The notes under the pieces: model-generated
Seen by the model: only the letters and a program-made list of their open reading frames with translations
Told to the model about the DNA's origin: nothing
Databases searched by the model: none
Origin: Takakia lepidozioides
Taxonomy: Eukaryota; Plantae; Bryophyta
NCBI GenBank assembly: GCA_030704615.1
Contig: CM060733.1
Span: 31,000,001-31,064,000, forward strand
Reading direction: 5' to 3'
DNA length: 64,000 nucleotides
Position numbers and translations under genes: made by a program
In this document: in pieces, positions 1 through 64,000 of the stretch
Numbering within the stretch: position 1 is the stretch's first letter
Layout of the letters: the number at the start of each line of letters is the position of its first letter

Positions 1-972
1 TAAAGCAGCAACTTCAAAATAAATATGAGATGAAGGATCTCAGTGAGATCACTAAGTACCTTGGCGTTGAGTTTGCTCGCACAGATCAAGGGATGCTAAT
101 GCATCAACGTATATGCTCAACAAATTCTGAAGGACCAAGGCATGGAAGATTGTAGGATGGAGCACACACCACTTCCCGATGGATTTGTAACTCAATCTGA
201 AACAGACTGCTCCGGTTGATATTATTGAGTATTGCCAATTGGTGGGGAAATTGTTGTTCTTAACTAACACTCGCGCAGACCTTTCATATGCTGTCAGATT
301 GGTAGATCGGTTTATGTCAAAACCGCAACAACAACATATGGAAGCAATATATCACATTTTACGCTATGTGAAGAAAACAATGGACTACGGCCTTTTCTTC
401 CAGTGCAGCCCCAATCTCACTCTTGCTGGTTATTCGGATGCTGATTATTTGGGTTGCTTAGAGACTCGGCGCTCTACTGGTGGTTATGTGTTCACAATGG
501 CTTCTGGGGCAATTTCATGGTAAAGCAAAAGGCAAGCCACCGTTTCAGACAACACTACAGAAGCCGAATATAAAGCTTTGTCTGAAGCCACAAAAGAAGC
601 AGTCTATCTTAGAAGGCTATTATAGGAATTAAAGGCCTTATCTACCACTGCAGTCTCACTCGAATGCAAAAATGTGCAAATCTAGTCGGATCTCTCCCCT
701 CCATTCCTACCCTGCAGGATCTTCACTTGAATTGCGACAATCAAGGTTCTATTAAATTGGCACTCAATCCCGTTTTTCACGCATGTACCAAGCACATAGA
801 AGTGGAACATCACTTTATAAGAGAACGAATACTAGAAGGCGAGGTGAAACTCAAACATGTTGCCAGCGACGAACAACATGCAGACATTTTTACTAAACCT
901 GTAGGCAGACAACTATTTGAGAAGCTTCGATCCTTATCTCATCTCTCTGTTGTTTCTGGTGCCTGGCTGTAG
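1..972 (+). mobile_element. Ty1/copia retrotransposon remnant (RT C-terminus and RNase H), degraded
   Basis: Translations contain VGKLLFLTNTRADLSYAV, GYSDADY..CLETRRSTGGY, CDNQGSIKLALNPVFHACTKHIEVEHHFIRE and QHADIFTKP, typical copia RT/RNase H motifs. Internal stops are present. A purine-rich tract (AGAAAGGGTG) follows the stop. Confidence 0.93.
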
Positions 973-1384
973 AAAGGGTGTTGTAAATGAGGACAACCAG
1001 GCTTACTATCTTTACTAGTTAGATTAGTTGTATCTGCGTAGGCTTATCAGTTTGGTCTTTATTGTTTATCCTGTAGTTAGCCTTGTCTGTTTTGTTTTGT
1101 GCCTTACATTCTAGGGATTAGATTCACTGTAGCTAGCTAGCTACGTCTGTCACAGGGCAGCGCACCCTCCCTTCAACCTCATGTATATCTTTGGGGTGTT
1201 ACTGGAGCCCTCACTATTCTCTCGGATTATGTTTTTCTCCTCCATTGGTCCACTGGTACTATAGTCTATTGGTAGAATAGACATTGGGTAGAATTTACAT
1301 AGAATTTACAGTTGAATTCTATTGGGTAGAATTTACATGTCGCCATGCCTACGATTTTGGAAAAGTGAAAAAAAAAACTCTGGT

Positions 1385-1900
1385 TGGTGAGACATTTTAA
1401 ATAGTGGTACTCTTGAATTGTGATAGGCTGGTACGTTGGTACTTTGATCATTGGTATGCTGGTGCATGGTGAGAATCAAGATTTCAACCCAGCCATTCTT
1501 TTAGTGGCGAATAATCGCCAGATTTCGACCTTAAAAAAACAAACGAATATTCTGTCGCAAATCCACTGATTTTTCATGGATGAAATAGACAAATTTCTCC
1601 AAATAAAAAATAAATTGTGGATGTATTCGCCAAATATGGATGAGGGTACATAGGTGGATGAATTACAGTGGATGAACACAATAAATGGCTATTTCCTGCA
1701 AAACTCTGTAGCCACTTGTGTTCCAAATTCCTTAAAAAAAACACTGCTTCAACCATGTTCTTAGTGGAACTTGGTACATTGGTACATGATGATTGGCATG
1801 GTGAGACCTTTTAAAGAGTGGTACTCTTGAATTGTGGTAGGCTGGTAGGTTGGTACCATTGATGATCGGTACGTGCATGGTGAGATTCAAGACCTCTTCA
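1385..1900. repeat. Imperfect ~100-bp direct repeat (about 1385-1487 and 1799-1900), probably TE-derived
   Basis: GGTGAGAC..TTTTAAA.AGTGGTACTCTTGAATTGTG.TAGGCTGGTA.GTTGGTAC...GTGCATGGTGAGA.TCAAGA occurs twice. Confidence 0.65.
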
Positions 1901-4085
1901 ATAGTGGTATATCGTCCATTGGTACATGATGAGTAGGCCCATCTTTAGGTCGACCTTTTACACCCCCTTGTACCTTTTGACGATTTAAAATCTCACACTG
2001 CTAGGTGACCGGCCCAAGCATTCGCAGGTGACTGGCTCAATGGGGCTGACCTATTGGGCTATGTCCTGTTTCGGTCATGTTTCACCCCACTACTGGCTGT
2101 AGCAAGGCCTGCCCGACCACAGCCTGTAGCAGGGCTCGCCGTGACCAATACCTAGTCCATAGTGCGCACTGGTGTCCAAAATACTTGAAACTAATACAGC
2201 GGCTCTTGGGGATTGGGATCTGAGAAAAACCTAAGAGACGAGATCAAATCAAGTGCTTTACTCAAGGATTGCTAAAAAAAGGGAAGACTTGGTGTGGAAA
2301 GATGCAATGTTTGTGGGGGCAATTGCATTACTCTACATAGTGTACGCTGCCATCACGAAAGAGCTTTGTGTCAGAGATAGTTAGCTCTTTGAAAAGTTGA
2401 TGACTAGTTGCAGATAGTTGGTGGCCCAGACAACTAGGAGGTATGGCACTAATTTCAAGTGCGAAGGACGAGACGTTCTCTGCTTTGCCGACTGGGGTTC
2501 CTGCTCCCTGGCCATTTTCGTCCTTTCCTTCTTGCACTTGAGCAGGTAGCCGAGTGGTTGGGTGTTTGTGCCTTGCCTGTGCATAACCTAGGTGATGGGT
2601 TCAATCCTTCAACATGTGCCTTCAGACTGTCCATTGTCCATTGGGCCCTCGATGGCCTGTGTGTTGAGCAGTAGGCTCTGTAAATTCTGGACGTTAAAGA
2701 ATCTTTATCTTTATCTTTATCTTCTTGCACAACTTACTCTTTTTATCACACTGCATCCGGTTTATCACTCCCACAAAATATATAACATTGACAAAACTGT
2801 GATACAATCAGGGGCCTGAAATAAGGGAAAGACATTAGCAGTGGCCTGAAGAAGCAAACTATCACTTCAAGAGACACTGTAGGTGGGACAGCTGTGAGTC
2901 TATTCGAACAGGCACGAGACCGTTCAGACGAAGTAGATTTTTCCATGTACTTTTTAAATGTTTTTAAACGTTCCAACTGCATTTACACGTACGTCTTACA
3001 ACATGGCCCACCTTCTCACTTAGAAACTAGTAAACCAATTCGCCGACCTGTAGATTATTTACAAAGCGTAGGGGTCAAGACACTGCAGCATGCAGGAAGG
3101 GCCATGTAGAATTGGCTGTCTACGTGCCTATACATAATTGGTCCATAGTTAGGCTCAGTCTGGTGGTAACTTTTGTAAACTGCACCCTTGGATCTAGAAT
3201 TTGTTATGACCAGACTCACTATTGTAGTACATTCCATATCCACACTTGAGAGATTGAGTAATACATCTCATTATCAACGGGTCAACTTTTGGATGTAAGT
3301 CATTTTGACCCCCCCTCAAACACATACAAAGGACCCTAATAAAGACAATTGTTGTTTGACTTGAAATTCTCGCTAGTAGGCTAGGATACCATACCACATT
3401 CCTATGTGGGAGAGAGAAGCAAGAAACATCGGGGCGATCACTCAAATAGCTTGGTCAAAGCTCAAATTTCATACTTTGCAAAATCCAAAATACCAGAAAA
3501 AACCCCTACTAAAACATCTCTCTAATTGAATTGTGAATTCTCCTTTAGTTGATGTACATGGTAACCAAGGTGAATCTGGTAAGGTTCAATTTTTGGATGT
3601 AACAAGGTAGGTGTGTGGCCTCAATTAACTTGCCAAATGTCACTTTTTCAGGGGCTGAAATTTGCCCAATGGCGGGCCCTTAAGGGTTAAGCTGGAGTAG
3701 GGAATTATGGCCCAATCTACAGCTTCTGGGGTGTTGCAAGATATATATATATATATCTCCTTAAATCTAAGATGCTAACAGTTCATTCCAAGCATTATTC
3801 ACTAGAGGAACTGTGAAGAGCTGGGACCAGGAGGACAAGTAGTTTAAAGACACTTCTTGAGAGGTCTGGACTTCACCAAAATTGGAATGGAGGTATCCAT
3901 CTAGTATATTACTCGATTTTCTTGATGAATGAGCTCAGGGAGCATCAAAATAGAAAGGTGTAACTAATCCTGTGTGCTGGCTTCACTGTTGGGATTAATT
4001 CAATAGTCTCCAAATCTGAGCTAACAGTAACTAAAACATTGGCACTGCCACTGGCTTTAAGACCGTTTTTGTAACACAAAAGAGC

Positions 4086-7000
4086 TCAAATCTCTTTCTC
4101 GGCTGTTGTCAACTTTGCCTCTGAGGGTAGTGTTGAAAAAAGATAGCGAAGGAGAAGCCCCACTACTGCCACACTTAGACTGTTCCCAAGCAATGCATAC
4201 CTGATCCATCATGAACAGCAGACAGGCAGATTCTCTTGAGAACATGCATCACATCGGAGCAATGGTTCCAGAACCCCAAAGCAATGAGTACATTAGGTTT
4301 TCGACAATGACTCAAAAGTCGTGGACAACGGAACAAATCAGAACACATACCTTTGCCTCAAGCTCACATGCTGAGGGAAACTGAAATTTGATGGAAATGA
4401 GTGCAAGTTGGCTACCTGCATTTTTACATGCTTCCAGAAGTCAACAAAGTAACATTTAGACAACTGATATACACACACGTGCACCCATTTGACTTCGCTT
4501 TCTGAAGCAGGGAATTTGGGAGAGTGCTGAGGGGCACAGACAAGATGACGGTCTCTACGATCGATGAAGGCTTGCTCCAGTAGTAAAACCTACAATGGAT
4601 TCTGGCCTCCAAGGTTGCCTCCAGAAATTCTCTCTAATCCTTAAGGGCTCTTTTTCCTTTCAAAGTTACAAAGATCAATCTCTACCTTAAAGGGCCACAA
4701 ATAGCAGAGAACATTTGTAGCCTGCTTGAATCTCAACGGCGTTAGCTTCTTTGCTAATGGGAATTTACCTCTCGAGGAGTGAAGTAACGAAGCCCAAGAT
4801 CAGTGAGGGGCACCATCTTGTACAAGTCAGGGGTTGGTCTTTTCCCTTGTTGATGAAGCAAGTTTTCAAGCTCTCCTTGCTCCGAAACATTCTGAGCTCA
4901 CAAATCAAATTTTGCAATGAACTACTCTGTTCAAGCAAGAGGAAACTTTAAACCAGAGTCTGCACTCCAAGCATGCATGAGGTCATATTGGCAAGCACTA
5001 TATGAAGTCCCTGAGTTCCTATCCATTACTGCCCCACTTCTCGCTTCCATAACCTCTTTCCCTAAGTCTAGGGTTCTGTACCTTGGTTGCTAGACAGGAG
5101 CCAGTACCCTTGGCATATCGCCCATAGCTTTTTGTAAAGCAGCAACATCGTCTTGAGTCACCTGTTACAATGTCTAAAATGCGAATGAAGGGCATTGTCA
5201 TCTTGCATATAGACCCCATATACACTTAAGGCAACCAGTAACAACAAACAACTCAGACACGACTTTGCACTCTCACTCGATCTTCTGCATGTTCTTAAAA
5301 TGGGAAGAAGGATACCAAAAACATCACCCCAGCGCTCAACCACGTTAGCGGGCAGCTTATACAGCTCCCACTTGTCAGCAGGCCCTGCTGGCAAGGAGGA
5401 AAATTCTCCTTGAGTCTCCATGTCTCCTTCGATACTTCCGCATCCAAGTCCAGTAGGTTTCTTAAGTAAAGGAGGAACATCTAGCGCACAGGGATCCATT
5501 TCTAGATAATCACTCAAAGGTCTACAGCAAACTGCTGGATCTAATTCAGGCTCATTCATCTTCACCAAAGAAAGCTTTTGCTGTGAAGCGATTGCCATAT
5601 TTGAAAACTCTGAATCACTGCTTGTCTGATCATTTGAGGAGTCTGGATCAGCAATCTTGCGGTTCTCTTTGTTTGGTTTGCCGGTAGGAAGATGACTCGG
5701 TGATTGTATGAGGTCTACAAGAGGCCCTGGTTGACAAAGCAAATGCCCATTCAAATCTGGCTGCCCAAAGGCCAGGTGCTTCATCTTCGCCTGCATAGAA
5801 AGCCATGTTCCGACCACTGTATTGAACTGTTACGGATGCAGTGTTGAAGGCATCTTACAAAACTGCAGACTAATCAGAAGTCCAAGCAATACTACCATCT
5901 AAGATCCTTGAAAGTGCCAGTGATGCCCCTCATTGGCTCCTTTAGTTTCAACTTTCCTAGTTAGCAAGCTTATGACCAGAAACAAAAATGATTATACAAC
6001 CACAAAGACATGACAACCGGGATCAAACAACCGTACTTGACAAACAAACAGTTCTAATACAGCACATTCATATTACTCCATCACAGCTGATACTGTACCT
6101 ACCAAGCAGAAATACCGCGGGCGTGAATATGGGATGCCGAACTGCAGTGGACTGAGGATGAACTCCTGAGTGACAAAGCCCGCATCTTTAAGCATTGCCA
6201 TCAATTGGCTGTGGGTGACTGAGCTCTGCGTACACAACAGCATGCCCTACTTTAGCCTGCAACGTGAAACTCTTTCTCTCCCTCTCTTTCACACACATAC
6301 ACACAGGGTTGTGACAGCATAATTTCAGATTAAATGCTGTTTTTGTACCCGTAACCTCATTCTCAAGGGTTGAGAGTGTCAGAGAAAGAGACAGGGAGTT
6401 CAAAGAGGCCAGTAGTCGCAGATATATATCCAGTAAATGGAGACAGAAAGAACAGAAAGCACCCAACCTCAAAACCCACTACATTCTCCACAAATATATT
6501 AGTGGGCGGTGAAATCATTTGGGGGAGCATTGCCAGTATCTGAAGAAAAGAAAAAGCACGCGCATCTTCAGCATCCTTGCGTAAGCCTGCAGCCTTCACC
6601 ATGCCCAATCAGAAGATGCTTGTGAGACACTTGTCTTTGATGTCAACAGAATTTGGGAGGTTTAGGTGTAAGAGCAGAACTTTATTTCGTGGTAACATTG
6701 GACTGTTTCAAGAATAAGAAAACAAAGTAGGCATGACAGTTCAGGTCAAACTTAGCGCCTGTCCTTCCATGACATAAGGGTTTTACAGGGTGGGTAGGAT
6801 CCAGCCTCAAGGCTTGCAACTCTGACACTTACCAGGGCATTGCCACCTGCAAACATCTTATCACCTGCTCCTATAAGTGTAACACAATCTCTCAATGCTA
6901 ACTGTTGAATCATCTCCAACAGGACACCCAGCAATCCACAAGTCCATTCCATTTCACACTTTGCATAATAGACCCATTTGCAGAAAAACACAATGCTATA

Positions 7001-7882
7001 AACTCTCCAACAGCAAAGAAAACATGAAGACAAAAAGAAGTAATGAAAGAGGAAGAATGAGCTACAAGTGAAGTTCATTTCTCCACCATAATGTATGCGC
7101 TTCTATGTTGGCTCCCAGTTGGGTGCATGTGGAACTGCCATAGTCCTCTCCCAACCACCCATATGACATTTGCAAGAGCTGGGGAGGCTGGAATACACAC
7201 GTGACTTTGTTCGGAGGAAAGAAAGAAGGAGGGAATTACCTTGCCGGGTGTAAGGTTGGCATGGTGGAGAAAGGAGCCATGTGCTAGCCTTGTAATTGTC
7301 CAATTGTTGCACCGTCAATCGTTGTATATTTCCCTGCAGAAGGAACTTGTGAATGGAAATTCAGAAATCCAAACGTACTTCACGAAAACTATCTGCCAAG
7401 ATAAACACTTGAAAACAAACTCGGAAATTTTTAGGACGAAGTCAATCAGAAATGACTATTGATTCTGTCCCTCATCCTACATCCAATTTGCTTACTCAAA
7501 TTATCCTCTGCAGGGGGTTTCTCGGTTCAATGCACCAAGCTTGTATAGTCAGGCCCAATCTGCCCTTGTACGACCGCTCATAGAAGAAAGCAAATACGGT
7601 GTCACAGCTGCCATATGTACCTGATTCGGACGATGTCCAAAATTGTGTTCATAAACATCGTTGGCAATCTCATTGATTTCAAAGGCCTCGACCACCATTG
7701 CTTCCACACCTGCGTCCTTCAACGAAAATCTCTGCAACAACACACGGACGAAGTTCTTAAAATCTGCTCACAAGTATGTGAAAAATGAGCGCATGCGAAA
7801 GGAAAGGAGAGGAGAGAGGGTTTGACAGTACCAGGCCTCCGATCCCGCTGTAAAACTCAAGGACACGCACCTCCTCCGCCAT
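4086..7882 (-). CDS. DNMT2: tRNA (cytosine-38-C5) methyltransferase DNMT2/TRDMT1, multi-exon
   Basis: GT-AG exons give [17 protein letters not shown] (7882-7832), [39 protein letters not shown] (motif IV), [10 protein letters not shown] (VI), [19 protein letters not shown] (VIII), the DNMT2-diagnostic [33 protein letters not shown] and [13 protein letters not shown] (X). TGA stop at 4088-4086. Confidence 0.95.
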
Positions 7883-8158
7883 GGCCACGGCTCGCAAACA
7901 CAGAATTGTCTATCATAGAGGTTTAGGGTTTGGGATCGGATCGCCACGGCTAAACCTGCAAAGGGTTTAGCCAGTTTTGCGGGAAAAGAATTCCATGACA
8001 AAGAAAACAAAAAGTGCTTCTTGCACATATTAGGGTTTCTCTATCTCCATCTCTCTCTCTCTCCCTACTTCTCTCCGATCTCTCTCTGCCCAATCTCTGG
8101 TCCGTGTCTCTTTCTTACAAATCCGAAGGATGGTGTCTGGCCGAGAGGATAATTCATT
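7883..8158. promoter_or_regulatory. Putative bidirectional promoter between DNMT2 and the E1 gene, with two telo-boxes and a CT-rich tract
   Basis: Only 276 bp separate the divergent ATGs. TAGGGTTT (reverse of the AAACCCTA telo-box) at 7924-7931 and 8031-8038; (CT)n at ~8040-8100. Confidence 0.65.
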
Positions 8159-11100
8159 ATGGTAACCATGGACGTGGACAATGCTCCAGACGGTTTGCAG
8201 AGCGTGGCTACCGTCTCTGCGGAGATGGACGAGGTTCGATACTCTCGTCTTATCTACACGCAGGGCAGGGAAGCTGTCAACACCCTCCACCAGAGTCGTG
8301 TTCTAGTGGTGGGGTGTAAGGCTGTGGGCGCTGAAGTGGCGAAAAATCTGGTACTGTCAGGCGTTCGAGGACTAGGGCTAGTGGATGACGAAGTTGTGAC
8401 CATAGCTGATCTGGGTGCACAATGTTTACTGAGGGAGGCCGATGTTGGCCGAACCCGTGCGGCTGCGACTTGCCACAGATTAAAAGAGATGAACCCCTTA
8501 GTGGAGATCGAGTCGCTGTCCAGCCTTGTCTTGGAGGGCGCTCTAGGAAGCTACGGTGCCGTTGTAGCCACAGCGGGCACTATGTCATATTTGGTCCAGT
8601 TGAATTTCCTTTGTCGTTCTCTTGAAATTCCCTTTGTTGCAGCAATCTGTCGGGGGGTTTTCTTTTTTGTGTTTGCGGATTTTGGGGAGAGTTTCTCGGT
8701 TGTGGATGCAACTGGAGAGCCTGCTGGATCCATTCTCGTGGAGGGTATTACTCAGGACTTCCCAGCAACGATCACTGTGGTTGATGAACAAAGGCACGGC
8801 CTCCAAGATGGAGATGAGGTGGTTTTTAGTGGGATCAAGGGGATGGAAAATTTGAACCGGGTGGCTCCATATACGGTGACAGTTACAGGGGTGAATTCTT
8901 TCACCATACCCGAGGACACACGAAGCTTGGGGCAGTACCGCTCGGGAGGTTATTTTCAGAAGCTGAGGCCGGTCAAAATCGTCGAGTTTCTGTCTCTACA
9001 GAAGGCTCTCGGCTCTCCAAAATTCTGCATCAGTGACCCTACTAAGGCATCCCAAACTCCCCATCTCCATGTTGCCTTTCAAGCTGTTGATGAATTTGAG
9101 AGGCGGCATAATGCGGGAACTTCAATATCACCTGGATCATATGTTATCGGAGAGCAGGAATTTGAGGAGGTTTTAGCATTGGCACGTGAAATATGGGACC
9201 ACTCTGGATTTGGTCATGTTGACAAGGGGTGTAGTAATGGCAGCTTTGTCACTGATGAGGCTACTGAAGGAGTCGGAGAGGGTGCAACTGATGCATCTTT
9301 GCCTGATGTTGTGGACAGAGGTGTGAGCGATGCCGATAGAGCAGGTTGCAGTGGTGAGAGTAATAGTGCTGGTGTGACAGGGGATAGTGGGGTGAGCATG
9401 ACAGGTTCACCAGCAGGACCATGCCGAAAAAGAGCAGGAATAGATGAGCATATTGTGCACCTGCTCACCCAAGGTTCACATGTGGAACTGTGTCCTGTGG
9501 CTGCTGTTGCAGGAGGTATTGCTGCCCAAGAAGTCATGAAGGTTGTCTATCTTTTTCCTTCCCAGGCATCTGCTCAACATTTCTCGGAGGAGCATTCCTG
9601 TTTGTTTCCCCCATTTTCTTGAAGTCTGTTTACAGCTGCTCTCTTGCTTACTTCACCAGTGGGCTCAATTTCTTTGTTCACAGTGGCATAGGCCTCGGTT
9701 CAAGATTTTTTGATGAGATGTGTCCTGGGGGAAGCATTGAGATTGTGAGGATCCTACTTTCATGCTTTCTCTGTGTTCCTACGTCTGAAAGGGTCAGTGT
9801 TGACAAGGCCAGGACCATCTATCATCTCGCAATGGTTGGCAATGATCTGTTGTGTGGTTCTGCGTTGGAGTATTTTCACCGAGGAACTGTAGTAGTCTGG
9901 TGCGACCAGAGTCTATTCGAATGCCCTCATGGAATGCTGGCAGAAGCCAGCCAACATAGTTTATGTCATGGTCTCTCTGCCTCAGTGTGTTATTTCATCA
10001 TGTTGTCCTAATCTTAGCAGGTGGCTGGCAGGCATTAACCAGGGTATACACCCCCCTGCAGCAATGGCTCTACTTCGATGCAATAGAGTGTCTTCCCACT
10101 CTCTCTCCTTCCCCTGAAGATAGGGCTCCTTGTGGATCTCGATATGACCTTCAAGTCTCTATATTTGGCAGAGACTTCCAAGAAAAGCTCGGTGGCCTAC
10201 AGGTACTGTCACCCTTCAAATCCATCTAGGGTCTTTTTTTCAGAGAGTTCGTTTTTGCTTCGATCTACATTCTACCTTGTCAATGGTCTGTTTCTCGGCC
10301 TTAAGAGTTCAGTGGATTCTTGGTTTGTCCTGAATTTTGACAGTCCTATCTATTATTGTGATTACTGGTGTCCTGATGGAAGCGTTGGTACACCTCAAGC
10401 ATGTGAGCAAGTATTTACTCATTAATTTTTCCCTGGAATCATTGTTTGTGATGCATCTTTGAGATTATATCATCCATGTGGTACTAACCCTTGTGGAGCT
10501 GGTCATTGGCTTTGAGGCCCCCAGGGTAGGTAAGGTCCAACCCAAATTGTTGTGTGGGATGGCAACCACACTGCTCACACCTGCAAGGTGCAGGGGGATG
10601 AACTTGCAGGGGGATGGACTGGAGGATGTAGTGGCTGTGTATTGTGAATCCAATTGCGCTAGTGTACTTCTCTCTCTTCATCCATCTTGTCACATGTCTG
10701 TTGCAGTCTCTCTTTGATAGAAAGCAGGTTCAAATTGAATGTCATTGGGCATCTGTGTGCAGTGGCTTGTGGTAGGGGCAGGTGGAATAGGTTCAGAGGT
10801 TTTGAAAAATACGGTGCTGATGGGTGTGGGCTGTAGCCCTAATGGTGGCATCACTGTCACGGACATGGATGTAGTGTCGAAGCCCAACTTGACTGATCAA
10901 CTTCTTTATCAGCTTGAGGATGTCAATCGACCAAAGACCCCAACAGCTGCCCGAGCCTTGCGGGCCATAAATCCAGCTGCCCAGATTCATGCTCTCCAGG
11001 TGTTTGATCTCTTTCTTCTGTTTGATCCTTCTACTGTCAAAACTGGGTTAGGGTCTATGGAACGTCATATCATGTGAATGTCTCCCTATCGCTGTCCATT

Positions 11101-14100
11101 TGCATGCCCAATAGCGCAGCTTGCTGGCAGATACATGAGAAGTGTTCTGGTAATGTAGCCAAAGGCTGGTGGCTGCAAGATCAGTTTCTGGTATCTTTCA
11201 AGCACGGTTTTCGGTTGCTGTGCTTCCATTCCAGAGAGGGACAGAGATGCATTTCTGCAAACACGGACCATGGCATGTATGCATGCAGCTTTGTGCTTTT
11301 CTTCTGAAGAAGCACCTTGGATTTGCAGGAGAGATTTGACCCCGAAACAGAAAACATTTTTAATTCCTCATTTTTCAACTCAATCTCAGGTATGCAACAG
11401 CATCCCTGTTTTACTTGTTGAATTTTCCTTTCTCGTGTTCTCTAAGCCTATTAATATCCTTTAAATCATGAGAAGACTCCCTAAGTTGGGCTGCTGAAAG
11501 AGCGTCAAACTTGGTGAGAACAGGTGTGTTCTCAGCTGTGGATACTTCATCATCTAGGCTTTACCTGGACATGCGGTGTGTTGCGTACCGTACACCCATG
11601 ATTGATGGTGGCAAGCATGGCACCAAAGGTAGTGTACAGGTGAGGGTCTTCTCTCTCTTATCTAAGGCTTGCACCCCCTTTTCACTAATGTGTGCATGTA
11701 TAGAAGCGGATCATGTGTATTGACACCTGTTGGAAGGATGGTTACCCCAAATGTGCATGAGCATAGGTAGTGGGCTTAGTACAGTCGTATCTTGGAAGTT
11801 GTCATGAGTCGGACCTTGGTGAATTACTGAATAATACGTACATTGACACCTCATTGAGATACTGACCCTTTGCATGGATGAATTCATGACTGGTACAGTA
11901 AGGTGAAGCTGTGCCTTGTATGGTCTAAGATGGGTGATCCTTGTCATGCATCTTGTCTGATGAGCATAGGGTAAAATGCAGATGAGGAGGAGTAACAAAG
12001 GTTGGGGGAACAGGATGGGAGGGAAAGTGCTTTCAATGTCCATGATAGATGATGTCGGATGGGAAAAGGCAGGTGTTTGTTCCATTTCAGTCTGAGATGT
12101 ATGCGTCCACAAGAGACCCTCCAGAGCACAAGGAAGTTCCGATCTGCACACTCAAAAACTTCCCTTACGCAACTGAGCATACACTAAGATGGGCAGTGGA
12201 CACGTTTGAGGCGCTCTTCAAGCAAAGACCTGTTGACGTTAATGCCTATTTGTCGAGTCGTGACTTCCAGGACTCAATTCGCAAGTCCCCTCCCTCGTTA
12301 CGCCTTCCGATATTGGAAACTCTTCGTGATGCGCTCTTGCGACATAGACCTCTAAGGTATCTGTAATCCCTTTTGCATAAGCTGCCGGGTGCAAGTGTTT
12401 TTGTCACGTGAAGCCTGATCTCATTGGTGCCCCTTAACCTTTCTAGCAACCAAACCCTTCCCTTGAAAACATAGTTGTCTTCGGATACTAAGCTTCCCAA
12501 AGCCTTGAGACTCAACTGAAAATGACACAGTCTTTGCACAGCAAGGTGAATCCATTTACAGGTTTATTGAGTCTTGAATCAAGGGCTACCACGGATATAA
12601 TCTGGAATGGTACTGTGGATCTGAGCACTGTTTGTACATGACCCACCTGACCGAAGAAGTAACTTGTTAACTATCCAGGGAGAGGAGAGACTTGAGCGAG
12701 AGAATGCCTATGTTACACTTGTTTGATCTATCCCTGGAGTGAACAAGACTGTTGAAAGATCAGGGGCAAAATGGTCCATTGTTTGTCATTTTCAACGTAG
12801 TATTGCTCATGAAAGACTGAACAAGACTTCTGTACAATTTGCATACTTTCATATACCTCTTTCTTGGAATGATCTCCAGTAGTCACATGAAGCTTGCTGG
12901 GGTACTGGGAGGAGGCTGATGAAATGGGGGCTATGCGGCCTAGTTTTGAGGCATGTGTGCAGTGGGGCCGCTTGCAATTTGAGGACCTGTTTTCAAATAG
13001 CATCAAGCAGGTACAGGTCATTTTATCCTCTCTCAGTGGAAACCCTTGAAGCTTGAATTTATGCACCAGTGATGCTCCAGGGCTTGACTCCCTCATACGA
13101 TGGTTGTTTCCGTTGTCTTCGTGAATGAGATAGAAGGACCAACAAAATGAGAACAGGAATATGACTACTAAGTTTTTGCGGTATCTCCACAAATGAGCTA
13201 ATAGGCTCATGTGTTGAGATCATGGCTCCTGGGTTGAGGTAGCCTTTCAGGTAGAGAGGATCTCATCCATGGTTTGGCGCCATGTGGTGATTGTGTTATG
13301 CGATTCAATGTCATAGAGAGAGTCTCAAGCGCTTTTGGTAGCATGGAGAAAGAGAGTGTACTCATGAGATATTGTTTGCTGGAGCCTTGTGGCCATAGGC
13401 CACACCCAGTTTGGGCAGCACTTTGTAAGGGACTCACTCCAGCATGAGAGAAAGAAGGAAAATGAAATGTACTCGCAAGACGTTTGTTGTAGCCTTTTGG
13501 CCGTAGACCCTGAGCCGAGTTTAGGTGGAACAAAGGGGAACAGACACCACCTTTATGAGGGGCTCCCTCCATTAGTGGGACTTTCCTAGACATAAACAAT
13601 GACTTCAGGCTTTCCTAATTTCCTCTAGAAAGCCCTTCACACAAGGATCCATCTGCTGTGTGTGAGCTGCCTAGCAATTAGACCCCTACAGGGTCAGGGC
13701 TTTAGGCTCAGCCTCGAGATTTTGAAAGTTGATGAACAGAGGTGCAGGGACAATGTTCTTGATGGTTCTGAAGTGGGTCGGTCTCTGATGAGAATACCCT
13801 GGACAGTGAATCAGAAAATGGTAGCATCTTAAGGCCGCCCACACATTGGGCATTGAAAATCTCTGTCCACTCTGCATTTGTTCATTGTTCAAAGGTAGAC
13901 TCCCCGCCCTGAGTTTTAATTCACTCTAGTGCTGAGGGTGTGACCCTTCACCTCATCCTTAAGGTCCTCACCCATGGCACAAGTTCAGGGCAGTGTTATG
14001 CCAACTTCATTGAGAGAGAGAGAGATAAAAGCTTTTAGTGAGAATCTCTCTGTTACTTTCTGACTAGTAGATTGGCCACAAGGCTATGGCAAACAACGTC

Positions 14101-17100
14101 TTATGAGTACATTCTGACTAGTAGATCCTGGTCTGTTCATCTCTGCTGGGTTCTGTTGAAGCCCTTGTTCTTGGGGGGTGAGAGTGAGGGGATTTAATAA
14201 GGGCGATGGTCCTTCTCCACAAAGGAAAATATATTGTGGACTAGTCCCTGTGAACAGTAATGTCGAGGGTGCAGTTCCCTCTCTGTATGAACCCTATGGG
14301 AGCCTGTGGGAAGAAAGTTAGTATGTAAGGAGGGGAGATGAGAATGTGTCTCTGCGTATGGGACCAGCGCAAGGAAGGCTGGACTCTCCTGATCTCTTTA
14401 CATGTGCCATGGCAGCTTTGTTTTAATTTCCCACCAGGAATGACAACAACAGCTGGTGCCCCCTTCTGGAGTGGAACAAAGAGGGCTCCGACATCAGTGA
14501 CGTTCGATCCTCTCAACACACTTCACCTTGACTTTATTATGGCAGCCGCTAACTTACAGGCCACCGTCTACGGCCTCAAGGGGTGCCATGATCGACCTCC
14601 TTTCGTAGAGCTTCTTCAGAGTATTGTCATTCCACCCTTCGAACCTAAAGTAAATCTCACTTCCTTTCTATGTTCCAGTTATCCAACCGTCTCTTTTGTC
14701 ACTTCAGATATCAAGGGTTGCAGTACCTGGGTCCTGAAAATGTCAAATCACAGCAATTGGAAGGTCCTTGCCCCATGCTCTCTCTTTCTCCCCCAATACC
14801 CCCATTCTCATAGGCAACATTTGCAGCATATGGTCATCGAGTACATTCTCCCTGTCACTCTGTCTTTACCCTCTTCCTAGTCACCATGCTCTCTTTACCT
14901 ACTCTATTTCCTTTCTCTTGACCTTCCCTTATCTTGTGTGCTCTCCCGCCCCACTAAGAACAGTAGGTGTGCAGGAAGGGGTGAAGATTGCAGTGACGGA
15001 TAATGAGTTGCGGAGCATGGGGAACCACCCACGAAGGGGTCGCTTGAGTGCTGAAGACTGTGATGCTTCTGATGCCTGTGAAGCCATCTTGCAAGAGCTA
15101 CCAACGCCTGCCACTCTTGCGGTAATCCATGGCCTCCTCTCCCTTGTGCCAGGATAAGGCTCATGACCTCCTGTCACTTGTGACACAAGAGTTTTTCCCC
15201 CTTTGCCCGTATGAGATCTGCATGGTCCTGATGGTTTAAGTCTGTTTTGATGTGGATTAAGGGTGAAGACAGAGGCTGGAAACGGAACTGTGGGCTAACT
15301 GGCTACTGCTGTTTTGGTACTCAGAATGTCAGTTGATAATAGAAGCTGCAACTATTTTTCCATTGGAAATCCTTACCCTTGGATGTGCGAGTTGTTTCAC
15401 CCCTTAGTACCTTCTCGCACAACTTTACCCAAGACTGTCTGTCCTAGAGAACCCGTGCAAGAATCGTCGAAGAATTACTGAAGAGTAACTATCCTAAGAT
15501 TTAAACCCCAGCCTGATTAGCCTGATTATCAATATTTCAATTGATTTCGAGACACCAGAGTCAATGGGAGAATGCAGACGCCCTTTGTATTTTTTTTTAA
15601 AGGATGTCCCGATACATATTATCACTAGTCCATAGAAGGTTACAACGTGTCCAGTCAGGCAAAAACGCTTACAGCTATAGCCGCTCTTGCAGGCTTGGCC
15701 GGCGCAATCTGCATTGGTACGTTCTTTTGTCCATTGACAATGCCTCCCTCCTTTGTCAGACTTGGGGTTTCTCACTGCCTCGTAGAGAGAGAAGAGAGCG
15801 TAATGAGCACATTCTGTCGCATTGTACCATTTTTGGACTTTTTAACAAGGTACAGCTGTCACACACAATCTCTGGGGAGTGGCTAGGTTGTCCAACAGTT
15901 AATAAAATATGCTCTGCAAACAGGAAAAGGGAGACCTTTGGGGATGGAATGTGGAGCATGGTGTGATCTTGCCTCCTTTTCTTGCTTCCTTGTGTCAGGC
16001 TGAAGGAAGGTTATGCTGTTTGTTAGAAATTTGTTGAAGGTGTGTGGGTTGCGGTTGCAGGGTTACAGACTGACCCCCATTGAATATGAGAAGGATGATG
16101 AGCGCAACTTTCACACCGAGTTTGTGACCACAGCTGCTAACTTACGGGCACAAAATTATGGCATTCCTGCCACCAACAAGCTACAGGTCAGAGTTGATTC
16201 AAACCTCTCATCTGGCTGCCTGTCTCTGTTGCCTTACCACTAAATGTGGGATATGCAGGTATAACAGATTTAAAGTAGGGGTTATGGTTACAAGCAGAAT
16301 GGTGTGTTTATCCATCTGCCCCTCCACACTAGAACTTGGGTAAACCAAAGTCCAACAGGGAATTCCTGGAACCACTTAGAAGTTGCATGATGGGTGGGTG
16401 GGACAATGCTTTCCAACATAGTGAGTGAGGGTTGCAGGCAAGGCTAGTAGGCGGCAGGGCAATACCAGCAATTGTCACAAGTACAGCAGTGGTGGGTGGT
16501 CTCATGTGTTTGGAGCTGTACAAGATAGTTCAGCGCAAGCCTCTTTCGCACCACAAGCATGCCTTCTTCAACCTGGCAGTACCTCTATTCTCTTTTGCAC
16601 AGCCCATCAAAGCAATTGCGCACACGGTACGCAGCTCTTTGTTTCCCTCATTTTCTCCGCTGTGGATTTCTCGTCTTGTCCCCAGAACAGGAAATGTGTA
16701 ATCAATCCAGAGCATATTTCATGGACGAAAAACATGGGTCACAAATTTGACAGACCAGGGGAGGGTGGTGGAGCAAGCCACCTTCCTAGGAAATGCAGAA
16801 GGGGAGAAGAGGCATAATCATAAAGAGCTCTCTCTTTCTCTCATAAGTCTCATTAGTTCTTTTATTCTCTATTTCGTCTCATGTTTTGCAAGGGTTACTT
16901 TTAAAATGATGGTCTACAAGTAGCTGGATTGTAAGCTTGGTTGGGTGTCAGGTTGCAAGACGGCAGGAAGCACCACTAGTATGGACATTGTGGGATAGGT
17001 TTGAGATGGACTGCCTGGGCATGACGCTGGAGATGTTTTTAGCAGAGTTCAAGCGACAGCAAGGACTTGAGGTAATTGACCTCTGTTCTGGGAAATCCTT

Positions 17101-17641
17101 AGAAGAGGGGTGGGGTACAAAGACACTCGGCTATTGTTTTTTCTCATCATTATATGTCTTTTTCTCTTCATGCTCCTTGTTCCTTTGAAGCCAGGCACAG
17201 GTCTATGGTGAACAAGGATATTGCCAGCAGATTTTACAGTAAATCGTCTCTCTCCGCCCCATGGCACTTTGATCAGTTGTTCCTCTACTATCTCTCACCT
17301 GCAAAACCCTAAGTGAAGGAAACACTGTAGCCCAGTTTAGGCCTGCATACGAAGGAATTGTGAATGTATTAAACTTACCAGTTGTATGATGACTCATGAA
17401 AGGTCCTTTGATGTGGGGACAGATTACTATGATTTCATTTGGGAAGAGCTTGTTGTATGCCGAGTTTCTACCTCGGAAGAAGCTGCAAGACAGAATGCCG
17501 CTCTCGTTGATAGATCTGGTTACTGTGGTGGGGAAAGTTACCCTGCCTCCAAATGAATCCAAGATTACCTTCTCCATTTCATGTACAGATGCTAATGATG
17601 AGGATGTGGAGGTGCCAGATGTTGTGACCCAAGTGCGCTAG
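8159..17641 (+). CDS. UBA1: Ubiquitin-activating enzyme E1 (UBA1-like), multi-exon, divergent
   Basis: YSRLIY..VLVVGCKAVGAEVAKNLVLSGV (inactive adenylation domain), QWLYFDAIECL, VVGAGGIGSEVLKN (active adenylation domain), GTKGSVQV, catalytic PICTLKNFP (~12140-12165), FWSGTKRAP, YEKDDERNFH, AIPAIVTSTAVVGGL, and a C-terminal UFD (WTLWDRF..EDVEVP). TAG stop at 17639-17641. Confidence 0.92.
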
Positions 17642-18999
17642 TTAGTTGGGCTCGCAATGGTCTCCCCACAATGCAAAGGCTGGGCACCATTCTACCCGTT
17701 GTCATTATTTCCTTGTACATTCATTTGCTGGGCGCCATGAGCACCTGTCCTCCATTTCAGTACTTGCTTCTTGTTTTCCGATTGGTCCTTGGGGCTTCTC
17801 CTTTTCATGCACAGATGTTAATGGTAAGAATGATGCCAGTTAGTTGGCCTCATGGCCAGGGAAGGCTTTCCTGTTCCCCCAGAGAAGGCTTTCCACCTTT
17901 TCACCTGCTGTGATTATTTCATTCCATGGTGAATTTGCTGGGCATTGGCAGCCCAATGGACTAGCTTTAACTTTCAATCAAAGCCTCTCCATATAATACG
18001 CATACATTGAGTGTCACTAATTTTCTCGACAAGTCAAATTGTAGATTTGCTGAAAGGCAATCACATAATCTCAATCTTAGCGTCTTTGGGGAAATGAAGT
18101 GAAAATTGCAAGTGCTTAGATTTTGGTAAGCTTTTTATCAAAACATCAACAACCATGTTTTCTTGAAGGCAACAGATCACTTCAACTTCTCCTTTACTTA
18201 ACAACCTCCCAAACGCACTCATGTCTAGTTCTTGAATGATATTTTGGCTTTTGATTTAATGCAATCGCACTTTGATTGACACAATACATAGTTGTGTAGT
18301 GTGCGGCTCTAAGGACTCCAAATCTCCAAGAAGCTTTTGCAACCAAACAACTTCCTTTGTTGTTTGTTTAGCTAACTTGTTTGAAGTTTGTTGTTTGTTA
18401 GACAATACACTGCTAGAACAATGCAATGGCCTAAAATAAATCTTCTACGATGAACTCAAACAATGTTGGACTCTTCTTTCGGCCGTGAAAACTGTCAGAT
18501 GATGATGTTCGTCTAAGATATCGAAAATCCTTTCATAGCTACCCAATGGATATGTCCTAGTTTGAAAAAGATAGTGAAATCACAATGTCGGGCCTTGTAC
18601 AAACGAATAGAGTATTTTAAGTTCTCACCCACACTTTACTTTGACTTGAGCTTTGAGCCAGATTTAGTCTCATATGAAGGGAATTCCTTATTTTGGACTA
18701 TTCCAGGTTTTATCTATGAGCAAGCCCTATCTACCACCGTAGAGCCCCTTGACATTTCCTTTGTTTTTCCTCATTGAAGAGAAGGCCTATGAACACATCA
18801 ATTGTTATGTTGGTTTGTCATATTAAGGAAATAATGAAACTGTCATAGGATTCAGGTAAAACTTAATGTTGTTTAACTAAATTTGTTTTGGTCATTTTCC
18901 GACCAGAGAACTTGTGTCGCAACTTGCGACATTACTTCATTCGTCTCAAATATAGCTATTAATTTATCTCAGACCTTTTTGGAAATTGGTGACCAAATT

Positions 19000-21130
19000 T
19001 ATCTGATTGTCTTTTAAGCTCATTACCTAGTCTTTTGATTTCCCAACTACCGCAAGTTTCTTCTTATGGACCATCGATGGAAAAGAAGAGAACAGAACTT
19101 GTTTGATAACAATGAGGAGGTATGGCCCCCACCTATGACACCATCCAAGCGGTTTTGGGAAGACCAATGGAAAGAGACCCTTGGGGGAGGGGTCACGCCC
19201 AATTGACGTGTTGGGCATGAAGTGCCTTTCAATCTTCTACGAATTGCCATATTGGGCAGTAAATATTACTGAACAAACCATCAATATTATTAAAACATGT
19301 ATGACATATTGCACATACTGTTGAGTGCCCTTGTTACTTACGTGTCAAAGTATTTATGTAACAATGCGTGGGTGGGGATTCTCAATATGTGCTCGTCCAT
19401 TTTTCGTGTTCTTGTTGGCGTGCCGGCAAAGAAGGGAGTGGTTGCAAAAGGAGATTCTTTCAATGTGAGACGAGATCTTAAAGATTATCTTATATGTACT
19501 TTCTAAGTCTTCGTATAATGTTCAAAGAAATATATTCATAAAAAATGAATAGGGTCGGGAATCTCGGCCTCTTCCACTAAATGCACTACCAGGTGTACTT
19601 GGACGTCAGAAAACGAGGGAGGTAGGTGCATATCCAACATACACATCATCACCGCCGCCTCCACCTTCATGCGTGGAAAATTCTTTTCATCCATCCATTT
19701 GGAGCAAATCCACCAGAACAAGTCTTCCAATTTATAAATCGCTTTGCAAATGCTTGGAGTCAATGTCCCACGTATTGCAAGTGACAAGATGTCTTGCAAT
19801 ATATTGTGGCAGTTATGAGACTTCAAACTATGGATTGTGTCTTCACTAAATTTCAAACGGATGATGATCTTTATTCGGTTGGTGTCCATATAGCACATAT
19901 GGTGGCATTCACTTTCTTGTATTCTTCCTTTATCCATTGTCTGCAATGTGATTGCATATACTTCCACCTTGCAACACCCTTTGGGTCCCAACCATTTTGT
20001 TCGGCCCATAGATGTGGCATACGACATTTTTAATGGCGCATCCGAAAAGCAGTATGGTGGAGGGGTATACATTGCAAGAAATTTGTTCTATTGCATGGAG
20101 TAGATGACAAGCTGGGTGGATAAGGAAACCCCTCGAATGTGCAAAGAATATGAGGATGTACAGACCAATGACATTGTTCTACCCGAAAATTCAAAAATGA
20201 TAAAACTATTGGTTGAGCAAACCCATGAGTTTATACTGAAGAACAATCTATCCATACATGAGTAGAGACAAGACACACGAACCTTGTGAAGCGATGAGAT
20301 GGAAAGACTCATTTGTGGAGGCGAAGGGAGGCTAAAGCAGTACGAGCTTAGGATGAGAATGTTCTTTCAAAAGTTTTGCACATGAAAGTGCAACTTTTTG
20401 CCATTGACTTCGAACTGGAGTCAAAGATGCAAATGCTCAAGGTAAGATGGTTCCAGATTTGATGCCAGACATTGCACGTGACCCCTCCCAATTTGCTTTC
20501 TCATACACCTCAGTTTTGGTCCATAATCATCATTTCGGCATTCGTGCTCTTGACATGAAGCGCAAAACAACACTTGATTCTGGCTTGTGTGCAACATACT
20601 AGCAAGGCTTTATATCAAGCACGAGAGACACATGACTTATGCAGAACAAACTTGATTTATACATTGGGGAGCTTGAGAGCACATTACAACTTCAGTATAC
20701 AAAATATCAGCCTCTTCTCTTCAAAGGACGATGATTCCAACCACATCTTGTAGGACCTTCTGCAACATTAATCCAAGATCAGTGTGGTTTTATGCGCATC
20801 AATGCGGATAGACTGATGTCTACAAATTGTATGTGGGATGAGCATTTTGCATGGCATTTGGACATGAAGCAAATTATGTTTTCCCAAGACAATTAAACAA
20901 GACCGGGAAAGTGGAAGGTAGTTGTGAGTGCCTATCCAAGAGGAAGATATATCTATCATGTTCATGGATTTACATGTTGCAGAGGAAGAGACCGGTCATG
21001 ATGATGAGACCAATGTCAATGAGAACATGGCTAATGTGGTATTGCCAACTACGGACAACATTACACTTCACATATTACATCATGAATCAAGTGTTAATGA
21101 TGTTGGAGGAGGGATAGAGTAGATAGATGA
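19000..21130 (+). mobile_element. Degraded CACTA/En-Spm Tnp2 transposase remnant with an internally inverted segment
   Basis: + strand has GMKCLSIFYELPYW (~19215-19257) and SMVEGY-like/DUF4216-like pieces (20040-20950). The DUF4218-like part (LKSHNCH..LPPSFSDVQVHLVVHLVEE) lies on the - strand at 19536-20072. Confidence 0.75.
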
Positions 21131-21649
21131 CAAATGATGATGCTAATTCTGGCAGTAACAGTGTATATGAAGCCTCATCTAATATAGATGTTGGAGAAGA
21201 AAATGAAGACATGACCATCAACGATGAGATGGAAGATGCAAGTGATATCCCTCACGATAGCCATAACAACTCCAAAAGCTAGTCCTCCTATTACACCCTA
21301 CCTCCAAACGGTTCAACCTCATCAACGTTGACATATTCCAAGGTGGGCCACCAATCCACACAATCCCCCATTGATTCCTACCTTTTAAAACGTGCCTCAT
21401 CTACATATGCCAATATTGCCTAACATGACTCTGCTTTGATATACTACTTGACCAATGGATCAACAAAAAGCCAAATCAGTGGAGTGATTCTTAATTATCA
21501 ATTGTCTATCCATTTTATGCTAAATGGTTCACATAATAGCTGCATTGGGAATTGAATCCTTCGCCATCCCATAACATACAAATAGATTGACAATACATAA
21601 ATCAAATTCAAGGCTTCGCTATGAACTGCTGCACACAAACAAACACCTT

Positions 21650-24600
21650 CACTACAGCAATGGGGGGGGGGGGCGGTTTTGCGACGCCCGACTGACCTCC
21701 CTGAGGTTATTAAGGGGGTCTAAAGCCGTCGCGGCCAAGTCCCAAATACCGACCCCTGAGAGGCATCGCTAAAAAGGCGTCGGTAAATCGGACAGTTAAG
21801 ACCGAACCCCAGGGGATCGCCGAATTGCCCCGACACTAGGCCCCTCTAGCCGACCCCTTGTCCGACGTTGTGGAGCTTTGCCTATGCGACCCTCAGGGGT
21901 CGCACTGCTACTTTTTATTAAAAAAAATTGAAAACGGTTAAAAGGTTCGGAATACCGACCGACCCCATGGGGTCGGACTTACCTAGCGATGGATATGGTG
22001 GTTCCGGGGGTATAGCCATGTTGCGACCTCAAGGGGGTCGGAGTAAGCTATCGGCGGCAGGAGGTGATGCGACCCCCAGATGTCGTATTTACGTAGCGAC
22101 GGGTCTAGCGGGTAGGCATAGGTATCGCCACTGTGCGACCCCAAAGCCGTCGTAGGTACCTAGCGACGGGTATAGCGGGGGTAGCGGGTATCGCCACTAT
22201 GCGACCCCTCTAAGGTTGGTAATACGTAGCGACGGGTATGGCAGAGGTCGGGGTATGGCCACTTTGCGACATCCAAGGAGTCGAAGTTACCCAACAACGG
22301 GTATGGCGGGGGCCATGGTATCGCCACTGTGCGACCCCCAAAGGGTCGGCGTTACACAACAACGGGTCTAGCGGGGGCCGTTGTATCGCCATTGTGCGAC
22401 CCCCAGGGGGTCGGAGTTACGTAGCGATGGGTATGGCGGGGGTCGTGGTATCCCCACTGTGCGACCCTCAGGGGGTTGCAGTTACGTAGCGACGGGTATG
22501 GATGGGCCAGGTTTCGTGGGGCAGTTGCAGGGTTGAGTGGACCAAAAACGGCAGATCCTGCTCCATGAAAGTCCATGACCAAAAAAACAAAGTTGAGGAT
22601 ACTATCCCAAAATATGTTTTTAGTGATAGATAATATTATATTGAATATGTTTAGTAAAGAGTCCTACCCCAAATACTAAAGATATAATTAATTATATATT
22701 TTAGTCTATTATTTAGAGAAATTATGAAAAAATAAAAATTAGAGTTTACAAAAAAATTCAATATGACACCTATCCATTGAAGATTATAGGTTTTTATACT
22801 TCTAGAAAAAGAATGTCCAAAAAACAAGATGAACTATGGACTTTTCAAAAAACACCTATTTATTTGACATATATTAGTCCATATGAGTCAAATGACAAAT
22901 GATTTTGTCACCTCAAATCCATACTTATGATGTGGACCAAAATGGCCACCTTATGTCCAAATTTCAATGGAATTCACTAATGGCACATATGAGAACTTGA
23001 GTCCATTGTAATTCCATTCATTGTGGTAACAGTCCACAATGATGGTGTTCAAAAGTCCATAGCGGAGTCATTTCTTATCGGATTCATGATTGGAGAGTTG
23101 CTATGGGTGCGTATTGAAGCTAGAAATCCAATGACATATATATTCTGGTTTTAATGAGTTAATTCAATTTCAATTGATGACACCATCAATTTCAGTCATC
23201 TAAAACTGTGCTGGTAACGTCCATTTTGGTCCAGTCAACCCTACATTCATCCCGCGAGTAGCGACCCCTAGGTAGTCGGTTCACGGGAAGTTATTGGGGA
23301 GGAGAAAGCGACCACAAGGGGTTGGTGGACGGATTTGCTTGTGTTAATCCTAAACCGATCCCCCCAAGGGGTCGGTGCTTATAAGCGACGTGCAGGGCAC
23401 ACCCTAAAGCGACGTGCAGGACACACCCTAAAGCGACCCACGGGGGGGTCAGTGTTTCCAGGCGACGGGATGGGGCATGCTTGGGTGAATCCTAAAGCGA
23501 CCCCCAGGGGGTCGCCCCTCAAATGATGTTTTCATCTTGTTTTATTTATTTGCTTTATATTACCCCTGCACATTGGCCGGTCGCCTTGTAAATTGTAGTA
23601 CCGTTCTTGGGGCCGAGAACCTTCATACAGCCTCTTTGTAGGTGTAACCTATATGTCCACAACAAGCCCGCGAGAGACATCGCAAATTAGACGACAATCA
23701 ACTACTGCTAGAAATAATCAATAAAATATAACAAAGCTCTTATCATGTACAAACATTATATAATATGCATCTTCTATAGTACTAGATATCCTCATGGACT
23801 TCGACGTCCTCGAGGGTCAACATATCATCCATCATCATCATCCCGATCACTCTCGCCCTCATCCTCCCGTCGCTCACCCTCATCCTCATCCTCATCCTCA
23901 CTAGTCTGGCCCTCATCCTCGACATTGGTCACCCTATGGTCAGTAGTGCTACTAGTAATACTTCGTTTTTTTGTACTCTTCGCGGAGAGGGCCCTATGGG
24001 TCTTGATGCGCTCAAGAAGCGCGGGGTATCTTTCATTCTTGACAAATCTCCTCCACGCTTGGGTGTCTCCCAAACCTACGACGCTACACAATCACTGCAA
24101 ACAACCTTAATTAGTTTATGCAAGATATACCAAAGAGATAGCCATATGTAGACAAAGCAACACATTAAAGTGAATGCATCCATGAAATGCTTACAAATCG
24201 GGTCGCGAATGACTTGTGCCCTCCCGGACCAAACTTGTGGGTGCAGGTATCTAGCCCTTTATTTTTGCGTAACGTGGCCGCCTCACGACCCCTAGCAAAT
24301 TGAGCCATCTTTTTGGCATCAGCCTCCTCGGCAATGAGAATGTCCCATGACTCCTAAACAAGCAACCACTACATTAGCTTTACTTCTTCAAATTGAAGCA
24401 TGCATGCATCATTAACATCTTGCACATGTCCAAAATTCAATGAATGAAATAGGAAGGACGGTGTGGAGTTCATATCTCACTGATATTTGATGGCCTAATG
24501 GCTTTGACACCGTTCTTCGCTGCTTGTCGGATCTCCTTCCTTGCACGATATCGCCTATCATTGAGGTTCTTTCTGATCAACCCCATCAAGCGGGACTCAC

Positions 24601-26123
24601 TCCAACCACCCCCAAACTTCTTCTCCAATTCGGCTACAAATCCCCTACAGTGCTCCCATGGTTGTTGATCCCAATCTACTTGCAAAGAGAACCATCGGGC
24701 CGCTTTTGGAAAGGCATGCCTCCTCAATGCTTCCCAAAACTCTCCAACTGGATACCCATACTTGTTAGCCTCTAGAGGTGGGACCTTCGTAAGCACCTCC
24801 AGCCCTCCCTTCTTCCCTCTCTTCCCGCGCTTACAAGGCTCTCCTTTTACTGAACCCTCTCCAATATCTCCCTTCCCACTACCCTCCCCCAACTCTCCGA
24901 CTTTGAGAGGGGTATCCTCAATGCAAGGTTTCTTCTTCTTCTTCCTAACGGGCTTTTCCACTATCTTTGTTTTCCCTCTCCCCACAACAGCCTCAACCTC
25001 CTCCATCTCTCTCTCTCTCTACGTCTCTCTCCGGCTCCCTCGGCAATGACCAGAGGTCTCTCAAGGGCACGTGGCATTGGGTCCACAAATGGAGCTTACA
25101 ATTACAATGGGTTTTGTGAGGCCCTTGGCCAATCTCTGCAAGTCATGTACACAAACCAAATAAAGATAACAAAAACAAAAAGAATGCAGTAGGCAATACA
25201 ACAAAATGGCGAGAGAGATACTGGCCTCATGATGCTCCGAGGCGATGGTATCCTTGGACCTGAGCGCGGGCATCTCAGGCACCTCGAGTTCAGGTGCCAA
25301 AAGTTGTCCCATTGATGGCAATGGAACCCCCATTGCCGCCAAAGATGCTATGAGTTGTGCTTGCTCTTCAAGAGAGGCTTGACCCCAACTGCCATTAGCT
25401 AGAGTCACAGCAACGAGCTGGCCAAATGCGAGGCCCTTCCTGGCCGAGGACTGGCCACCCAATGGAGGTATCATGGACATGAGCGAGAGAGGCGCCTTGG
25501 GTACCATGAGATGCATCACGCCATGAAGAACTCCCCAATCTTTCAACATGAGCATCATTTGGGCCAAGCGGCATTAGCTACCTCCCCACGTATGGGACCC
25601 CTCTCCACCCTCTCTCTCTCTCTCGTGCGTTGATCAGAAAATCCCGTTGACATGTCATAACCCTCCTAACCTTGGTGGTTGAAGAAGCACCAGGAGCAAT
25701 GTCCAATTGGCCCATCCTAGGACCATCTTGAAAAATCTTTATATTACTCGTATACAATGCTTCTAACGAAGGAGAGATGGTAGCGCTAGATACTGCAGGC
25801 CCAATGGTGGACTCATCAATAGTACCAGTAGTATCCGGCACAAGAGCCACTTCAACTACAACACCTTGGCCCAAGAGGGGGGCATCATCATCAACACGGT
25901 GCTCGGGGGGGCCACTGTTACTCTCGGGCTCATGAAATGAAGGAGCAAGCACAGGAGGAGGGGAAGGTCGGGGGGTCAAACCAGATTTCTTTCGTGTACT
26001 TGAGCGATACAGGTTTGCTTTTGGTTTTCTCAGTTTCTTTGCAGCAGGGGTCTTCTCCGAATCCTTGGCCATGTCTGAAATGAACTACAACATATGAATT
26101 CAAAGAAAATATCCTAAAAAACA
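21650..26123 (-). mobile_element. CACTA element 1 (one terminus in window) with subterminal repeats and a TnpA/PTTA-like gene; interrupted at 26124
   Basis: CACTACAGCAA terminus at 21650, followed by dense GCGACCCC/GGGGTCGC repeats. Minus-strand exons 26072-23825 include FVAELEKKF..LIRKNLNDRRYRARKEI..RPSNIS and ESWDILIAEE..THKFGPGGHKSF, which resemble CACTA second-ORF proteins. Confidence 0.8.
21960..22500. repeat. ~60-bp subterminal tandem repeat array of CACTA element 1 (more copies at ~23260-23520)
   Basis: Repeated unit approximately CGTAGCGACGGGTATGGCGGGGG..GGTATCGCCACTGTGCGACCCCCAGGGGGTCGGAGTTA. Confidence 0.85.
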
Positions 26124-26479
26124 TGTCAAGTTAAATAAACACAGTGTGAAACTAACTAAAATAAATCTAGTTATTTGTATTTAACACTTGGATTTAGTTC
26201 AAGTGTTGAGTCAGGTGTAAAGTTTAGTTTGACACCTGAACCGTCTTATCTTCACGAGAGCGTCAGTCGTGCGGCTCATCTCTCTCGAGTTGAGCTTGCA
26301 CGACCGAGCTCCTTCACTGCTTAGAATCTGAGTGTGTTTATGAAGGGAGAATAGGACGTTGTGGGGTGGAGTCCCCATAGCTTGGGGTGCCCCTGGCTCG
26401 ACTCTTAGTTTTAATGAGTGATTGTGTTGTGTTTTGTGTTTCTTTGTTATCAGACATGTGAGGTTAGTTCTTTCAATCA
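26124..26479 (+). repeat. 5' terminal repeat A of copy 1 (TG...CA)
   Basis: Clear but diverged homolog of 45776-46130 and 57282-57634. Confidence 0.9.
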
Positions 26480-27924
26480 CTCGAGAGAGATGAGCTCTTA
26501 CCTGTGAGTGCAAGGTAGGAGTTGAGGGTTAGCACTTGTATGATTGCCTGTGTGTGAGTAGTGCTTAATTTGAGAAGTTTAAAAATAAAAATAAAAATAA
26601 AAATAAAATAAAAAAACATGCAGGTTTCGATCATCTCTGGTTTTTGGGTATATAGATGGTCATGGGAAGCATAGCAATCAGAGGAGGGCTCCTGCCTCTT
26701 GGTTTTGGATGGTGGAGACGAAAGGTTGCCAAAAGAGAGGTGAGGGCTGCAACTTCGCAATGAGATTGCCCGCAGAGAGGTGGCACGGTTCTCATCTTCT
26801 TGCACACAGCTCAAGCAATGAGCATAGAACGGCTCTGGCTCGAGTTCGTCTCACATCTCAGTCACAATGGTGGGACACTGATAAGGGGGTGCAATCTTCC
26901 TGTATGATGTGGAAATTGTTGTTGAAGGGGCTCGTGATTCAAGCCAGCATGCAGATGTTTTCTGGACTCAATCGTATCTCCAGCTGCTAAGATGGTTGAG
27001 AATTGTTGCCTGCCGTCGCTCCTCTTCTGCCGTCGTTCCACGAAGTCACCGTCCATCGTTGGCGTCAGTTGGGGGCCGCCTTCCAGTCGTCCTGTGGTGG
27101 AAGCGAGTGGAAGATGGGAGCTGTGATGGTATTCATAGTATTCATGCAGCTGCCTTGGTGGGGAAAGTGAATGCGAGACTGACAGCTCAACTGGGTACAA
27201 AGCAGCATTCAGACTCTACCGCGCGGGTGCGGAGCCCGTTGTTCTTGAAATTTCCACATATTCCTCTCTATTTCTTTCTGGTTGGCAATGGAACAGGAAA
27301 AATATGGGCAAACGATGCAGCTTGCATGTTGCAGAGAAGATCCTGCAGGATGGCCATAGGGGATTCATCTGCACTGATATGAACGCAAGCAGGGAGGGAG
27401 GAAGAGATCTTTCAGAGATTCCGAAGGAAGTGTCGACAAGGGGAGTGCCGACCTGCTCTCCTACATACCCGCACACTGCCTGCCGTCTCCTAATCGACAA
27501 CCATGCTTATGGCTTCTGCAAAGAATATCACAACTAGATGTGTCTTGATCAGCTGTGGAATGCACAATAAATCGGTGGTCATAAGTTTGGGCGGGAGCTT
27601 CTCAACATACTCAATTATGCCTTGAATTTGAGAAGTAGATTCTTCCGAAGTGTAGGCAGGTTTATGTTGGGAAACCTCAACTGAAACCACACTGTCACCT
27701 ACATAGGGCTGGAGGCTGGGTAGGCAAGCCTGGCCCCACCACCCTAACGCATTGGCGCTGGTGAAAAAACAGAAGGGTCTCTAGGATCCTGATAGTCCAG
27801 CGGGTGGCTGGTGATCCTCGGGTTTTGGAGGATTGAACCTCAAGGTTGTGTTTGTTGCAGGAGAGCATGAGAGTGGGAGACTGTGGACTTACCAGGTGAC
27901 ACTTGGTGTATGAGCGGGATATGA

Positions 27925-28095
27925 GCTGAAAGGATCGACTCAACGTTGCCATCGGTGTGGCAAACGCGCTGGTGTACCTGCATCATGAGTGCCCGGAGCA
28001 CAGGGTGTACTGTGATCTGAAGCCTTCTCACGTTTTCCTTGACAGAAAGGCCAAGAACCACATCACCGACCTTCGCATCCCACGCTTTGCTACAG
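27925..28095 (+). pseudogene. Captured receptor-like kinase fragment (subdomains VIa-VII) in the 5' region of copy 1
   Basis: Manual translation DRLNVAIGVANALVYLHHECPEHRVYCDLKPSHVFLD matches the RLK consensus RLxIAxxVAxALxYLHHxC..IVHCDLKPSNILLD. Confidence 0.8.
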
Positions 28096-28515
28096 CATAA
28101 GAGCACAGAATGAGAAGAGGGGTAAATCCAGACTGTGAGAACTACATGAACATGTTCAGAACCCGTAGATAATCTGGGAACAGTTTTTAATGGCGAGAAC
28201 GTTGTGGTGTTAAAATAAAAATAAAAACCCTTTTTTTAATCTAATTTAAATGATTTAGAGCCTAATTGGTCATATCTTTGTCAAATGGACTCCGTTTGAC
28301 TCAGTTTTTGGGGGGATAGCTGCAGAAAGGGGAAATCTACCTATCTAGACTCTGCTAAAAATCTCTGGGATTTTTTGAGTGTGTGTGCTATGAAAGATCC
28401 ACAATTCTGTTTCTAGAACCTGTTGTGGTCTACATGAGAGACAAATATGGGGATGTCCTCCTTGTATGGCTGGGAGAAATGAGGACGTAATTGAAGGGCA
28501 GGTCTCTTCTCTTAG

Positions 28516-29241
28516 TGTCGCGCACCCACTTCGGTAAACTCCCCTTCAAGTCATAGTTACTCGCTTTGATGCGCGCGCCTGACTCCCAACCTGGCCGCCC
28601 GGGCCAACTTGGAGCTTCGGCTGCTCACCGGGACATAACGGTACCCTTTCGCTTCCCTCTAAAACCCTCCACCTAATTGGGACTAGGAGAATTCCCTTTG
28701 GTAGATGGCAGTCCGGAACAGCTCCCCACTCTTTGGTCGCTTTCCGGCTCGCTCGCTTACTCACTAGCTTTTGGTCACCAACGGGTTTGCACCGTTCTCG
28801 GGGTTACTACTCCCTATATATACTTCTGTAGCTGTCTGCGGGGGTTTCACAACCAGCCATGCCATTTTATGGCGAACCACCACGAAGACCCTCGATTCCC
28901 GGTGGTGAGTCGCGGTGAGTCTTGGCCCGCTCACCACGGCCCCTATGGACCGTGATGAGTCCCAAGACTCCCCACGACTCCCACCACGAGGTCTCCGCCC
29001 CCATGGTGAGTCCTATGCCACCCCCACTAAGTCCCACTAAGCTACCACCACCCCTTGTGGAGCCTCCCCCACCGCAACCCGGTGTGCGGGGCTCCACCTA
29101 GTGAGCGCCTCCGCTTCCCTGAGTGCCTTGGGCACTCAAGGGTGCCTCAGCCCCCCATACCTATCGCTGCCGCTGCCCCCACCACAGGGGCAGCCCCTCA
29201 TGTGTCCCGACCCCCTGCCCTCAAAGTAAAGGGCCGCGACA
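28516..29241 (-). repeat. Full 3' LTR of the chromovirus
   Basis: TG...CA. Its right ~400 bp are nearly identical to 33874-34272. A PPT-like GGTAGGGGTGTG is adjacent on the - strand. Confidence 0.9.
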
Positions 29242-30147
29242 CACACCCCTACCAACAGGGAGTCGATGTCCTCATCGACTTGTCCATTTTGTAGAAACGA
29301 ACATCCAAGTTGTGGCGTCCCACATCAAGGAGTTTGTTTCTGTACCATGGCGTCCCATGGCAAAGAACCAAACCCCACACTTGACTCTACTCTCCACTAG
29401 CTAGTTCGGCCGACTTCCTCCAAGTCCCGGCCAAGGGTGGAGCCTCTCCAGTTCCTCCCAGTGCACTCTTCTTGGCCTACTTCAAGGTCAAGGAACGATC
29501 CTCCCCGAGGATCGAATCGCCTTACTGCAACAACATTGCTTGCGATCGCTCATGATGCCGCTTTTGGCATCACCTTGAGCAAGGGTTCACCTGGAACCCT
29601 CTTTGACTAGGAAGATAACCTTGATCCAACCGTGCGCCCCAATCACTACAATTGGGTCCGCCTTGGAATGCTGGCCTGAGGTACGGGAACACGCCGAAGC
29701 CGCACTACGACTTCGTCCCGAGGTTACACGATTATAGTACGTGAACGGAAGCACGTAGCTTCCGCGTTAGCCCGCACTACAAGGCAACCCCCTCGGTAGC
29801 GCAGTTATAGTACGCGCACGCGCCAGGTGCGCACTAGCACGTGAACTCCCAAAGAAGGCGCAAGTTTCCTTGCCCCTTGGATGGAAGTCACCCGATTTCG
29901 GCACTGCGCAAATACATGATTAACCCAATTTACCTCTCCCACTTTTGTAAGCTAGCATGTATTCTACACACTAGCCAACCACACCATGCATCACCATTCC
30001 AAACACAATAGGACGCACAATATTTGGAACCCATTTCCTTTATAACAAATTTTTGTACAATACAAGTTTTTGCAATCGGATTCCTGAGCTAGCTAAACCG
30101 GGCTAAGCATGCATTTCCTCCCCCACGCTCCAAGGTTGATGTCCCCA

Positions 30148-33100
30148 TCAACGCTTCTTCCGCTTTAGAGGTCGCCCTTCGAAAGCTGCAACCGCCTCGG
30201 ATGCGTTTCCCATTTCTGAGGCACGCACCCAAGATGCCTCCACATGATGATAGCCCTTCCATTTGACGAGATACTCCGTTTCTCGGTTCCTGAACCTCCT
30301 CGACTTAAGTATTGCCTCCACCTCGTACTCAGGTTCATTTTCATGATCCAACAGCATAGGTGGCGGACGCAACACTTGATGCCGATTCGGACGCGCTTCA
30401 TCTTTGAAGTAAGGCTTCAAAAGGGAGACATGGAATACTGGGTGCACCTTGCTGTTTGCCGGCAGCTCCAATTCATACACATCCTCATTCATAACCTTCC
30501 GAATGCGAAAGGGTCCCGCATACGGAGGCACGAACTTCGGACTCACTTCCGGAGGTAGTCGGAAATTCTTGATGTTCAACCAGACCTTTGTGCCTGCCTC
30601 AAACTTCACTTCCCTCCGCTTCCGATTCGCCTGCCTTTCATACCATTTCCTAGCTTTGGCAATATTGTACTTTGCGAGCTTCAACAAACACTCGCGTTCT
30701 TCCAGTACCGCCGCTACTGCCGGTTCCTCAACGTCCTGGGCGGCCCAACTTGTCGGCACCAGAGGTGCTTTTCCATAGACCAACACGAAAGGGGAAACTC
30801 CCGTTGCGGAGTGTTCTGTGTTATTATAACAGAACTCTGCCGCGTCTAAGTGTTCCATCCAGTCTGATTGGTCTGCCGACACGTAATTCCGCAAGAATTG
30901 CTTCACTACGGAATTCACTCTTTCCATTTGGCCGTCCGTCGTAGGTTGGAAGGCGGTGCTCATCTTCAGCCTCGTCCCCATCTTCTTCCAAAGTGCTCTC
31001 CAAAATTTACTCGTAAACTTTGGATCGCGGTCCGAGACAATATCCTTCGGGACTCCATGATGCTTTAAGACGTGGGCGAAGTAAAGTCGCCCTGTCTCCT
31101 GCGCCGTTGCCGTCTCCTTGGTGGGATGAAATGGCCCATTTTACTGAACCTATCTACCACCACCATGATTGCATCGAATCCTTTTGACAGCGGCATAGTA
31201 GTCATGAAATCCATCGAGACGCTTTCCCAAGTCCCCTCTGGAATCGGCAAGGGTTGTAACAGCCCCACTTGCTTTTTGTACTCGCTCCGGTTTTGTTGGC
31301 ATGTGGTGCATGTCTTGACATACTCCTCTGCCTCCTCCCTCAGTTTGGGCCAGAAATACTCTTTCTTGAAGAGTGCCGCAGTGCGCTTGGCTCCACCGTG
31401 GCCCGCAAGCGAGCTATCATGGCATTCTCTCAAGAGACTATCCCTGATCCCTCCCTTCGGCACGTAGAGACGCTTTTGCTTATACCGGAGCAGTCCATTT
31501 TGCAAGTGGAACTGCGATTTAACCCCCATCCTCAAGTCCTGCATCACGGACTTTGCCAGCTCATCCTTCCGGCAAGCCTTCCGGATCTTCCTTTGGAGTG
31601 TCGTCTCGCCCTTGTACACCAACAAGAGCTGCTGCTTTCTACTTAAAGCATCGGCCACCACATTGTCCCGTCCCGGTTTGTACTGGATATCCACGTCGAA
31701 CACTGCCAAAGTATCTTGCCACCTAAGTTGTTTTGGGGACAACTTGGGCTGCGTGGCAAAATACTTCACCGTGACATTGTCCGTGAACACCTTCACTGGG
31801 TTGGAACCAACATAGTGGCGCCAGAGCTCAAGGCAATGCACCATCGCCTTCATCTCTTTTTCGTGCGTCGGCCACCGTCGCTCCACTTCATTCAGTTTCT
31901 TACTTTCGTAAGCCACTGGACGTCCATCTTGCATAAGTACACCCCCAATCGCGAAGTCCGACGCATCTGTATGTATCTCGAACGGACGATCGAACTCCGG
32001 GATTTTCAAGACTGGAGCTTCCGCCATCCGCTGCTTCAATTCAGCAAAAGCTTGGCCACAAAAGGTGTTCCATGCCCAGACTTTAGATTTATACAGAAGG
32101 TCTGACAGCGGCCCCGCAATCTTGGCAAATTTTCTCACATACTTCCGGTAATAGGAGGCGAGTCCTAGGAAGGATCGCACTCCCGGGACCGAAGTCGGAG
32201 GCTCCCAGTCAAGATCGCCCTCACCTTTCTGTCATCCATTTTGATCCCATCCTGTGTAATCACATGCCCCAAGAACTCCACTTTCGTGACCCCGAATTCG
32301 CACTTTGAAGCTTTGGCATACAGTTTCCCTTCTCGCAATTTTTGGAACACCCTTTTGAGGTGCTCCAGGTGCTCCTCCTTTGTTTTCGAGTACACCAAGA
32401 TGTCGTCGATGTACACGATCACAAAGTCATCCAACCACTCCTAGAAAAGGCTGTTCATCAGCGTGCTAAATGTCGCTGGTGCATTGGTGAGCCCAAAAGG
32501 CATCACCAAGAACTCATATGAACCATACCTTGTCCTGCACGCGGTCTTCTCCTCATCTCCTTCCGCCACCCGAATTGGTGATAGCCGGAGCGCAAGTCGA
32601 TCCGGCTGAAATACTTCGCTCCTGCCAACCGATCAAAGAGGTCATCGATCCTTGGCAAAGGGTACCGGTTTTTGATAGTCACCTTATTCAGAGCCCTGTA
32701 ATCGACACACATCCGCAGCGTCCCATCCTTCTTGTCTGCGAATAGCACCGGGGCTCCGTAAGGTGACTTACTCGGCCGGATGTACCCCTTTGACATTAGA
32801 TCCTTGAGCTGAGTCTTCAGCTCGACCAACTCTCTGTGGCTCAACCGGTAGGGCGCCTTGGCAGGCGATTCCGATCCCGGTATCACCTCAATCTTGTGGT
32901 CAACTCCTCTTCGCGGTGGCAAGCCGCTTGGTAAATCCTCCGGCATCACATCCTGGTATTTCTCCAAAATCCCCTTGATCCAATCTGGGCTCGGTTCCCC
33001 ATCGCCTTCTCCTTTCACTTCTCTAATGTAAAGCAAAAACTGGGGCTCGTGTGCCTCCTCCACGGCCCACTCCTTTGCTGATAGAAGGTTTATTCGCCCT

Positions 33101-33510
33101 CCCACGGATTTGGGCGTTTCAGACACTCGTAAAACCTCGCCACCATTCCCACATGGCAGCGTGACTACTCTCTTGCGGCCATCTATGACCGCTCCGGATT
33201 TGCTCAAAAAGGTCATCCCCAAAATGAGATCCACTCCATCGATCTCGCAGATGGTGAAGTTCTCACGTCCCTCCCAACTCCCCAGTTGAAGAGGAACATC
33301 AATCGCCAACCTTGTCGCCAACTGTGGTTCTCCTTTGGCAGAACGCACCTCAATAGAGGCCCCAACGTCACTTGTCGGGAGTCCCAACTTTTGTGCCGTT
33401 GCCGATGTCATGAAGGAGTGCGACGCTCCTGTGTCCACCAACAACGACACATTAGTTCCGGATATTATCCCATCCATGAACAATAACTGACTCCCTTTTC
33501 GTAAGGCGCC
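30148..33510 (-). pseudogene. Chromovirus pol (PR-RT-RH-INT-chromodomain), frameshifted
   Basis: ORFs 32503-33624, 32165-32434, 31065-32180 and 30148-30981 carry consecutive pol domains. Confidence 0.93.
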
Positions 33511-33511
33511 A

Positions 33512-33873
33512 GTGCACAAGAAGATTCGGCGGGAAGGTGACTCCTTCCGACCGGAAAAGAAGTGGGATAGGCCACGCGGCGAAAATGGCACGTGGAAATC
33601 GAAGGGAGGGCCTTCACACGTCAAGGCAGCACCCGGTGCTTCGAAAGGAAAAGCGGGTGGAGCGGCTTATGGCGGACAGAAGGCGACCTTTGATGGAGTG
33701 TGTTTCAATTGCGGGGAGCCCGGGCACATGGCCAAGAAGTGCACGAAGCCCCGACAATTGAACATGACTCGGGCGACCACGGAGCTGTCGGAAGATACCA
33801 TCAGTCGCTTGGTGGAAGCGGTGGTCGCCAGGACTTGCAAGGTAGGCAAATTTTCTTGTGAGTTGTATCAGGA
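33512..33873 (+). pseudogene. Inverted gag C-terminal fragment with CCHC zinc knuckle
   Basis: CFNCGEPGHMAKKC (CX2CX4HX4C) on the strand opposite to pol. Confidence 0.85.
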
Positions 33874-34272
33874 GGTTTCACAACCAGCCATGCCATTTTA
33901 TGGCGAACCACCACGAAGACCCTCGATTCCCGGTGGTGAGTCGCGGTGAGTCTTGGCCCGCTGACCACGGCCCCTATGGACCGTGATGAGTCCCAAGATT
34001 CCCCACGACTCCCACCACGAGGTTTCCGCCCCCATGGTGAGTCATATGCCACCCCCACTAAGTCCCACTAAGCTACCACCACCCCTTGTGGAGCCACCCC
34101 CACCGCAACCCGGTGTGCGGGGTTCCACCTAGTGAGCGCCTCCGCTTCCCTGAGTGCCTTGGGCACTCAAGGGTGCCTCAGCCCCCCATACCTATCGCTG
34201 CCGCTGCCCCCACCACAGGGGCAGCCCCTCATGTGTCCCGACCCCCTGCCCTCAAAGTAAAGGGCCGCGACA
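33874..34272 (-). repeat. Truncated 5' LTR of the chromovirus
   Basis: Matches 28843-29241; the remaining ~330 bp of LTR, the PBS and the gag 5' part are missing. Confidence 0.88.
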
Positions 34273-36105
34273 CTTAGCCTGTGCACACAAGGGGACAAGA
34301 TTTATGTTTATCAAGGAACTCAGATTGATTTGAGTGGAGAGCAGTTGGACGAGTTGATTGCATACTGGGAGTCAGGCATTGGCAATAGACAACAAACTGC
34401 AGTAGTTGGCGTTGAGGGCCTCAATATTGTTTTGGACAGTCAGAACACTCTTGGATCAAGCAGTTCTGCAGCTGTAGGTGAAATACCAAAGTGGGTGGAA
34501 GCTAGGTTTGGAACACAGCCAAAGACAGCCCCGGGGACCAAGGTGTTCAGCCACACGGCAGTGGTGTACTGGAGCAGAGGAGCATGAGCTACACAAGTTT
34601 TTGCAATCAGACATGGTTGCAGCCGGACACGCTCTACACGAGGCAACCACAAGCGGGGGTTCATTAGCAATGAAAAGTTTGTGCTGCTTGAAGGAGATGC
34701 AGTCATTTGCAATGAGGACACCCGCAACCGTCTCAAAGCTTTCGAGTTGAGAGACTGTCAGACCCTACCTTTATTTTCTTTAGTATTCAGTGAGCGGGAG
34801 ATAGGGAAGTATTGCTTTGTCTCTACCTGGCAGAAAGAGGAGGAGGGTTGGTTAGAGCGAGCTACTGTAGCTTGGGACAAGGTTAGTGGTTTCTGGACAT
34901 AGATATACCCACTAGAAGCATTTGTGTCATTTACCACTGGGGTAACGACTCATTTTGAGTCGTAAAAGTAAAAAAAATGGGATCGACTGGAAGTTACAAA
35001 CGACTAGTTACAACAGACGTGGTAGTTGGGTTGGACATCCAATGATTGGAGTGGTAAAGGACGCAGATGCGCGAACAACTGCTCAGCGATTAATGCGATT
35101 AATGCTGAAGAACCACGTGGCGTAACCAGGCCGGCCGCCCGTGTATCTGATCTTTTGGGCTGACTTTGACTTCTCCCTCCGGATGAGTGGACTGACTCAC
35201 CCGGGGCGCGGTGACACATGGACGCGGACGTGGATGCGGACGTGGACGCCGATGTGGTGGCGCCGCGACGAGCAGCAATGTTGCCGCGTGGCCACGGGCC
35301 CAAGACGCCACATCGCAGTCGGCCACATAACTTGGAGTGTTGCATGTCACGTGGCAACAGCGATTGGCGAAGTCGACCGCACAACTGCGGGCAGACAAAT
35401 CCACGGGGACCACGTGGAGAGTGTGTGGGTCAACGCGTGGCGTCGTCCCCATGCAATGGCAGTGAGGGGTACGACTGCTAGTGGAAAGACGTAGAGTGTT
35501 TGTGCCCTCTCGGGACTGCTTTGGCCATCTCCGCTGCCACTGTGCTAGTTGGTTGCACTATAGTAGGAAAGCACTGCAAACAAGCACTTGTAGTGGTTTG
35601 TGTGAGTTGTCCAAATGACCTGCATTCTAAGCTGAAAATATGGTTCTGATGCATTTTAGTGGTTTTAGTGGTTCACCCATATGCATGGGGAATTGAGAAG
35701 CAATGATACTGGGCGAGACTCAGAACACAAACCACGATGCATGCACAACATCACGCTAATGAACCAAATAGACGTAGTCCAGGGAGACCAAAGACCATCA
35801 CACATACACATAGAAGGTGGACGGATACGACGACAAGTCAAGAAAATGTGATATTACATTCAAATAAGAGACCGTCACGGCACACCTGCGTATGAGCAAG
35901 ACAAAATGCCAACATACATGGTTGCCGGACATCACATAAACTGTCATGGCCCAAATGTTCAAAACTGGTAACGTGAGTATCATACACACTTCTATGAGTA
36001 TCATTACACACCCAACATGGACTACAAACATGAAATCTCACTTGATACTTTCACCTTTCCTCATACTCTTCTCTGGCCACAGAGTCACCGTGCCTTTCAC
36101 GTGCG

Positions 36106-38202
36106 CTAGTGTGGTCTGGGGGGGGCATCGTCCACATTTGGGCAAGGCAATGTAACACTTGGAAGCATGATCTCGTGGACTTTCACCTTGTACCACCCGG
36201 AACGAATGTCCTTGCAGTGGAACTTATCAACCCCGGCTATTCCCACCACTTCCACCTTTGCGGCGGCTGTCTTTGACCGCTTGTCATTGGGGTTCAGGAG
36301 AAACACGGGATCTGATATCTGTAGACACTAACATCAGGGTCCACTCAACAACAAACATAGCAATGATAGGGTGAAAGTCAAGTGCAGCTAGGCATGGAAA
36401 CGATCTTGGTTGCCACAATACTGAATCAGCAGCAAATTCACGGTGTACCAATGTACCTTGAAGCAAGGCTTGTCGCTGAGGGTGGCAACTGAGGAAAGTT
36501 GCCCACGTGTCTTCAACTGCAGCAGCAAAAAGAGGTTTAGTCAGACGGATAAGAATAACATGAACTCTGGTGGCTGCAATGGTATAAACACACCTCCACA
36601 GAGCAAGCTAACAAACACCCTGCTCAGACCCTGCACACTACAACTTCCTGGCAAAAATAACCCTACTAGAAACCAGGAAAAGCAAGGAGCCATGAATGCA
36701 TGCCTGGGGAACCACGTCCTGCTGCGATGATGGTGCCAGGGACAGCCCACTCCTCTTGCTCACCTGCAATGAATACACATTGCAATGCTTCAGGAAGTGT
36801 ATCCATAAAGGAAACCAACCAAGTAAGTTTGCGGGGAGGGGCTGGGAACAACCATACCTTGGGCGCTGCCTCCTCATGCCGGGGGGCAGATCCGGAATGC
36901 TGGCGCGGTAGCACTATGGTCCTTGGCGCAGGACCCACCTTCTTCACATTCGACCCCAGTGCCACTCCCTGTGGTCCCTGCAAAACATATAGTGCCAGCC
37001 TTGCGTGAGAGGGCATCCGGGGGGAACAAAACAAACATCTCTTTTGGCTTCGATGTCATGTTGCAAACAATAAGGTTAGTTTCACCTGCATGGGCGCAAA
37101 AGCACTTCCCCCAACGACCCCATCCTCTCCCACATTCGAGCTTCCAGTCGGGGTCAGCTTTCCGCGTGCTTGTGAAGACACGCACATCCTTGGAGCAAAA
37201 CAAATCTTGGCAGTAGGGCCAGACTGTTTCTAAAAGGTAGTCTGAATCGGGCCCCTCGCTGACATTGCCAGTGACATCAAACGACAATGGATGGACCATG
37301 TTCAAAGGGGAGTTTCCCCTCCCCTTGTGTGGTGAATCATCCACTAAGAGGGTGTTGGATTCGTTAAATCCAAAAAATTGCGACCACACCCTCGACAGTC
37401 TCTTCTATAAGTTCTGTACGGTAGGCCCTTTTGTGGGGTGTGGCTCTGTCAAGGGGTCACACTCCTCTTGTGACCACACAAAGAGGGGAGAACCCTTGAC
37501 CCCCTGCATCACCACTTTCAAGATGTCTGCAACATTCCCCTTGGAAGCACAGGACCATATCCCAACGTAGAAATACCGGAAGAGAAGGTTTAAAAACTCG
37601 CAGACCTGGGGCCTTGGGAAAACAAATTTGTTGGTGGTCAACACCCATGGCCAATGACGCCTCGGGTTGGGCTGAAAGTTAGGAATACAGTGGCACAGGA
37701 TCCCGTTCATGTCTAGAACAATTAGTTTCGACTTTTCAATGAAAGGAGCTTTTGAAGGGGTGTCACGGGGTCTCACCTTAGTGGGTTGGAAGACAACAGT
37801 CACCCCGGAGGGCAAAGTTTCGGTCCCCCTGCAGCCTGGACCAGGCAAACTACCACCCTCTCCCCCTACAGCTTCCCCTTTTCCCCCATCATCAGCAATG
37901 ACCCCCCCATCGTCCATGTCATCCCCATCAACTTGCTGGACCTCTCCCTCTTCAACGAGTGGACCCTGCCCCCCACTGTGAATATCATCAACAACAGGCT
38001 GGACCTCGGTCACATCCCTACCCACTACAATTACTTCCTCCTTGTCAGGTACAATGGTCGCAGCAGGGGGGTCTTCTATAATGCCACCCGTCACACCCCC
38101 TTTTTGCCCAACGTGCAAAAGCCGCCGGCTACAGGATGCTAGGCATGCGAACTCCGGCACAACACGCCTCCTCTGCACCCCACTCCGTCCCAACCAGTGC
38201 AA
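36106..38202 (-). pseudogene. CACTA-borne gene: FCP1/SCP-homology (NIF, HAD-family) phosphatase domain plus a downstream Tnp1/En-Spm-like C-terminal exon
   Basis: KLIVLDMNGIL..FVFPRPQVCEFLNLLFRYFYVGIWSCA..LFVWSQEEC..(in-frame TAG 37407-37405)..VWSQF..NESNTLLVDDSPHK..NMVHPLSF match the NIF fold motifs. The exon at 36306-36106 (VEVVG..KFHCKDIRSGWYKVKVHEIMLPSVTLPCP) resembles CACTA ORF C-terminal domains. Confidence 0.8.
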
Positions 38203-39258
38203 AACAACCGTGCATGCATTGACTGCCGTCTTGCTTTCTCTCTAGGCATTTGGGGGTCTGTGATCTGCTACACGTAAGTGTCTTTGAAGGCGATGATCAA
38301 AGGATCCGGTCACTTGCAGTTGCCGTCTCAAGGGCAGCATTGCAAGAATCACAATTAAGTAAGAAAGATGGTGGAAGAAGCTGCAAACTGCAAATGAGTG
38401 AAGTGGCAGGGCGATGCTCCATTCTTAACATGCTCCCCTTCCCGCCATGGTGATAGAGCCACACAAATGGACTCCCTTCCCGCCACGGTGCAATTTCAAG
38501 GCAACGGAACAGGATTGTTCGCCGAAACGTGATTTGGAGATCGCGGCCAAATCCGTGATGGAATTCGACCTTCCAATACATGATTTCCTCAATCCGTCTC
38601 GCTCTTCCGCTGAGGGTGGCATTGGGCGAACTACCCCCTGCTACAAACTTTTGATCGTAATGTGATTTTGAGAGACGAATCGCTGTAGCCGGAAATTGTG
38701 CAGACGATGACCGCCGATGAGTGGAGTTCACTCATTATGGCCTAAGACAAGTGGCGCAGGTTCTGGCCTTGTAGTTGGGTTGTTCACACTTCAATGCACA
38801 CATTTCATACACATTCAACCATATGCCCAAGATCACGACGTCCTGAATCGTGAAAATTGAAATTCCACGTACGTCCTCCGATTCGTCACACACACAAAAA
38901 CTGTAGAGACAGGTGGTTTTCCAAGATGTCGTTGTTTGAGTCGATTTTGGTCATTTCTCTCAGTGTCTTGTTGAAAAGATTCTAGTTATGATGGGAAGCA
39001 TCTTGATGGCTTTTAAATGGTTTGCTGTTGAGTGTAACTTTCCATCATGTTCTGGAATCTACCAGTTGGTATAAAATGTCAATTGTCTTCTCTGCCAAAG
39101 GATGTGCGGCTGAACCTTTCAAATTGAGATTGCAGGAGGAGGGAATTGACGGTAGTGAAATGGGAGTGGCAGAGCCAAATTGAGGAGTCTCTGCAAAGGA
39201 GAATCCGGCCCCCTGCAACGGCGTGCACAAACTGCATTGAAGAGGCTCCCCAACAAAA

Positions 39259-42200
39259 ATGAGTTCCCCTCGCCCATGCGGAGGACTTCCAATTAATCAC
39301 CCCTGTAGACAGAACACCCGAGATGACAGGTTGTGGGAAAGAGAAGTGGCACGTGCCCGAGCCCTTGGGCTTTCAAGGATGCCATGCCCATGTGAACGTT
39401 GTTTGGGCACTACAAGTAGATTTGAGGACAGTGTGCGCACACATCTCTTTCACCACAAAAGACATGAAGCATTTCGGGTGTGGATTGGAGATGGACCTGC
39501 AGACGAAGACGATGAGGAGTGGGCACAATTGGACAATGCACACCCCCGGGGGAGCCATACAGATAGGCCAGACAAGGACTATGTCATGGGCGCATGACAT
39601 GAACCAGGCATGGACGGAGGGGTGGAGATTACTCGAATGTAGCAGGAAGCATTCCACATCATGGACGATGCTGAAGAGGGGGACGGCGCTGTGACAACTG
39701 GGGATGGTGATGATGCAGGAAATGAAAGCATTCACGTGGGGGAAGGCGTGGAAGGAGGTGGAGATAGAGATGAGAATTCAGCACACATGACACTAGAAGA
39801 AGCATGTCTGCCAGTGTACGAGGGATGCAAATCCACAAAGCTTGCTGCCACCATGCTGTTGATGAACTTGTGCACAACCCACGGTGTCTCAGACCATTTT
39901 GTGGACGAGTTGTTCTCTTTGCTTCAGCTGAACTTGCTTCCTCAACCAAATGAAATGCCAAAAAGCTGTCACATGGCCAACAAAATGATTGGGAAGCTCG
40001 GCCTCAACTACGTGAAAATACATGCATGTCCAAAAAGACATGTACTTTTCAGAAGAGAGTACAAAGACGCTATGGAGTGCCCCAAATGCGGTGCAGCCCG
40101 ATACCATGATGTGGGCAGGTTACAACAGCCAGCCAAGGTGTTGAGGCACTTTCCCCTTATCCCCCGTCTATTACAATGTACAAATGCAAGACCATTAGTG
40201 AGCTCATGACTTGGCATTCCAGGAATGCCTCAAATGATGGTTGGTAAGGCATGTCCCAGATTCCCTTGCGTGGAAGCATATAGATGCAACTTGGCCCGAT
40301 TTCGCCGAGGACCCACGCAATGTGCGATTGGCTGTATCTACGGAAAGAGTAAACCCATACGGATCAAAGAGCTGCACATGGTCCACATGGCCCATGCAGT
40401 TGGTGGCATACAACCTGCCACCATGGTTGACAACAAAGAAATTCTTTGTCATGTTGTCTCTTTGATTCCAGGCAAGGAGTCCGCGACAAATGCAAACATA
40501 GATGTGTATTTGCAACCATTGATTGAAGAGCTACAGGAACTATGGATTGGAGTTGAAGCTTACGACATTTTGAAACAGTAGGGCAACGGAGTTTCACCCT
40601 CCGTGCCATACTCATGTGGTCAATCCACGATTTCCCGCATATGGCCTTGTTGCGGGTTGCAAGACGAAGGGCTACAAAGGGTGCCCCATTTGTGGGCCCT
40701 ATGTGGTTTCACGGCACTCAAAGCCATTGGGGAAGACAATATACATGGGGCATCGACGTTACCTTGCAAGAAACCACCCCTACCGACGAGCAGGAAGGCA
40801 CTTCAATGGATGTGTTGAAAAGAGAATGGCACCAAATGCTGTGACACCGGAGGAGACATTGCAATTTGCAAAGGAGAAAGAGGCGTTCATGGAGATTGGA
40901 GGGAGAGAAGGAAGTAGTGCGGATCCAGCCATGGAGCACGGGGTGAAGCGCCGGACAATCCTTTGGGATTTGCCATACTGGAAGGTGCATGAATCCCCCG
41001 CCCCCCCCCCCCCCCCCATTCACTCACTTTCTTCACATTGTGCTTCCTGGAATTACCTTTACTGTCAGGAGTCCTTCCACCAACTCCTAAGTCAATGTAA
41101 CTACTATGCAGTAGATGTTGAGGTCGTACACCTCACTGTGGAGAGGATTGTGCAGTTGTTGAAAGCAGAATGTAGTAACATGGACAACTTCTGCCACATA
41201 TTCTACTATTTTTGCCCATAGAACTTGGTCTCATGGGAGGACATCTGGCATTTCAGAACCTCTTGCAGCGGTACCTCCTAGACCCCATGCATTGTGAGAA
41301 GAACTTCTGCGAGAACATTCTGAAGACGATCTTGGGGAGAAGGATACGATAAACGTACGAAATGACATGGAGATTGAAGGGATACGGTCACATCTGTGGC
41401 TAAGGCCTGATCCAAATAGACCTCGCAAAGTGCTCATGCCAGCAGCATTATACGTCCTGACCAAATCAGAGCAAGAGCATTTTTTGAAGACATTGGGAGC
41501 CATGAAAGTGCCAACCGGATTCTCGGGTGCTTTCCAAAAGCATGCCATAAACAAGAAATGGTCGGGGATGAAGTCACATGATCTACACGTGATGATGCAG
41601 CAGATTTTGCCAGTGTGCATTCGGGGTACGATGGCGCCGAGTCCTCGAACAGCCATAATGCGTGTAAGTCGAGTGTTTAGGAAGATTTGTGCGAAGGTGT
41701 GGGATCCGAGGGACATTACATCGTTGCATGAGGATGTGGCTATGACCCTATGTTTGCTGGAGAAAGAATTCCCTCCATCATTCTTTGACGTCATGACGCA
41801 CTTGCTAGTGCATCTTGTAGAGGAGCTGCATGTGTGTGGGCCCGTAACCAGCCGTTGGATGTACCCCATGGAGAGGTACATGAAGGATCTGAAGGGGTAT
41901 GTACGCAACATGGCACGGCCAAAGGGGATTATGGCGGAGGGCTACATCCGCGACGAAGCCCTGGGCTTCATGACAGAGTATATGTCTTCATTTGATGCAA
42001 CACAACGACGGGAGTGGGACAAGAACGAGGAAGAAGGAGTTGTAGGCGAGGTCCTAGAAGGTGGTGGAACAAAGCGTGCCATGAGCCCGCGCCTTCGGGA
42101 TGTGGCACATGATTATGTGCTGAACAACACAACAACCATGACACCATGGAGACAGTGGGTGTAAACTTACATCCCTCCTGTGCTATTCTTAATGGTCTTT

Positions 42201-43277
42201 GTATGTTGGAATTACATATATATTGTCACAAGTCATTCCGGCCACTATGGGAGTGGGATCGTGTACTAACAGGGTGCTTCAGATGACTACAGAGGGTGTT
42301 TCGTAGTTGGTGTTGTTGCTTGCAAGTGATTATGAAGTAGGCTGCATCACTACAGTGTGCTTGAAATGACACAATCTGCATGTGGCATGCATGTACAGTA
42401 CGGTGTTGGTCCAGGGGACTGAGTTGCAGATTCTATTTGGTTTCTGCCAGAAAGTACGCAGCAGAGAAGGTCCGCCTGAAAACGGAACGGAGTGCATTTG
42501 CAAAAGCATGGCGGAGGGGCGGTTGTAGGCGCAGATCCCCGGTGGAGTACCCCACAACAATGGAGGAGCTGCAGCCCTTTACAGTGTGGGTCAGATCTGC
42601 AATTGCAGTGTACGCATCAGAGAACGAGGACCCAGATGAGGGCATGGTGAGTCTGTCATTCCCCCCAGGGCTGATTGCCACTTCGTACCGGTCAATGAAA
42701 GCATATGGCAATCATTATAGAGTGGACGATGCCAACACCAGCCTCCTGGTGACTTATGACAACGGAGTGGCATCATTTTTTGAACAAGAGAGTAGGAGCT
42801 ATGCACGAGATCGGAATCCAATTTCATGCCCTGTGCAATATGTAGGAGTCATCAAAGAGATCCTTAAACTAGACTATGGTCTTGTAAAACCAATTCTATT
42901 CCGTTGTTCTTGGGTAAAAGCCAACATGGTAGGAGAGAATGCCACCATGAAACGAGATGAGTACGGGTTCCTCCTTGCTGATTTCAGAAATGCTACCACC
43001 ACAAGATAAAGAGCCATTCATCTTCCCATCGCAAGTTGAGCAAGTTTTCTTTTCAGATGACACCCATGCGCCGGGATGGAAGGTGGTTCTTCACAAGGAC
43101 CCCCGGGCCAAACGAGTCGTGGCCGACGTCCATGATCTGGACCTAGGAGAGAATGGCGACCACGAGGGTCTGAGAGAACCACAAAATCTACCAGATACGG
43201 CCGAACCAGTCTCTTTGGAAGGAGCAGTTACCTTTAATGAGGAAGTCATTCCAGGGTTGATAATTATCGCAAGGTAA
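39259..43277 (+). pseudogene. CACTA Tnp2-family transposase (Transposase_21, DUF4218, DUF4216), several frameshifts
   Basis: MPCPCERC, YVKIHACPK..CPKCG..KVLRHFPLIPRL, DSLAWKHID..FAEDPRNVRLA, YNLPPW, DVYLQPLIEELQELW, ILWDLPYW, GMKSHDLH, FPPSFFDVMTHLLVHL, RWMYPMERY, EPFIFPSQVEQVFF. Confidence 0.95.
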
Positions 43278-45180
43278 ATTGCAGATATGGGCAGTGAAGG
43301 GGAAGATTCTTTGGATATAGATAGTGAGCCCAACTGAATCTCAGCGTCCATTAAGCTGGTAGCTCGTAGACGAGAGCTGTGCTAAGGACTCTTACTGTCC
43401 TTAGAACCCATTTTGTACAGTCCTGCAAGCGCGCAAGGGTGAGACAATTAATAGTATCGATAATGTCCCGGAATGTGGTCCGTACTGTCTTGTGAACAAA
43501 CCTATATTTACAGTATGATTGTAGTTCAGAACCAAAGGGCATATCCTTCAGCCTTGACGTCTTTGCGATCTTCTGCTGTGACGCCTTCTTCATAACTTGA
43601 GAAATGGAAAAGCAGCTACACCTCAAATTATTGCAAGGCCACTCAATGGCACTAAGAACGCTTCGAGTATGCTGTCAGAAAACTAGACGGGCAAAAACCC
43701 AATTCAGCAGCCTCACCTTGCGTGGATACTTGGGAATTGATACCAGAAGGGCATGCCCGTATGCGCGCTCGATCGTGCCTCCATCCAGCACATTCTGTAA
43801 ATGTTGAATGACCAAGACCCCAATGTTACACCCTTCTGAGAAGCCACTACACGCGCTCACAGTATACGAAGGCCTTGCCGTGTCAGGATTCGCATTCCCA
43901 TGTCCTGCCATGTCCGACAAAGCACTTGCATCCCTGTCTCTGCCAGGTGGAGGCAGCACGTATTAAAATATCTATTCCCCCAAGGCCACATTTGATTTAC
44001 CTCTTTTTGTGAAAGCCACGTCAGCAAATGTGCTGCCGAGTCATGGGTGCAATGAATGCGCAGTGGTTCATGGAGTCGTTGAGTCGACTACATATTCACT
44101 TTAATGAATAAATATCTTTATTCCATTAATCGAATTAGAAAAGGAAATTTGTAGTCGCATGTGCAGTAATTACAACCACTTGTAATTTTGGCTTTTTTCA
44201 AATTTTATGTATTTACGCAATTCGTAAAATAGCCCGGAATTCTGCTACGACTCCGGAGTCGTTGACACTTCTGTCCGCCGTCTGAAATGCCCCCGTGGGC
44301 CCACATTGTCTGTTTTGACTCTCCAGTAGTCCAGTTTACTACCAAGTGGTTCCCGGAGTGGTCGCGGACATGCAGTCGATTCGGAAAAGACACGAATGCT
44401 TCTAGTGACCTCCTACACCTTACCATCATGCAGAGCGAGGCACTTTGAGAGAAGTCTGGCAGTTGATAGCATAGATCAGGATTAGATCTTGTTTGGTCGG
44501 GCCTCTATTCTTCCCCTCCCTCTTTGTACTATTTTCATTACTTTGTACTTGTAGTTGCCAAAGCCTCTCTTGGTGGAGGCCAGTCAGTCCGGGGTTTTGG
44601 GCTGGGATATTCTGCAGGATCAGCACTGCAGATGGATTTGGTGTGGGGGTGGTTGATGTTTTGATTTCTTGTGTTTGGATCCCCCCAAACACCTGCATGC
44701 TTGAATGTGCGCCATGTTGGTTTTGTGTGGGTGCTTGCTTTCATAGGGATTAGGCCGGATTTGATCACCGGGCAATCCTAGAGTATGCTGTCGGTGGTGA
44801 GGCTAGAGTGATGACCAGCAAGACCACCAGTGTTTCTTCTATGGTGAGATTGGGTTGATGACCAGCCAACCATATAAGTACTTGCGGTGGATGCAGGTGC
44901 AGGTGCCCTGAGCCACTGGGATATGACCCTTAAATTGCAACAGGTGCCCATCCATGTCACTATTAGAATTAGTAATAGAGCCTTATAGTGTCACGTAGGG
45001 GAGGTGCACATTGTGAGTGTCATTACGGAGTTACCCAAGGGTTCTGAGGGGAGTACAGCTACAGGCAGTAACAATGAGAGTGGGTTCACAAGACGAGGGA
45101 TTTGGTTCAGACCACCTTCACCTCCACCCTCAACTACTGTAGAGTCTGACACAGACCCGAAGGCTTCATCAACAGGTGTG

Positions 45181-45775
45181 AACTGGATTGCCTGAGCTTC
45201 AGTAACCCCTTGGGTCACACTTATCAAGCGCCTCATACGAGTGTAAGCCTCTTGCAGGCTCTCACTGGATTTGCGCTGGAAGTCTTGCAAACTTCGCAGC
45301 TTCTCTGTCCGTACGCCTTGGTAGTTCCTCCGCAACTCGTGGAAGAACTCCACCACCGGGCTGAATCTAGGCACGTGTGTTGTAGTCGTGGCAGGAGGAA
45401 TAGTAGCACCTTCTGCAGAAGTACTGGCACTACTTGTTCCACTACTAGTGCTGGCAGTGGGAGGTATTGGTGCTGATGTCGCTACTGGTCACGTCGTGCC
45501 TCGAGTAATGGAGACGTAGTCAGGTGACCAATACATCCTCCACTCTTTAATCTCCGCTTCATGTCCTCACCTGAACTCGAGGTAATCGTCCATAGGCGGG
45601 CCTTCCAAATGCTGGAACAATCCCTTCCACGCCATGAATGGGGTGAACAGCTGTGGATTGCGCATCTGCTGCAAATCACATCAGCTGTCGAACTCCTGGA
45701 TAAAGTCATCCAGCTCGATTGTGCCCACAGCTCCAGAGTACCTGCGAGGCCCCTTGGTAGCTCCATACATCTCCT
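45181..45775 (-). pseudogene. Inverted gag segment of copy 1 (continues at 57720-57750)
   Basis: Reverse complement of copy 2 ~49830-50440 (RRNYQGVRTEKLRSLQDFQRK..AYTRMRRL). Confidence 0.92.
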
Positions 45776-46130
45776 TGTCAAGTTAAATAAGCACAGTGTG
45801 AAACTAGCTAGAATAAAGCTAGTTATTTGTATTTAACACTTGGATTTAGGTCAAGTGTTAAATCAGGTGTCAAGTTTAGTTTGACACCTGACCCGTCTTA
45901 TCTTCACGAGAGCGGCAGTCGCGCAGCTCATCTTTCTCGAGTTGAGCCTGCGCGACCGAGCTCCTTCATGCGTTTAGATTTGAGTGTGCTTATGATGGGA
46001 GTGTAGGTTGTTGTGGGGTGGAGTCCCCATAGCTTGGGGTGCCCCTGGCTCGACTTCTGTTTTAAAGAGTGATAGCGATGGATTCATGTTGTTTCTGGTG
46101 TGAGCAGTGTGTTTTCTAGTTTTCTTATCA
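45776..46130 (+). repeat. 5' terminal repeat A1 of copy 2
   Basis: 45776-46128 equals 57282-57634 except for one C/T; ends TTATCA. Confidence 0.95.
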
Positions 46131-46144
46131 CTCGAGAAAGATGA
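46130..46144 (+). promoter_or_regulatory. Putative self-priming PBS
   Basis: ACTCGAGAAAGATGA is the exact reverse complement of 45928-45942 inside A1. No tRNA-type TGG.. PBS is present. Confidence 0.8.
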
Positions 46145-46369
46145 CGCCGTATCTAGTTTTCTAGTGCTAAGCTAGATGTGACGTTTTTGTTTTTAAGCAC
46201 TATTATAATATAGCTTGGTCACGAGAGCCGGTAGTTAGACTGGCTATGTGTGCCTAGTGGAGCATAACAGGAAGGCAAGAACCACTCAAAGCGTCGTTGC
46301 AGCAGTTCTAACCTCCTGGGAATGTAGCGGGTCCAAGCTTTTTACAACAAGCAGGTGGGCTGGACCTGC

Positions 46370-47085
46370 TGTTTGGGTCTAAGAAGACTGGGTCGGCGGA
46401 TAGGCCTCTGTGGTTCCCAGGTGCAAAGGCCCCGTCTTGGGCTGGATGGATCTTTGGTTGGTGACTATGGTTTCGATCCACTGTCCCTGGGAAAATCTCC
46501 AGAGTATCTGCAGTTCGAGCTGGATTCACTGAACCAGAACTTGGCTAAGAACCCTGCTGGAGTCGTGATCGGAACCCGTCTTGATAAGAAGAAGGATATC
46601 AACCCCACTCCCTTCCGACCGTACAGTGAGGTGTTCGGCCTCCAAAGGTTCAAGGAATGCGAACTGATCCACGGTAAATGGGCAATGCTTGCCATTGTTG
46701 AGAGTTGTCTGTCGAGACGTTCACTGGCGTGACATGGCAAGATGCTGTAAAGGTGGAACTTGCTGATGGTCCCTCTTACTTCGGTCTCTCGTTGCCGTTC
46801 AGCATCTCTGCTCTTGTCTGGATTGAGACTCTTGTGGTAGGATACATTGAGTTCCAAAGGAATGCCGAGTTAGACCCAGAGAGGCGTCTGTATCCTGGTG
46901 GCAAGTACTTCGATCCCCTCGGACTGGCAGCTGACCCCGAGAAGAAAGAGGTTCTAAAACTCGCCGAAATTAAGCATGCAAGGCTGGCCATGGTTGCTGC
47001 TTTGGGTTTTGCTGTGCAAGCTGCTGCTACAGGCAAGGGTCCCTGGACAACTGGGCCACGCACCTGAGCGAATCCACTCTCACTT
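46370..47085 (+). pseudogene. LHCB4: Captured Lhcb4 (CP29) chlorophyll a/b-binding protein sequence, frameshifted
   Basis: [25 protein letters not shown], the CP29-specific [79 protein letters not shown]. An A23 run follows at 47116-47138. Confidence 0.93.
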
Positions 47086-47169
47086 GCCTGCTGAAAGCAC
47101 CCATCAGCTTTCTTGAAAAAAAAAAAAAAAAAAAAAAACTGTTGGCCTTGTCAGTCTTGTTCACCAAAA

Positions 47170-47502
47170 TCAGTGGGACGTGTAGGCATTACCAAGGCAC
47201 CAGTGAAGGTTGTTGACTTTACCAAGCGAAGTGTGGTAGAGGGCGAGAATGTTGTCATTTGCCACAACGTTATGTTTCCTTCGGCTCTCTACTACTGCCA
47301 TCATGTCACAGGAACCAAGGTGGTGCAGGCGTCGTTGGCAGCTGTAGATGGATCAATCATTCACGCAGTCGCCATATGTCATTTGGATACCAGTCTCTGG
47401 GCATCAGAGCATCCTGCCTTCACGGCTCTCAACATTATTCAGGGAGCCGAAGCATGCCATTGGTCAACTCAGAATGATCTCATCTGGGTGCCCTCCCACT
47501 GA
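47170..47502 (+). pseudogene. Captured BURP-domain C-terminal fragment
   Basis: Four CH motifs: VICHNVMFPSALYYCH..AVAICHLDTSLWASEHPAF..EACHW..DLIWVP. Confidence 0.9.
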
Positions 47503-48344
47503 TGAGGTCCGACCTCTGCTCTCGTTGCTACCGTTTCCAAGTAGTTCTGGGGATCGTAAGGTCAGCTCAGTGGAAAGTACTCTTGCCTATTTCCCTGCCA
47601 ATCGTCCTTTAACCTGCAACGGGCCTCTTGAATAGGCACATATATCAGCCATCAGCAACAATTTTGCATGCATACCTACATAGGTTTTCGGTGTTGATGC
47701 CCAGACACAAGGAATTTCAATTTGCTGTAAAGTGTTAGGCTGGTAGCAGCAGTCTTCTGCATGACTTCTCAAAATCTACCGCTGATGTAGAGCTGAAAGG
47801 CATGTGGAAATGCTTTGAGACTATGTCGGAGATCATCAATCTCGGATGCGCTTAAGCCCAGGCGCTCGAGCTCTGCCGTTGTCCCCAATTCGGTGATGCA
47901 GGGCAATCCGTTATCGCACGCCTGCTGCTCCAGGGTGTGATACCCCATCCATAACTGAGGTCGAGTCTTGGAGTTGAGAGTTCTTGGTGCCTGGAGAAGC
48001 CTGGAGGGGAACGGCCTCGGGAACCCATAGATAACCTGGGAACAGGTTGTAATGGCGAGAACGTTTTGGTGTTAAAAAAAAAAAAAAACCTTTTGATCTA
48101 ATTTAAATGATTTAGAGCCTAACTGTTCATAACTTTGTCAGATGGACTCCGTTTGACTCAGTTTTTGGGAGGATAGCTGCAGAAAGGGGAAATCTACCTA
48201 CCTAGATTCTGTTTCTGTTTTTGGGACTCTGCTAAAAATCTATGGAATTTTTAGAGTGTGAGTGTGCCATAAAAGATCCACAATCCTGTCTCTAGAACCT
48301 GTGCTGGTCTATATGAGAGACAAATCTGTGGATGTACTCCTTGC

Positions 48345-49095
48345 ATGGCTGGGGGAAATGAGGACGTAATTGAAGGGCAGGTCTCTTCTCTTAGCCATGC
48401 ACACAAGGGGACAGGATTTATGTTTCCCAAGGAATTCAGACTGATTTGAGTGGAGAACAGTTGGACGAGTTGATTGCATACTGGGAGTCAGGCATTAGCA
48501 GTAGACAACAGACTGCTGTAGTTGGCATTGAGGGCCTCAATATCGCCTTGGACAGTCAGAACTCTGTTGGAGCCAGCAGTTCTGCAGCTGTAGGTGAAAT
48601 ACCAAAGTGGGTGAAAGCTAGGCTTGGAACACAGCCAAAGACAGCCCCGGGGACCAAGGTGTTCAGCCACAAGGCCGTGGTGTACTAGAGCAGAGGAGCA
48701 GGAGGAGCTACACAAGTTTGTGCAATCAGACATGTTGCAGCCGGATACGCTCTGCAAGGGCAACCACGAGCGGGGGTTCATCAGCAATGACATGTTTGTT
48801 GTGCGTGAAGGAGATGCAGTCATTCGCAATGAGGACACCCCGCAACCGTCTCAAAGCTTTCGAGTTGAGAGACTATCAGACCCTACCTTTGTTTTCTTTA
48901 GTATTCAGTGAGCGGGAGATAGGGGAGTATTGCTTTGTCTCTACCTGGCAGAAAGAGGAGGAGGGTTGGTTAGAGCGAGCTACTGTAGCTTGGGACAAGG
49001 TTAGTGGCAGGTTTCTGGACATAGATATACCTCCTACACCTTACCATCATGCAGAGCGAGGCACTTTGAGAGAAGTCTGGCAGTTGATAGCATAG
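48345..49095 (+). pseudogene. ORF0 upstream of gag, unknown function (homolog in copy 1 at ~28465-28515, 34278-34909, 44411-44475)
   Basis: Both copies encode MAG.NEDVIEGQVSSLS..SGEQLDELIAYWESG..RNRLKAFELRD..WLERATVAWDKVSG..LREVWQLIA*; disruptions differ between the copies. Confidence 0.6.
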
Positions 49096-49619
49096 ATCAG
49101 GATTAGATCTTGCTTGGTCGGGCTTCTATTCTTCCCCTCCATCTCTGTACTATTTTTATTACCTTGTACTTGTAGTTGCCAAAGCCTCTCTTGGTGGAGG
49201 TCAGTCAGTCCGGGGTTTTGGGCTGGGCTATTCTGCAGGATCAGCATTGCAGCTGGATTTTGGTGTGGGGGTGTTGATGTTTTGATTTCTTGTGTTTGGA
49301 TCCCCCCAACACCTGCATGCTTGACTGTGCGCCATGTTGGTTTTGTGTGGGCGCTTGCTTTCATAGGGATTAGGCCGGATTTGATCACCGGTCAATCCTA
49401 GAGTATGCTGTCGGTGGTGAGGCTGGAGTGATGACCAGCAAGACCACCAGTGTTTCTTCTATGGTGAGGCTGGGTTGATGACCAGCCAACCATAGGAGTT
49501 CTTGCGGTGGATGCAGGTGCAGTGCCCTGAGCCATTGGGATATGACCCTTAAACTGCAACAGGTGCCCACCCGTGTCACTATTAGATTAGTACTAGAGCC
49601 TTATAGTGTCACGTGGAGG

Positions 49620-52550
49620 AGGTGCACATTGTGAGTGTCATTACGGAGTTACCCAAGGGTTTTGAGGGAGTACGGCTACAGGCAGTAACAGTGAGAGTGG
49701 GTTCACAAGACGAGGTATTCGGTTCACCCCACCTTCACCGCCACCCTCAATTACTATAGAGTCAGACACAGACTCGGAGGCTTCATCAAGGTGTGCACTT
49801 TCATTCACCATTGTTGTGGGACGACATGGAGGAGATGTATGGAGCTACCAAGGGGCCTCGTAGGTACTCTGGAGCTGTGGGCACAATCGAGTTGGATGAC
49901 TTTATCCAGGAGTTCGACAGCTGGTGTGATTTGCAGCAGATGCGCAATCCACAGCTATTCACCCCATTCATGGCGTGGAAGGGACTGTTCCAGCATTTGG
50001 AAGGCCCGCCTATGGACGATTACCACGAGTTCAGGCGAGGACATGAAGCAGAGATTGAGGAGTGGAGGATGTATTGGTCACCTGACTACGTCTCCATTAC
50101 TCGAGGCACGACGCGACCAGTAGCTGCATCAGTACCAGTAGCTCCCACTGCCAGCACTAGTAGTGGAGCAAGTAGTGCTGGTACTTCTGCAGGTGGTACC
50201 AGTTCAAAAGTGCTACTACTCCTCCTGCCACGACTACAACACATGTGCCTAGATTCAACCCGGTGGTGGAGTTCTTCCAGGAGTTGCGGAGGAACTACCA
50301 AGGTGTACGGACAGAGAAGCTGCGAAGTTTGCAAGACTTCCAGCGCAAACCCAGTGAGAGCCTGCGAGAGGCGTACACTCGTATGAGGCGCTTGATAAGT
50401 GTGACCCAAGGGGTTACTGAAGCTCAGGCAATCCAGTTTTGGTATGGAATTCTGGACAAGGAGCTCAAGAGAAGGGTGCGAGATGCAACCTTGTTACAAG
50501 CAGCCCAACCCACATTAGCAGATGTGTTTCTGCTGGCTGAGCGGATTGAGCTCAACATGGTGGAGGAGCGAGTTGTTACAATTGGATTTGGCAAGGACAT
50601 GCCTGCACGGGGCACAGCTGTCAGCCCACAGGCACAAGGGACTGCCCAACAGCGTGGTCAGGGGGGCAAGGTGCCCAGCCCAAGTTCCATGGAGCTTACA
50701 GGGGACCTCAGGTGCAGAGGCCCGTGCATCTTTTGCAGGCCAACAGCAACCAGGGGTGATATGTTGGACATGTGGAGGACCCCATGTCAAGAGAGATTGC
50801 CCAGAGAGTGGCAGAAGGCCGGCACAAGCACAGCCTGCACAGTTGCAGTGTGGGCATTGTGGCAAGTATGGGCATGGAGATGCCCAGTGTTATGACTTGC
50901 ATCCTGAGTTGCGCCCAGGCCAGTTCCAAGGGAACAATGGTGGCCGGGGGCGAGGTGGACCAGCCCAGAGAGGACGAGGTGGTCGGGCACGAGGTGCAGG
51001 CCAAGGGCAAGCTCAACATGGCCAAGGACGCGGAGGTCAGGGTGTTGATCAAGGCATGGCCAACCGGCTTCAGCAGCTAGAGCAGAGGCTCGCTGCCATG
51101 GCTATAGCTCAGGCGGTACCGGCTCCCAGGCGGGATGGTCCACCTCCTGCTCCCAAGGGAGGAGATATGGGAGGCATGGGATTTATGTGCGGAGCAGCAC
51201 TACCACTAGAGCAGGTGGAGTCTGCTGCAGCCGTGACTCGAGGAGCAGCACGAGTTCCTGAGCCACGAGGTGCAGAGGTGGAATTGGATCCACAGCGTGG
51301 GGAGGCAAGCCGTCAGGCGAGGCTTCCTCAGTCATTCACATTGGCGGAGACTGTGTCGACGCCATCCATGGCACCTAGTTCTCGCCCGACTGTTACCGAG
51401 GCGGAGGTTACTATGCCATTGGGGAGAGCTACACGTGCAGCATGACTCCTGCTGCCAAGGCTAGTGCGGCCGGTGTGTTATTGGGGGCAGCCACCTCTGT
51501 GTGTCAGGCCCCACTGTTCTCGGCAACAATGATTGCGACGCCGGGGGTGAGACCAGCTGCAGTGTTCAGACTAGCAGCAACACTCTGTGAGAGTGGGGAG
51601 GTCACTTCATCTTCTGCGGAGTTAGTGGAAGGTGTAGTGGCAGAGGGATCCTCGGATTTGAGGGTCAAGACTGCCACGGCTGCGCCATGGCAAGCTGCAG
51701 CTGCCAGGTTGACGGAGCTGCCAGCTAGGCCAGCCTTTGAGCGCGCCACGGTGACACCTGGAGTTGTCTTGTTAGACAACCAGGGAGGCATTTTCACTCT
51801 GAGTGGACCGGCAGGCAAGAAGTACCGGCCACTGCGGGTCTTGTTGGACTCGGGAGCTCAGCCACTGATGTTGGGCAGAGCTGCTATTGCAGGTTTGGGC
51901 CTCATGGAGGCGGATATGGAGCCTTGTCCTTTCCAGATACAGACATCTCTGGGAGGATCAGAGCAGGCTCGGGCATGACACGGCATCAGTTGGCCATTAG
52001 ACTGCAGCCGGATCATCCTAGAGATGGCTCAGTGATGCGAGCCAAGGCCATTGTGACAGACGCGGTCTCTTACGATGTCCTCGTTGGTGGGGCAGTGTTA
52101 TACCCCATGGGCTTCACCCTGGACTTTTGGGAGGAGTCAGCATCCTACAGGCCTGGATGGCAGTCAGGCGATGGTCGCCGTGCACAGCTCCCTGTGACAT
52201 TCATTGGGGGTATAGCGGCTGCCCAGCGGGGCAAGATGCCAACACTAGCCGCCTTTACAGCTGCAGTTAGTTGGCCTGGAGAGTTGCTGGAAGGCAATGC
52301 CCATGCAGAGGATGTGCCACCTCCAGCAGAGCAGGATGACATGCATGGTATGGCGGAGTTGCCTGCCATGGTTGCTCACACTCCATTGTGGGGTACGAGC
52401 AAGGATTTGCAGCAGGTTGCTGATCGACGGGTGCAACAAGCCTGGGTAGAGGCTTTTGTACCGTCAGAAGAGGAGGAGAGTGCGGGTATTGCACCAGGAC
52501 CACCTCAGTTGTCACCATTGGATACCACACCTATTGTGTGGCAGTATCCG
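49620..52550 (+). pseudogene. gag (two zinc knuckles) and aspartic protease of copy 2
   Basis: Capsid-like ELRRNY..FQRKPSESLREAYTRMRRL, CWTCGGPHVKRDC, CGHCGKYGHGDAQC, protease VLLDSGAQ (~51840) and YDVLVG. The start is approximate; several 1-nt frameshifts. Confidence 0.88.
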
Positions 52551-52559
52551 GATGAAGGC

Positions 52560-53525
52560 ATTTGCCTTCTGGACTTGTTTGGCGGGATCAGCACTGGATT
52601 GGCTGCTGTGCTACAGGCAGGTGTGCGGGTAAGGTGTTACCTGTATGTGGAGAGGGATGAGACTGCACGACGCGTCTCACTGCGCCATGTTGCTCAGTTG
52701 GTACAACAGTACCCTGCTTTGTTGCCAGTGTCTGCAGTTCGTGGATACCAACAAGCCTTGCCAGCAGACATTTCGTTGTTGGGGGCGCCGGATTTGGAGC
52801 AGGTTGGCTCCATTGATCTGGTAGTGGCAGGTTGGCCCTGCCAAGGGCATTCATCAGCCGGGCATGGCAATGGATTGCGAGACTCGAGGACGGGTCTGTT
52901 TTGGGAGATGGTGCGGATTTTGCGCCACTTGCAGCTTCATCAAGCTGTATCGCCAGCATACATCTTGGAGAATGTGCCACTGATGGGCGATTCTCGGGCC
53001 AGGGTGATGGCCAGTGTGCATCAAGTCCGGTCGTGGCTTGGGTCAGCAGTGTTGCTGGATGCAGCTGCAGTGGGGTCACGGGCTCATCGTCCACGGCTTT
53101 GGTGGACTAACTTGATGCCACCTGCACTACTCAAGCGTGCATTTGATGGGGTGCAGCGGCCAGCACACCTCACCGTGGATGGCATTTTGGACACAGGGAG
53201 GCAGTCTCAACGTGTGAGACACGATGACCGTTCGCCTTTGGCAGTGGTCAACAGGGTGGGTCAACCACGAGCAGCATTACCTACACTGCTCAGCTTCCCA
53301 GGATCCCATGCTTTTCGGGATGGTGGACCTGGCCTCCTGTGGGATGCTCAGTTGCAGCAGTTAGTGGAGCCTAATGCCGACGAGCGAGAGCGGGCTATGG
53401 GGTTTTCCACTGGGACCACGGCGGTGCCTTCTCTTTCTGAGGCATCACGTCGTCAGGTGTTGGGGCAAGCAATGGATCTCAATTGCTTGACCTGGATTAT
53501 CAGCTTGGCTATGGCTGAGCAACGT
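52560..53525 (+). CDS. C5 cytosine DNA methyltransferase domain (DNMT3-like) inside the retrotransposon polyprotein
   Basis: Uninterrupted frame with motif I LLDLFGGISTG, II YVERD, IV DLVVAGWPCQ, GLFWEMVRIL, VI YILENV, VIII SRAHRPRLWWTNL, IX ERERAMGF and X RRQVLGQAMD. Confidence 0.95.
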
Positions 53526-53804
53526 AGAGTGCGGAGTGCACTCCCTTCATGGTCTCTCTGCCTACCGAGACGGTACAGGCAGCGAGTGGGGGGAGCCGGT
53601 GAGGACCACGGGGTGTAGACATCCATGGCACACGTGGGAGGTGCTCGAGGTTCAGAGGGAGTTGGCAGCCAAGGCAGCTGTGATGGATGAGGTTGGGGAT
53701 TCTTCTCGGGATGAGGAGGTTCTCAATGATGAGATGATGGGGCAGGATGAGGCCTTGTCATGACTGAGCAGGAAGGGAGTACTGCTCAAGAGGTTGCAGC
53801 ATAG

Positions 53805-56800
53805 CAACCACGGGACGCGTCCTCTACCTCTAAGCCCACTGGACTTAAGGTTGCAGTTACGGAGGACAATTGGGAGCCTGACATTGGACCCATTGTCACC
53901 GGAGGAGAGAGACGACGTATACGGCGGTTCCTGAGGGCTTACAGAATTGTTTTGCCTTCAGTTTGAAGGACTTGGGAGCACTGAAGGGTCAAGAGATTGA
54001 ATTGAGTTGGCCACTGACACGCCAATCTTTCGGAGACCCTATAGATACAGTGACATGGAGAGGTCCTTGATTCAGATGAGAACTCAGGATCTCTGGGAGG
54101 CAGGTTTGGTGGAGCTCTCTGGTGGAGAGTATGCTTCAGCCACAGTGATGCCAGCCAAGAAGGATGTCTATGGCAATTGGACGGAGAGACGTATGTGCGG
54201 TGATTACCGGCCTGTAAATCGTCAGACCAAGTCCGATAGGTATGCCATGCCGACACCAGAGGAGATCTTTGATGCCATTGGGCATTCCAAGGTCTTTAGC
54301 ACGTTGGATTTACGATCCGGATATCACCAGTTGCCGATCAAGGAGGCGGATAAGCAAAAGACGGCATTCTGGGGGATCAATGAGCACGGGAAGGATTGCC
54401 TATACCAGTGGCGGTTCTTACCATTTGGGCTTAAAAACGCTCCCGCTGAGTTTCAAAGAGTCATGGACAGGATTCTAGCAGGGGTGGAGTTTGCTCGGTG
54501 CTACATAGATGACATCATCATCTTTAGTGCTACGGTGGAGGAGCATGAGAGACACCTTCAGGGGGTATTTGAGCGCTTGAGGGCGCACGGATTGAAGTTA
54601 CATCCGGGAAAGTGCAAGTTTTTCCACAACCAGATTGAGTATCTGGGTCACATGATATATCCTGGAGGATTGGGGGTACAGCAGACTAAGGTAGAGTCCA
54701 TTGCACAGGTTCCACGCCCCACGGATGTGAGCCGAGTTCGAGCTTTCATGGGGTTAGCAAACTATTACAGACGGTTTGTTAAGGGATTTAGTGCCATTGC
54801 AAAGGCTCTAACCAAGCTGACCAAGGTGGACCAGGAGTGGCAGTGGGAAGATGAGCAAGAACAAGCTTTTCAAGAGCTCAAGGCGAGGTTGACCTCGGCG
54901 CCCATCTTGAGACGACCTATCAGGGGGCGTCCTTTTCAGCTGCATACAGATTGGAGCATGCTGGGGCTTGGAGCGGTGCTCACACAGGTGGATGATGAGG
55001 GAAGAGAGTTCGTAGTGGCTTATGCTAGCCGCTCGAACAATGCTGCAGAGTCTAAGTATAGCTCATATGAGGGAGAATGCTTAGCTGCAGTGTGGGCCGT
55101 GGCACACTTCAGGTGCTATCTATACGGCAATCTCTTCACCCTTGTCACGGATCACCAACCACTCAAGTGGTTGATGGAGTCAGACAAGCTTACGGGGAAG
55201 CTTGCACGGTGGGCACTCATCCTTCAAGAGTATGACTTTCAGGTGGTGCATCGACCGGGTTTGGTCAATCGCAATGCAGATGGGTTGAGTCGCAATCCAT
55301 GCACGAGCCAACAGGATGACACTGGAGCTCGGTGGCATGGTGAGACGGACGAGGAGATGGTGCCCGGATGGCATGCATCTGCATTTCTGTGTATCTTGGC
55401 AGCGGAAGGCCAGGTTGGACCTGCAACAGGGATGACTGTAGATCAAGTGTCTGAGGACCCTGAGGCCAGCAATGAGCAAGGTGGCGCCAAAGATATACAT
55501 GAGGATTCAGTTGTGTTGGACTACCTCCGCACTGGAGACACGGCAGCCACTGTGACTGCCAAGGAGAGGGATCGGATCCTACAACGAGCCAAGAGGTTCA
55601 AGTGGGAGGGACACACCTGCTCCGAGTGTGGGAGGATGGTCGAGTGAGGATTGTGCCTCACCCAACACAGCGGGCACGGTTAGTGCGCCATGCCCATGAG
55701 GAGTTGGGGCATTTTGGGGTGCGACGCACTCATAGTCTACTGCAGGGGCAGTATTGGTGGCGTGGTATGCACACAGAGGTGCAACAATTTGTGGCTAGGT
55801 GCATGGTGTGTGACAGGGTGCGTGCTTCATTCAACGCCCCTACTCCACAATTGCACCATCTTCCGATCATGGGATTGGGCTACAGGTGGAGTCTTGACTT
55901 CGCAGGGCCATTGCCACTGACCATGCGCCACAACAAGTACGTGTTGGTGATGGTGGAGCACTTCTCCAAGTGGATTGAATTGGTTCCATTGCCTGATAAG
56001 GCTAGTGAGGGAGCTGCGTATGCATTCTTGGATTGTGTGCTTAGCCGATTCGGTGCTCCAGCTGAGGTACTCACGGACCAAGGGAGAGAGTTTTTGGGGG
56101 AGTTTCAGGCGTTGTGTGACAAGGCCTTGATAGACCACCGCACCACTTCTCGGGATCATCCTGAGGCCGATGGCTTGGCAGAAAGAGTTGTTCAGACAGT
56201 AAAGAGGGGTTTGCGCAAGTATGGCTTGCAGAAGGGACACCTAGGAGATTGGGACCTTCAGTTACCCTGGTTAGCCATGGGCTACAGGTTCAGCAAGCAA
56301 GCATCACTTGCCTCCTTCTCACCATACTTTCTTCTCTTTGGCCGAGAGCCGGATTTGCCTACATCCATTCGCAGAGAAGCTGCTACAGTTCTTAACCTTG
56401 ACGATCCGGACGTGTGGGCACGTGCATGTGAGCAGCGTGCAGAGTTGTTCAAGAGAGTCATGCCCATGGCTTTCGAGAACCTTGCCATTGCACAACACCG
56501 TGATACGTTGAGGTATGCTACCATACGTGGTGGGGGCTATCGTCCTGGGGTTTGGAGATTCAACCCTGGTGACTATGTCTATCTGCAGCAAACTGCTCCT
56601 ACGACCCTGGATGTGACTGCAGGACGTGTTATTTTGAGGATTCGAGAGGTCTTGCCCTCAGGCGTCTTGGTCTTGGAGGGTCGGGATGGCATAACTTGGA
56701 AGGACCATGTGCGTAATTGTGCGCCATGTCACCTTCCAAATGTCGATGGCAGGATTGACCCAAACCTGGCAGTGGTATCTGCAGGTTTGAGGTGCATGTT

Positions 56801-56935
56801 GTGTGGGTCTGCTAAAGGGGCAGCCACCATGCTGGTGTGTGATCGATGCTCTAGAGGTTGGCATATGGGATGCTTGACTCCACTCTTGAGATGGTTCCGG
56901 ATGGGGATTGGTTATGTCCACATTGCATTGGATAG
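53805..56935 (+). pseudogene. RT-RNase H-integrase-PHD of copy 2
   Basis: [81 protein letters not shown], then C4HC3 PHD. Frameshifts at ~53945-54000, ~55610 and ~56885. Confidence 0.95.
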
Positions 56936-57179
56936 TGGGAGTGGATACAACCATGGAAGGCTAACAAGAAACGCAAGGCCCAGCTACAGGAGACCTTGAA
57001 TACACGAAGTCCTGGCTCAAGTTCACAGATTGCAAGACGACGACTAACGATGGGGCTACTCTTGTACCCGGCCTCTTGGTCTATAGAGTTTGAGTACGAT
57101 AGGGACAGTGATAGAGGACTTAGTACGGCTATGGCTATTACGTCTTGTAGCTATCTGGAGGTAGAAGGACCTATCCACC

Positions 57180-57194
57180 AGCTAGGGGGGCAAT
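57180..57194 (+). promoter_or_regulatory. Polypurine tract
   Basis: AGCTAGGGGGGCAAT immediately before TGTGGT of repeat X1. Confidence 0.75.
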
Positions 57195-57719
57195 TGTGGT
57201 AGACTACTTTATTGTGCATATATGTGTGGTGTGGTTTGGACAGCGATGTAGTTGTGTAGCGATACGTATGCGCACGACAGCTGTCAAGTTAAATAAGCAC
57301 AGTGTGAAACTAGCTAGAATAAAGCTAGTTATTTGTATTTAACACTTGGATTTAGGTCAAGTGTTAAATCAGGTGTCAAGTTTAGTTTGACACCTGACCC
57401 GTCTTATCTTCACGAGAGCGGCAGTCGCGCAGCTCATCTTTCTCGAGTTGAGCTTGCGCGACCGAGCTCCTTCATGCGTTTAGATTTGAGTGTGCTTATG
57501 ATGGGAGTGTAGGTTGTTGTGGGGTGGAGTCCCCATAGCTTGGGGTGCCCCTGGCTCGACTTCTGTTTTAAAGAGTGATAGCGATGGATTCATGTTGTTT
57601 CTGGTGTGAGCAGTGTGTTTTCTAGTTTTCTTATTGTGGTAGACTACTTTATTGTGCATATATGTGTGGTGTGGTTTGGACAGCGATGTAGTTGTGTTGC
57701 AATACGTATGCGCACAACA
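57195..57719 (+). repeat. 3' terminal structure X1 (57195-57279) - GC - A2 (57282-57634) - X2 (57635-57719)
   Basis: X1 and X2 are 85-bp direct repeats (3 mismatches); A2 equals A1; the X1/A2 junction reads CAGCTG. Confidence 0.93.
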
Positions 57720-57751
57720 TCCTCCATGTCGTCCCACAATAATGGCGAAGA

Positions 57752-60700
57752 AGACAGTTGTAGTGTAGGCATTGTGGCAAGTATGGGCATGGAGATGCCC
57801 AGTGTTATGACTTGCACCCTGAGTTGCGGCAAGGCCAGTTCCAAGGGAACAATGGTGGCCGAGGGCGAGGTAGAGCACCTCAAAGAGGATGAGGTGGTCA
57901 GGCACAAGGTGTAGGACGAGGGCAAGCACAGTATGGCCAAGGACGTGGAGGTTAGGGCGTTGACCAAGGCATGGCTAACCGGCTTCAGCAACTAGAGCAA
58001 ATGATTGCTGCCATGGCCACAGCTCAGGTGGTACCAGCTCCAAGACCTGAGGGTCCACCTCATGTTCCTCCTCAGCAGCGTCATCCTGACGGAGGAGACA
58101 TGGGAGGCATGGGATTTATATGTGGGGCAGCACTACCACTAGTGCAGGTGGAGTCTGCTGCAGCCGTCACTCGAGGAGCAACACGAGTTCATGAGCCACG
58201 AGGTGCAGAGGTGGAGTTAGATTCACAGCATGGGGAGGCAAGCTGTCAGACTAGGTTGCCTCAATCATTCATCTTGGGGGAGACAGTGTCGACGACATCC
58301 ATGGCACCTAGTTTTCGCCCGACAGATACAGAGGCCGTTATTGTGCCATTGGGGAGAGCTACACGTGCAGCACTGACACATGTTGCCAAGGCTAGTGCAG
58401 CCAGTGTGTTGTTGGGGGCAGCCACCTCTCTATGTCAAGCCCCACTGTTCTCGACAACCATGATCGTGACGCCGGGGGTAAGACCAGCTGCAGTGTTCAG
58501 ACTAGCAGCAACACTCTGCGAGAGTGGGGAGGTCACTTCATCTTCTGGAGAGTTGGTGGAAGGTGTAGTGGTAGAGGAATCCTCGGATTTGAGGGTCAAG
58601 ACTGCCATGGCTGCGCCATGGCAAGCTGAGCTGCCAGGTTGACGGAGCTGCCAGCTAGGCCAGCCTTTGAGCGCGCCATGGTGACACCTGGAGTTGTTTT
58701 GTTAGACAACCAGGATGTCATTTTCTCTTTGAGTGGACCCGCAGGCAAGAGGTACCGGCCACTGCGGGTCTTGTTGGACTCGGGAGCTAAGCCACTGATG
58801 TTGGACAGAGCTGCTATTGCAGGTTTGGGCCTCATGGAGGCGGATATGGAGCCTCGTCCTTTCCAGATACAGACATCTCTGGGAGGATCAGAGTAGGCTC
58901 GGGGCATGACACAGCGTGAGTTGGTTATTAGACTACAGCCGGATCATCCTATAGATGGCTCAGTGATGCGAGCCAAGGCCATCGTGACAGATGCAATATC
59001 TTACGATGTCCTCGTTGGTGGGGCAGTGTTATATCCCATGGGCTTCACCCTGGATTTTTAGGAGGAGTCAGCATCCTACAGGCATGGATGGCAGTCAGGG
59101 GATGGTTGTCGTGTACAGCTCCCTATGACATTCATTGGGGATGCTGCTGCTGCCCAACGGGGCAAGATGCCAACACTAGCCGCCTTTACAGCTACAGTTA
59201 GTTGGCCTGGAGAGTTGCTGGAGGGCAATGCCCATGCAGAGGATGTGCCACCTCCAGCAGAGCAGGATGACATGCATGGTACGGCGGAGTTGTCTGCCAT
59301 GGTTGCTCACACTCCATTGTGGGGTATGAGCAAGAATTTGCAGCAGGCTGCTGATAGACGGGTGCAACAAGCCTGGGTAGAGGCCTTCGTATCGTCAGGA
59401 GAGGAGGAGAATGCAGTGATTGCACCAGGACCACCTCAGTTGTCGCCATTGGACACCACACCTCTTGCGTAGCAGTGCCCACATGAAGGCATATGCCTTC
59501 TGGACTTGTTTGGCGGGATCAGCACTGGATTGGCTGCAGTGCTGTAGGCAAGTGTACGAGTTCGACGTTATCTGTATGTGGAGAGGGATGAGACTGCACG
59601 ACGCGTCTCACTGCGCCATGTTGCTCAGTTGGTGCAGCAGTACCTGATTTGTTGCTTGTGTCTGCAGTTCGTGGATACCAACAAGCATTGCCAGCAGACA
59701 TCTCTTTGCTGGGGGCGCATGATTTGGAGCGGGTTGACTCTATTCACTTGGTAGTGGCAGGTTGGCCTTGCCAAGGGCATTCATCAGCCGGGCATGACAA
59801 TGGGTTACAAGACTCAAGGTCATGCCTGTTTTGGGAGATGTTGAGGGTCCTACGCTATTTACAGCTTCAGCAGACAGACCCTCCGGCATATATCTTGGAG
59901 AATGTGCCATTGATGGGTGATTCTAGGGCCAAGGTGATGGCCAGTGTGCATCAAGTGCGGTCTTCGCTTGGATTAGCAGTGTTGCTGGACGCAGCTGCAG
60001 TGGGGTCACGGGCTCATCACCCACGACTATGGTGGACCAACTTGATGCCACCTGCACTGCTCAAGTGTGCATTTGATGGGGTGCAGCGGCCACCACAGCT
60101 GACGGTGGATAGCATTTTGGACATAGGGAGACAGTCTCAGCGTGTGAGACACGATGACCGGTCACCTTTGGCAGTGGTCAATAAGGTGGGTCACCCACGA
60201 GCCACATTGCCTACACTGCTCAGCTTTCCAGGATCCCATGCTTTTCGGGATGGTGGACCTGGCCTCTTGTGGGATAGCCAGTTGCAGCAATTAGTAGAGT
60301 CCAATGCTGACGAGGGCGAGCGGGCGATGGGTTTTACCACTGGTACCACGGCGGTGCCATCTCTTTTTGAGGCATCGCATCGTCAGGTGTTGGGGCAAGC
60401 AATGGATCTCAATTGCTTGACCTGGATTATTAGCTTGGCTATGGCTGAGCAGCGCAGAGTACGGAGTACACTTCCATTGATGGTCTCCCTGCCTACCGAG
60501 ACGGTACAGGCAGCGAGTGGGGGCGAACAGGTGAGGACCACGAGGTGCAGGCCGCATCCATGGCACACGTGGGAGGTGCTCGAGGTTCAGAAGGAGTTGG
60601 CAGCCAAGGCGGCGGTGATGGATGAGGTTGGGGATTTTTTTCGGGTTGAGGAGGTCCTCAAGGATGGGATGATGGGCCAGAATGAGACATTGTCACTGAC

Positions 60701-61539
60701 TGAGGAGGCAGTGGTCACCGCTCAAGAGGTTGCAGCATAGCAACCACGGGACGCGTCTTCTACCTCTAAGCCTGCTGGACTCAAGGTTGCAGTCACGGAG
60801 GACAACTGGGAGCCTGATGTTGGACCTATAGTCACCGGAGGAAAAAGACGACGTATACGGCGGTTCTTGAGGGCTTACAGGAACTGCTTTGCCTTCAGTT
60901 TGAAGGACTTAGGAGCACTGAAGGGTCAAGAGATTTGCATTGAATTGGCTACTGACACGCCAATCTTTCGGAGACCCTATAGATACAGTGACATGGAGAG
61001 GTCCTTGATTCAGATAAGAACTCAGGACCTTTGGGAGGCTGGTTTGGTGGAGCTATCTGGGGGAGAGTATGCTTCAGCCACAGTGATGCCAGCCAAGAAG
61101 GATGTCTATGGCAATTGGACGGAGAGACGTATGTGCGGTGATTACCGACCTGTAAATTGTCAGACCAAGTCCGATAGGTATGCCATGCCAACACCAAAGG
61201 AGATCTTTGATGCCATTGGGCATGCCAAGGTCTTTAGCACTTTGGATTTACGATCCAGATATCACCAGTTGCCGATCAAGGAGGCGGATAAGCAGAAGAC
61301 GACATTCTGGGGGATCAATGAGCACGGGAAGGATTGCCTATACCAGTGGCGGTTCTTACCATTTGGGCTTAAAAATGCTCCCGCTGAGTTTCAAAGAGTC
61401 ATGGACAGGATTCTAGCAGGGGTGGAGGTTGCTCGGTGCTACATAGATGACATCATCATCTTTAGTGCTACGGTGGAGGAGCATGAGAGACACCTTCAGG
61501 GGGTATTTGAGCGCTTGAGGGCGCACGGATTGAAGTTAC
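57752..61539 (+). pseudogene. Copy 1 gag end, protease, C5-MTase (~59490-60460) and RT N-terminal part, with nonsense mutations
   Basis: Highly similar to 50840-54600: LLDSGA, GWPCQ, ILENV, RAHHPRLWWTNL, YIDDII. Premature TAGs at ~58894, ~59059, ~59470 and ~59545. Confidence 0.93.
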
Positions 61540-62161
61540 TGTCGCGCGGCTTTTACTCACCCATCCCTTCGCTATCCGAGGCGGAAACTCCAAGATAGAA
61601 GAGTTGGAAATCTCTAAGTACTCAGCCCGCGCAGAACAATCAGTCATGACCTACAGCTAGTGTATCATGGGGGTGTTTCCTATTTGTTTCCTTTTCCGCA
61701 TTCATCTTAGCTACCTTACCATTGATAATTAAGTATCAGTTTGCTTCATCAATTTATCGGTTTCCTTAACTCCTCCATTCAATCCACAGCTTCACTCAGA
61801 TCTCTCTACACAGTGTGATTGTATCGTATAAATATCAGATTATGATTTATCAGGTATCAGGCCGAAGCCATTATGTCTCTATTCTTCTTTCCTATATCAC
61901 TATAGCTTTGCATATAACAAGCATCTAATAATCCTCTTTTCTCCTTCATCGTGCTCTCCGATCTCCGCTCCCGCCTGACTCCGAAGTCCTCCCCCGAATA
62001 ATGATCCCTTTCTTCATTCCCCGTTTTCCCTTTATCCTTCTGTCCGCGTTCTAACCGTTTCCCTCTCTAACCGTCGTATGTGAACTAACATGTTCCCTCA
62101 CAGGTGTTGTTCCCCACAGTCGTTCCCTGTCCTACTCTTCGTTCCCTATTATCGTGACAGC

Positions 62162-62425
62162 TGTGTCAAGCGGTGACTGGCTGTGTTTGGCTGTGTGGGC
62201 TGTGTCTGCTGTGACGACTGTGACGGGCTGTGTGGGCTGTGTGGGCTGTGACGACTGTGACGGGCTGTGTGGGCTGTGACGGCTGTGTGGACTGTGACGG
62301 GCTGTGTGGGCTGTGACGGGCTGTGTGGGCTGTGACGGCTGTGTGGGCTGTGTGGGCTGTGACGACTGTGATGACTGTGACGGGCTGTGTGGGCTGTGAC
62401 GGCTGTGACTGCTGTGTGGGCTATG
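62162..62425. repeat. Short-period tandem repeat (GGCTGTGTG / GCTGTGACG units)
   Basis: Directly visible. Confidence 0.9.
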
Positions 62426-62587
62426 TAACCCCCCCTCTACAGTGCGCTGCTGTCACCCCTAAGGTTCCTGTTTGTCTCAGTCTGTGCAAAAATTAAGGGT
62501 ACCCTACAGATCCCGTATAAGTGTCTAAGTCCCCTACAGTCCTCTAACATTACCCCTTCCCCCCTCAAAAAGCCGTGTCCTCACGGT

Positions 62588-63918
62588 TTACTGTTTCCGA
62601 GTAGCAAACCTTTGTGAGTGAGCACCTTGTTGACGTTGAGAGTTTCGTGGTGGGCTGTGTGTACGAGCCCGAGGTCTGTCTCTGGTTGATGGAGATGGTT
62701 GATCACTACCTGGATAAGTGAGGCCTTCTGGAGGTTGATATCGAGGTAATCTTTCCGGCATAGGAGATCCCCTTTGTTTCTTCTCTTCCATCTGAATTGC
62801 ATAGTCTTCTCCCATGTCAAAAGAATTTTGTGAAGAAACAGTTGTATCAGAATCCTCATCGCCTCTCAGGTGTTTTAATTTTCGAACTTTTTGTGGAATC
62901 ATCTGGGGCATACAATGCTGTCCTACCATGTCTGGAAGTTTGCATTTTACAACCTGGTGTAACCGTTGAACAACAAAATTGGTGTAGACACTAAGCTCCT
63001 TGTCTGTCCAGATGAGTGGGGTACCAATTACTGGTGCAGCGTGCAAGTATTTCCATGCGATATGTCCCTTATAGAAAATGTCATCAAGTCCGAATTTCTG
63101 TGTTGACAAATTGTTGCAGGCTGCTTGAAACCATGAACGAATTTGAGAATCCTTCTGTATCATAACTTTTGGGTCATATAGGTACATATGAGGTGGCACC
63201 GAAGGTAATACCCAATGATCTCCACTGGAGTAACTTTGAAAGCGTGCTTCAGAGTTCTGGCTTGCAAATAAGAAGCCATTAGCTGTTCCTGAGGGATATA
63301 GACTCTTTGGTCGATGTTTGAAGTGAGGTCTTCCACTTGAGTCTGGAGTCCGTCTACATCCTCTTGTAACTCTGCTATCCTACTATAGACATTGTCTATA
63401 GTAGTTGTGGCAATGTTCTGCACCTGCAGTCTGAGCTCATTCATCTCGCTTTGGGTGAGCTTCCGTGGGCTTTTGCCCTCTACTGGCCCTTGTGCTAACC
63501 AGACCTGCATAAGGCTGTTATCCACCAAGCTGCTTGTGGTTCCCCTGAGAGTTTGCTCTTCTCTTAGCTTGTACAATTCCAACTGCTGTTGTAAAGCCTC
63601 CATGCGCTTCGCGTGTGGCTCAACCAATTGGGCATAGGCAGCAAGTAGATTATTGGCTTCCTTCGAAGCCTTGTTACTGACCGCGATTTCATTTCTATTT
63701 GCCACGATGGTTTGTTGCAACTCCACGATGTATTTCTCTTGCTCAGCTTCCATCTGCCTGTATTGCTTGAAAGTATCTTCATTGCGACAGATTGTATTCT
63801 TCATATCGACAATGAGCTTCATGTGCTCCACATTCTCTTCTTCTGCCTTCGTACATTTTTCCGCTTGACTGTTTATTTCTTTTGTTGATTGGTCAAGCAT
63901 AGTTGTAATGTAGCGCAT
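62588..63918 (-). CDS. Coiled-coil-rich ORF of unknown function in the 3' region of the LTR element (one frameshift at ~63190)
   Basis: ORFs 63160-63918 (heptad-rich, E/Q/K/L) and 62588-63199 overlap and end just before the PPT-like tract. Confidence 0.5.
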
Positions 63919-64000
63919 TGTATCTCCATCCTGTTATGCACTGTCTGCAACTCCGTATGTAGTGCATTCAGTTCTTGCAACTTGCTTTCATGCTGCACCT

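Follow-up and report, generated by a model that had tools for sequence, protein, structure and literature searches.

Elements of the Ty3/gypsy type that carry a DNMT3-like cytosine methyltransferase (MTase) have so far been described in one alga. KnitGypsy-Dnmt3 of Klebsormidium nitens (de Mendoza et al. 2018, PMC5890265) combines Gypsy domains, a DDE integrase and an unpermuted Dnmt3-like domain in its polyprotein, shows purifying selection and, according to the legend of Fig. 4c, has a DIRS-like A-coding-B-A-B layout. It gave no methylation in yeast, a result called inconclusive in the same paper, and in the 2018 report it remained a curiosity, its activity undemonstrated and its host not a model species. 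A 2026 preprint (no identifier given) says only 'streptophytes (Gypsy-DNMT3)'. In the literature searched, with subscription papers, Repbase, figures and supplements outside the search, no paper describing such elements in land plants was found.

Tf1 is self-primed from its own LTR transcript; integrase 3' processing takes off 2 nt, and 2-LTR circles are a dead-end route for most retroelements. A primer binding site (PBS) that pairs with the transcript of the element's own LTR, not with a tRNA, is described for Tf1/Sushi and Tcn1 (PMC6317226). Repeats in the order A1-coding-B1-A2-B2 define elements such as PAT, TOC, Kangaroo and Ngaro (PMC4157794), and SymbioDIRS-Dnmt3 joins split repeats to a Dnmt3 domain; all of these use a tyrosine recombinase. 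Foamy virus integrase cuts the palindromic LTR-LTR junction of 2-LTR circles to give processed ends (PMC1180852).

The window, i.e., the whole 64,000-nt stretch of Takakia lepidozioides DNA analysed here, contains an element that has the domains, the purifying selection and the repeat layout given above for KnitGypsy-Dnmt3. It differs from the algal element in its land-plant host, its very high abundance and a stop codon, set in a readthrough context, that separates the MTase from reverse transcriptase (RT). It also has a PHD finger (0 hits for PHD in the text of PMC5890265), and that text mentions neither a 4-bp duplication nor a palindromic junction nor a PBS for self-priming, all of which are present here. 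The split repeats are like those of the tyrosine recombinase elements, and the PBS is like that of Tf1/Sushi and Tcn1. Unlike the former, however, the element has a DDE integrase, TG...CA ends, a polypurine tract (PPT) and a 4-bp duplication; in the window ORFs and 20 long relatives alike, Pfam detected rve but no tyrosine recombinase. Unlike the chromoviruses Tf1 and Tcn1, which have normal LTR pairs, it has no chromodomain at the integrase C-terminus, where a PHD finger is present instead, and its RT is only ~35% identical to that of a chromovirus in the window. The order PR-RT-RH-INT and the D-D-34-E spacing of the integrase are those of Ty3/gypsy elements.

The features are given in Table 1. 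The boundaries proposed by the sequence-only reading (45776..57719) were correct: the ends are TG...CA and are flanked by the 4-bp duplication TCCT. The young copy lies in an inverted gag piece belonging to an older copy of the same family, in a heavily nested area.

Table 1. Features of the young element and of the older copy that hosts it (window coordinates)
Feature	Position	Strand	Remarks
Older host copy, 5' half	26124..45775	+	A (26124) and cargo of its own; chromovirus and CACTA nested within; inverted gag piece
Target-site duplication TCCT, 4 bp	left 45772..45775, right 57720-57723	.	Read from the sequence
Repeat A1	45776..46130	+	Starts TGTC, ends CA; probable 3' part of the true LTR
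Self-primer within A	45928..45941	+	Predicted; complementary to PBS
PBS	46131..46144	+	Directly after A1; without the initial TGG of a tRNA-type PBS
Variable 5'-leader cargo	46145..48020	+	Piece of a chlorophyll a/b-binding gene, poly(A) included (A-run 47116-47138), and BURP-domain piece
gag	49826..51700	+	Capsid-like region and two Cys/His knuckles in translation; four frameshifts
Aspartic protease	51754..52160	+	LLDSGA at 51841-51858; frameshift near 51971
DNMT3-like C5-cytosine MTase	52530..53534	+	Open frame, motifs in standard (unpermuted) order
Conserved stop TAG, then CAA-CCA	53802..53810	+	Fits CAR-YYA (readthrough predicted); separates Gag-PR-MTase from RT
RT (YIDD) and RNase H	54001..55260	+	Pfam, RVT_1 E 8.7e-33
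Integrase (HHCC, D-D-34-E) and C-terminal PHD finger	55617..56930	+	Pfam rve E 3.7e-14, PHD E 2.6e-5
PPT AGGGGGG	57184..57190	+	Directly before B1
Repeat B1	57195..57279	+	TGTGG...GACA; probable 5' part of the true LTR
Palindrome GACA-GC-TGTC	57276..57285	.	Links B1 to A2; predicted attachment site of integrase
Repeat A2	57282..57634	+	Matches 45776-46128 at 99.7%
Repeat B2, right terminus	57635..57719	+	Ends ..ACA
Older copy, 3' half	57720..61539	+	Copy 1 of the sequence-only reading; broken gag-PR-MTase; TAG-CAA-CCA at 60738; RT truncated by another insertion

The claim of a C5-MTase frame between the LLDSGA protease and RT is borne out: the frame is open over its whole length, lies within ORF 51741-53618 and is followed by RT, RNase H, integrase and PHD finger. 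The proposed DNA_methylase search gave a Pfam match with E 4.8e-13, and the motifs LFGGI, GWPCQ, ENV, AHRPRLWW, ERAMGF and LGQAMD stand at residues 16, 101, 147, 185, 287 and 311, respectively. Sequence matches to PDB entries ranked DNMT3A (E 6e-10) above DRM (3e-5) and HhaI (2e-4), as did a 44-sequence profile (2e-22, 5e-12 and 2e-6). The AlphaFold model has a pLDDT of 89.8, and all 32 Foldseek matches listed were DNMT3A/B/C (top E 1e-19; TM 0.71 by query, 0.83 by target). Since sequence, profile and predicted fold all put DNMT3 first, the enzyme is classed as DNMT3-like and unpermuted, as had been read from its motifs; an origin from DRM, DNMT2 or bacterial enzymes was set aside only on the ranking by sequence, profile and fold. 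The fold and catalytic motifs are shared with host DNMT3 (mammalian DNMT3A/B; Physcomitrium DNMT3b, PMC6453930), but identity is ~21%, and the element enzyme is a bare catalytic domain without introns, released from a polyprotein. In an alignment, its catalytic loop and target-recognition region differ from those of DNMT3A, so the sequence context is not predictable.

The catalytic Cys is kept in 73 of 76 copies and the motif-I Phe in 69/69, while the motif VIII arginines are kept in 46/81 and 60/81, with losses mostly of the CpG decay type. Based on 16 pairs, 5 of them saturated and 11 measurable, the MTase dN/dS was 0.04-0.15 in seven; the other four (0.46-0.81) were close, decayed copies. 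Values of 0.12-0.15 were obtained for four pairs of distant subfamilies, and the two window copies gave 0.15, where a value near 1 had been named in advance as refuting. These data support purifying selection on the MTase. The older copy has an MTase at the matching place (59461-60464), as claimed, but not an intact one: there are stops near 59470 and 59545 and a frameshift near 59642.

Most of 80 loci, all of which had been picked by their MTase, show the order GAG-PR-MT-RT-RH-INT-PHD as far as the contig extends, and the MTase is thus a stable feature of the family, as was proposed; the counts overstate independence, since in many cases one and the same insertion was assembled more than once. 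The protease of relatives gives weak matches to Asp_protease_2, and gag matches Retrotrans_gag with an E of 7e-4, below the Pfam cutoff. The nearest named relatives are from liverworts and mosses. In Marchantia polymorpha, the lineage is present as long uninterrupted gene models, e.g., Mp4g09160, with an MTase 75% identical and N-terminal gag blocks 70-78% identical; the role of a transposon-owned methyltransferase therefore becomes addressable in a genetic model plant. Klebsormidium KFL_009030040 has the same domain order with 46% (MTase) and 58% (integrase) identity, and this K. nitens PR-MTase-RT-RH-INT protein is presumably the element of PMC5890265. According to the RT tree (FastTree; the L035 row, probably another element's RT, was ignored), all MTase-bearing elements form one clade (SH 98) against 11 outgroup rows, and its main groups agree with the MTase tree, built without a host-DNMT3 outgroup. 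Judged by sequence, the element belongs to the KnitGypsy-Dnmt3 lineage because of these identities, the shared order and the single RT clade. The presence of relatives in Marchantia, Calypogeia, Riccia, Sphagnum and Closterium points to one old MTase capture, not a new one. Copies of this family would inflate or confuse DNMT gene counts in bryophyte genomes.

The repeats are arranged as A...B-A-B, with A only on the left and B-A-B on the right, instead of a pair of equal LTRs with the duplication immediately outside them. The sequence-only reading had missed these split repeats, as well as the self-priming site and the leaky stop. An ordinary LTR pair A1/A2 was rejected because the duplication flanks A1 and B2. 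Surveys that demand LTR pairs flanked by target duplications (PMC6317226, methods) would skip this abundant family for the same reason. A 4-bp duplication was found at 7/7 sites, namely 6/6 distinct loci sites holding both ends and the window. The palindrome between B1 and A2 reproduces both element termini plus 2 nt, and the junction GACA-NN-TGTC is conserved even in subfamilies with ~50% MTase identity, with a 2-nt spacer in 11/11 junctions seen (GC in six). In the window, A2 and B2 meet without the terminal CA of A and have 2 nt in common, and this join is ragged there and in 2/7 loci, one of which retains 9 nt of the PBS; A2|B2 therefore looks like an end-to-end join. The B copies (57193-57279 and 57633-57719) are 96.6% identical. 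In four older full copies, A pairs (5.5-9.4%) and B pairs (6.2-8.8%) diverged alike. Among 21 first-B ends, 12 pass directly into the flank, which fits 1-LTR insertions, B-B recombination and short-read collapse alike. A PPT before B1 is conserved in most of 18 loci, as well as in L029 and L042.

The PBS and the predicted self-primer pair perfectly over 14 bp (0/200 shuffles as good; RNA fold z -4.25), and the older copy has a compensatory change. Eleven of 19 A1 ends pair at the matching site with unrelated primer sequences (at most 5/200 shuffles as good), while eight fail this test; L029 has a third version of 16 bp, and in moss-type loci only, the paired stretch lies 20-30 nt downstream of a TATA-like box. 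The PBS thus appears to pair with the element's own 5' repeat, with covariation, as in the Tf1 type.

The stop between MTase and RT fits the CAR-YYA readthrough consensus (PMC2754532). TAG-CAR-YY occurs in 42/61 loci and TAA-CAR-YY in 12/61, with 52 of the 54 in frame with RT, and the motif occurs anywhere in 9.6% of shuffled segments. L029 has 1369 open codons, one TAG and then 1047 open codons. Moss-type copies carry CAA-CCC, which is off the consensus, and an in-frame ATG after it would permit reinitiation. The Klebsormidium protein and three environmental proteins (P0192, P0208, P0221) are continuous predicted MTase-RT products.

The best overall explanation, which we consider fairly probable, is a recent insertion of a streptophyte Ty3/gypsy lineage that is self-primed, integrates by an internal cut and directs its MTase to cDNA. 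The RNA would very probably start inside A, with its first 14-20 nt pairing with the PBS in a Tf1-like manner. With almost the same assurance, the LTR made by RT would be B-GC-A at both ends, since the PPT precedes B and the PBS follows A. The ends would then be joined (A2|B2), and a staggered cut made by integrase within the left LTR, at CA^GC, would produce TG...CA ends and the order A...B-A-B, a step to which we lean only slightly; joining may come before the cut, in a free 2-LTR circle, or after strand transfer, by host repair. In foamy virus, the palindrome is the LTR-LTR junction and its cutting restores the normal order (PMC1180852); in the present element the palindrome is internal to the LTR, and a cut there would permute the element. 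Internal-site cleavage for integration was found described for no retrotransposon in the literature searched. ORF1 likely encodes Gag-PR-MTase, and UAG readthrough would be required for RT-RNase H-integrase-PHD; particles would accordingly take up the MTase in Gag-like excess. The chances seem evenly balanced that the MTase methylates the cDNA or new insertion, giving it the look of host heterochromatin on arrival or damping its own expression. The wider scenario is more speculative and somewhat less probable than not: an LTR-retrotransposon clade of the green lineage that predates land plants and keeps a very high abundance in bryophytes would have moved its attachment site mid-LTR, would cut the internal palindrome of 2-LTR circles and, by a leaky stop, would load its particles with a cDNA-premethylating DNMT3.

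Some observations speak against the best explanation. A free 2-LTR circle has two attachment sites, and the mirror form A-B-A...B was seen in 0/20 loci with a 5' end, so the model needs an asymmetry, e.g., a left LTR finished first; in the window, B1/B2 also differ at 3/85 sites versus 1/353 for A1/A2. An end rebuilding of the PAT/Ngaro kind, in which RNA runs from A1 into B2, RT copies the internal B-GC-A by extra jumps and a GC-ended linear cDNA is trimmed and inserted ordinarily, would account for A...B-A-B alone and for a spacer equal in length to what 3' processing removes, and it would have its precedent in the defining layout of those elements. Nevertheless, we regard it as unlikely: the PPT before B1 and the PBS after A1 mark other ends than the termini, the ragged A2|B2 join, once with PBS sequence, resembles an end-to-end join, and no fixed B1-vs-B2 differences exist in 7 pairs. 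Alternatively, the replication model may hold and the MTase may act otherwise: in trans on the chromatin of the host or on rival elements, on RNA, or by binding DNA as a protein of the particle. We hold this possible, though short of an even chance. The inactivity of the Klebsormidium enzyme in yeast (PMC5890265) and the departures from DNMT3A agree with it, as does a CpG content no lower than background: CpG o/e is 0.50 in the element and 0.54 in the window background (chromovirus 0.89, CACTA 0.55, UBA1 exon 0.57), values that are ambiguous as a trace of self-methylation. However, the whole lineage keeps the catalytic PC, ENV and SAM-binding motifs, the fusion to Gag-PR would carry the MTase in the particle, and the domain is retained in two different polyprotein positions among relatives.

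It should be noted that the window element as assembled is frameshifted at ~12 places, including one downstream of the protease active site and upstream of the MTase, and on this sequence, its polyprotein cannot be made. The frameshifts are not common to other copies in reads and may be assembly error or copy-specific loss; four of ten places checked adjoin a run of 3 or more, so a homopolymer error is only partly borne out. Together with the heavy nesting and the host gene pieces in the leader, they might suggest chance host-gene capture, nested insertions or mis-assembled repeats. This is extremely improbable, because dozens of loci, as well as named genomes, show the same order, the split repeats and 4-bp duplications recur at independent sites, contigs from three studies span the MTase with its flanks, and the MTase is under purifying selection; for the MTase, an artefact is refuted by the shared order and dN/dS.

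The single difference in 353 columns between A1 and A2 supports a recent insertion of the window copy. One sequencing run contains about 36,000 contig pieces with at least 99% identity, and summed contig depth, which is not a copy number, suggests thousands of copies. The idea of a recently active land-plant example therefore stands as to activity, but the example is not independent, being of the same lineage as the Klebsormidium element. The leader cargo, like the liverworts and mosses among the nearest named relatives, speaks for a land-plant host: its chlorophyll a/b-binding (E 8.7e-21) and BURP (E 1.5e-27) pieces, matched by Pfam, are absent from the older copy's leader in a sequence comparison.

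The element that carries a DNMT3-like C5-cytosine methyltransferase (MTase) is a real feature of the window. The limits claimed for the young copy, a Ty3/gypsy element, in the sequence-only reading were correct: its first and last bases are TG and CA, flanked on either side by a TCCT duplication. The claimed MTase frame was also recovered, open over 335 codons, with all C5-methyltransferase motifs in the standard order and a DNA_methylase match in the Pfam profile search (E 4.8e-13). It lies between the LLDSGA protease motif and RT, which is followed by RNase H, a DDE integrase and a PHD finger that would possibly steer integration. The usual integrase spacing from the second D to E is 35 residues; here it is 34, as in the Klebsormidium protein (P0173).

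Features of the young copy, of the same-family old copy around it, and of the rest of the window
Feature	Position	Strand	Details
Ubiquitin-activating enzyme E1 gene	8153-about 15200	+	multi-exon; sole clear host gene seen in the window
Tandem array, 65-bp	21963-22511
Old copy	starts 26124; continues from 57720		interrupted by the young copy
5' leader cargo, old copy	26494-28158		protein-kinase piece (Pkinase E 4e-4) and further pieces
Chromovirus nested in old copy	28517-34272	-	PR, RT, RH, INT, chromodomain; 5-bp TSD CTTAG
CACTA transposon nested in old copy	34909-44406		Transposase_21, DUF4218; 3-bp TSD ACC
NIF/HAD phosphatase-domain ORF inside CACTA	37405-38241	-
Inverted gag start of old copy, with ~400 bp deletion	45181-45775 and 57720-57760		young copy sits in the inverted piece
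Young copy	45776-57719
Repeat A1	45776-46130
5' leader cargo, young copy	46145-48020		LHC piece with poly(A), and BURP piece
MTase frame	52530-53534
Integrase	55617-56400
Repeat B1	57195-57279		followed by GC
Repeat A2	57282-57634
Repeat B2	57635-57719
Tandem array, 9/10-bp	62179-62425		GGCTGTGT-type

About 12 frameshifts were found in the young copy (near 50208, 50660, 50704, 51378, 51971, 53540, 53598, 53762, 53945, 54000, 55616 and 56884), and its frame reading contained no premature stop besides a conserved one. The 12 listed positions at which contigs of three studies hold additional letters, with six more beyond the listing, coincide with most of these frameshifts; the gaps are therefore private to the window sequence and represent either assembly errors or copy-specific losses. 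In one sequencing run, 81,062 pieces matched the family, 35,992 of them at least 99% alike, so the family is both young and very abundant in the host species, which bears out the recent activity proposed earlier.

DNMT3A/B/C ranked first in single-sequence, profile and fold searches, with DRM, DNMT2 and bacterial enzymes below them. For the AlphaFold model (pLDDT 89.8), the match to DNMT3A had E 1e-19, and DNMT3 accounted for all 32 fold matches listed. By this ranking the MTase is DNMT3-like, as had been claimed, and its enzyme activity is a prediction from sequence and model. The catalytic Cys is present in 73/76 copies and the motif-I Phe in 69/69; the two motif-VIII arginines occur in 46/81 and 60/81, their losses being mostly CpG-type changes in decayed copies. 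Among 16 MTase pairs, of which five gave no measurable dN/dS, the value was 0.15 between the window copies, and 0.04-0.15 in six other pairs; four pairs of decayed copies that are closely related gave 0.46-0.81. It should be noted that CHH methylation is made by the moss host DNMT3b (PMC6453930), and therefore CG specificity is not to be assumed for the element MTase. CpG content gave no signal of self-methylation in the window comparison. The enzyme would methylate the element cDNA or a fresh insertion, as camouflage or self-restraint; this is the function that we favor, at about even odds.

The presence of DNMT3 within a Gypsy element is already known. Where de Mendoza et al. (2018, PMC5890265) treat KnitGypsy-Dnmt3, it is described from Klebsormidium nitens only, DIRS-like repeats are mentioned in a figure legend, and no methylation was seen in yeast; the relevant statements of later papers on Gypsy-DNMT3 say only 'streptophytes'. 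In the literature searched, we found no description of the presence and abundance of such elements in bryophytes, nor of a single old clade, the readthrough arrangement or the internal-site integration model. Marchantia, Calypogeia, Riccia and Sphagnum supplied the named relatives with 50-76% MTase identity; at greater distance, those of Klebsormidium reached 46% and those of Closterium 35-39%. The nearest named relatives, together with the BURP and LHC cargo, suggest a bryophyte host. No vascular-plant names occurred among the matches listed (120, 61 and 120 rows, most of them nameless). The MTase profile matched 524 clusters (50% identity) at E below 1e-30. The RT tree separated every MTase-bearing row from 11 outgroup rows (SH 98), and the main groups were found again in the MTase tree, which points to one old MTase capture, shared with KnitGypsy-Dnmt3. 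A second architecture, RT-RH-MTase-INT-PHD, belongs to the same MTase clade and forms a separate clade within both trees (proteins P0157, P0158, P0161-P0165, P0172, P0230, P0240, P0243 and P0314, among others). Outside the cytosine-MTase clade, an RT-integrase-PHD protein (P0276) bears a Dam adenine methylase domain (PF05869).

The repeats of the young copy are split in the order A...B-A-B, and an identical layout was found in fetched loci with ~65% MTase identity. A 4-bp duplication was present at all six distinct sites with both ends, the TG being mutated in two. The B/A junction spacer was 2 nt in 11/11 cases. In six of them it was GC, so that the junction reads as the palindrome GACA-GC-TGTC. 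The 2-nt pattern extends to L029 and L042, loci of subfamilies with ~50% MTase identity. The A2/B2 join is variable, with extra letters in 2/7 loci (one with 9 nt of the primer binding site, PBS), and in the window it lacks the terminal CA. A-pair and B-pair divergence was alike in four older copies.

A stretch inside A is complementary to the sequence directly 3' of A1, over 14 bp in the young copy; in the old one, which has a compensatory change, the match is 17 bp long. The paired sequence is another one in the moss-type loci, where it reaches 23 bp, and a third one in L029 (16 bp); at one common site, 11/19 ends passed the complementarity test and 8/19 failed. A cleavage step belongs to Tf1/Sushi-type self-priming. 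PBS self-priming of the kind predicted here is known for Tf1/Sushi and Tcn1 (PMC6317226).

Given this predicted PBS after A1 and a polypurine tract directly upstream of B1, the true LTR is probably B-GC-A, whose ends differ from the termini of the inserted element. We propose that the two LTR ends are joined and then cut at the left-LTR palindrome, which would yield a circularly permuted insertion; this agrees with the variable A2/B2 join and the like ageing of the A and B pairs. Foamy virus integrase is able to cut a palindromic 2-LTR junction (PMC1180852). Free choice of the cut site is counted against by the mirror form, A-B-A...B, being absent at 20/20 5' ends. First-B ends without a following A-B made up 12/21, which several processes can explain. 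In PAT/Ngaro elements the repeats are arranged in this way too, but the enzyme is a tyrosine recombinase (PMC4157794), and Pfam found none in the window ORFs or in 20 long relatives.

In the young and old copies alike, TAG-CAA-CCA separates MTase from RT. Among 61 loci spanning this interval, TAG-CAR-YY occurred in 42 and TAA-CAR-YY in 12, in frame with RT in 52/54, whereas the motif appeared anywhere in 9.6% of shuffled segments. In L029, two long open frames are separated by TAG only. UAG followed by CAR-YYA is the TMV readthrough signal (PMC2754532). Readthrough would likely give plentiful Gag-PR-MTase and scarce RT-integrase, and with such an excess the particle, the site of cDNA synthesis, would contain many MTase molecules. 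In moss-type copies the motif ends in C and an ATG follows, so that reinitiation is an alternative to readthrough there.

The insertion target of the young copy was an inverted piece of gag in the old copy. This old copy, of the same family, is copy 1 of the sequence-only reading; its MTase is broken by stops and a frameshift. Synonymous divergence between the two copies was far higher in MTase (dS 0.39) than in RT (54001-54600, dS 0.09), a gap suggesting that subfamilies have recombined. Both carry cargo at the equivalent leader place but from different host genes, and the family may pick up pieces of mRNA while it is reverse transcribed. The chromovirus nested in the old copy has a CpG o/e of 0.89, and part of its 5' LTR and gag was apparently deleted.

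Follow-up and report, generated by a model that had tools for sequence, protein, structure and literature searches.

Two copies of one retroelement in a 64,000-nucleotide stretch of Takakia lepidozioides DNA (the window, meaning that whole stretch) carry, at the edge of their left repeat, a short sequence complementary to a segment inside that same repeat. This raises the question of whether the element primes reverse transcription from its own RNA, and of how such priming relates to the arrangement of its repeats, which are split and permuted. Self-comparison and Pfam searches place one of these, copy 2, at 45776-57719 between duplications of TCCT (45772-45775, inside an inverted gag piece of copy 1, and 57720-57723). 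It lies on the forward strand and has the order A1, primer-binding site (PBS), captured host cDNA, gag, C5 cytosine DNA methyltransferase (DNMT), reverse transcriptase (RT)-RNase H, integrase-PHD, polypurine tract (PPT), B1, GC, A2 and B2, with broken reading frames. The 355-bp A1 repeat (45776-46130), running from TG to CA, forms the left end and contains the predicted promoter and self-primer together with R and U5; it is identical to A2 (57282-57634) at 352 of 353 positions, 3 nt being missing from A2 at its joint with B2. B1 (57193-57279, ending GACA) directly follows the PPT (57180-57192), B2 (57635-57719) forms the right end, and the B1/A2 joint falls in a palindrome, GACA-GC-TGTC (57276-57285, neither strand), which is the predicted integrase attachment site. 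An interpretation of A2 as a solo LTR that had landed in the LTR of a different family was ruled out by the single duplication spanning 45776-57719, and is also contradicted by copy 1, which has the same internal pieces.

Coding domains recovered from copy 2 comprise gag spread over three frames (49760-51445; PF03732, E 7e-4), a DNMT domain in pol (51741-53618; PF00145, E 4.8e-13), RT-RNase H (54001-55647) and, by Pfam and alignment, a DDE integrase (H2C2, rve; DDE triad present) with a C-terminal PHD finger (55503-56999). A DSG protease-like motif was seen by direct inspection in an overlapping frame (51379-51978), with no Pfam match. Pfam detected no chromodomain in 55503-56999, where the PHD finger is found instead, and no match to a tyrosine recombinase in 35 of the 39 ORFs in the window that reach 150 aa or in 48 further ORFs or pieces. 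The leader downstream of the PBS holds host gene pieces that differ between the copies (46145-48070 versus 26496-28158): in copy 2 a captured, frameshifted chlorophyll a/b-binding cDNA fragment (46328-47067; PF00504), with a 23-A tract after it at 47116-47138, and a captured BURP-domain gene fragment (47095-47502; PF03181, E 1.5e-27), and in copy 1 a kinase piece (27930-28097; E 4e-4). The BURP piece points towards a land plant as host.

The preliminary description of this locus had implied a Tf1/sushi-type element, an identity that the domain content does not bear out, as the integrase ends in a PHD finger without a chromodomain and its RT groups with DNMT/PHD elements in a clade of their own. 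This clade comes from a quickly built tree of 89 RT-RNase H rows, which had no Tf1, sushi or Tcn1 reference; it comprises 57 rows at SH-aLRT 99, among them all 11 labelled DNMT, and excludes all 14 chromodomain-labelled rows. Klebsormidium proteins P0150, P0196, P0209 and P0211, the last of them DNMT-bearing, lie inside this clade. The nearest named proteins come from Calypogeia, Riccia, Marchantia, Sphagnum, Klebsormidium and Closterium. Relatives were taken as the best 80 of 548 matches from a metagenome scan, and 30 of these 80 loci contain a DNMT match. Judged by sequence comparison, the element is a Ty3/gypsy retrotransposon with a DNMT and a PHD finger, related to KnitGypsy-Dnmt3.

The pairing described previously was exact in letters and coordinates. 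In copy 2 the predicted self-primer (45928-45942) is a perfect reverse complement of the PBS (46130-46144) over 15 of 15 bp, and in copy 1, which is older and about 86% identical, 26274-26290 pairs with 26479-26495 over 17 of 17 bp. All four segments lie on the forward strand, as does the copy-1 A1 repeat (26124-26479), which starts at A with no B upstream. Two qualifications apply to the wording of the description. The PBS, said to lie just after the terminal CA, does adjoin the repeat end, but its first base (46130, 26479) is the A of that CA; likewise, the sequence called the 5' repeat is a repeat, but only part A of an element with the split arrangement A1...B1-A2-B2. Scoring 63,949 window positions against the copy-2 repeat turned up two exact 15-base reverse-complement matches, one at 46130 and the other, unrelated, at 10567, with nothing longer than 15 bases; for the six positions adjoining the repeat end, the chance expectation is about 2e-6. 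Exchanging primer and PBS between the two copies reduces the strict run to 8. The covarying pair that had been pointed out, T45934-A46138 in copy 2 and C26282-G26487 in copy 1, is present as described. By itself this single swap is poor evidence for pairing, because it consists of two transitions, a kind of change also made by methylation damage.

More informative is the behavior of this pairing across the family, which the description had asked to see conserved. We scored 14 copies with an A1-PBS region, 12 from the best 80 of 548 loci plus the two window copies, counting L039 and L047 as one insertion and excluding duplicates L003 and L023 and the cut-off L031. These fall into four sub-families in which the primer letters differ and yet match each sub-family's own PBS, with best strict Watson-Crick runs of 17 and 15 in the window copies, 17 in L009, 15 in L055 and 12 in L047. 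A primer set against the PBS of another sub-family gives a strict run of at most 8, and A2+B2 controls give 3-8 in all 11 cases. In 11 of 14 copies the pairing sits at a common location, the 3' end of the primer falling at repeat position 161-180; it is absent at the primer site in the other three (L060b, L062b and L025b), and a strict run of at least 10 is reached in only 7 of the 14. A further sub-family, L012, has the PPT and palindrome, without a resolvable A1 or B2.

Covariation analysis of nine aligned copies (window family plus f1) showed that 12 of 17 pairs change on both sides, a level reached by none of 500 shuffles, although the number of independent events is small because most changes come from the one split between window and f1, and related sequences can beat shuffles. 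In this alignment 87% of cells are paired, as compared to 31-50% when the partners are slid. Copying of the primer into a new PBS would itself create covariation, which would favor priming over a merely structural role. Unphased contigs indicate that both primer and PBS variants are present in the population, at sites 204 bp apart: C at 45934 makes up 87% of the depth in run X1, and G at 46138 makes up 27% in run X1 and 100% in run X5. In the unphased contigs of run X5 the T primer variant accounts for ~9% of depth while the A PBS variant is absent, which counts against self-priming. Concerning tRNA primers, none of the 14 copies has a PBS beginning with TGG, as tRNA-primed plant Ty3/gypsy elements in REXdb do, and ARAGORN found no tRNA genes in the whole window. 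Half-tRNA primers would be excluded solely by the change of PBS letters between sub-families. Taken together, these comparisons suggest that the element very probably primes reverse transcription from its own RNA.

We then consider the repeats themselves, beginning with their layout among the best 80 of 548 loci. B1-A2-B2 is found in 29 of the 80, corresponding to 22 insertions once shared flanks are merged; five others have B1-A2 cut short, two have part of A plus B2, 23 (20 insertions) end at B1, and 21 have no B match, mostly through contig ends. For the eight insertions with both ends visible, the 4-bp duplication is perfect in five, matches at three of four bases in two and is absent in one (L055). 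All 32 loci compared have CA-NN-TG at the B1/A2 joint, always with two nucleotides between CA and TG; this spacer is GC in 11, AC in 11, AT in 6 and GT in 4, presumably the pattern of methylated-CHG deamination on both strands of CAGCTG. At the A2/B2 joint, a tally of 17 insertions that leaves aside the f2 joints (too decayed to class) and L040 (an insertion at the joint) gave nine clean joints and eight altered by small deletions or extra bases. The extra bases number 1-5 nt, and several match the PBS start or PPT end, although at such lengths some of the matches may reflect chance or slippage. The A end and B start overlap by 1-2 nt in the window family, f1 and f3.

Read-derived contigs contain ends and joints of several kinds. 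In run X1, 32 contigs depart at the B end (57279) into unrelated flanks (agreement 0.37) and 10 more depart one base further on; runs X5 and X7 contribute two such contigs each. In five contigs an A end is followed by the B start, and its CA is preserved. Right ends consisting of the PPT and B only are about 20 in number when counted independently, and the four with a visible left end are A...B. The mirror permutation, A-B-A...B, was seen at none of 12 independent left ends, although mirror forms could be partly hidden if A-B-A collapses through recombination or short-read assembly.

These observations can be accommodated in a single scheme. Transcription would start near 45928, judging from TATA spacing in relatives, and the first 11-15 nt of the RNA, whose pairing with 46130-46144 is observed, would serve as primer after being freed by cleavage as in Tf1. 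The minus strand would start at, or at most 3 nt from, the CA at 46129-46130 and the plus strand at the PPT before B1, so that the cDNA expected from the PBS and PPT positions would be [B-GC-A]-internal-[B-GC-A]. It follows that the cDNA ends are predicted at the B start and A end, which lie mid-copy in the integrated element. Joining of the two ends would give rise to the A/B joint that is observed, and a 2-nt staggered cut at the left palindrome would leave the two CA-3' ends that are seen in integrated copies and that would be inserted with the observed 4-bp duplication. A...B forms could arise from a one-repeat circle or by later B1xB2 recombination. A symmetric cut of a two-repeat circle, which has two palindromes, was rejected because no mirror form was seen at the 12 left ends; the cut must instead favor the left palindrome, for which the circle model gives no reason yet.

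We regard it as rather likely that cDNA end-joining and an integrase cut at the internal palindrome produce A1...B1-A2-B2, and the reading as a whole, that of a broken, self-primed DNMT/PHD Ty3/gypsy element whose layout comes from joined cDNA ends and a cut at the internal palindrome, as likely to about the same degree. The broader proposal, that a green-plant clade of methyltransferase-bearing Ty3/gypsy elements is self-primed, has shifted its integration site away from the cDNA ends to a palindrome inside the repeat, and hence uses an end-joined circle, opened by a DDE integrase, as its normal, obligatory insertion precursor, has in our judgment an even chance of being right. The larger finding is the permuted structure, which is probably circle-derived, with the self-primer helping to locate the cDNA ends.

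The alternative that survives best keeps self-priming and dispenses with a covalent circle. Here the integrase would cut the leftmost palindrome of a linear cDNA and hold both cut ends, while the free A and B ends would be joined by host repair or by an end-to-end jump of the RT, before or after insertion. The one-sided permutation would follow if integrase loads from the left end, and the 1-2 nt overlap between A end and B start in the window family, f1 and f3 suits an end-to-end jump. This route has no direct support of its own, however, its product is identical to that of the circle model, and right ends of the PPT-B-only kind, where the visible forms are A...B, are explained more simply by a one-repeat circle or B1xB2 recombination. 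We consider it unlikely.

A different objection concerns the duplex, which could be a structural leader fold acting in packaging, dimerization or translation control, with something else, such as a tRNA fragment, as the primer. The leader RNAs of the two window copies fold more stably than any of 200 shuffles (z of -5.0 and -3.6), giving a predicted multi-helix junction made up of the primer:PBS helix, an R stem (5' strand 45939-45948, partner 46047-46056; conserved in sub-family f1) and a U5 stem (5' strand 46067-46075, partner 46125-46133), all on the forward strand. The U5 stem also contains a second compensatory pair between copies, A46074-T46126 in copy 2 and T-A in copy 1, which priming would not template. 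While both features suit a structural fold, in four sub-families the duplex ends exactly at the repeat CA, no single tRNA could follow PBS letters that change completely from one sub-family to the next, no other PBS-like site follows the repeat, and the cDNA end implied by the A2/B2 joint is the same CA. A purely structural role is accordingly quite improbable in our estimation, as compared to use of the duplex in priming. In the predicted window folds, sequence downstream of the PBS does not pair with the LTR. A second primer-like site is present in the U5 of relatives.

Where the putative primer would be released depends on the same fold. In the lowest-energy structures of the window copies, 11-14 primer:PBS pairs form (11 bp in copy 2), and the last four primer bases move into neighboring stems, so that the primer may be released by a cut after either 45938 or 45942, at a length of 11 or 15 nt, respectively. 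The GAGT/ACTC segment (45939-45942, 46053-46056, 46067-46070 and 46130-46133) can pair in two registers, and a switch between them, like a mobile four-way junction, would change the modeled primer helix between 11 and 15 bp. One deleted insertion, recovered as both L015 (3321-3602) and L038 (1541-1817), passes from integrase sequence into the repeat where the last four primer bases begin; the joint shows no microhomology and includes 1-2 foreign bases, and the insertion then continues to B2 without a PPT or B1. We take this to be what mis-jumped strong-stop DNA would give. The joint may mark the primer cleavage site, as a single event that was noticed after the fact.

The same primer sequence might also be supplied from elsewhere, since an identical copy is present in A2 at 57434-57448, near the RNA 3' end, or it might come from a separate short transcript. 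Spacing from the promoter speaks for the A1 5' end instead. TATA in f1 and f3 puts the start site at the primer 5' end, the first duplex base being number 27 and number 33 when the TATA T is number 1; on the same count the window has 45928 at number 30 from the aligned TAT at 45899, part of a non-canonical TATCTT (45899-45904, forward strand) that stands where relatives carry the TATA box and is the presumed promoter. The L015/L038 joint is likewise consistent with an RNA whose 5' end lies at the last four bases of the primer. A primer from A2 or a short transcript is thus very improbable, and a start within a few bases of 45928, near the 45926-45928 proposed in the preliminary description, is plausible from TATA spacing in relatives. 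Two adjacent inverted repeats (45831-45890) occupy the upstream part of repeat A and are kept in copy 1.

Least credible of all is that the split repeats were inherited, with B2 transcribed and copied as in PAT/Ngaro, or are artifacts of assembly or tandem duplication: the layout does equal that of PAT/Ngaro as given in the accessible text of PMC4157794, and B1 and B2 of copy 2 differ at 3 of 85 positions versus 1 of 353 for A1 and A2, but in four full loci the divergence between B1 and B2 does not exceed that between A1 and A2 (93/92, 88/79, 80/80 and 93/84%), the A2/B2 joint varies among insertions, B2 is present in L015/L038 though B1 and the PPT are gone, and the layout recurs in four sub-families and three independent runs.

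The closest known counterpart is KnitGypsy-Dnmt3 of Klebsormidium nitens (de Mendoza et al. 2018, PMC5890265), which, in the sections of that paper available to us, combines the gypsy domains with a C5 DNMT located in pol and has its repeats arranged as in a DIRS element, A-coding-B-A-B (Fig. 4c legend). Our element shares its RT-RNase H-integrase gypsy order with a DDE integrase, its C5 DNMT in pol and its A-coding-B-A-B repeats, as well as an RT clade common to Klebsormidium gypsy proteins, a link made by clade rather than by accession. Unlike KnitGypsy-Dnmt3, it resides in a land plant and has captured host cDNA in its 5' leader. The main text of PMC5890265 does not mention a primer site, a target duplication, a palindromic joint or any mechanism, although its figures or supplements may show a primer site. 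In literature outside subscription journals, nothing was found on self-priming or on how integration proceeds in the DNMT/PHD clade, and the DIRS-like layout is noted once in print, without a mechanism in the text available (PMC5890265).

As for priming, Tf1/Tf2, Tj1 and the Tf1/sushi group including plant Tcn1 are described in the accessible portions of 10.1101/2022.12.06.519325, PMC4600332 and PMC6317226 as having a PBS complementary to their own LTR beside the terminal CA, like the element analyzed here. As portrayed there, the Tf1/sushi group also shares the lack of a tRNA site and a multi-helix leader, the central helix in copy 2 being a predicted 11 bp, but only one of the two PBS-flanking helices of the Tf1/sushi pretzel leader is predicted here. 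Elements of that group are, in the same partial sources, chromoviruses with a chromodomain and ordinary terminal LTRs, whereas ours has a PHD finger, a DNMT, split repeats and a separate RT clade (in a tree without a reference for the group). In the text of Neumann et al. 2019 (PMC6317226) as far as available, plant self-priming is predicted for Tcn1 and the copia TAR lineage only, and the part of its supplement that was accessible gives tRNA primers for Chlamyvir, Phygy and Selgy.

As for layout, PAT, TOC, Ngaro and VIPER have the same A1...B1-A2-B2 split direct repeats, according to the available text of PMC4157794. In contrast to them, our element has a DDE integrase, TG/CA ends, a PPT, a PBS and a 4-bp target duplication, and no tyrosine recombinase was found in it. 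Integrase cleavage of palindromic 2-LTR circle junctions has been reported for foamy virus and HIV-1 (PMC1180852, PMC1905944, in the parts accessible), where, as proposed here, a DDE integrase cut of a palindrome gives two processed ends. In those viruses, as these excerpts present them, the palindrome is the end-to-end junction and its use a side path; here it is internal to the repeat, the end-to-end joint is imprecise, and every integrated copy seen is permuted.

If the preferred reading holds, plant Ty3/gypsy self-priming, predicted only for Tcn1, extends to an unrelated and widespread clade, one that ordinary LTR finders would be likely to overlook. With cDNA ends fixed by the primer site and PPT sitting mid-copy, the scheme would show how the DIRS-like repeats of KnitGypsy-Dnmt3, so far unaccounted for, could arise. 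It would also make testable the old question of whether circles can be a regular precursor for a DDE integrase, and may show a route from ordinary LTRs to split direct repeats.

The surroundings of copy 2 record several further rearrangements. Copy 1 is interrupted by a chromovirus, a CACTA element, copy 2 and a further insertion, and its other pieces lie at 28159-28515, 34273-34909 and 44408-45184, with inverted segments at 45181-45775 and 57720-57749; the rest of it (gag end, DNMT and RT start; 57754-61539, forward strand) is cut by another insertion at 61540. The inverted segments (45181-45775 and 57720-57749) are gag sequence with an adjacent ~400 bp deletion, and copy 2 landed inside the inversion. 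The nested chromovirus (28516-34272, reverse strand) has a Chromo domain (E 4e-12), a 5-bp duplication, CTTAG, and a truncated 5' LTR; the named proteins closest to it come from Riccia and seed plants, and its matches were mostly plant chromoviruses, none of them a named Tf1, sushi or Tcn1 reference. The CACTA-type DNA transposon (Tnp2, DUF4218) occupies 34910-44407 and contains a NIF phosphatase-like ORF at 37405-38241. An element beginning TGTCGCG (61540-64000) interrupts the copy-1 RT and carries a 9-bp tandem array at 62179-62425. Elsewhere in the window, a host ubiquitin-activating enzyme E1 gene spans 8153-14880 (pieces 8153-9622 and 14329-14880), and a 65-bp tandem array of about eight diverged units lies at 21963-22511.

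Follow-up and report, generated by a model that had tools for sequence, protein, structure and literature searches.

Two copies of a Ty3/gypsy-type retrotransposon in the moss Takakia lepidozioides carry the same stop codon in frame between a DNA methyltransferase (MTase) and the reverse transcriptase (RT). Does this stop mark the death of the element, or is it part of how the element is expressed? We analysed the whole 64,000-nt stretch of contig CM060733.1 that holds both copies (hereafter the window) and compared the junction with those of related elements. Judged from sequence, the TAG is conserved, lies in frame within a context of tobamovirus type and is quite probably a programmed leaky stop.

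Pfam matches and translation of the window ORFs gave the domain order Gag, protease (PR), MTase, TAG, RT, RNase H (RH), integrase (IN) and PHD for copy 1 (45776-57719), which is a Ty3/gypsy layout (Table 1). The Gag-PR-RT-RH-IN order of Ty3/gypsy was also found with Pfam in three relatives (L057, L111 and L060). Copy 1 begins with TGTCA at 45776, ends with CAACA at 57719 and is flanked on either side by TCCT, giving it the TG...CA ends and short target-site duplication of Ty3/gypsy elements. Its terminal repeats are split in a DIRS-like manner (A1, ORFs, B, A2, B), and the full pattern recurred in L070 and L077 when 29 loci, a good number of which are truncated, were examined. The MTase is intronless and Dnmt3-like and has catalytic motifs (FGGI, GWPCQG, ENV, RAHR and GQAMD), as in Gypsy-Dnmt3 elements. 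The top 19 PDB rows for it were DNMT3A or DNMT3B, with the PC, ENV and RxR motifs aligned. The Gag region of copy 1 matched Marchantia protein P0071 at 47-78% (tblastn), and the nearest named proteins are from Sphagnum, Calypogeia, Riccia and Marchantia.

Table 1 Features of the two element copies in the window, with the basis of each call.
Feature	Position	Strand	Basis or remark
Target-site duplication TCCT, 4 bp, left	45772..45775	+	right copy 57720-57723
Terminal repeat A1, starts TG	45776..46128	+	99.7% identical to A2
Gag with zinc-knuckle-like Cys/His stretch, copy 1, indel-broken	49826..51445	+	Retrotrans_gag E 7e-4
Aspartic protease, LLDSGAQ, Asp codon 51847	51760..52140	+	translation; Asp_protease_2 matches in relatives
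Dnmt3-like C5 cytosine methyltransferase	52560..53480	+	PF00145 E 5e-13; top PDB match DNMT3A E 5e-10
In-frame TAG then CAA CCA CGG (UAG-CAR-YYA-xxG), copy 1	53802..53813	+	translation and junction comparison
ORF2, indel-broken in assembly, terminal TAG 56933	53805..56935	+	Pfam, translation
Candidate 5' arm of 3' stem (predicted)	53811..53834	+	folding
Candidate 3' arm of 3' stem, within TGGERRR codons (predicted)	53895..53918	+	folding
RT	54187-54657	+	within ORF2, copy 1
RNase H	54928-55233	+	within ORF2, copy 1
Integrase	55662-56162	+	within ORF2, copy 1
PHD	56793-56885	+	within ORF2, copy 1
Split terminal repeats B1 57193-57279, A2 57282-57634, B2 57633-57719, end CA	57193..57719	+	repeat comparison
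Second copy, truncated (mid-Gag to RT), more decayed	57754..61539	+	91% identical to copy 1
In-frame TAG CAA CCA CGG, copy 2	60738..60749	+	joins ORF 59592-60740 to ORF 60741-61598

The 9-mer TAGCAACCA stands at 53802 and again at 60738, in frame between MTase and RT. The initial annotation had read GCA GCA TAG CAA CCA in both copies, and this string is present at 53796-53810 (TAG 53802) and at 60732-60746 (TAG 60738). It had also described the RT frame as open past the stop for 42 codons in its copy 1, which is our copy 2. The frame is indeed open there, for 285 codons rather than 42, and lies directly behind and in the same frame as a 382-codon MTase ORF that stops at the TAG. In copy 1 the frame past the TAG is RT-like for about 47 codons, up to a 1-nt indel near 53944. 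The two copies are 91.2% identical across about 3.76 kb and, as had been noticed for a smaller set of disruptions, they have only the junction stop in common: all 13 indels and every other stop are private to one copy. The remaining breaks of copy 1 are 1-nt indels, the sole in-frame stop within its aligned domains being a TGA between two indels, and those of copy 2 are seven stops in frame within ORF1, plus two 1-nt indels.

The context of the stop is rare in the window. CAR-YYA follows five of the 714 plus-strand TAG triplets, two of which are the junction stops, and in five elements CAR-YYA made up 9 of 3415 in-frame dicodons elsewhere. The bases behind the terminal TAG of ORF2 are TGG GAG. 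A contig of the same organism from another sample, covering 53433-54300, has 16 differences from the window, none of them inside the 9-mer, and no variant fell at 53802-53810 among the variants listed (40 of 117). Same-organism contigs also differ in length at five of the 1-nt indels that alone break copy 1, whose terminal repeats are 99.7% alike. Because of this variation, some of the indels may be artefacts of assembling a young insertion.

Relatives were collected by a metagenome scan with MTase patterns, which is blind to the junction, and the best 80 of 413 loci were taken. RT was reached in 65 of the 80; the 15 loci without RT downstream were dropped, as was L040, where a deletion crosses the junction. 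Together with the two window copies and L111 this left 67 junctions, reduced to 58 distinct ones by removing nine near-duplicates. The set is dominated by family A (44 of 58 junctions), which matches Sphagnum-named proteins. We placed the stop column by alignment for families A, B and D and the window element, and by frame and motif for families C and E.

A stop occupies this column in 57 of the 58 junctions, across six lineages (TAG in 43, TAA in 14, GAA in one), and the five lineages measured are 61-80% identical to one another in RT. Lineage E lacks TAG (TAA, TAA and GAA), and its GAA copy, L079, is decayed. The initial annotation had proposed conservation of the stop and its context across the family as a check, and had named a sense codon in most intact copies as the contrary outcome. 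We found the former, and intact elements keep the stop. L057 has 2418 codons, and its sole internal stop is TAG CAG TTA at codon 1370; L111, also of about 2,400 codons, is likewise intact, with TAG CAA TCA as its sole internal stop, and L060 has the junction stop and one frame break. Gag-PR-MTase forms one ORF ending past the MTase, with the stop downstream of the protease as had been suggested, in L057, L111 and five metagenome proteins. These five (1228-1451 aa) and one Marchantia model comprise Gag, protease and MTase only and end at the matching place. The MTase and RT frames stay in register over linkers of 99, 113, 115, 130, 133 and 136 aa. Among decay stops at the same loci, CAR-YY follows 2 of 69, and in family A the commonest shared decay stop is found in 10 of 44 copies versus all 44 for the junction stop.

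We considered TAA as the mark of a separate active subfamily within family A and rejected this, as G>A at the junction (12 of 44 copies) lies inside the range of 0.07-0.36 seen at 12 other TAG triplets. A search of IMG/VR gave no motif match and no family member, and 30 weak phage methylase matches were set aside. The intact element L111 (L111:1-9285) lies in a contig assigned to a cyanobacterial genome bin, which is probably eukaryotic contamination of that bin. In X2 (runs X2 and X4 on window positions 53400-54300), the summed contig depth was about one million versus about 60 per single contig; depth is not copy number, and the sum hints that the element family is very abundant.

The bases behind the stop are conserved as well. 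The first codon past it is CAA in 51 junctions, CAG in two and another codon in five, and takes both CAR forms while the flanking residues vary. The second codon is CCC in 44, CCA in five, TCA in five, TTA in two, CTA in one and CCT in one. CAR-YY is present in 53 of 58 junctions and full CAR-YYA in 11, the latter in both window copies and in lineages B, C and E and absent from the single-copy lineage D. Outside family A the second codon takes the YYA form. The YYA codons occur in all four forms (CCA, CTA, TCA and TTA), and G is the last base of the third codon in 57 of 58 junctions, though this codon encodes R, M, V, E, Q or P. Because the YYA codons specify different residues (Pro, Leu or Ser) and a G nearly always closes the third codon, our comparison indicates that selection is acting on nucleotides at the junction.

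The type I readthrough consensus is UAG-CAR-YYA (PMC3542737, PMC2194720, PMC2754532), with an in-frame UAG between two coding regions as found here, and xxA-UAG-CAA-UUA-xxG does not vary among 105 tobamovirus sequences (Firth 2011, PMC3159437). The UAG-CAR-YYA context claimed for the window copies is genuine and kept at the nucleotide level. One qualification applies: family A reads CAA CCC ATG and misses the consensus at +6. Only four of eight lineage representatives have the A that the tobamovirus motif places at -1.

With a leaky stop at this position, most ribosomes would end past Gag-protease-MTase, which would be the main product, and a few would read on, adding RT, RNase H, integrase and PHD. 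A near-cognate tRNA would decode the UAG a few percent of the time; the six 3' bases would be the main signal, and a stem from about 11-17 nt downstream may add to readthrough. In stable plants the TMV context gave 6-10% readthrough, with Tyr inserted by tRNA-Tyr (PMC2754532), and removal of the stop from Tj1 abolished transposition (PMC4600332). The protease of the element would free the MTase inside the particle, where it would be as abundant as Gag and could methylate new cDNA. We propose packaging solely because the MTase is fused to Gag.

Other routes to RT were weighed against readthrough. The TAG or a nearby AG could be a splice acceptor, with RT made from spliced RNA in which the stop is missing, as in Ogre, where GAG-PROT is parted from RT-RH-INT by a partly spliced intron (PMC6317226). 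This is unlikely. Although TAG matches YAG and a T run precedes it in family A, conservation sits 3' of the TAG (CAR-YYA-xxG), with no pyrimidine tract and an upstream T content of 0.19-0.37. Five Marchantia, Riccia and Sphagnum gene models (P0037, P0073, P0077, P0078 and P0085) do fuse MTase and RT with the junction residues omitted, but they join at varying places, like automatic predictions, and none restarts at CAA. Splicing would not hold the MTase and RT in register across six linker lengths, and in place of an intron-like spacer, which averages about 274 nt in Ogre (PMC6317226), there is one codon here. The TAA copies are uninformative against an acceptor, because the TAA rate in family A equals background decay.

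ORF2 could also be translated separately, through reinitiation or internal initiation directly behind the stop, which we regard as quite improbable. No Met precedes the RT motifs in the intact L057 and L111 or in the window copies; ORF2 has its first in-frame Met at codon 117 in L057 and L111 and at codon 85 in window copy 2, past the conserved RT start. A start codon does lie close behind the stop in L054, L059 and lineage E (ATG at codon 5) and in family A, where ATG is the third codon, two codons past the stop, in 42 of 44 copies. The family A ATG, however, accords with the xxG rule of every lineage. Free Pol would also be without a Gag tether.

Bypass through RNA editing, an altered genetic code or ribosomal hopping is highly improbable. 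Nothing in our analysis supported any of the three, and to our knowledge there is no nuclear A-to-I mRNA editing in plants. An altered code would not select a stop-specific 3' context, and hopping was excluded for the TMV context (PMC2754532). Least credible is a decay mutation (CAG or TGG to TAG) from a dead ancestor or recurrent at a methylated site: such changes are frequent (in family A the mean for C>T at CHG is 0.24, and six further TAG stops are present in window copy 2), but CAG or TGG occurs at none of the 58 junctions, the stop is common to lineages as diverged as those above, the otherwise intact L057 and L111 already refute this reading, and copy 1 was inserted recently, given its near-identical terminal repeats and its target-site duplication.

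Readthrough at the conserved stop may be aided by RNA structure, which we regard as a lead only. A structure-stimulated (type II/III-like) signal is defined by a conserved stem that begins some 8-12 nt 3' of the stop and shows compensatory changes. Folds of 130 nt from the stop gave z values of 0.0 to -4.5 (nine sequences), and the predicted pairing often joins bases just 3' of the context to TG[GA]E codons about 90 nt downstream. The stem arms were picked after the folds had been viewed, and their registers differ between sequences; under this choice, pairing energies of cognate arms ranged from -14 to -33 kcal/mol and, in 11 of 11 sequences, were better than those of 300-327 of the 327 slid windows. 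Arms of lineage C paired among themselves mostly at -20 kcal/mol or better, versus -7 to -14 kcal/mol with family A or window arms. RNAalifold gave a 7-pair helix with three double changes, which amount to one event between two clades, and column-wise covariation within lineage C showed no double change in 33 pairs. In a control by synonymous recoding, four sequences clearly missed the 5% level; out of 1000 recoding trials per sequence, 683 equalled the native pairing of L059, 128 that of L001, 98 that of L057 and 77 that of window copy 2. In longer context the stem scarcely forms in L054 and L059, and L078 has none.

Phylogenetic analyses were used to place the origin of the stop, with lineage E left out of the trees as too decayed. 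The 11 stop-bearing rows of a 20-row RT tree fall together on one side of a branch with 99/99 support. In a 33-row FastTree (midpoint root), which included 10 of 58 proteins with the MTase after RT, the stop clade has support of 0.997 and is nested among 15 proteins in which the MTase precedes RT in a single ORF; one of these is from Closterium. Because of this nesting, the simplest reading is that the stop was likely gained once, from a single-ORF ancestor. Both searches for relatives scored only about 8000 candidates, so that a stop-free member of the clade is possible.

We examined 125 long proteins (120 listed of 346, and five more from another search), all with RT-RNase H identity to L057 of at most 57%. 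The MTase precedes RT in one ORF in 15 of these and was not detected in 52. In the other 58 (P0090-P0100 and others, several rows being green algal) it lies after RT-RNase H and before integrase. The K. nitens protein P0197 is among the proteins listed and is not among the MTase-before-RT tree rows. The MTase has moved within the polyprotein over time, and the group seems wider than published.

Gypsy-Dnmt3 elements are known from streptophytes (PMC5890265, 10.64898/2026.05.21.726589, PMC12344493, PMC6338049). KnitGypsy-Dnmt3 of Klebsormidium nitens (de Mendoza 2018, PMC5890265) resembles the window element: it is Ty3/gypsy, its Dnmt3-like MTase has no introns and its repeats are split in the DIRS-like order A1, ORFs, B, A2, B. 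There, however, the methyltransferase is described as part of the Pol ORF, which it shares with RT and RNase H, whereas the conserved stop of the window clade puts the MTase on the Gag side, making this clade a variant rather than a plain member of the group. The word "readthrough" is absent from the main text and three supplementary files of PMC5890265. No activity of the Klebsormidium enzyme was seen in yeast, and its authors describe this outcome as inconclusive (PMC5890265).

Tobamo-, beny- and pomoviruses share with the window clade the UAG-CAR-YYA context, the third-codon G and a polymerase behind the stop (PMC3159437, PMC3542737, PMC2754532). Unlike these RNA viruses, the clade consists of nuclear retrotransposons, has no conserved -1 A and includes one CCC family; it also has a candidate 3' stem, whereas tobamoviruses lack extended structure (PMC3159437, PMC3542737, PMC2754532). 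In MuLV, Tca2, Tj1, Tosmo1-3 and Tcry1, one in-frame stop sets the capsid-to-enzyme ratio and a single-ORF ancestor is likely, as here (PMC2194720, PMC4600332, bioRxiv 2022.12.06.519325). Their stop lies between Gag and protease, as UGA-CU or as UAG with a pseudoknot, whereas the protease and a captured enzyme precede it in the window clade (same sources).

SIRE1 of soybean is a plant LTR element with an in-frame stop, as here (PMC2194720). It is a Ty1/copia element with the stop between pol and an env-like gene, so that the accessory protein is the rare product, whereas the accessory MTase here is proposed to be the abundant one. The stop context of SIRE1 is UAG-CARYYA. Alpharetroviruses place their switch past the protease, through a -1 frameshift, and are not known to carry an MTase. 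Ogre (Tat clade) also has its expression switch past the protease, but this is intron-based and without an MTase (PMC6317226). Retrotransposon readthrough and Gypsy-Dnmt3 are thus each known alone; we found no report of a readthrough stop behind an MTase, or of a switch past both protease and MTase, in the literature searched, whose scope excluded most subscription papers, Repbase reports and bioRxiv supplements.

The role of retrotransposon-captured methyltransferases has been termed unclear (PMC5890265). The stop position predicts that the MTase is needed at the level of Gag and not of RT. This prediction speaks for a function inside the particle or for one on DNA that depends on dose, and it is testable in Marchantia or a moss. 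More tentatively, the clade, as one of land plants, may have turned an ancestral single polyprotein into a two-level system by means of a plant-virus readthrough cassette, with particles that would carry hundreds of Dnmt3 molecules methylating cDNA before integration; it would then be the first retroelement to load an epigenetic writer at capsid level. The clade also provides a natural series of type I contexts (four YYA codons and one CCC family) for the study of readthrough in bryophytes, and a dated change from single-ORF to readthrough expression. The stop accounts for gene models that end past the MTase or invent introns at the junction.

The target site of copy 1 is an inverted gag start of its own family, in which it is nested (45181-45775 and 57720-57749). 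More pieces of the family at 26124-28515, 34273-34909 and 44408-45184 make this a nested cluster. A chromodomain Ty3/gypsy element on the minus strand (28840-34273; PR, RT, RH, IN, SH3 and chromo), with LTRs 98% alike, is inserted into the 5' part of a third copy of the family. A host gene for ubiquitin-activating enzyme E1 lies at 8153-14880 on the plus strand (ThiF, FCCH, 4HB and SCCH). CACTA-like transposase pieces (Transposase_21, DUF4218) were found at 40574-42164 (plus strand) and 19536-20087 (minus strand), and within mobile DNA a minus-strand ORF at 37405-38241 has a partial NIF-type phosphatase match (E 2e-7). The window also has a 65-nt tandem array at 22009-22516 and a simple repeat array of GGCTGTGTG/GACTGTGAC at 62179-62425.

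What the first reader, a model, noticed from the sequence alone, without database searches (positions are those of the whole stretch)
56793..56935. PHD finger in place of a chromodomain at the integrase C-terminus
Seen: CMLC..MLVCDRCSRGWHMGCLTP, continuing after a frameshift as LEMVPDGDWLCPHC*, a complete C4HC3 PHD. Established: PHD fingers read histone H3 tails, chromoviral chromodomains at this position guide targeting, and DNMT3 uses a PHD-like ADD domain. Inference: a chromatin reader for target choice, paired with a DNA-methylation writer in one element. Copy 2 inserted into a TE nest, inside its own relative.
Basis: partly seen in the sequence, partly recalled or inferred. Interest (0 to 1): 0.7.

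Follow-up and report, generated by a model that had tools for sequence, protein, structure and literature searches.

The report
PHD-tipped integrase of DNMT3-carrying Gypsy
A young copy of a green-plant jumping gene ends its integrase with a real PHD finger and also carries a DNA methyltransferase; the finger likely grips the free end of histone H3 to dock insertion on chromatin, and the pairing is the norm in a large, old, partly described family.

Summary
The PHD finger is real: a C4HC3 at 56793-56926, split by a one-base frameshift that contigs from 4 of 4 laid runs lack. It is a lineage trait. 194 of 198 integrase homologs that extend far enough carry it, from volvocine algae and Klebsormidium to liverworts and Sphagnum; none has a chromodomain. 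It lacks the H3K4me3 cage tryptophan and keeps the H3-A1/R2 pocket, so it likely reads the free H3 N-terminus; this copy has lost the acidic K4 contacts. A DNMT3-like domain travels with it, but in two positions (before RT here; between RNase H and integrase in 57 algal-type proteins), and PHD without DNMT occurs, so a coupled reader-writer is not shown. The element matches KnitGypsy-Dnmt3 (de Mendoza 2018), and a PHD in a Gypsy polyprotein, with a targeting idea, is published for Chlamydomonas Gypsy-7a. Odder than the PHD are the ends: A…B-GC-A-B split repeats with a 4-bp target duplication and a self-priming site, as if integrase opened a circle. This scan noted the PHD pairing on other genomes at least four times and the ends once. 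Real, mostly known: 0.4.

The parts
56793..56926 (+). C4HC3 PHD finger at the integrase C-terminus; frameshift between 56882 and 56885; stop at 56933-56935
55671..56792 (+). Integrase: H2C2 zinc finger, rve core, SH3-like module without a GPY/F motif, and a conserved CAPCH linker
54001..55610 (+). Reverse transcriptase and RNase H; frameshift to the integrase frame near 55610
52560..53600 (+). DNMT3-like C5 cytosine methyltransferase domain, upstream of RT
49760..52200 (+). gag and protease region, broken into several frames (Retrotrans_gag E 7e-4, Asp_protease_2 E 0.08, both below cut-off)
45776..46128 (+). Repeat A1, 5' end of the element, begins TGTCAAG; 1 mismatch to A2 in 352 compared bases
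46130..46144 (+). Predicted self-priming site: 15-nt perfect complement of 45928-45942 inside A1
   Evidence: 0 of 2,000 random internal windows reach 15 nt; the older relative has a 17-nt pairing with changes on both sides
46448..47487 (+). Captured host gene fragments in the 5' internal region: chlorophyll a/b-binding protein (two pieces) and a BURP domain
57180..57194 (+). Polypurine-tract-like stretch directly before B1
57195..57281 (+). Repeat B1 (85 bp, ends CACGACA) plus a GC spacer; the B1-GC-A2 junction is the palindrome GACAGCTGTC
57282..57634 (+). Repeat A2
57635..57719 (+). Repeat B2 (3 mismatches to B1), 3' end of the element, ends ACA
45772..45775 (.). Target-site duplication TCCT, left copy
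57720..57723 (.). Target-site duplication TCCT, right copy
26124..61539 (+). Older, fragmented relative of the same family that hosts this copy. Pieces at 26124-26493, 28159-28515, 34273-34909, 44408-45775 and 57720-61539; it stops inside RT, so it shows no integrase or PHD

Best explanation
This is the conserved C-terminal PHD finger of the integrase of a Gypsy-DNMT3 retrotransposon, and it likely binds the free N-terminus of histone H3 (Ala1-Arg2) so that the integration complex would dock on nucleosomes, probably away from H3K4me3-marked promoters. Shown: the fold signature, position, conservation, selection, absence of the methyl-lysine cage, and co-occurrence with DNMT3. Inferred: H3 binding, tethering of the intasome, and bias of insertion. 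The DNMT most likely acts separately, on the element's own cDNA, as de Mendoza et al. proposed; it need not touch the PHD. In this copy and many short-tailed relatives the acidic K4 contacts are lost, so binding is predicted to be weaker and less sensitive to K4 methylation than in the algal forms.
For: PHD present in 194 of 198 homologous proteins with room for it, and in 63 of 65 DNA loci. Among 172 strict fingers: Asp after the third Cys in 167, Gly (never Trp) two before the His in 165, Trp or Phe two before the seventh Cys in 171, and the preceding Pro in 168. By residue spacing these match KDM5B D328, W351 and P347, whose single-site Ala mutants (D328, W351) disrupt H3K4me0 binding (PMC4225485, passages). 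Nearest solved structures by sequence are DPF2/3, ATXR5, KDM5A/B, BHC80, MOZ, UHRF1 and BAZ2A/B; BPTF, ING and TAF3 are not in the lists shown. The model of an intact homolog (pLDDT 82.5) superposes on such PHDs at 0.7-1.3 A over about 48 columns. The domain follows the same SH3-like module as the chromodomain of the window's chromovirus. An active PHD-bearing Gypsy of Chlamydomonas inserts 2.6 times more often between genes than expected (PMC9940879, section read).
Against: No binding or insertion-site data exist for this family. The window finger lacks the acidic residue before Cys1 (KDM5B D308) and the 'acidic wall', whose neutralisation drastically weakens BAZ2A binding (PMC5415848, passages). 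Only 25 of 68 short-tailed fingers keep an acid in that loop, against 98 of 104 long-tailed ones. The structural hits also include KMT2C/D, MTF2 and an Ehd3-H3K4me1 complex. Gypsy-7a's bias could be selection, as its authors say, and I did not test whether it belongs to this lineage. One nested insertion says nothing about targeting in a window full of elements. The mapping to KDM5B residues is by spacing, not by a printed alignment.
Confidence: 0.62

Rival explanations
1. Coupled reader-writer: the PHD does the job that ADD does in animal DNMT3, steering or activating the element's methyltransferase on H3K4-unmethylated chromatin at the new insertion.
For: DNMT and PHD occur together in 29 of 32 loci that span both and in all 57 proteins with DNMT between RNase H and integrase. 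There the DNMT ends only 92-294 residues before integrase and could stay on the same processed protein. The two DNMT types are 36-45% identical in most long alignments, which suggests one capture that was kept while the domain moved.
Against: In this copy RT, RNase H and integrase lie between the two domains, and protease cleavage normally separates them (established knowledge of Ty3 pol). P0221 spans protease to PHD with no DNMT; P0220 and P0228 lack it at the algal position. Gypsy-7a's figure legend lists a PHD and no DNMT. Shared descent alone explains co-occurrence.
Confidence: 0.15
2. The finger no longer reads histones in the land-plant branch. It serves as a zinc-stabilised surface for integrase multimerisation, DNA binding or another host protein.
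For: Acidic H3 contacts are lost in this copy and in most short-tailed relatives. A near-invariant upstream CAPCH motif (Cys in 171 of 172, His in 165 of 172) suggests tight packing with the SH3-like module.
Against: The H3-A1 and R2 pocket residues stay almost invariant in the same set (Asp in 65 of 68, Trp in 65 of 68).
Confidence: 0.18
3. The PHD is an H3K4me3 reader that draws insertions to promoters.
For: Only the general fact that many PHDs do this.
Against: 0 of 172 fingers has the cage Trp two residues before the His.
Confidence: 0.03

Closest known systems
KnitGypsy-Dnmt3 of Klebsormidium nitens (de Mendoza et al. 2018, PMC5890265; section 9 and passages read, supplements searched; named 'Gypsy-DNMT3' of streptophytes in preprint 10.64898/2026.05.21.726589, passages)
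   Same: Gypsy domain set with a DNMT3 inside pol. Its figure legend says the repeats are arranged as in DIRS. K. nitens integrases P0033 and P0061 fall in one clade with the window (SH-aLRT 98, quick tree), and P0033 carries the PHD.
   Different: 'PHD' has 0 hits in its main text and in the one supplement with hits; I cannot see Fig. 4c, which may draw it. Only K. nitens is described there. Land-plant members, the algal RT-RH-DNMT-IN-PHD order, self-priming and the 4-bp duplication are not in the text I saw.
Gypsy-7a_cRei of Chlamydomonas reinhardtii (Craig et al., PMC9940879, section 13 read)
   Same: Gypsy whose Gag-Pol holds a PHD. It is active, with an intergenic insertion bias, and the authors already suggest the PHD limits harmful insertions.
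Chromoviruses (Neumann et al. 2019, PMC6317226, passages; the window's own element at 28840-34273)
   Same: A reader domain at the integrase C-terminus after an SH3-like module; self-priming, as in the Tcn1/Tf1 clade.
   Different: No chromodomain in the window copy or in 240 homologs; GPY/F motif not kept; permuted ends; DNMT3.
Unmodified-H3 PHD readers: KDM5B PHD1, BAZ2A/B, UHRF1, BHC80, DPF3 PHD2, ATXR5
   Same: Nearest by sequence and fold; shared A1/R2 pocket; no aromatic cage.
   Different: The window finger lacks the K4-contact Asp and the acidic wall.
EpiLTRs (preprint 10.64898/2026.05.21.726589, passages)
   Different: They use a chromodomain with DAM and a DNMT4-like enzyme, not PHD with DNMT3.
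Tyrosine-recombinase retrotransposons with split direct repeats (PAT, Ngaro, TOC1; names recalled)
   Same: A…B-A-B arrangement of terminal repeats.
   Different: This element has a DDE integrase, TG…CA ends and a 4-bp target duplication.

Membership tests
PHD finger | C4HC3 zinc ligands with canonical spacing | tested here: met
   All eight ligands present across the frameshift; Pfam PF00628 above cut-off on the N-part and full length in intact homolog L001 (44.9 bits)
PHD finger | PHD fold | tested here: met
   Model of intact homolog L001 superposes on solved PHDs at about 1 A; the window's own broken finger was not folded
H3K4me3-reading PHD | Aromatic-cage Trp two residues before the zinc His | tested here: not met
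   Gly in the window and in 165 of 172 fingers; Trp in 0
Unmodified-H3-reading PHD | H3-A1 pocket (Leu, Pro, Gly, Trp) and R2-binding Asp | tested here: met
   All present in the window; near-invariant in homologs; positions mapped by spacing from PMC4225485
Unmodified-H3-reading PHD | Acidic residue before Cys1 for K4, and acidic wall before the first strand | tested here: not met
   Absent in the window; common in long-tailed algal-type fingers (81 and 98 of 104), less so in short-tailed ones (37 and 25 of 68)
Unmodified-H3-reading PHD | Measured binding to an H3 peptide | not testable with these tools
   No H3 sequence or binding assay available
Gypsy-DNMT3 (KnitGypsy-Dnmt3 lineage) | DNMT3-like domain inside pol | tested here: met
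   Pfam PF00145; best PDB hits DNMT3A/B
Gypsy-DNMT3 (KnitGypsy-Dnmt3 lineage) | Gypsy order RT-RH-IN with DDE integrase | tested here: met
Gypsy-DNMT3 (KnitGypsy-Dnmt3 lineage) | DIRS-like arrangement of terminal repeats | tested here: met
   A…B-A-B in the window and in L007, L015, L040, L055, L070
Gypsy-DNMT3 (KnitGypsy-Dnmt3 lineage) | Phylogenetic grouping with the K. nitens element | tested here: inconclusive
   Groups with K. nitens integrases (SH-aLRT 98, quick tree only); these were not shown to be the published element
Chromovirus | Chromodomain at the integrase C-terminus | tested here: not met
   None by Pfam; no hit of the window's chromodomain among 240 homologs at E<0.01
Chromovirus | RT-RH-IN phylogeny inside the chromovirus branch | not tested
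   No reference set (REXdb, GyDB) available; a single outgroup sat on a very long branch
DIRS / tyrosine-recombinase retrotransposon | Tyrosine recombinase instead of a DDE integrase | tested here: not met
   rve integrase present; no recombinase among the element ORFs scanned (short ORFs and most of 47.5-49.7 kb not scanned); 4-bp target duplications

The most novel reading that the evidence does not exclude
An ancient, green-plant-wide clade of Gypsy elements combines three things: a histone-H3 reader on integrase, its own DNMT3, and integration from a circular intermediate. Self-primed reverse transcription gives B-A…B-A; the ends are joined; integrase then opens the circle at an internal palindromic CA-nn-TG site, dropping the 2-bp spacer and making a 4-bp duplication. 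In the algal branch DNMT, integrase and PHD would form one protein that reads H3K4-unmethylated chromatin, inserts there and methylates the new copy.
Probability: 0.3. Interest if true: 0.8.

Novelty: new variant of a known kind. Interest (0 to 1): 0.4.

Why it matters
Chromodomain targeting of retrotransposons is established, but PHD targeting has been proposed repeatedly without a test that I could find. This family gives a clean test set: nearly 200 natural fingers, with and without the acidic K4 contacts, with DNMT3 in two positions and sometimes absent. The work also extends Gypsy-DNMT3 from one charophyte to liverworts, mosses and volvocine algae. The permuted ends with precise duplications point to a DDE integrase using a circle, a route usually treated as a dead end. 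Standard LTR finders may mis-delimit such elements.

Tried and rejected
No whole genome is held, so there is no genome-wide copy count or insertion-site survey. Assembly or chance artefact of the PHD: rejected. H3K4me3 reader: rejected. Foldseek's top hits to Tudor-PHD proteins (PHF1, UHRF1; rmsd 12-14 A) reflect domain order only; the barrel is the integrase's own SH3-like module. No RNA holder was listed; run X7 is only guessed to be RNA, so its in-frame contig is no evidence of expression. Whether the other frameshifts of this copy are real could not be settled from reads. Against the older relative, 9 of 13 indels are single bases (7 missing in this copy; 5 of 9 in base runs), which is many for repeats differing by 1 of 352 bases and hints at assembly error, unproven. 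The regex and the break position were wrong and were redone. The self-priming test on other loci was positive in only 1 of 5 (L007, 17 nt perfect), perhaps through decay. The careful tree did not finish, and the VIA fold search did not run. The REM1 paper is not held and is recalled only. No complex prediction was run, as no H3 sequence was available. A sequence look-up in earlier findings was blank. Paper searches for the PHD-plus-DNMT3 Gypsy found no text describing it; subscription papers, Repbase and Craig's thesis are outside the library, and bioRxiv supplements (Grau-Bové Table 6) could not be seen.

Full report
Observation. The integrase frame (55503-56996) reads CMLC-x11-CDRC-x4-H-x2-C-LTP from 56793 to 56882. 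The rest of the finger, LEMVPDGDWLCPHC-IG-stop, lies in another frame from 56885. The first part alone passes Pfam PHD (30.9 bits, cut-off 24). A profile from 172 strict fingers, out of 240 homologs, ranks the two parts first and second among 2,940 six-frame pieces of the window. Contigs of 4 of 4 laid runs are one base longer at the break; the best holder may be the sample the window came from. So the family is in frame, and the break is private to this copy or is an assembly error.

The element. It runs from 45776 to 57719, begins TG, ends CA and is flanked by TCCT. It holds captured chlorophyll a/b-binding and BURP fragments, then gag, protease, a C5 methyltransferase nearest to DNMT3A/B, RT, RNase H, integrase and the PHD. 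Its two A repeats differ at 1 of 352 bases, so it is young. It sits inside an inverted gag piece of an older relative about 90% identical, itself interrupted by a chromovirus and by CACTA-type transposase pieces. The nearest named homologs are liverwort proteins (Calypogeia P0003 83%, Riccia P0056 85% over about half the query), so the host is probably a bryophyte. Summed contig depths of roughly 10,000-50,000 in most bins of one run suggest many copies, though this is no copy number.

The PHD is a lineage trait. Two searches listed the best 120 of 601 and the best 120 of 389 homologs. Of these 240, 198 extend far enough and 194 carry the PHD; three of the four exceptions begin the finger and then drift out of it. 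Named carriers include Haematococcus, Pleodorina, Volvox, Tetrabaena, Klebsormidium, Marchantia, Calypogeia and Sphagnum. Among 80 metagenome loci (best 80 of 209), 63 of the 65 with room carry it; many loci are near-copies. Synonymous differences exceed non-synonymous ones about threefold in 7 of 7 comparisons with the window finger. None of the 240 has a chromodomain-like hit. The integrase core and SH3-like module align with those of the window's chromovirus, and the PHD follows where that element has its chromodomain. 'In place of' is therefore true of position; descent was not tested.

What it likely reads. Nearest solved structures by sequence are DPF2/3, ATXR5, KDM5A/B, BHC80, MOZ, UHRF1 and BAZ2. 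A model of intact homolog L001 superposes on them at about 1 A. The cage Trp of K4me3 readers is absent in all 172 fingers. The Asp after Cys3 (167 of 172) and the Pro and Trp/Phe of the H3-A1 pocket are kept; by spacing these are KDM5B D328, P347 and W351, which contact H3 R2 and A1 (PMC4225485, passages). Against this reading, the window finger has no acid before Cys1 and no 'acidic wall' (PMC5415848, passages). Long-tailed algal-type fingers keep an acid in that loop in 98 of 104 cases, short-tailed ones in 25 of 68. I infer a free-N-terminus reader, perhaps weak in this branch. Binding is untested.

Reader and writer. DNMT and PHD occur together in 29 of 32 loci spanning both. Long proteins show two orders: DNMT before RT (window, P0132, P0137, P0177), and DNMT between RNase H and integrase (57 proteins, e.g. 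Pleodorina P0157). On a quick integrase tree of 106 rows, the window, liverwort and Klebsormidium proteins form a clade of 43 (SH-aLRT 98) apart from the second type; short proteins were left out and the root is unreliable. The two DNMT types are mostly 36-45% identical. P0221 spans protease to PHD without DNMT. ADD domains belong to animal DNMT3s (PMC12344493, passage). Long co-retention is real; physical coupling is not shown and is least likely in the window's order.

The ends. The layout is A1, internal region, purine tract, B1, GC, A2, B2. A B1/B2 pair appears in 23 of 57 loci with enough 3' sequence, about 15 distinct insertions judged by shared flanks. Five loci show the whole pattern, and four of those five have a clear 4-bp duplication. 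The B1-nn-A junction is near-palindromic in 24 of 57 loci. Its 2-bp spacer is missing at the outer ends, while the A2|B2 joint varies between copies. A 15-nt complement of A follows A1; the older relative keeps the pairing through changes on both sides; it was perfect in only 1 of 5 other loci. My inference: self-primed reverse transcription makes B-A…B-A, the ends are joined imprecisely, and integrase opens the circle at the internal site. Foamy virus integrase is reported to cleave palindromic circle junctions (PMC1180852, abstract). L016 and L072 end at B1 with 4-bp duplications, which could come from double cutting, B1-B2 recombination or assembly collapse.

What is known. De Mendoza et al. 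describe KnitGypsy-Dnmt3, with DNMT3 in pol and DIRS-like repeats; 'PHD' does not occur in their text, and the figure could not be seen. Craig et al. report a PHD in active Gypsy-7a with a 2.6-fold intergenic bias and suggest it limits harmful insertions. PHDs are called widespread in retrotransposons, and a 2026 preprint describes reader-plus-methyltransferase 'EpiLTRs'. Seven searches found no text on integrase-PHD in Gypsy-DNMT3. This scan has noted the same pairing in four notes on other genomes and the permuted ends once; I had written my reading before seeing them, and they are not independent support.

Verdict. Observation confirmed; interpretation partly supported. It works like a chromovirus reader module but is not shown to be a chromovirus; it fits the Gypsy-DNMT3 lineage. 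New variant of a known kind, interest 0.4. The additions here are the two DNMT positions, the branch-specific loss of acidic H3 contacts, and a young copy with precise permuted ends.

Noticed in passing
window 45776-46144 and 57180-57723: Split direct repeats A…B-GC-A-B with TG…CA ends, a 4-bp duplication, a palindromic internal junction and a self-priming site, on an element with a DDE integrase; repeated in related loci.
   Followed up: yes
window 46448-47487: The element carries fragments of a chlorophyll a/b-binding protein gene (Lhcb4-like, name recalled) followed by an A-run, and of a BURP-domain gene: captured host transcripts in its 5' internal region.
   Followed up: partly
window 45181-45775 and 57720-57745: The older relative has an internal inversion of about 640 bp and lacks about 400 bp of gag; the inversion predates the insertion, since the target duplication lies within it.
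   Followed up: partly
window 28840-34273 (minus strand): A full chromovirus (403-bp LTRs 98% identical; protease, RT, RNase H, integrase, SH3, chromodomain) inserted in the same older relative.
   Followed up: partly
window 40574-42161: CACTA-type transposase pieces (Transposase_21, DUF4218) within the nest.
   Followed up: no
window 8153-9619: A 489-codon uninterrupted frame of a ubiquitin-activating enzyme E1 (ThiF, FCCH, 4HB), a host gene or retrocopy.
   Followed up: no
window 21963-22516 and 62154-62426: A 65-bp tandem array of about 8 units, and a degenerate 9-10-bp GGCTGTG-type tandem array.
   Followed up: no
window 50839-54601: Seven single-base losses relative to the older relative despite near-identical terminal repeats; possibly long-read assembly errors.
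   Followed up: partly
P0164, P0157 and 55 other proteins: Algal-type polyproteins with the order RT-RNase H-DNMT3-integrase-PHD and a further 100-400-residue tail after the PHD; not found described in the papers seen.
   Followed up: partly
L016:2910-11550 and L072:1850-11549 (approximate): Copies that begin at A and end at B1 with 4-bp duplications (TACA, ATTA), lacking A2-B2.
   Followed up: partly
L076 and L078, about 340-860 bases after the PHD: A 176-bp inverted duplication of the start of repeat A near the 3' end.
   Followed up: no
window 56718-56732: A near-invariant CAPCH motif about 20 residues before the PHD; it could add a zinc site or pack the finger onto the SH3-like module.
   Followed up: no

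Follow-up and report, generated by a model that had tools for sequence, protein, structure and literature searches.

A retrotransposon of the bryophyte Takakia lepidozioides carries its direct repeats in a permuted order, A ... X-NN-A-X, which sequence comparison with relatives identifies as a regular feature of its family and not as a one-off. This order would be produced if the two ends of the cDNA were joined and the joined molecule were then opened by its integrase at an internal CA-NN-TG, a route to which we assign a probability of about 0.55. The analysis covered the window, a stretch of 64,000 nucleotides of T. lepidozioides DNA, together with related loci in metagenome contigs and with Logan contigs.

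Structure and classification of the inserted element

Self-BLAST revealed two copies of the same retrotransposon family in the window, with copy 2 (45776-57719) inserted into the gag of copy 1, the older of the two. Self-BLAST and a repeat search of the window showed that the repeats of copy 2 are permuted: A lies at the 5' end and the series X1-GC-A2-X2 at the 3' end, all on the + strand. The two A repeats (A1, 45776-46128; A2, 57282-57634) are 353 bp long and differ by 1 mismatch. The two X repeats (X1, 57193-57279; X2, 57633-57719) measure 87 bp including 2 shared junction bases and differ by 3 mismatches. There was no X upstream of A1, and two identical long terminal repeats at the insertion ends were not found in copy 2. 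The X1-A2 joint reads ..GCACGACA-GC-TGTCAAG.., a 17-nt pattern that occurs once in the window compared to 0.03 expected by chance, and one 88-nt Logan contig from another sample (run X5) bridged X1-GC-A2. Logan contig depths are sums over subfamilies and were left out as copy numbers. The 5' end of copy 1 (26124..26495, + strand) consists of an A-like repeat, 90% identical to A, followed by the primer binding site. From 26124 copy 1 likewise opens with TGTCAAG, in a flank that differs from that of copy 2 and has no X; it resumes at 57720.

The earlier note had described split repeats in an element delimited by a target site duplication, and the repeats, the ends and the duplication were all borne out, the duplication by a paralogous empty site. 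The termini of copy 2, TGTCAAG...CACAACA, have TCCT on either side (45772..45775 and 57720..57723, + strand). As copy 1, the host of the insertion, is paralogous to copy 2, the gag of copy 2 itself served as the empty site. The left flank (45700-45775) is the reverse complement of copy 2 gag 49905..49830 and the right flank (57720-57752) matches copy 2 gag 49833..49800. Both matches overlap by exactly 4 bases, TCCT, which are present once in the paralogous empty site. The 4-bp duplication of copy 2 is therefore real, and the boundaries of copy 2 are those given in the earlier note.

The copy 1 equivalent of copy 2 gag 49800-50438 is inverted (window 45181-45775 and 57720-57752), and the equivalent of 50439-50838 is missing. 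A position of copy 2 on the exact inversion breakpoint, which would have cast doubt on the duplication, was considered and rejected because the inverted stretch continues across the insertion site. Copy 2 was inserted within the inverted gag stretch of copy 1, not at its edge, and the inversion in copy 1 is an event separate from the insertion of copy 2. Further features were noted in the window. Direct repeats of 403 bp at 28840-29242 and 33871-34273, 98% identical and nested in copy 1, look like another LTR element. A 9.5-kb insert at 34910-44407 also interrupts copy 1, and a minisatellite of 9-10-bp GGCTGTGTG/GACTGTGAC units lies at 62154-62426.

The coding regions of copy 2 all lie on the + strand. 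The gag, which has two zinc knuckles, is split among several frames within 49760..50900 (Retrotrans_gag, E 7e-4, below the curated cut-off). It is followed by a protease-like end with a DNMT3-like C5 cytosine methyltransferase at 51741..53618 (PF00145, E 5e-13), whose best solved relatives are DNMT3A (E 1e-8). A reverse transcriptase with RNase H (RVT_1, RT_RNaseH) occupies 54001..55647, and a DDE integrase with zinc-binding domain, rve core and C-terminal PHD finger occupies 55503..56999. Along 54001-56999 the order is RVT_1, RT_RNaseH, Integrase_H2C2, rve, which is the Ty3/gypsy order. The two strands of 46129-57190 hold 38 ORFs of at least 90 aa, and a search of these gave no tyrosine recombinase, in agreement with the earlier note, which had named a DDE integrase and a 4-bp duplication. 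The best matches of the integrase were 80-87% identical, liverwort proteins among them, and further named relatives came from Sphagnum, Marchantia and Klebsormidium nitens. The K. nitens integrase-PHD proteins were 52-55% identical to the window integrase in pairwise comparison.

The leader of copy 2 (46328-47502) carries captured pieces of host genes, and BLAST gave no match to copy 1 there. One piece, at 46328-47067, encodes a chlorophyll a/b-binding protein in two frames (PF00504, E 9e-21) and is followed by an A-run. The other, at 47095-47502, encodes the C-terminal part of a BURP domain (E 1.5e-27).

Judged by its sequence, copy 2 is a Ty3/gypsy retrotransposon of the KnitGypsy-Dnmt3 kind. 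For KnitGypsy-Dnmt3 of K. nitens, the legend of Fig. 4c gives a DIRS repeat structure with Gypsy domains (de Mendoza et al. 2018, PMC5890265). In that description a DNMT3-like methylase lies within the Gypsy pol, as it does in the window element (PMC5890265). In copy 2 the methylase likewise accompanies a Gypsy pol and the repeats are arranged in the DIRS-like manner; the methylase was also present in moss loci. The host of KnitGypsy-Dnmt3 is an alga, whereas the window element lives in a bryophyte and has its closest integrase matches at 80-87%, in a comparison of integrase proteins. The view in the earlier note that split repeats are untypical of gypsy elements needs qualification, since the legend had already noted them for KnitGypsy-Dnmt3 (PMC5890265). 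The layout of a DNMT-carrying Gypsy element is thus already in print, as one unexplained legend sentence, and that legend and the accompanying text give no duplication, primer site, PPT or mechanism (PMC5890265). The name KnitGypsy had no match in three supplements of de Mendoza et al. 2018. Our literature searches returned no other paper with this name and no mechanism for the permuted layout in DNMT-carrying Gypsy elements; among the matches listed for split repeats, the elements treated were tyrosine-recombinase or unrelated ones.

Repeat layout among relatives in metagenome contigs

Relatives were fetched from metagenome contigs by their integrase. This gave 42 loci with integrases 53-84% identical to that of the window and with the same protease-DNMT, reverse transcriptase and integrase frames. 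The stretch ahead of the PPT and X were present in 19 of the 42. Loci with the same flanks were merged as duplicates (L006 with L007, L009 with L010, L013 with L018, L021 with L025, and L015 with L019), and two were dropped from the count of 3' ends, L024 because its contig ends inside X and L030 because it is rearranged. The resulting independent 3' ends numbered 13, window included.

The full series PPT-X-NN-A-X, followed by unrelated flank, was seen at five of the 13 3' ends (L007, L010, L013, L015 and copy 2 of the window). One more, L032, read X-GC-A before it was cut by the contig end, and one, L029, was aberrant. At the remaining six (L001, L008, L014, L016, L020 and L021), unrelated flank followed directly on PPT-X. 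The full layout was therefore present in 4 independent insertions outside the window, among them L010, which is full length and has a TCTC duplication. A TGTG duplication is probable in L019. Together with TCCT in copy 2, these cases combine TG..CA ends with 4-bp duplications in the manner of Ty3/gypsy elements.

All 5' ends that were complete (6/6: L010, L019, L032, L039 and copies 1 and 2 of the window) read flank, A and primer site, with X absent; the truncated L004, identical with L005, was excluded from this count. The earlier note had argued from the start of copy 1 at TGTCAAG without X that the arrangement was unlikely to be an accident, and the five complete and one contig-cut 3' ends with X-NN-A(-X) strengthen that argument. 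The note had also named the finding that would count against it, an ordinary arrangement with X-A or A-X at both ends. We looked for this arrangement in the metagenome loci, and no copy had it among the 6 5' ends and 13 3' ends.

In Logan contigs of run X1, X was followed by heterogeneous flanks in 9 cases (agreement 0.45), and one of these contigs was 1875 nt long. Logan contigs also had GCTGTCAAG after X, the G-run upstream of X, and A with a primer site behind it.

Copies in which flank follows PPT-X are probably dead derivatives. L015 and L019 are one locus, as their right flanks are 95-99% identical over >8 kb, and L019 lacks exactly NN-A-X compared to L015. The short form thus arises at least once by X1/X2 deletion. 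The six short loci in the count may also be direct dead products. Between L015 and L019 the flanks were 99% identical over 7.5 kb and the element interior only 91%, with divergence falling with distance from the element.

Two further arrangements were seen. L030 (3224-3668) is rearranged: the sequence ahead of the PPT, together with X, is present there in reverse complement ~30 bp from a primer-site region, and no A separates the two. In L033 (11965-12064 and 13510-13601), and likewise in L034, ATAGGGGG is followed by a sequence resembling X and by TTGTCATGA.., and a sequence resembling X recurs 1.5 kb farther along. What remains of these two more distant loci (integrase 56% identical), which are too decayed to score, is suggestive of the same layout, so that the layout may be older than the moss and liverwort subfamilies.

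Predicted reverse-transcription signals, and the junctions

The signals for reverse transcription were located relative to the repeats. A G-run, CTAGGGGGG (57182..57190, + strand), ends 2 nt upstream of X1 and is kept in all relatives as the polypurine tract; with ~50 conserved bases ahead of it, it precedes X1 in every copy. At the other end, A1 runs to the C at 46129, the end of U5 (45776..46129), and directly 3' of it lies the predicted self-priming primer binding site ACTCGAGAAAGATGA (46130..46144, + strand). This site is the exact 15-nt complement of 45928..45942 (+ strand), at about position 151 of A, which we predict to be the self-primer at the transcript start. In copy 1 the exact complement extends over 17 nt (26274-26290 with 26479-26495) and includes a compensated change relative to copy 2. 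Moss copies have a different pair that is again complementary, GTTCTTTGAGT with ACTCAAAGAAC. The minimum-energy fold of the predicted leader pairs primer with primer site (z -5.1 in copy 2, and -5.8), although the chosen start of the fold favours this pairing.

The primer binding site is accordingly predicted to be a Tf1-like self-priming site. Similar to Tf1/sushi elements and plant Tcn1 as described in PMC6317226, it lies directly after U5 and is complementary to the element's own, here predicted, transcript start. Tf1/sushi elements and Tcn1 have ordinary paired LTRs and a chromodomain in that description (PMC6317226), whereas the window family has a PHD finger and permuted repeats. A CA at 46129-46130 was considered as a canonical LTR end and rejected, because its A belongs to the primer site; the right end that reverse transcription would define reads ..TTATC, without a CA.

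A primer site after U5 and a PPT before U3 are what Ty3/gypsy elements have, and both are conserved here, with their function predicted; they bound X-NN-A and not the insertion ends. Since the PPT adjoins X1 and the primer site adjoins A1, reverse transcription by the standard scheme should make an LTR of the form X-NN-A. X would then be the outer part of U3, and A its inner part with R and U5, where R, the transcript start and a poly(A) site that would lie within A2 and not in X2 are predicted. The earlier note had placed the real LTR between PPT and primer site as X-GC-A, and the conserved PPT and the predicted self-priming site suit this proposal well. Its statement that the PPT adjoins X1 while the 5' end lacks X also stands, given the G-run at 57182-57190 and an X at 0/6 5' ends.

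The ends of the insertions differ from these ends of the predicted LTR. The insertion ends are conserved as TGTCATG on the left (TGTCAAG in the window, at the start of A1) and ..CACGACA on the right, and form a short inverted repeat. In copy 2 the right end is formed by CACAACA of X2 (57635..57719 without the shared bases, + strand), and the corresponding sequence at the end of X1 is ..GCACGACA. The change from CACGACA to CACAACA at the X2 end of the window copy recurs in L007 and L010. Inside the RT-defined LTR the two integrase end sequences lie head to tail as CA-NN-TG, with the internal end-to-end boundary of copy 2 at the dinucleotide GC (57280..57281, + strand). In relatives NN was GC, AT or AC (AC in L007). 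As NN varies, the palindrome CAGCTG, which the earlier note had made a feature of the cut site, is not required, and this part of its proposal is not supported. The RT-defined ends themselves, the start of X and the end of U5, are not inverted repeats and have no CA.

The second joint, A2|X2, reads ..CTTAT|TGTGG.. in copy 2. In it the end of U5 is followed by the sequence that lies behind the G-run, as in a two-LTR junction, and it varied by 1-4 nt between copies. L010 has a filler of 17 nt at this joint, and the window copy has lost 3 nt relative to other copies. Other copies in the same organism read CTTATC+ATTGTGG (variant CTTATCATTGTGG) in 5, 1, 2 and 1 contigs of runs X1, X4, X2 and X5, respectively. 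Across the joint of the window copy itself, no Logan contig of four runs (contigs ~60-120 nt) had 31 letters on both sides. We infer that the U5 end and the U3 start are joined afresh at every insertion, which produces A2|X2. The earlier identification of A|X with joined cDNA ends thus gains from the composition of the joint, its small variation and the filler in one copy.

X1 and X2 had no fixed class differences, and copy-specific variants were common to both, which fits a copying of both from one template in each cycle. In a nearest-neighbour test of X1 against X2, the partner was nearest in L007 and L015 and not in L010, L013 and L018; the test is only partly informative because the copies are old and star-like.

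Proposed joining of cDNA ends and internal cleavage

To account for these features we propose the following course as the simplest. Reverse transcription would make a two-LTR cDNA with LTRs of the form X-NN-A, and its ends, the U5 end and the U3 start, would join as A|X to give a two-LTR circle. The integrase would then cut both strands 3' of CA at the CA-NN-TG of the LTR copy that adjoins the primer site, so that CA ends of the usual recessed form arise, with 5' overhangs of 2 nt. Inserted with a 4-bp stagger, these ends would give A...X-NN-A-X and a 4-bp target duplication. We take the insertion ends to derive from cleavage at CA-NN-TG within the LTR copy beside the primer site. A...X-NN-A-X alone would retain both an A with the promoter at its 5' end and a further R at its 3' end, and it is thus the one product that could be copied again.

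Several observations bear against this proposal. A circle cut at the other CA-NN-TG would yield A-X-NN-A...X, and this form was seen at 0/6 5' ends. If it were as common as the observed form, such a result would have a chance of ~0.02-0.12, so that either the route is directional or A-X-NN-A...X collapses fast by A/A recombination. Apart from L019, copies with flank after PPT-X could arise directly if both LTRs of a linear cDNA were cut, and joining into a circle would then be a minority path. In the window copy, X1 and X2 have diverged more than A1 and A2 (3/87 compared to 1/353; Fisher p 0.026). A same-cycle origin does not predict this, though two of the three X changes are at CpG.

Cleavage of LTR-LTR junctions by a DDE integrase has counterparts in retroviruses. 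HIV-1 integrase reportedly cleaves a palindromic LTR-LTR junction. For foamy virus, cleavage by integrase is described at the palindrome where the two LTRs of a 2-LTR circle meet, with 3'-processed ends as the product (PMC1180852). Such head-to-tail CA..TG junctions, from which DDE integrases can make processed ends (PMC1180852), resemble the CA-NN-TG of the window element, where the cleavage is our inference. In retroviruses the junction comes from joined LTR ends and its cleavage restores an ordinary provirus, whereas in the window family the LTR itself contains the junction, and the cDNA ends, once joined, would remain within the insertion.

The aberrant locus L029 is relevant to more than one route. 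In its 3' part (3242-3890), X-GC-A leads into a primer-site copy and then into A(1-176) in reverse complement, which ends at an inverted left end, ..GGTCATGACA; beyond this lies unrelated flank. It looks like an integrated snap-back product, in which the plus-strand primer-site tail folded on the self-primer sequence; so read, L029 shows an integrase end used far from the cDNA terminus. This would also suit a course in which cutting comes first: the integrase cuts CA-NN-TG of the left LTR on linear cDNA and inserts, and host end-joining ligates the U5 end and the U3 start afterwards, with no free circle. The final anatomy, the duplication and the variable A|X joint would be the same. Cutting first would leave a chromosome break to repair at every insertion, however, and the preference for the left-LTR boundary is as unexplained by it as by joining into a circle; we regard it as unlikely. 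The extra synthesis in L029, at the right end of the plus strand, also recalls a possible error of reverse transcription. If the plus strand switched template end to end, leaving the U5 end for the beginning of X, and copied at least X, the integrase could cut internal ends of a linear molecule, the TG of the left-LTR A and the CA of the appended X. Such an extension would explain why only A...X-NN-A-X and never A-X-NN-A...X was found. It would have to proceed on a homology between U5 end and X start of one C at most, and we found no precedent for such a jump in Ty3/gypsy reverse transcriptases. The 17-nt filler of L010 and the 3-nt loss of the window copy look like end-joining, and on balance a jump of this kind appears improbable to us.

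The repeats alone would allow a cycle of the DIRS/PAT/Ngaro type, with an RNA from A1 to X2, circle closure templated by the internal X1-A2 junction, and site-specific recombination of the circle. A repeat structure of the DIRS kind was also remarked on for KnitGypsy-Dnmt3 (PMC5890265). The order A1-internal-B1-A2-B2 constitutes split direct repeats (PMC8969392), which copy 2 has, and as in PAT-like DIRS, Ngaro and VIPER elements the internal junction of copy 2 juxtaposes both element ends (PMC8969392). These elements are described as having a tyrosine recombinase and no duplication (PMC8969392), whereas the window element combines a DDE integrase with TG..CA ends and 4-bp duplications, and the search of its 38 ORFs gave no tyrosine recombinase. 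Its PPT and primer site are placed where an LTR element needs them, and X1 and X2 do not form separate lineages. A DIRS-like cycle is very unlikely on these grounds. TOC1 of Chlamydomonas likewise has split LTR parts, and a cut inside the LTR of a circle was reportedly proposed for it. It is non-coding and is now placed with DIRS/PAT-like elements. That the window copy is a one-off rearrangement or an assembly error draws on the missing bridge across its A2|X2 joint. The same layout in 4 independent insertions from other samples and in L032 refutes this for the family, and with the TCCT duplication validated we give it next to no weight.

We therefore return to joined cDNA ends opened by a cut inside the LTR as our preferred reading. 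We consider the odds even that a lineage of DDE-integrase LTR retrotransposons, from charophyte alga to bryophytes, made the LTR-LTR junction route obligatory. In such a lineage, the integrase ends would lie head to tail in the LTR, so that the cDNA would have to be joined, or its ends rejoined, and opened internally to give copies that can replicate again. As far as our literature searches show, the validated duplications, the self-priming site with covariation, A|X as a varying U5|U3 joint, the X1/X2 deletion derivative and the snap-back copy are new.

Two-LTR junction forms of retroviruses and LTR retrotransposons are usually seen as dead-end by-products, and their use by integrase has been argued for decades. 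On our reading, genomic copies of this family would themselves record the joining of U5 end and U3 start and an integration by ends inside the LTR, and would do so repeatedly, across separate insertions and more than one host, which makes the use of two-LTR junctions by integrase directly testable in a natural family. A DNMT3-like methylase and a PHD finger are further features of the family, one copy of which took up pieces of host genes. Annotation is affected as well, since an LTR finder built to expect equal repeats at both termini will place the ends of the family wrongly or call it DIRS-like. If the proposed route is true, the family would follow, with a DDE integrase, a counterpart of the cycle that tyrosine-recombinase retrotransposons with split direct repeats follow.
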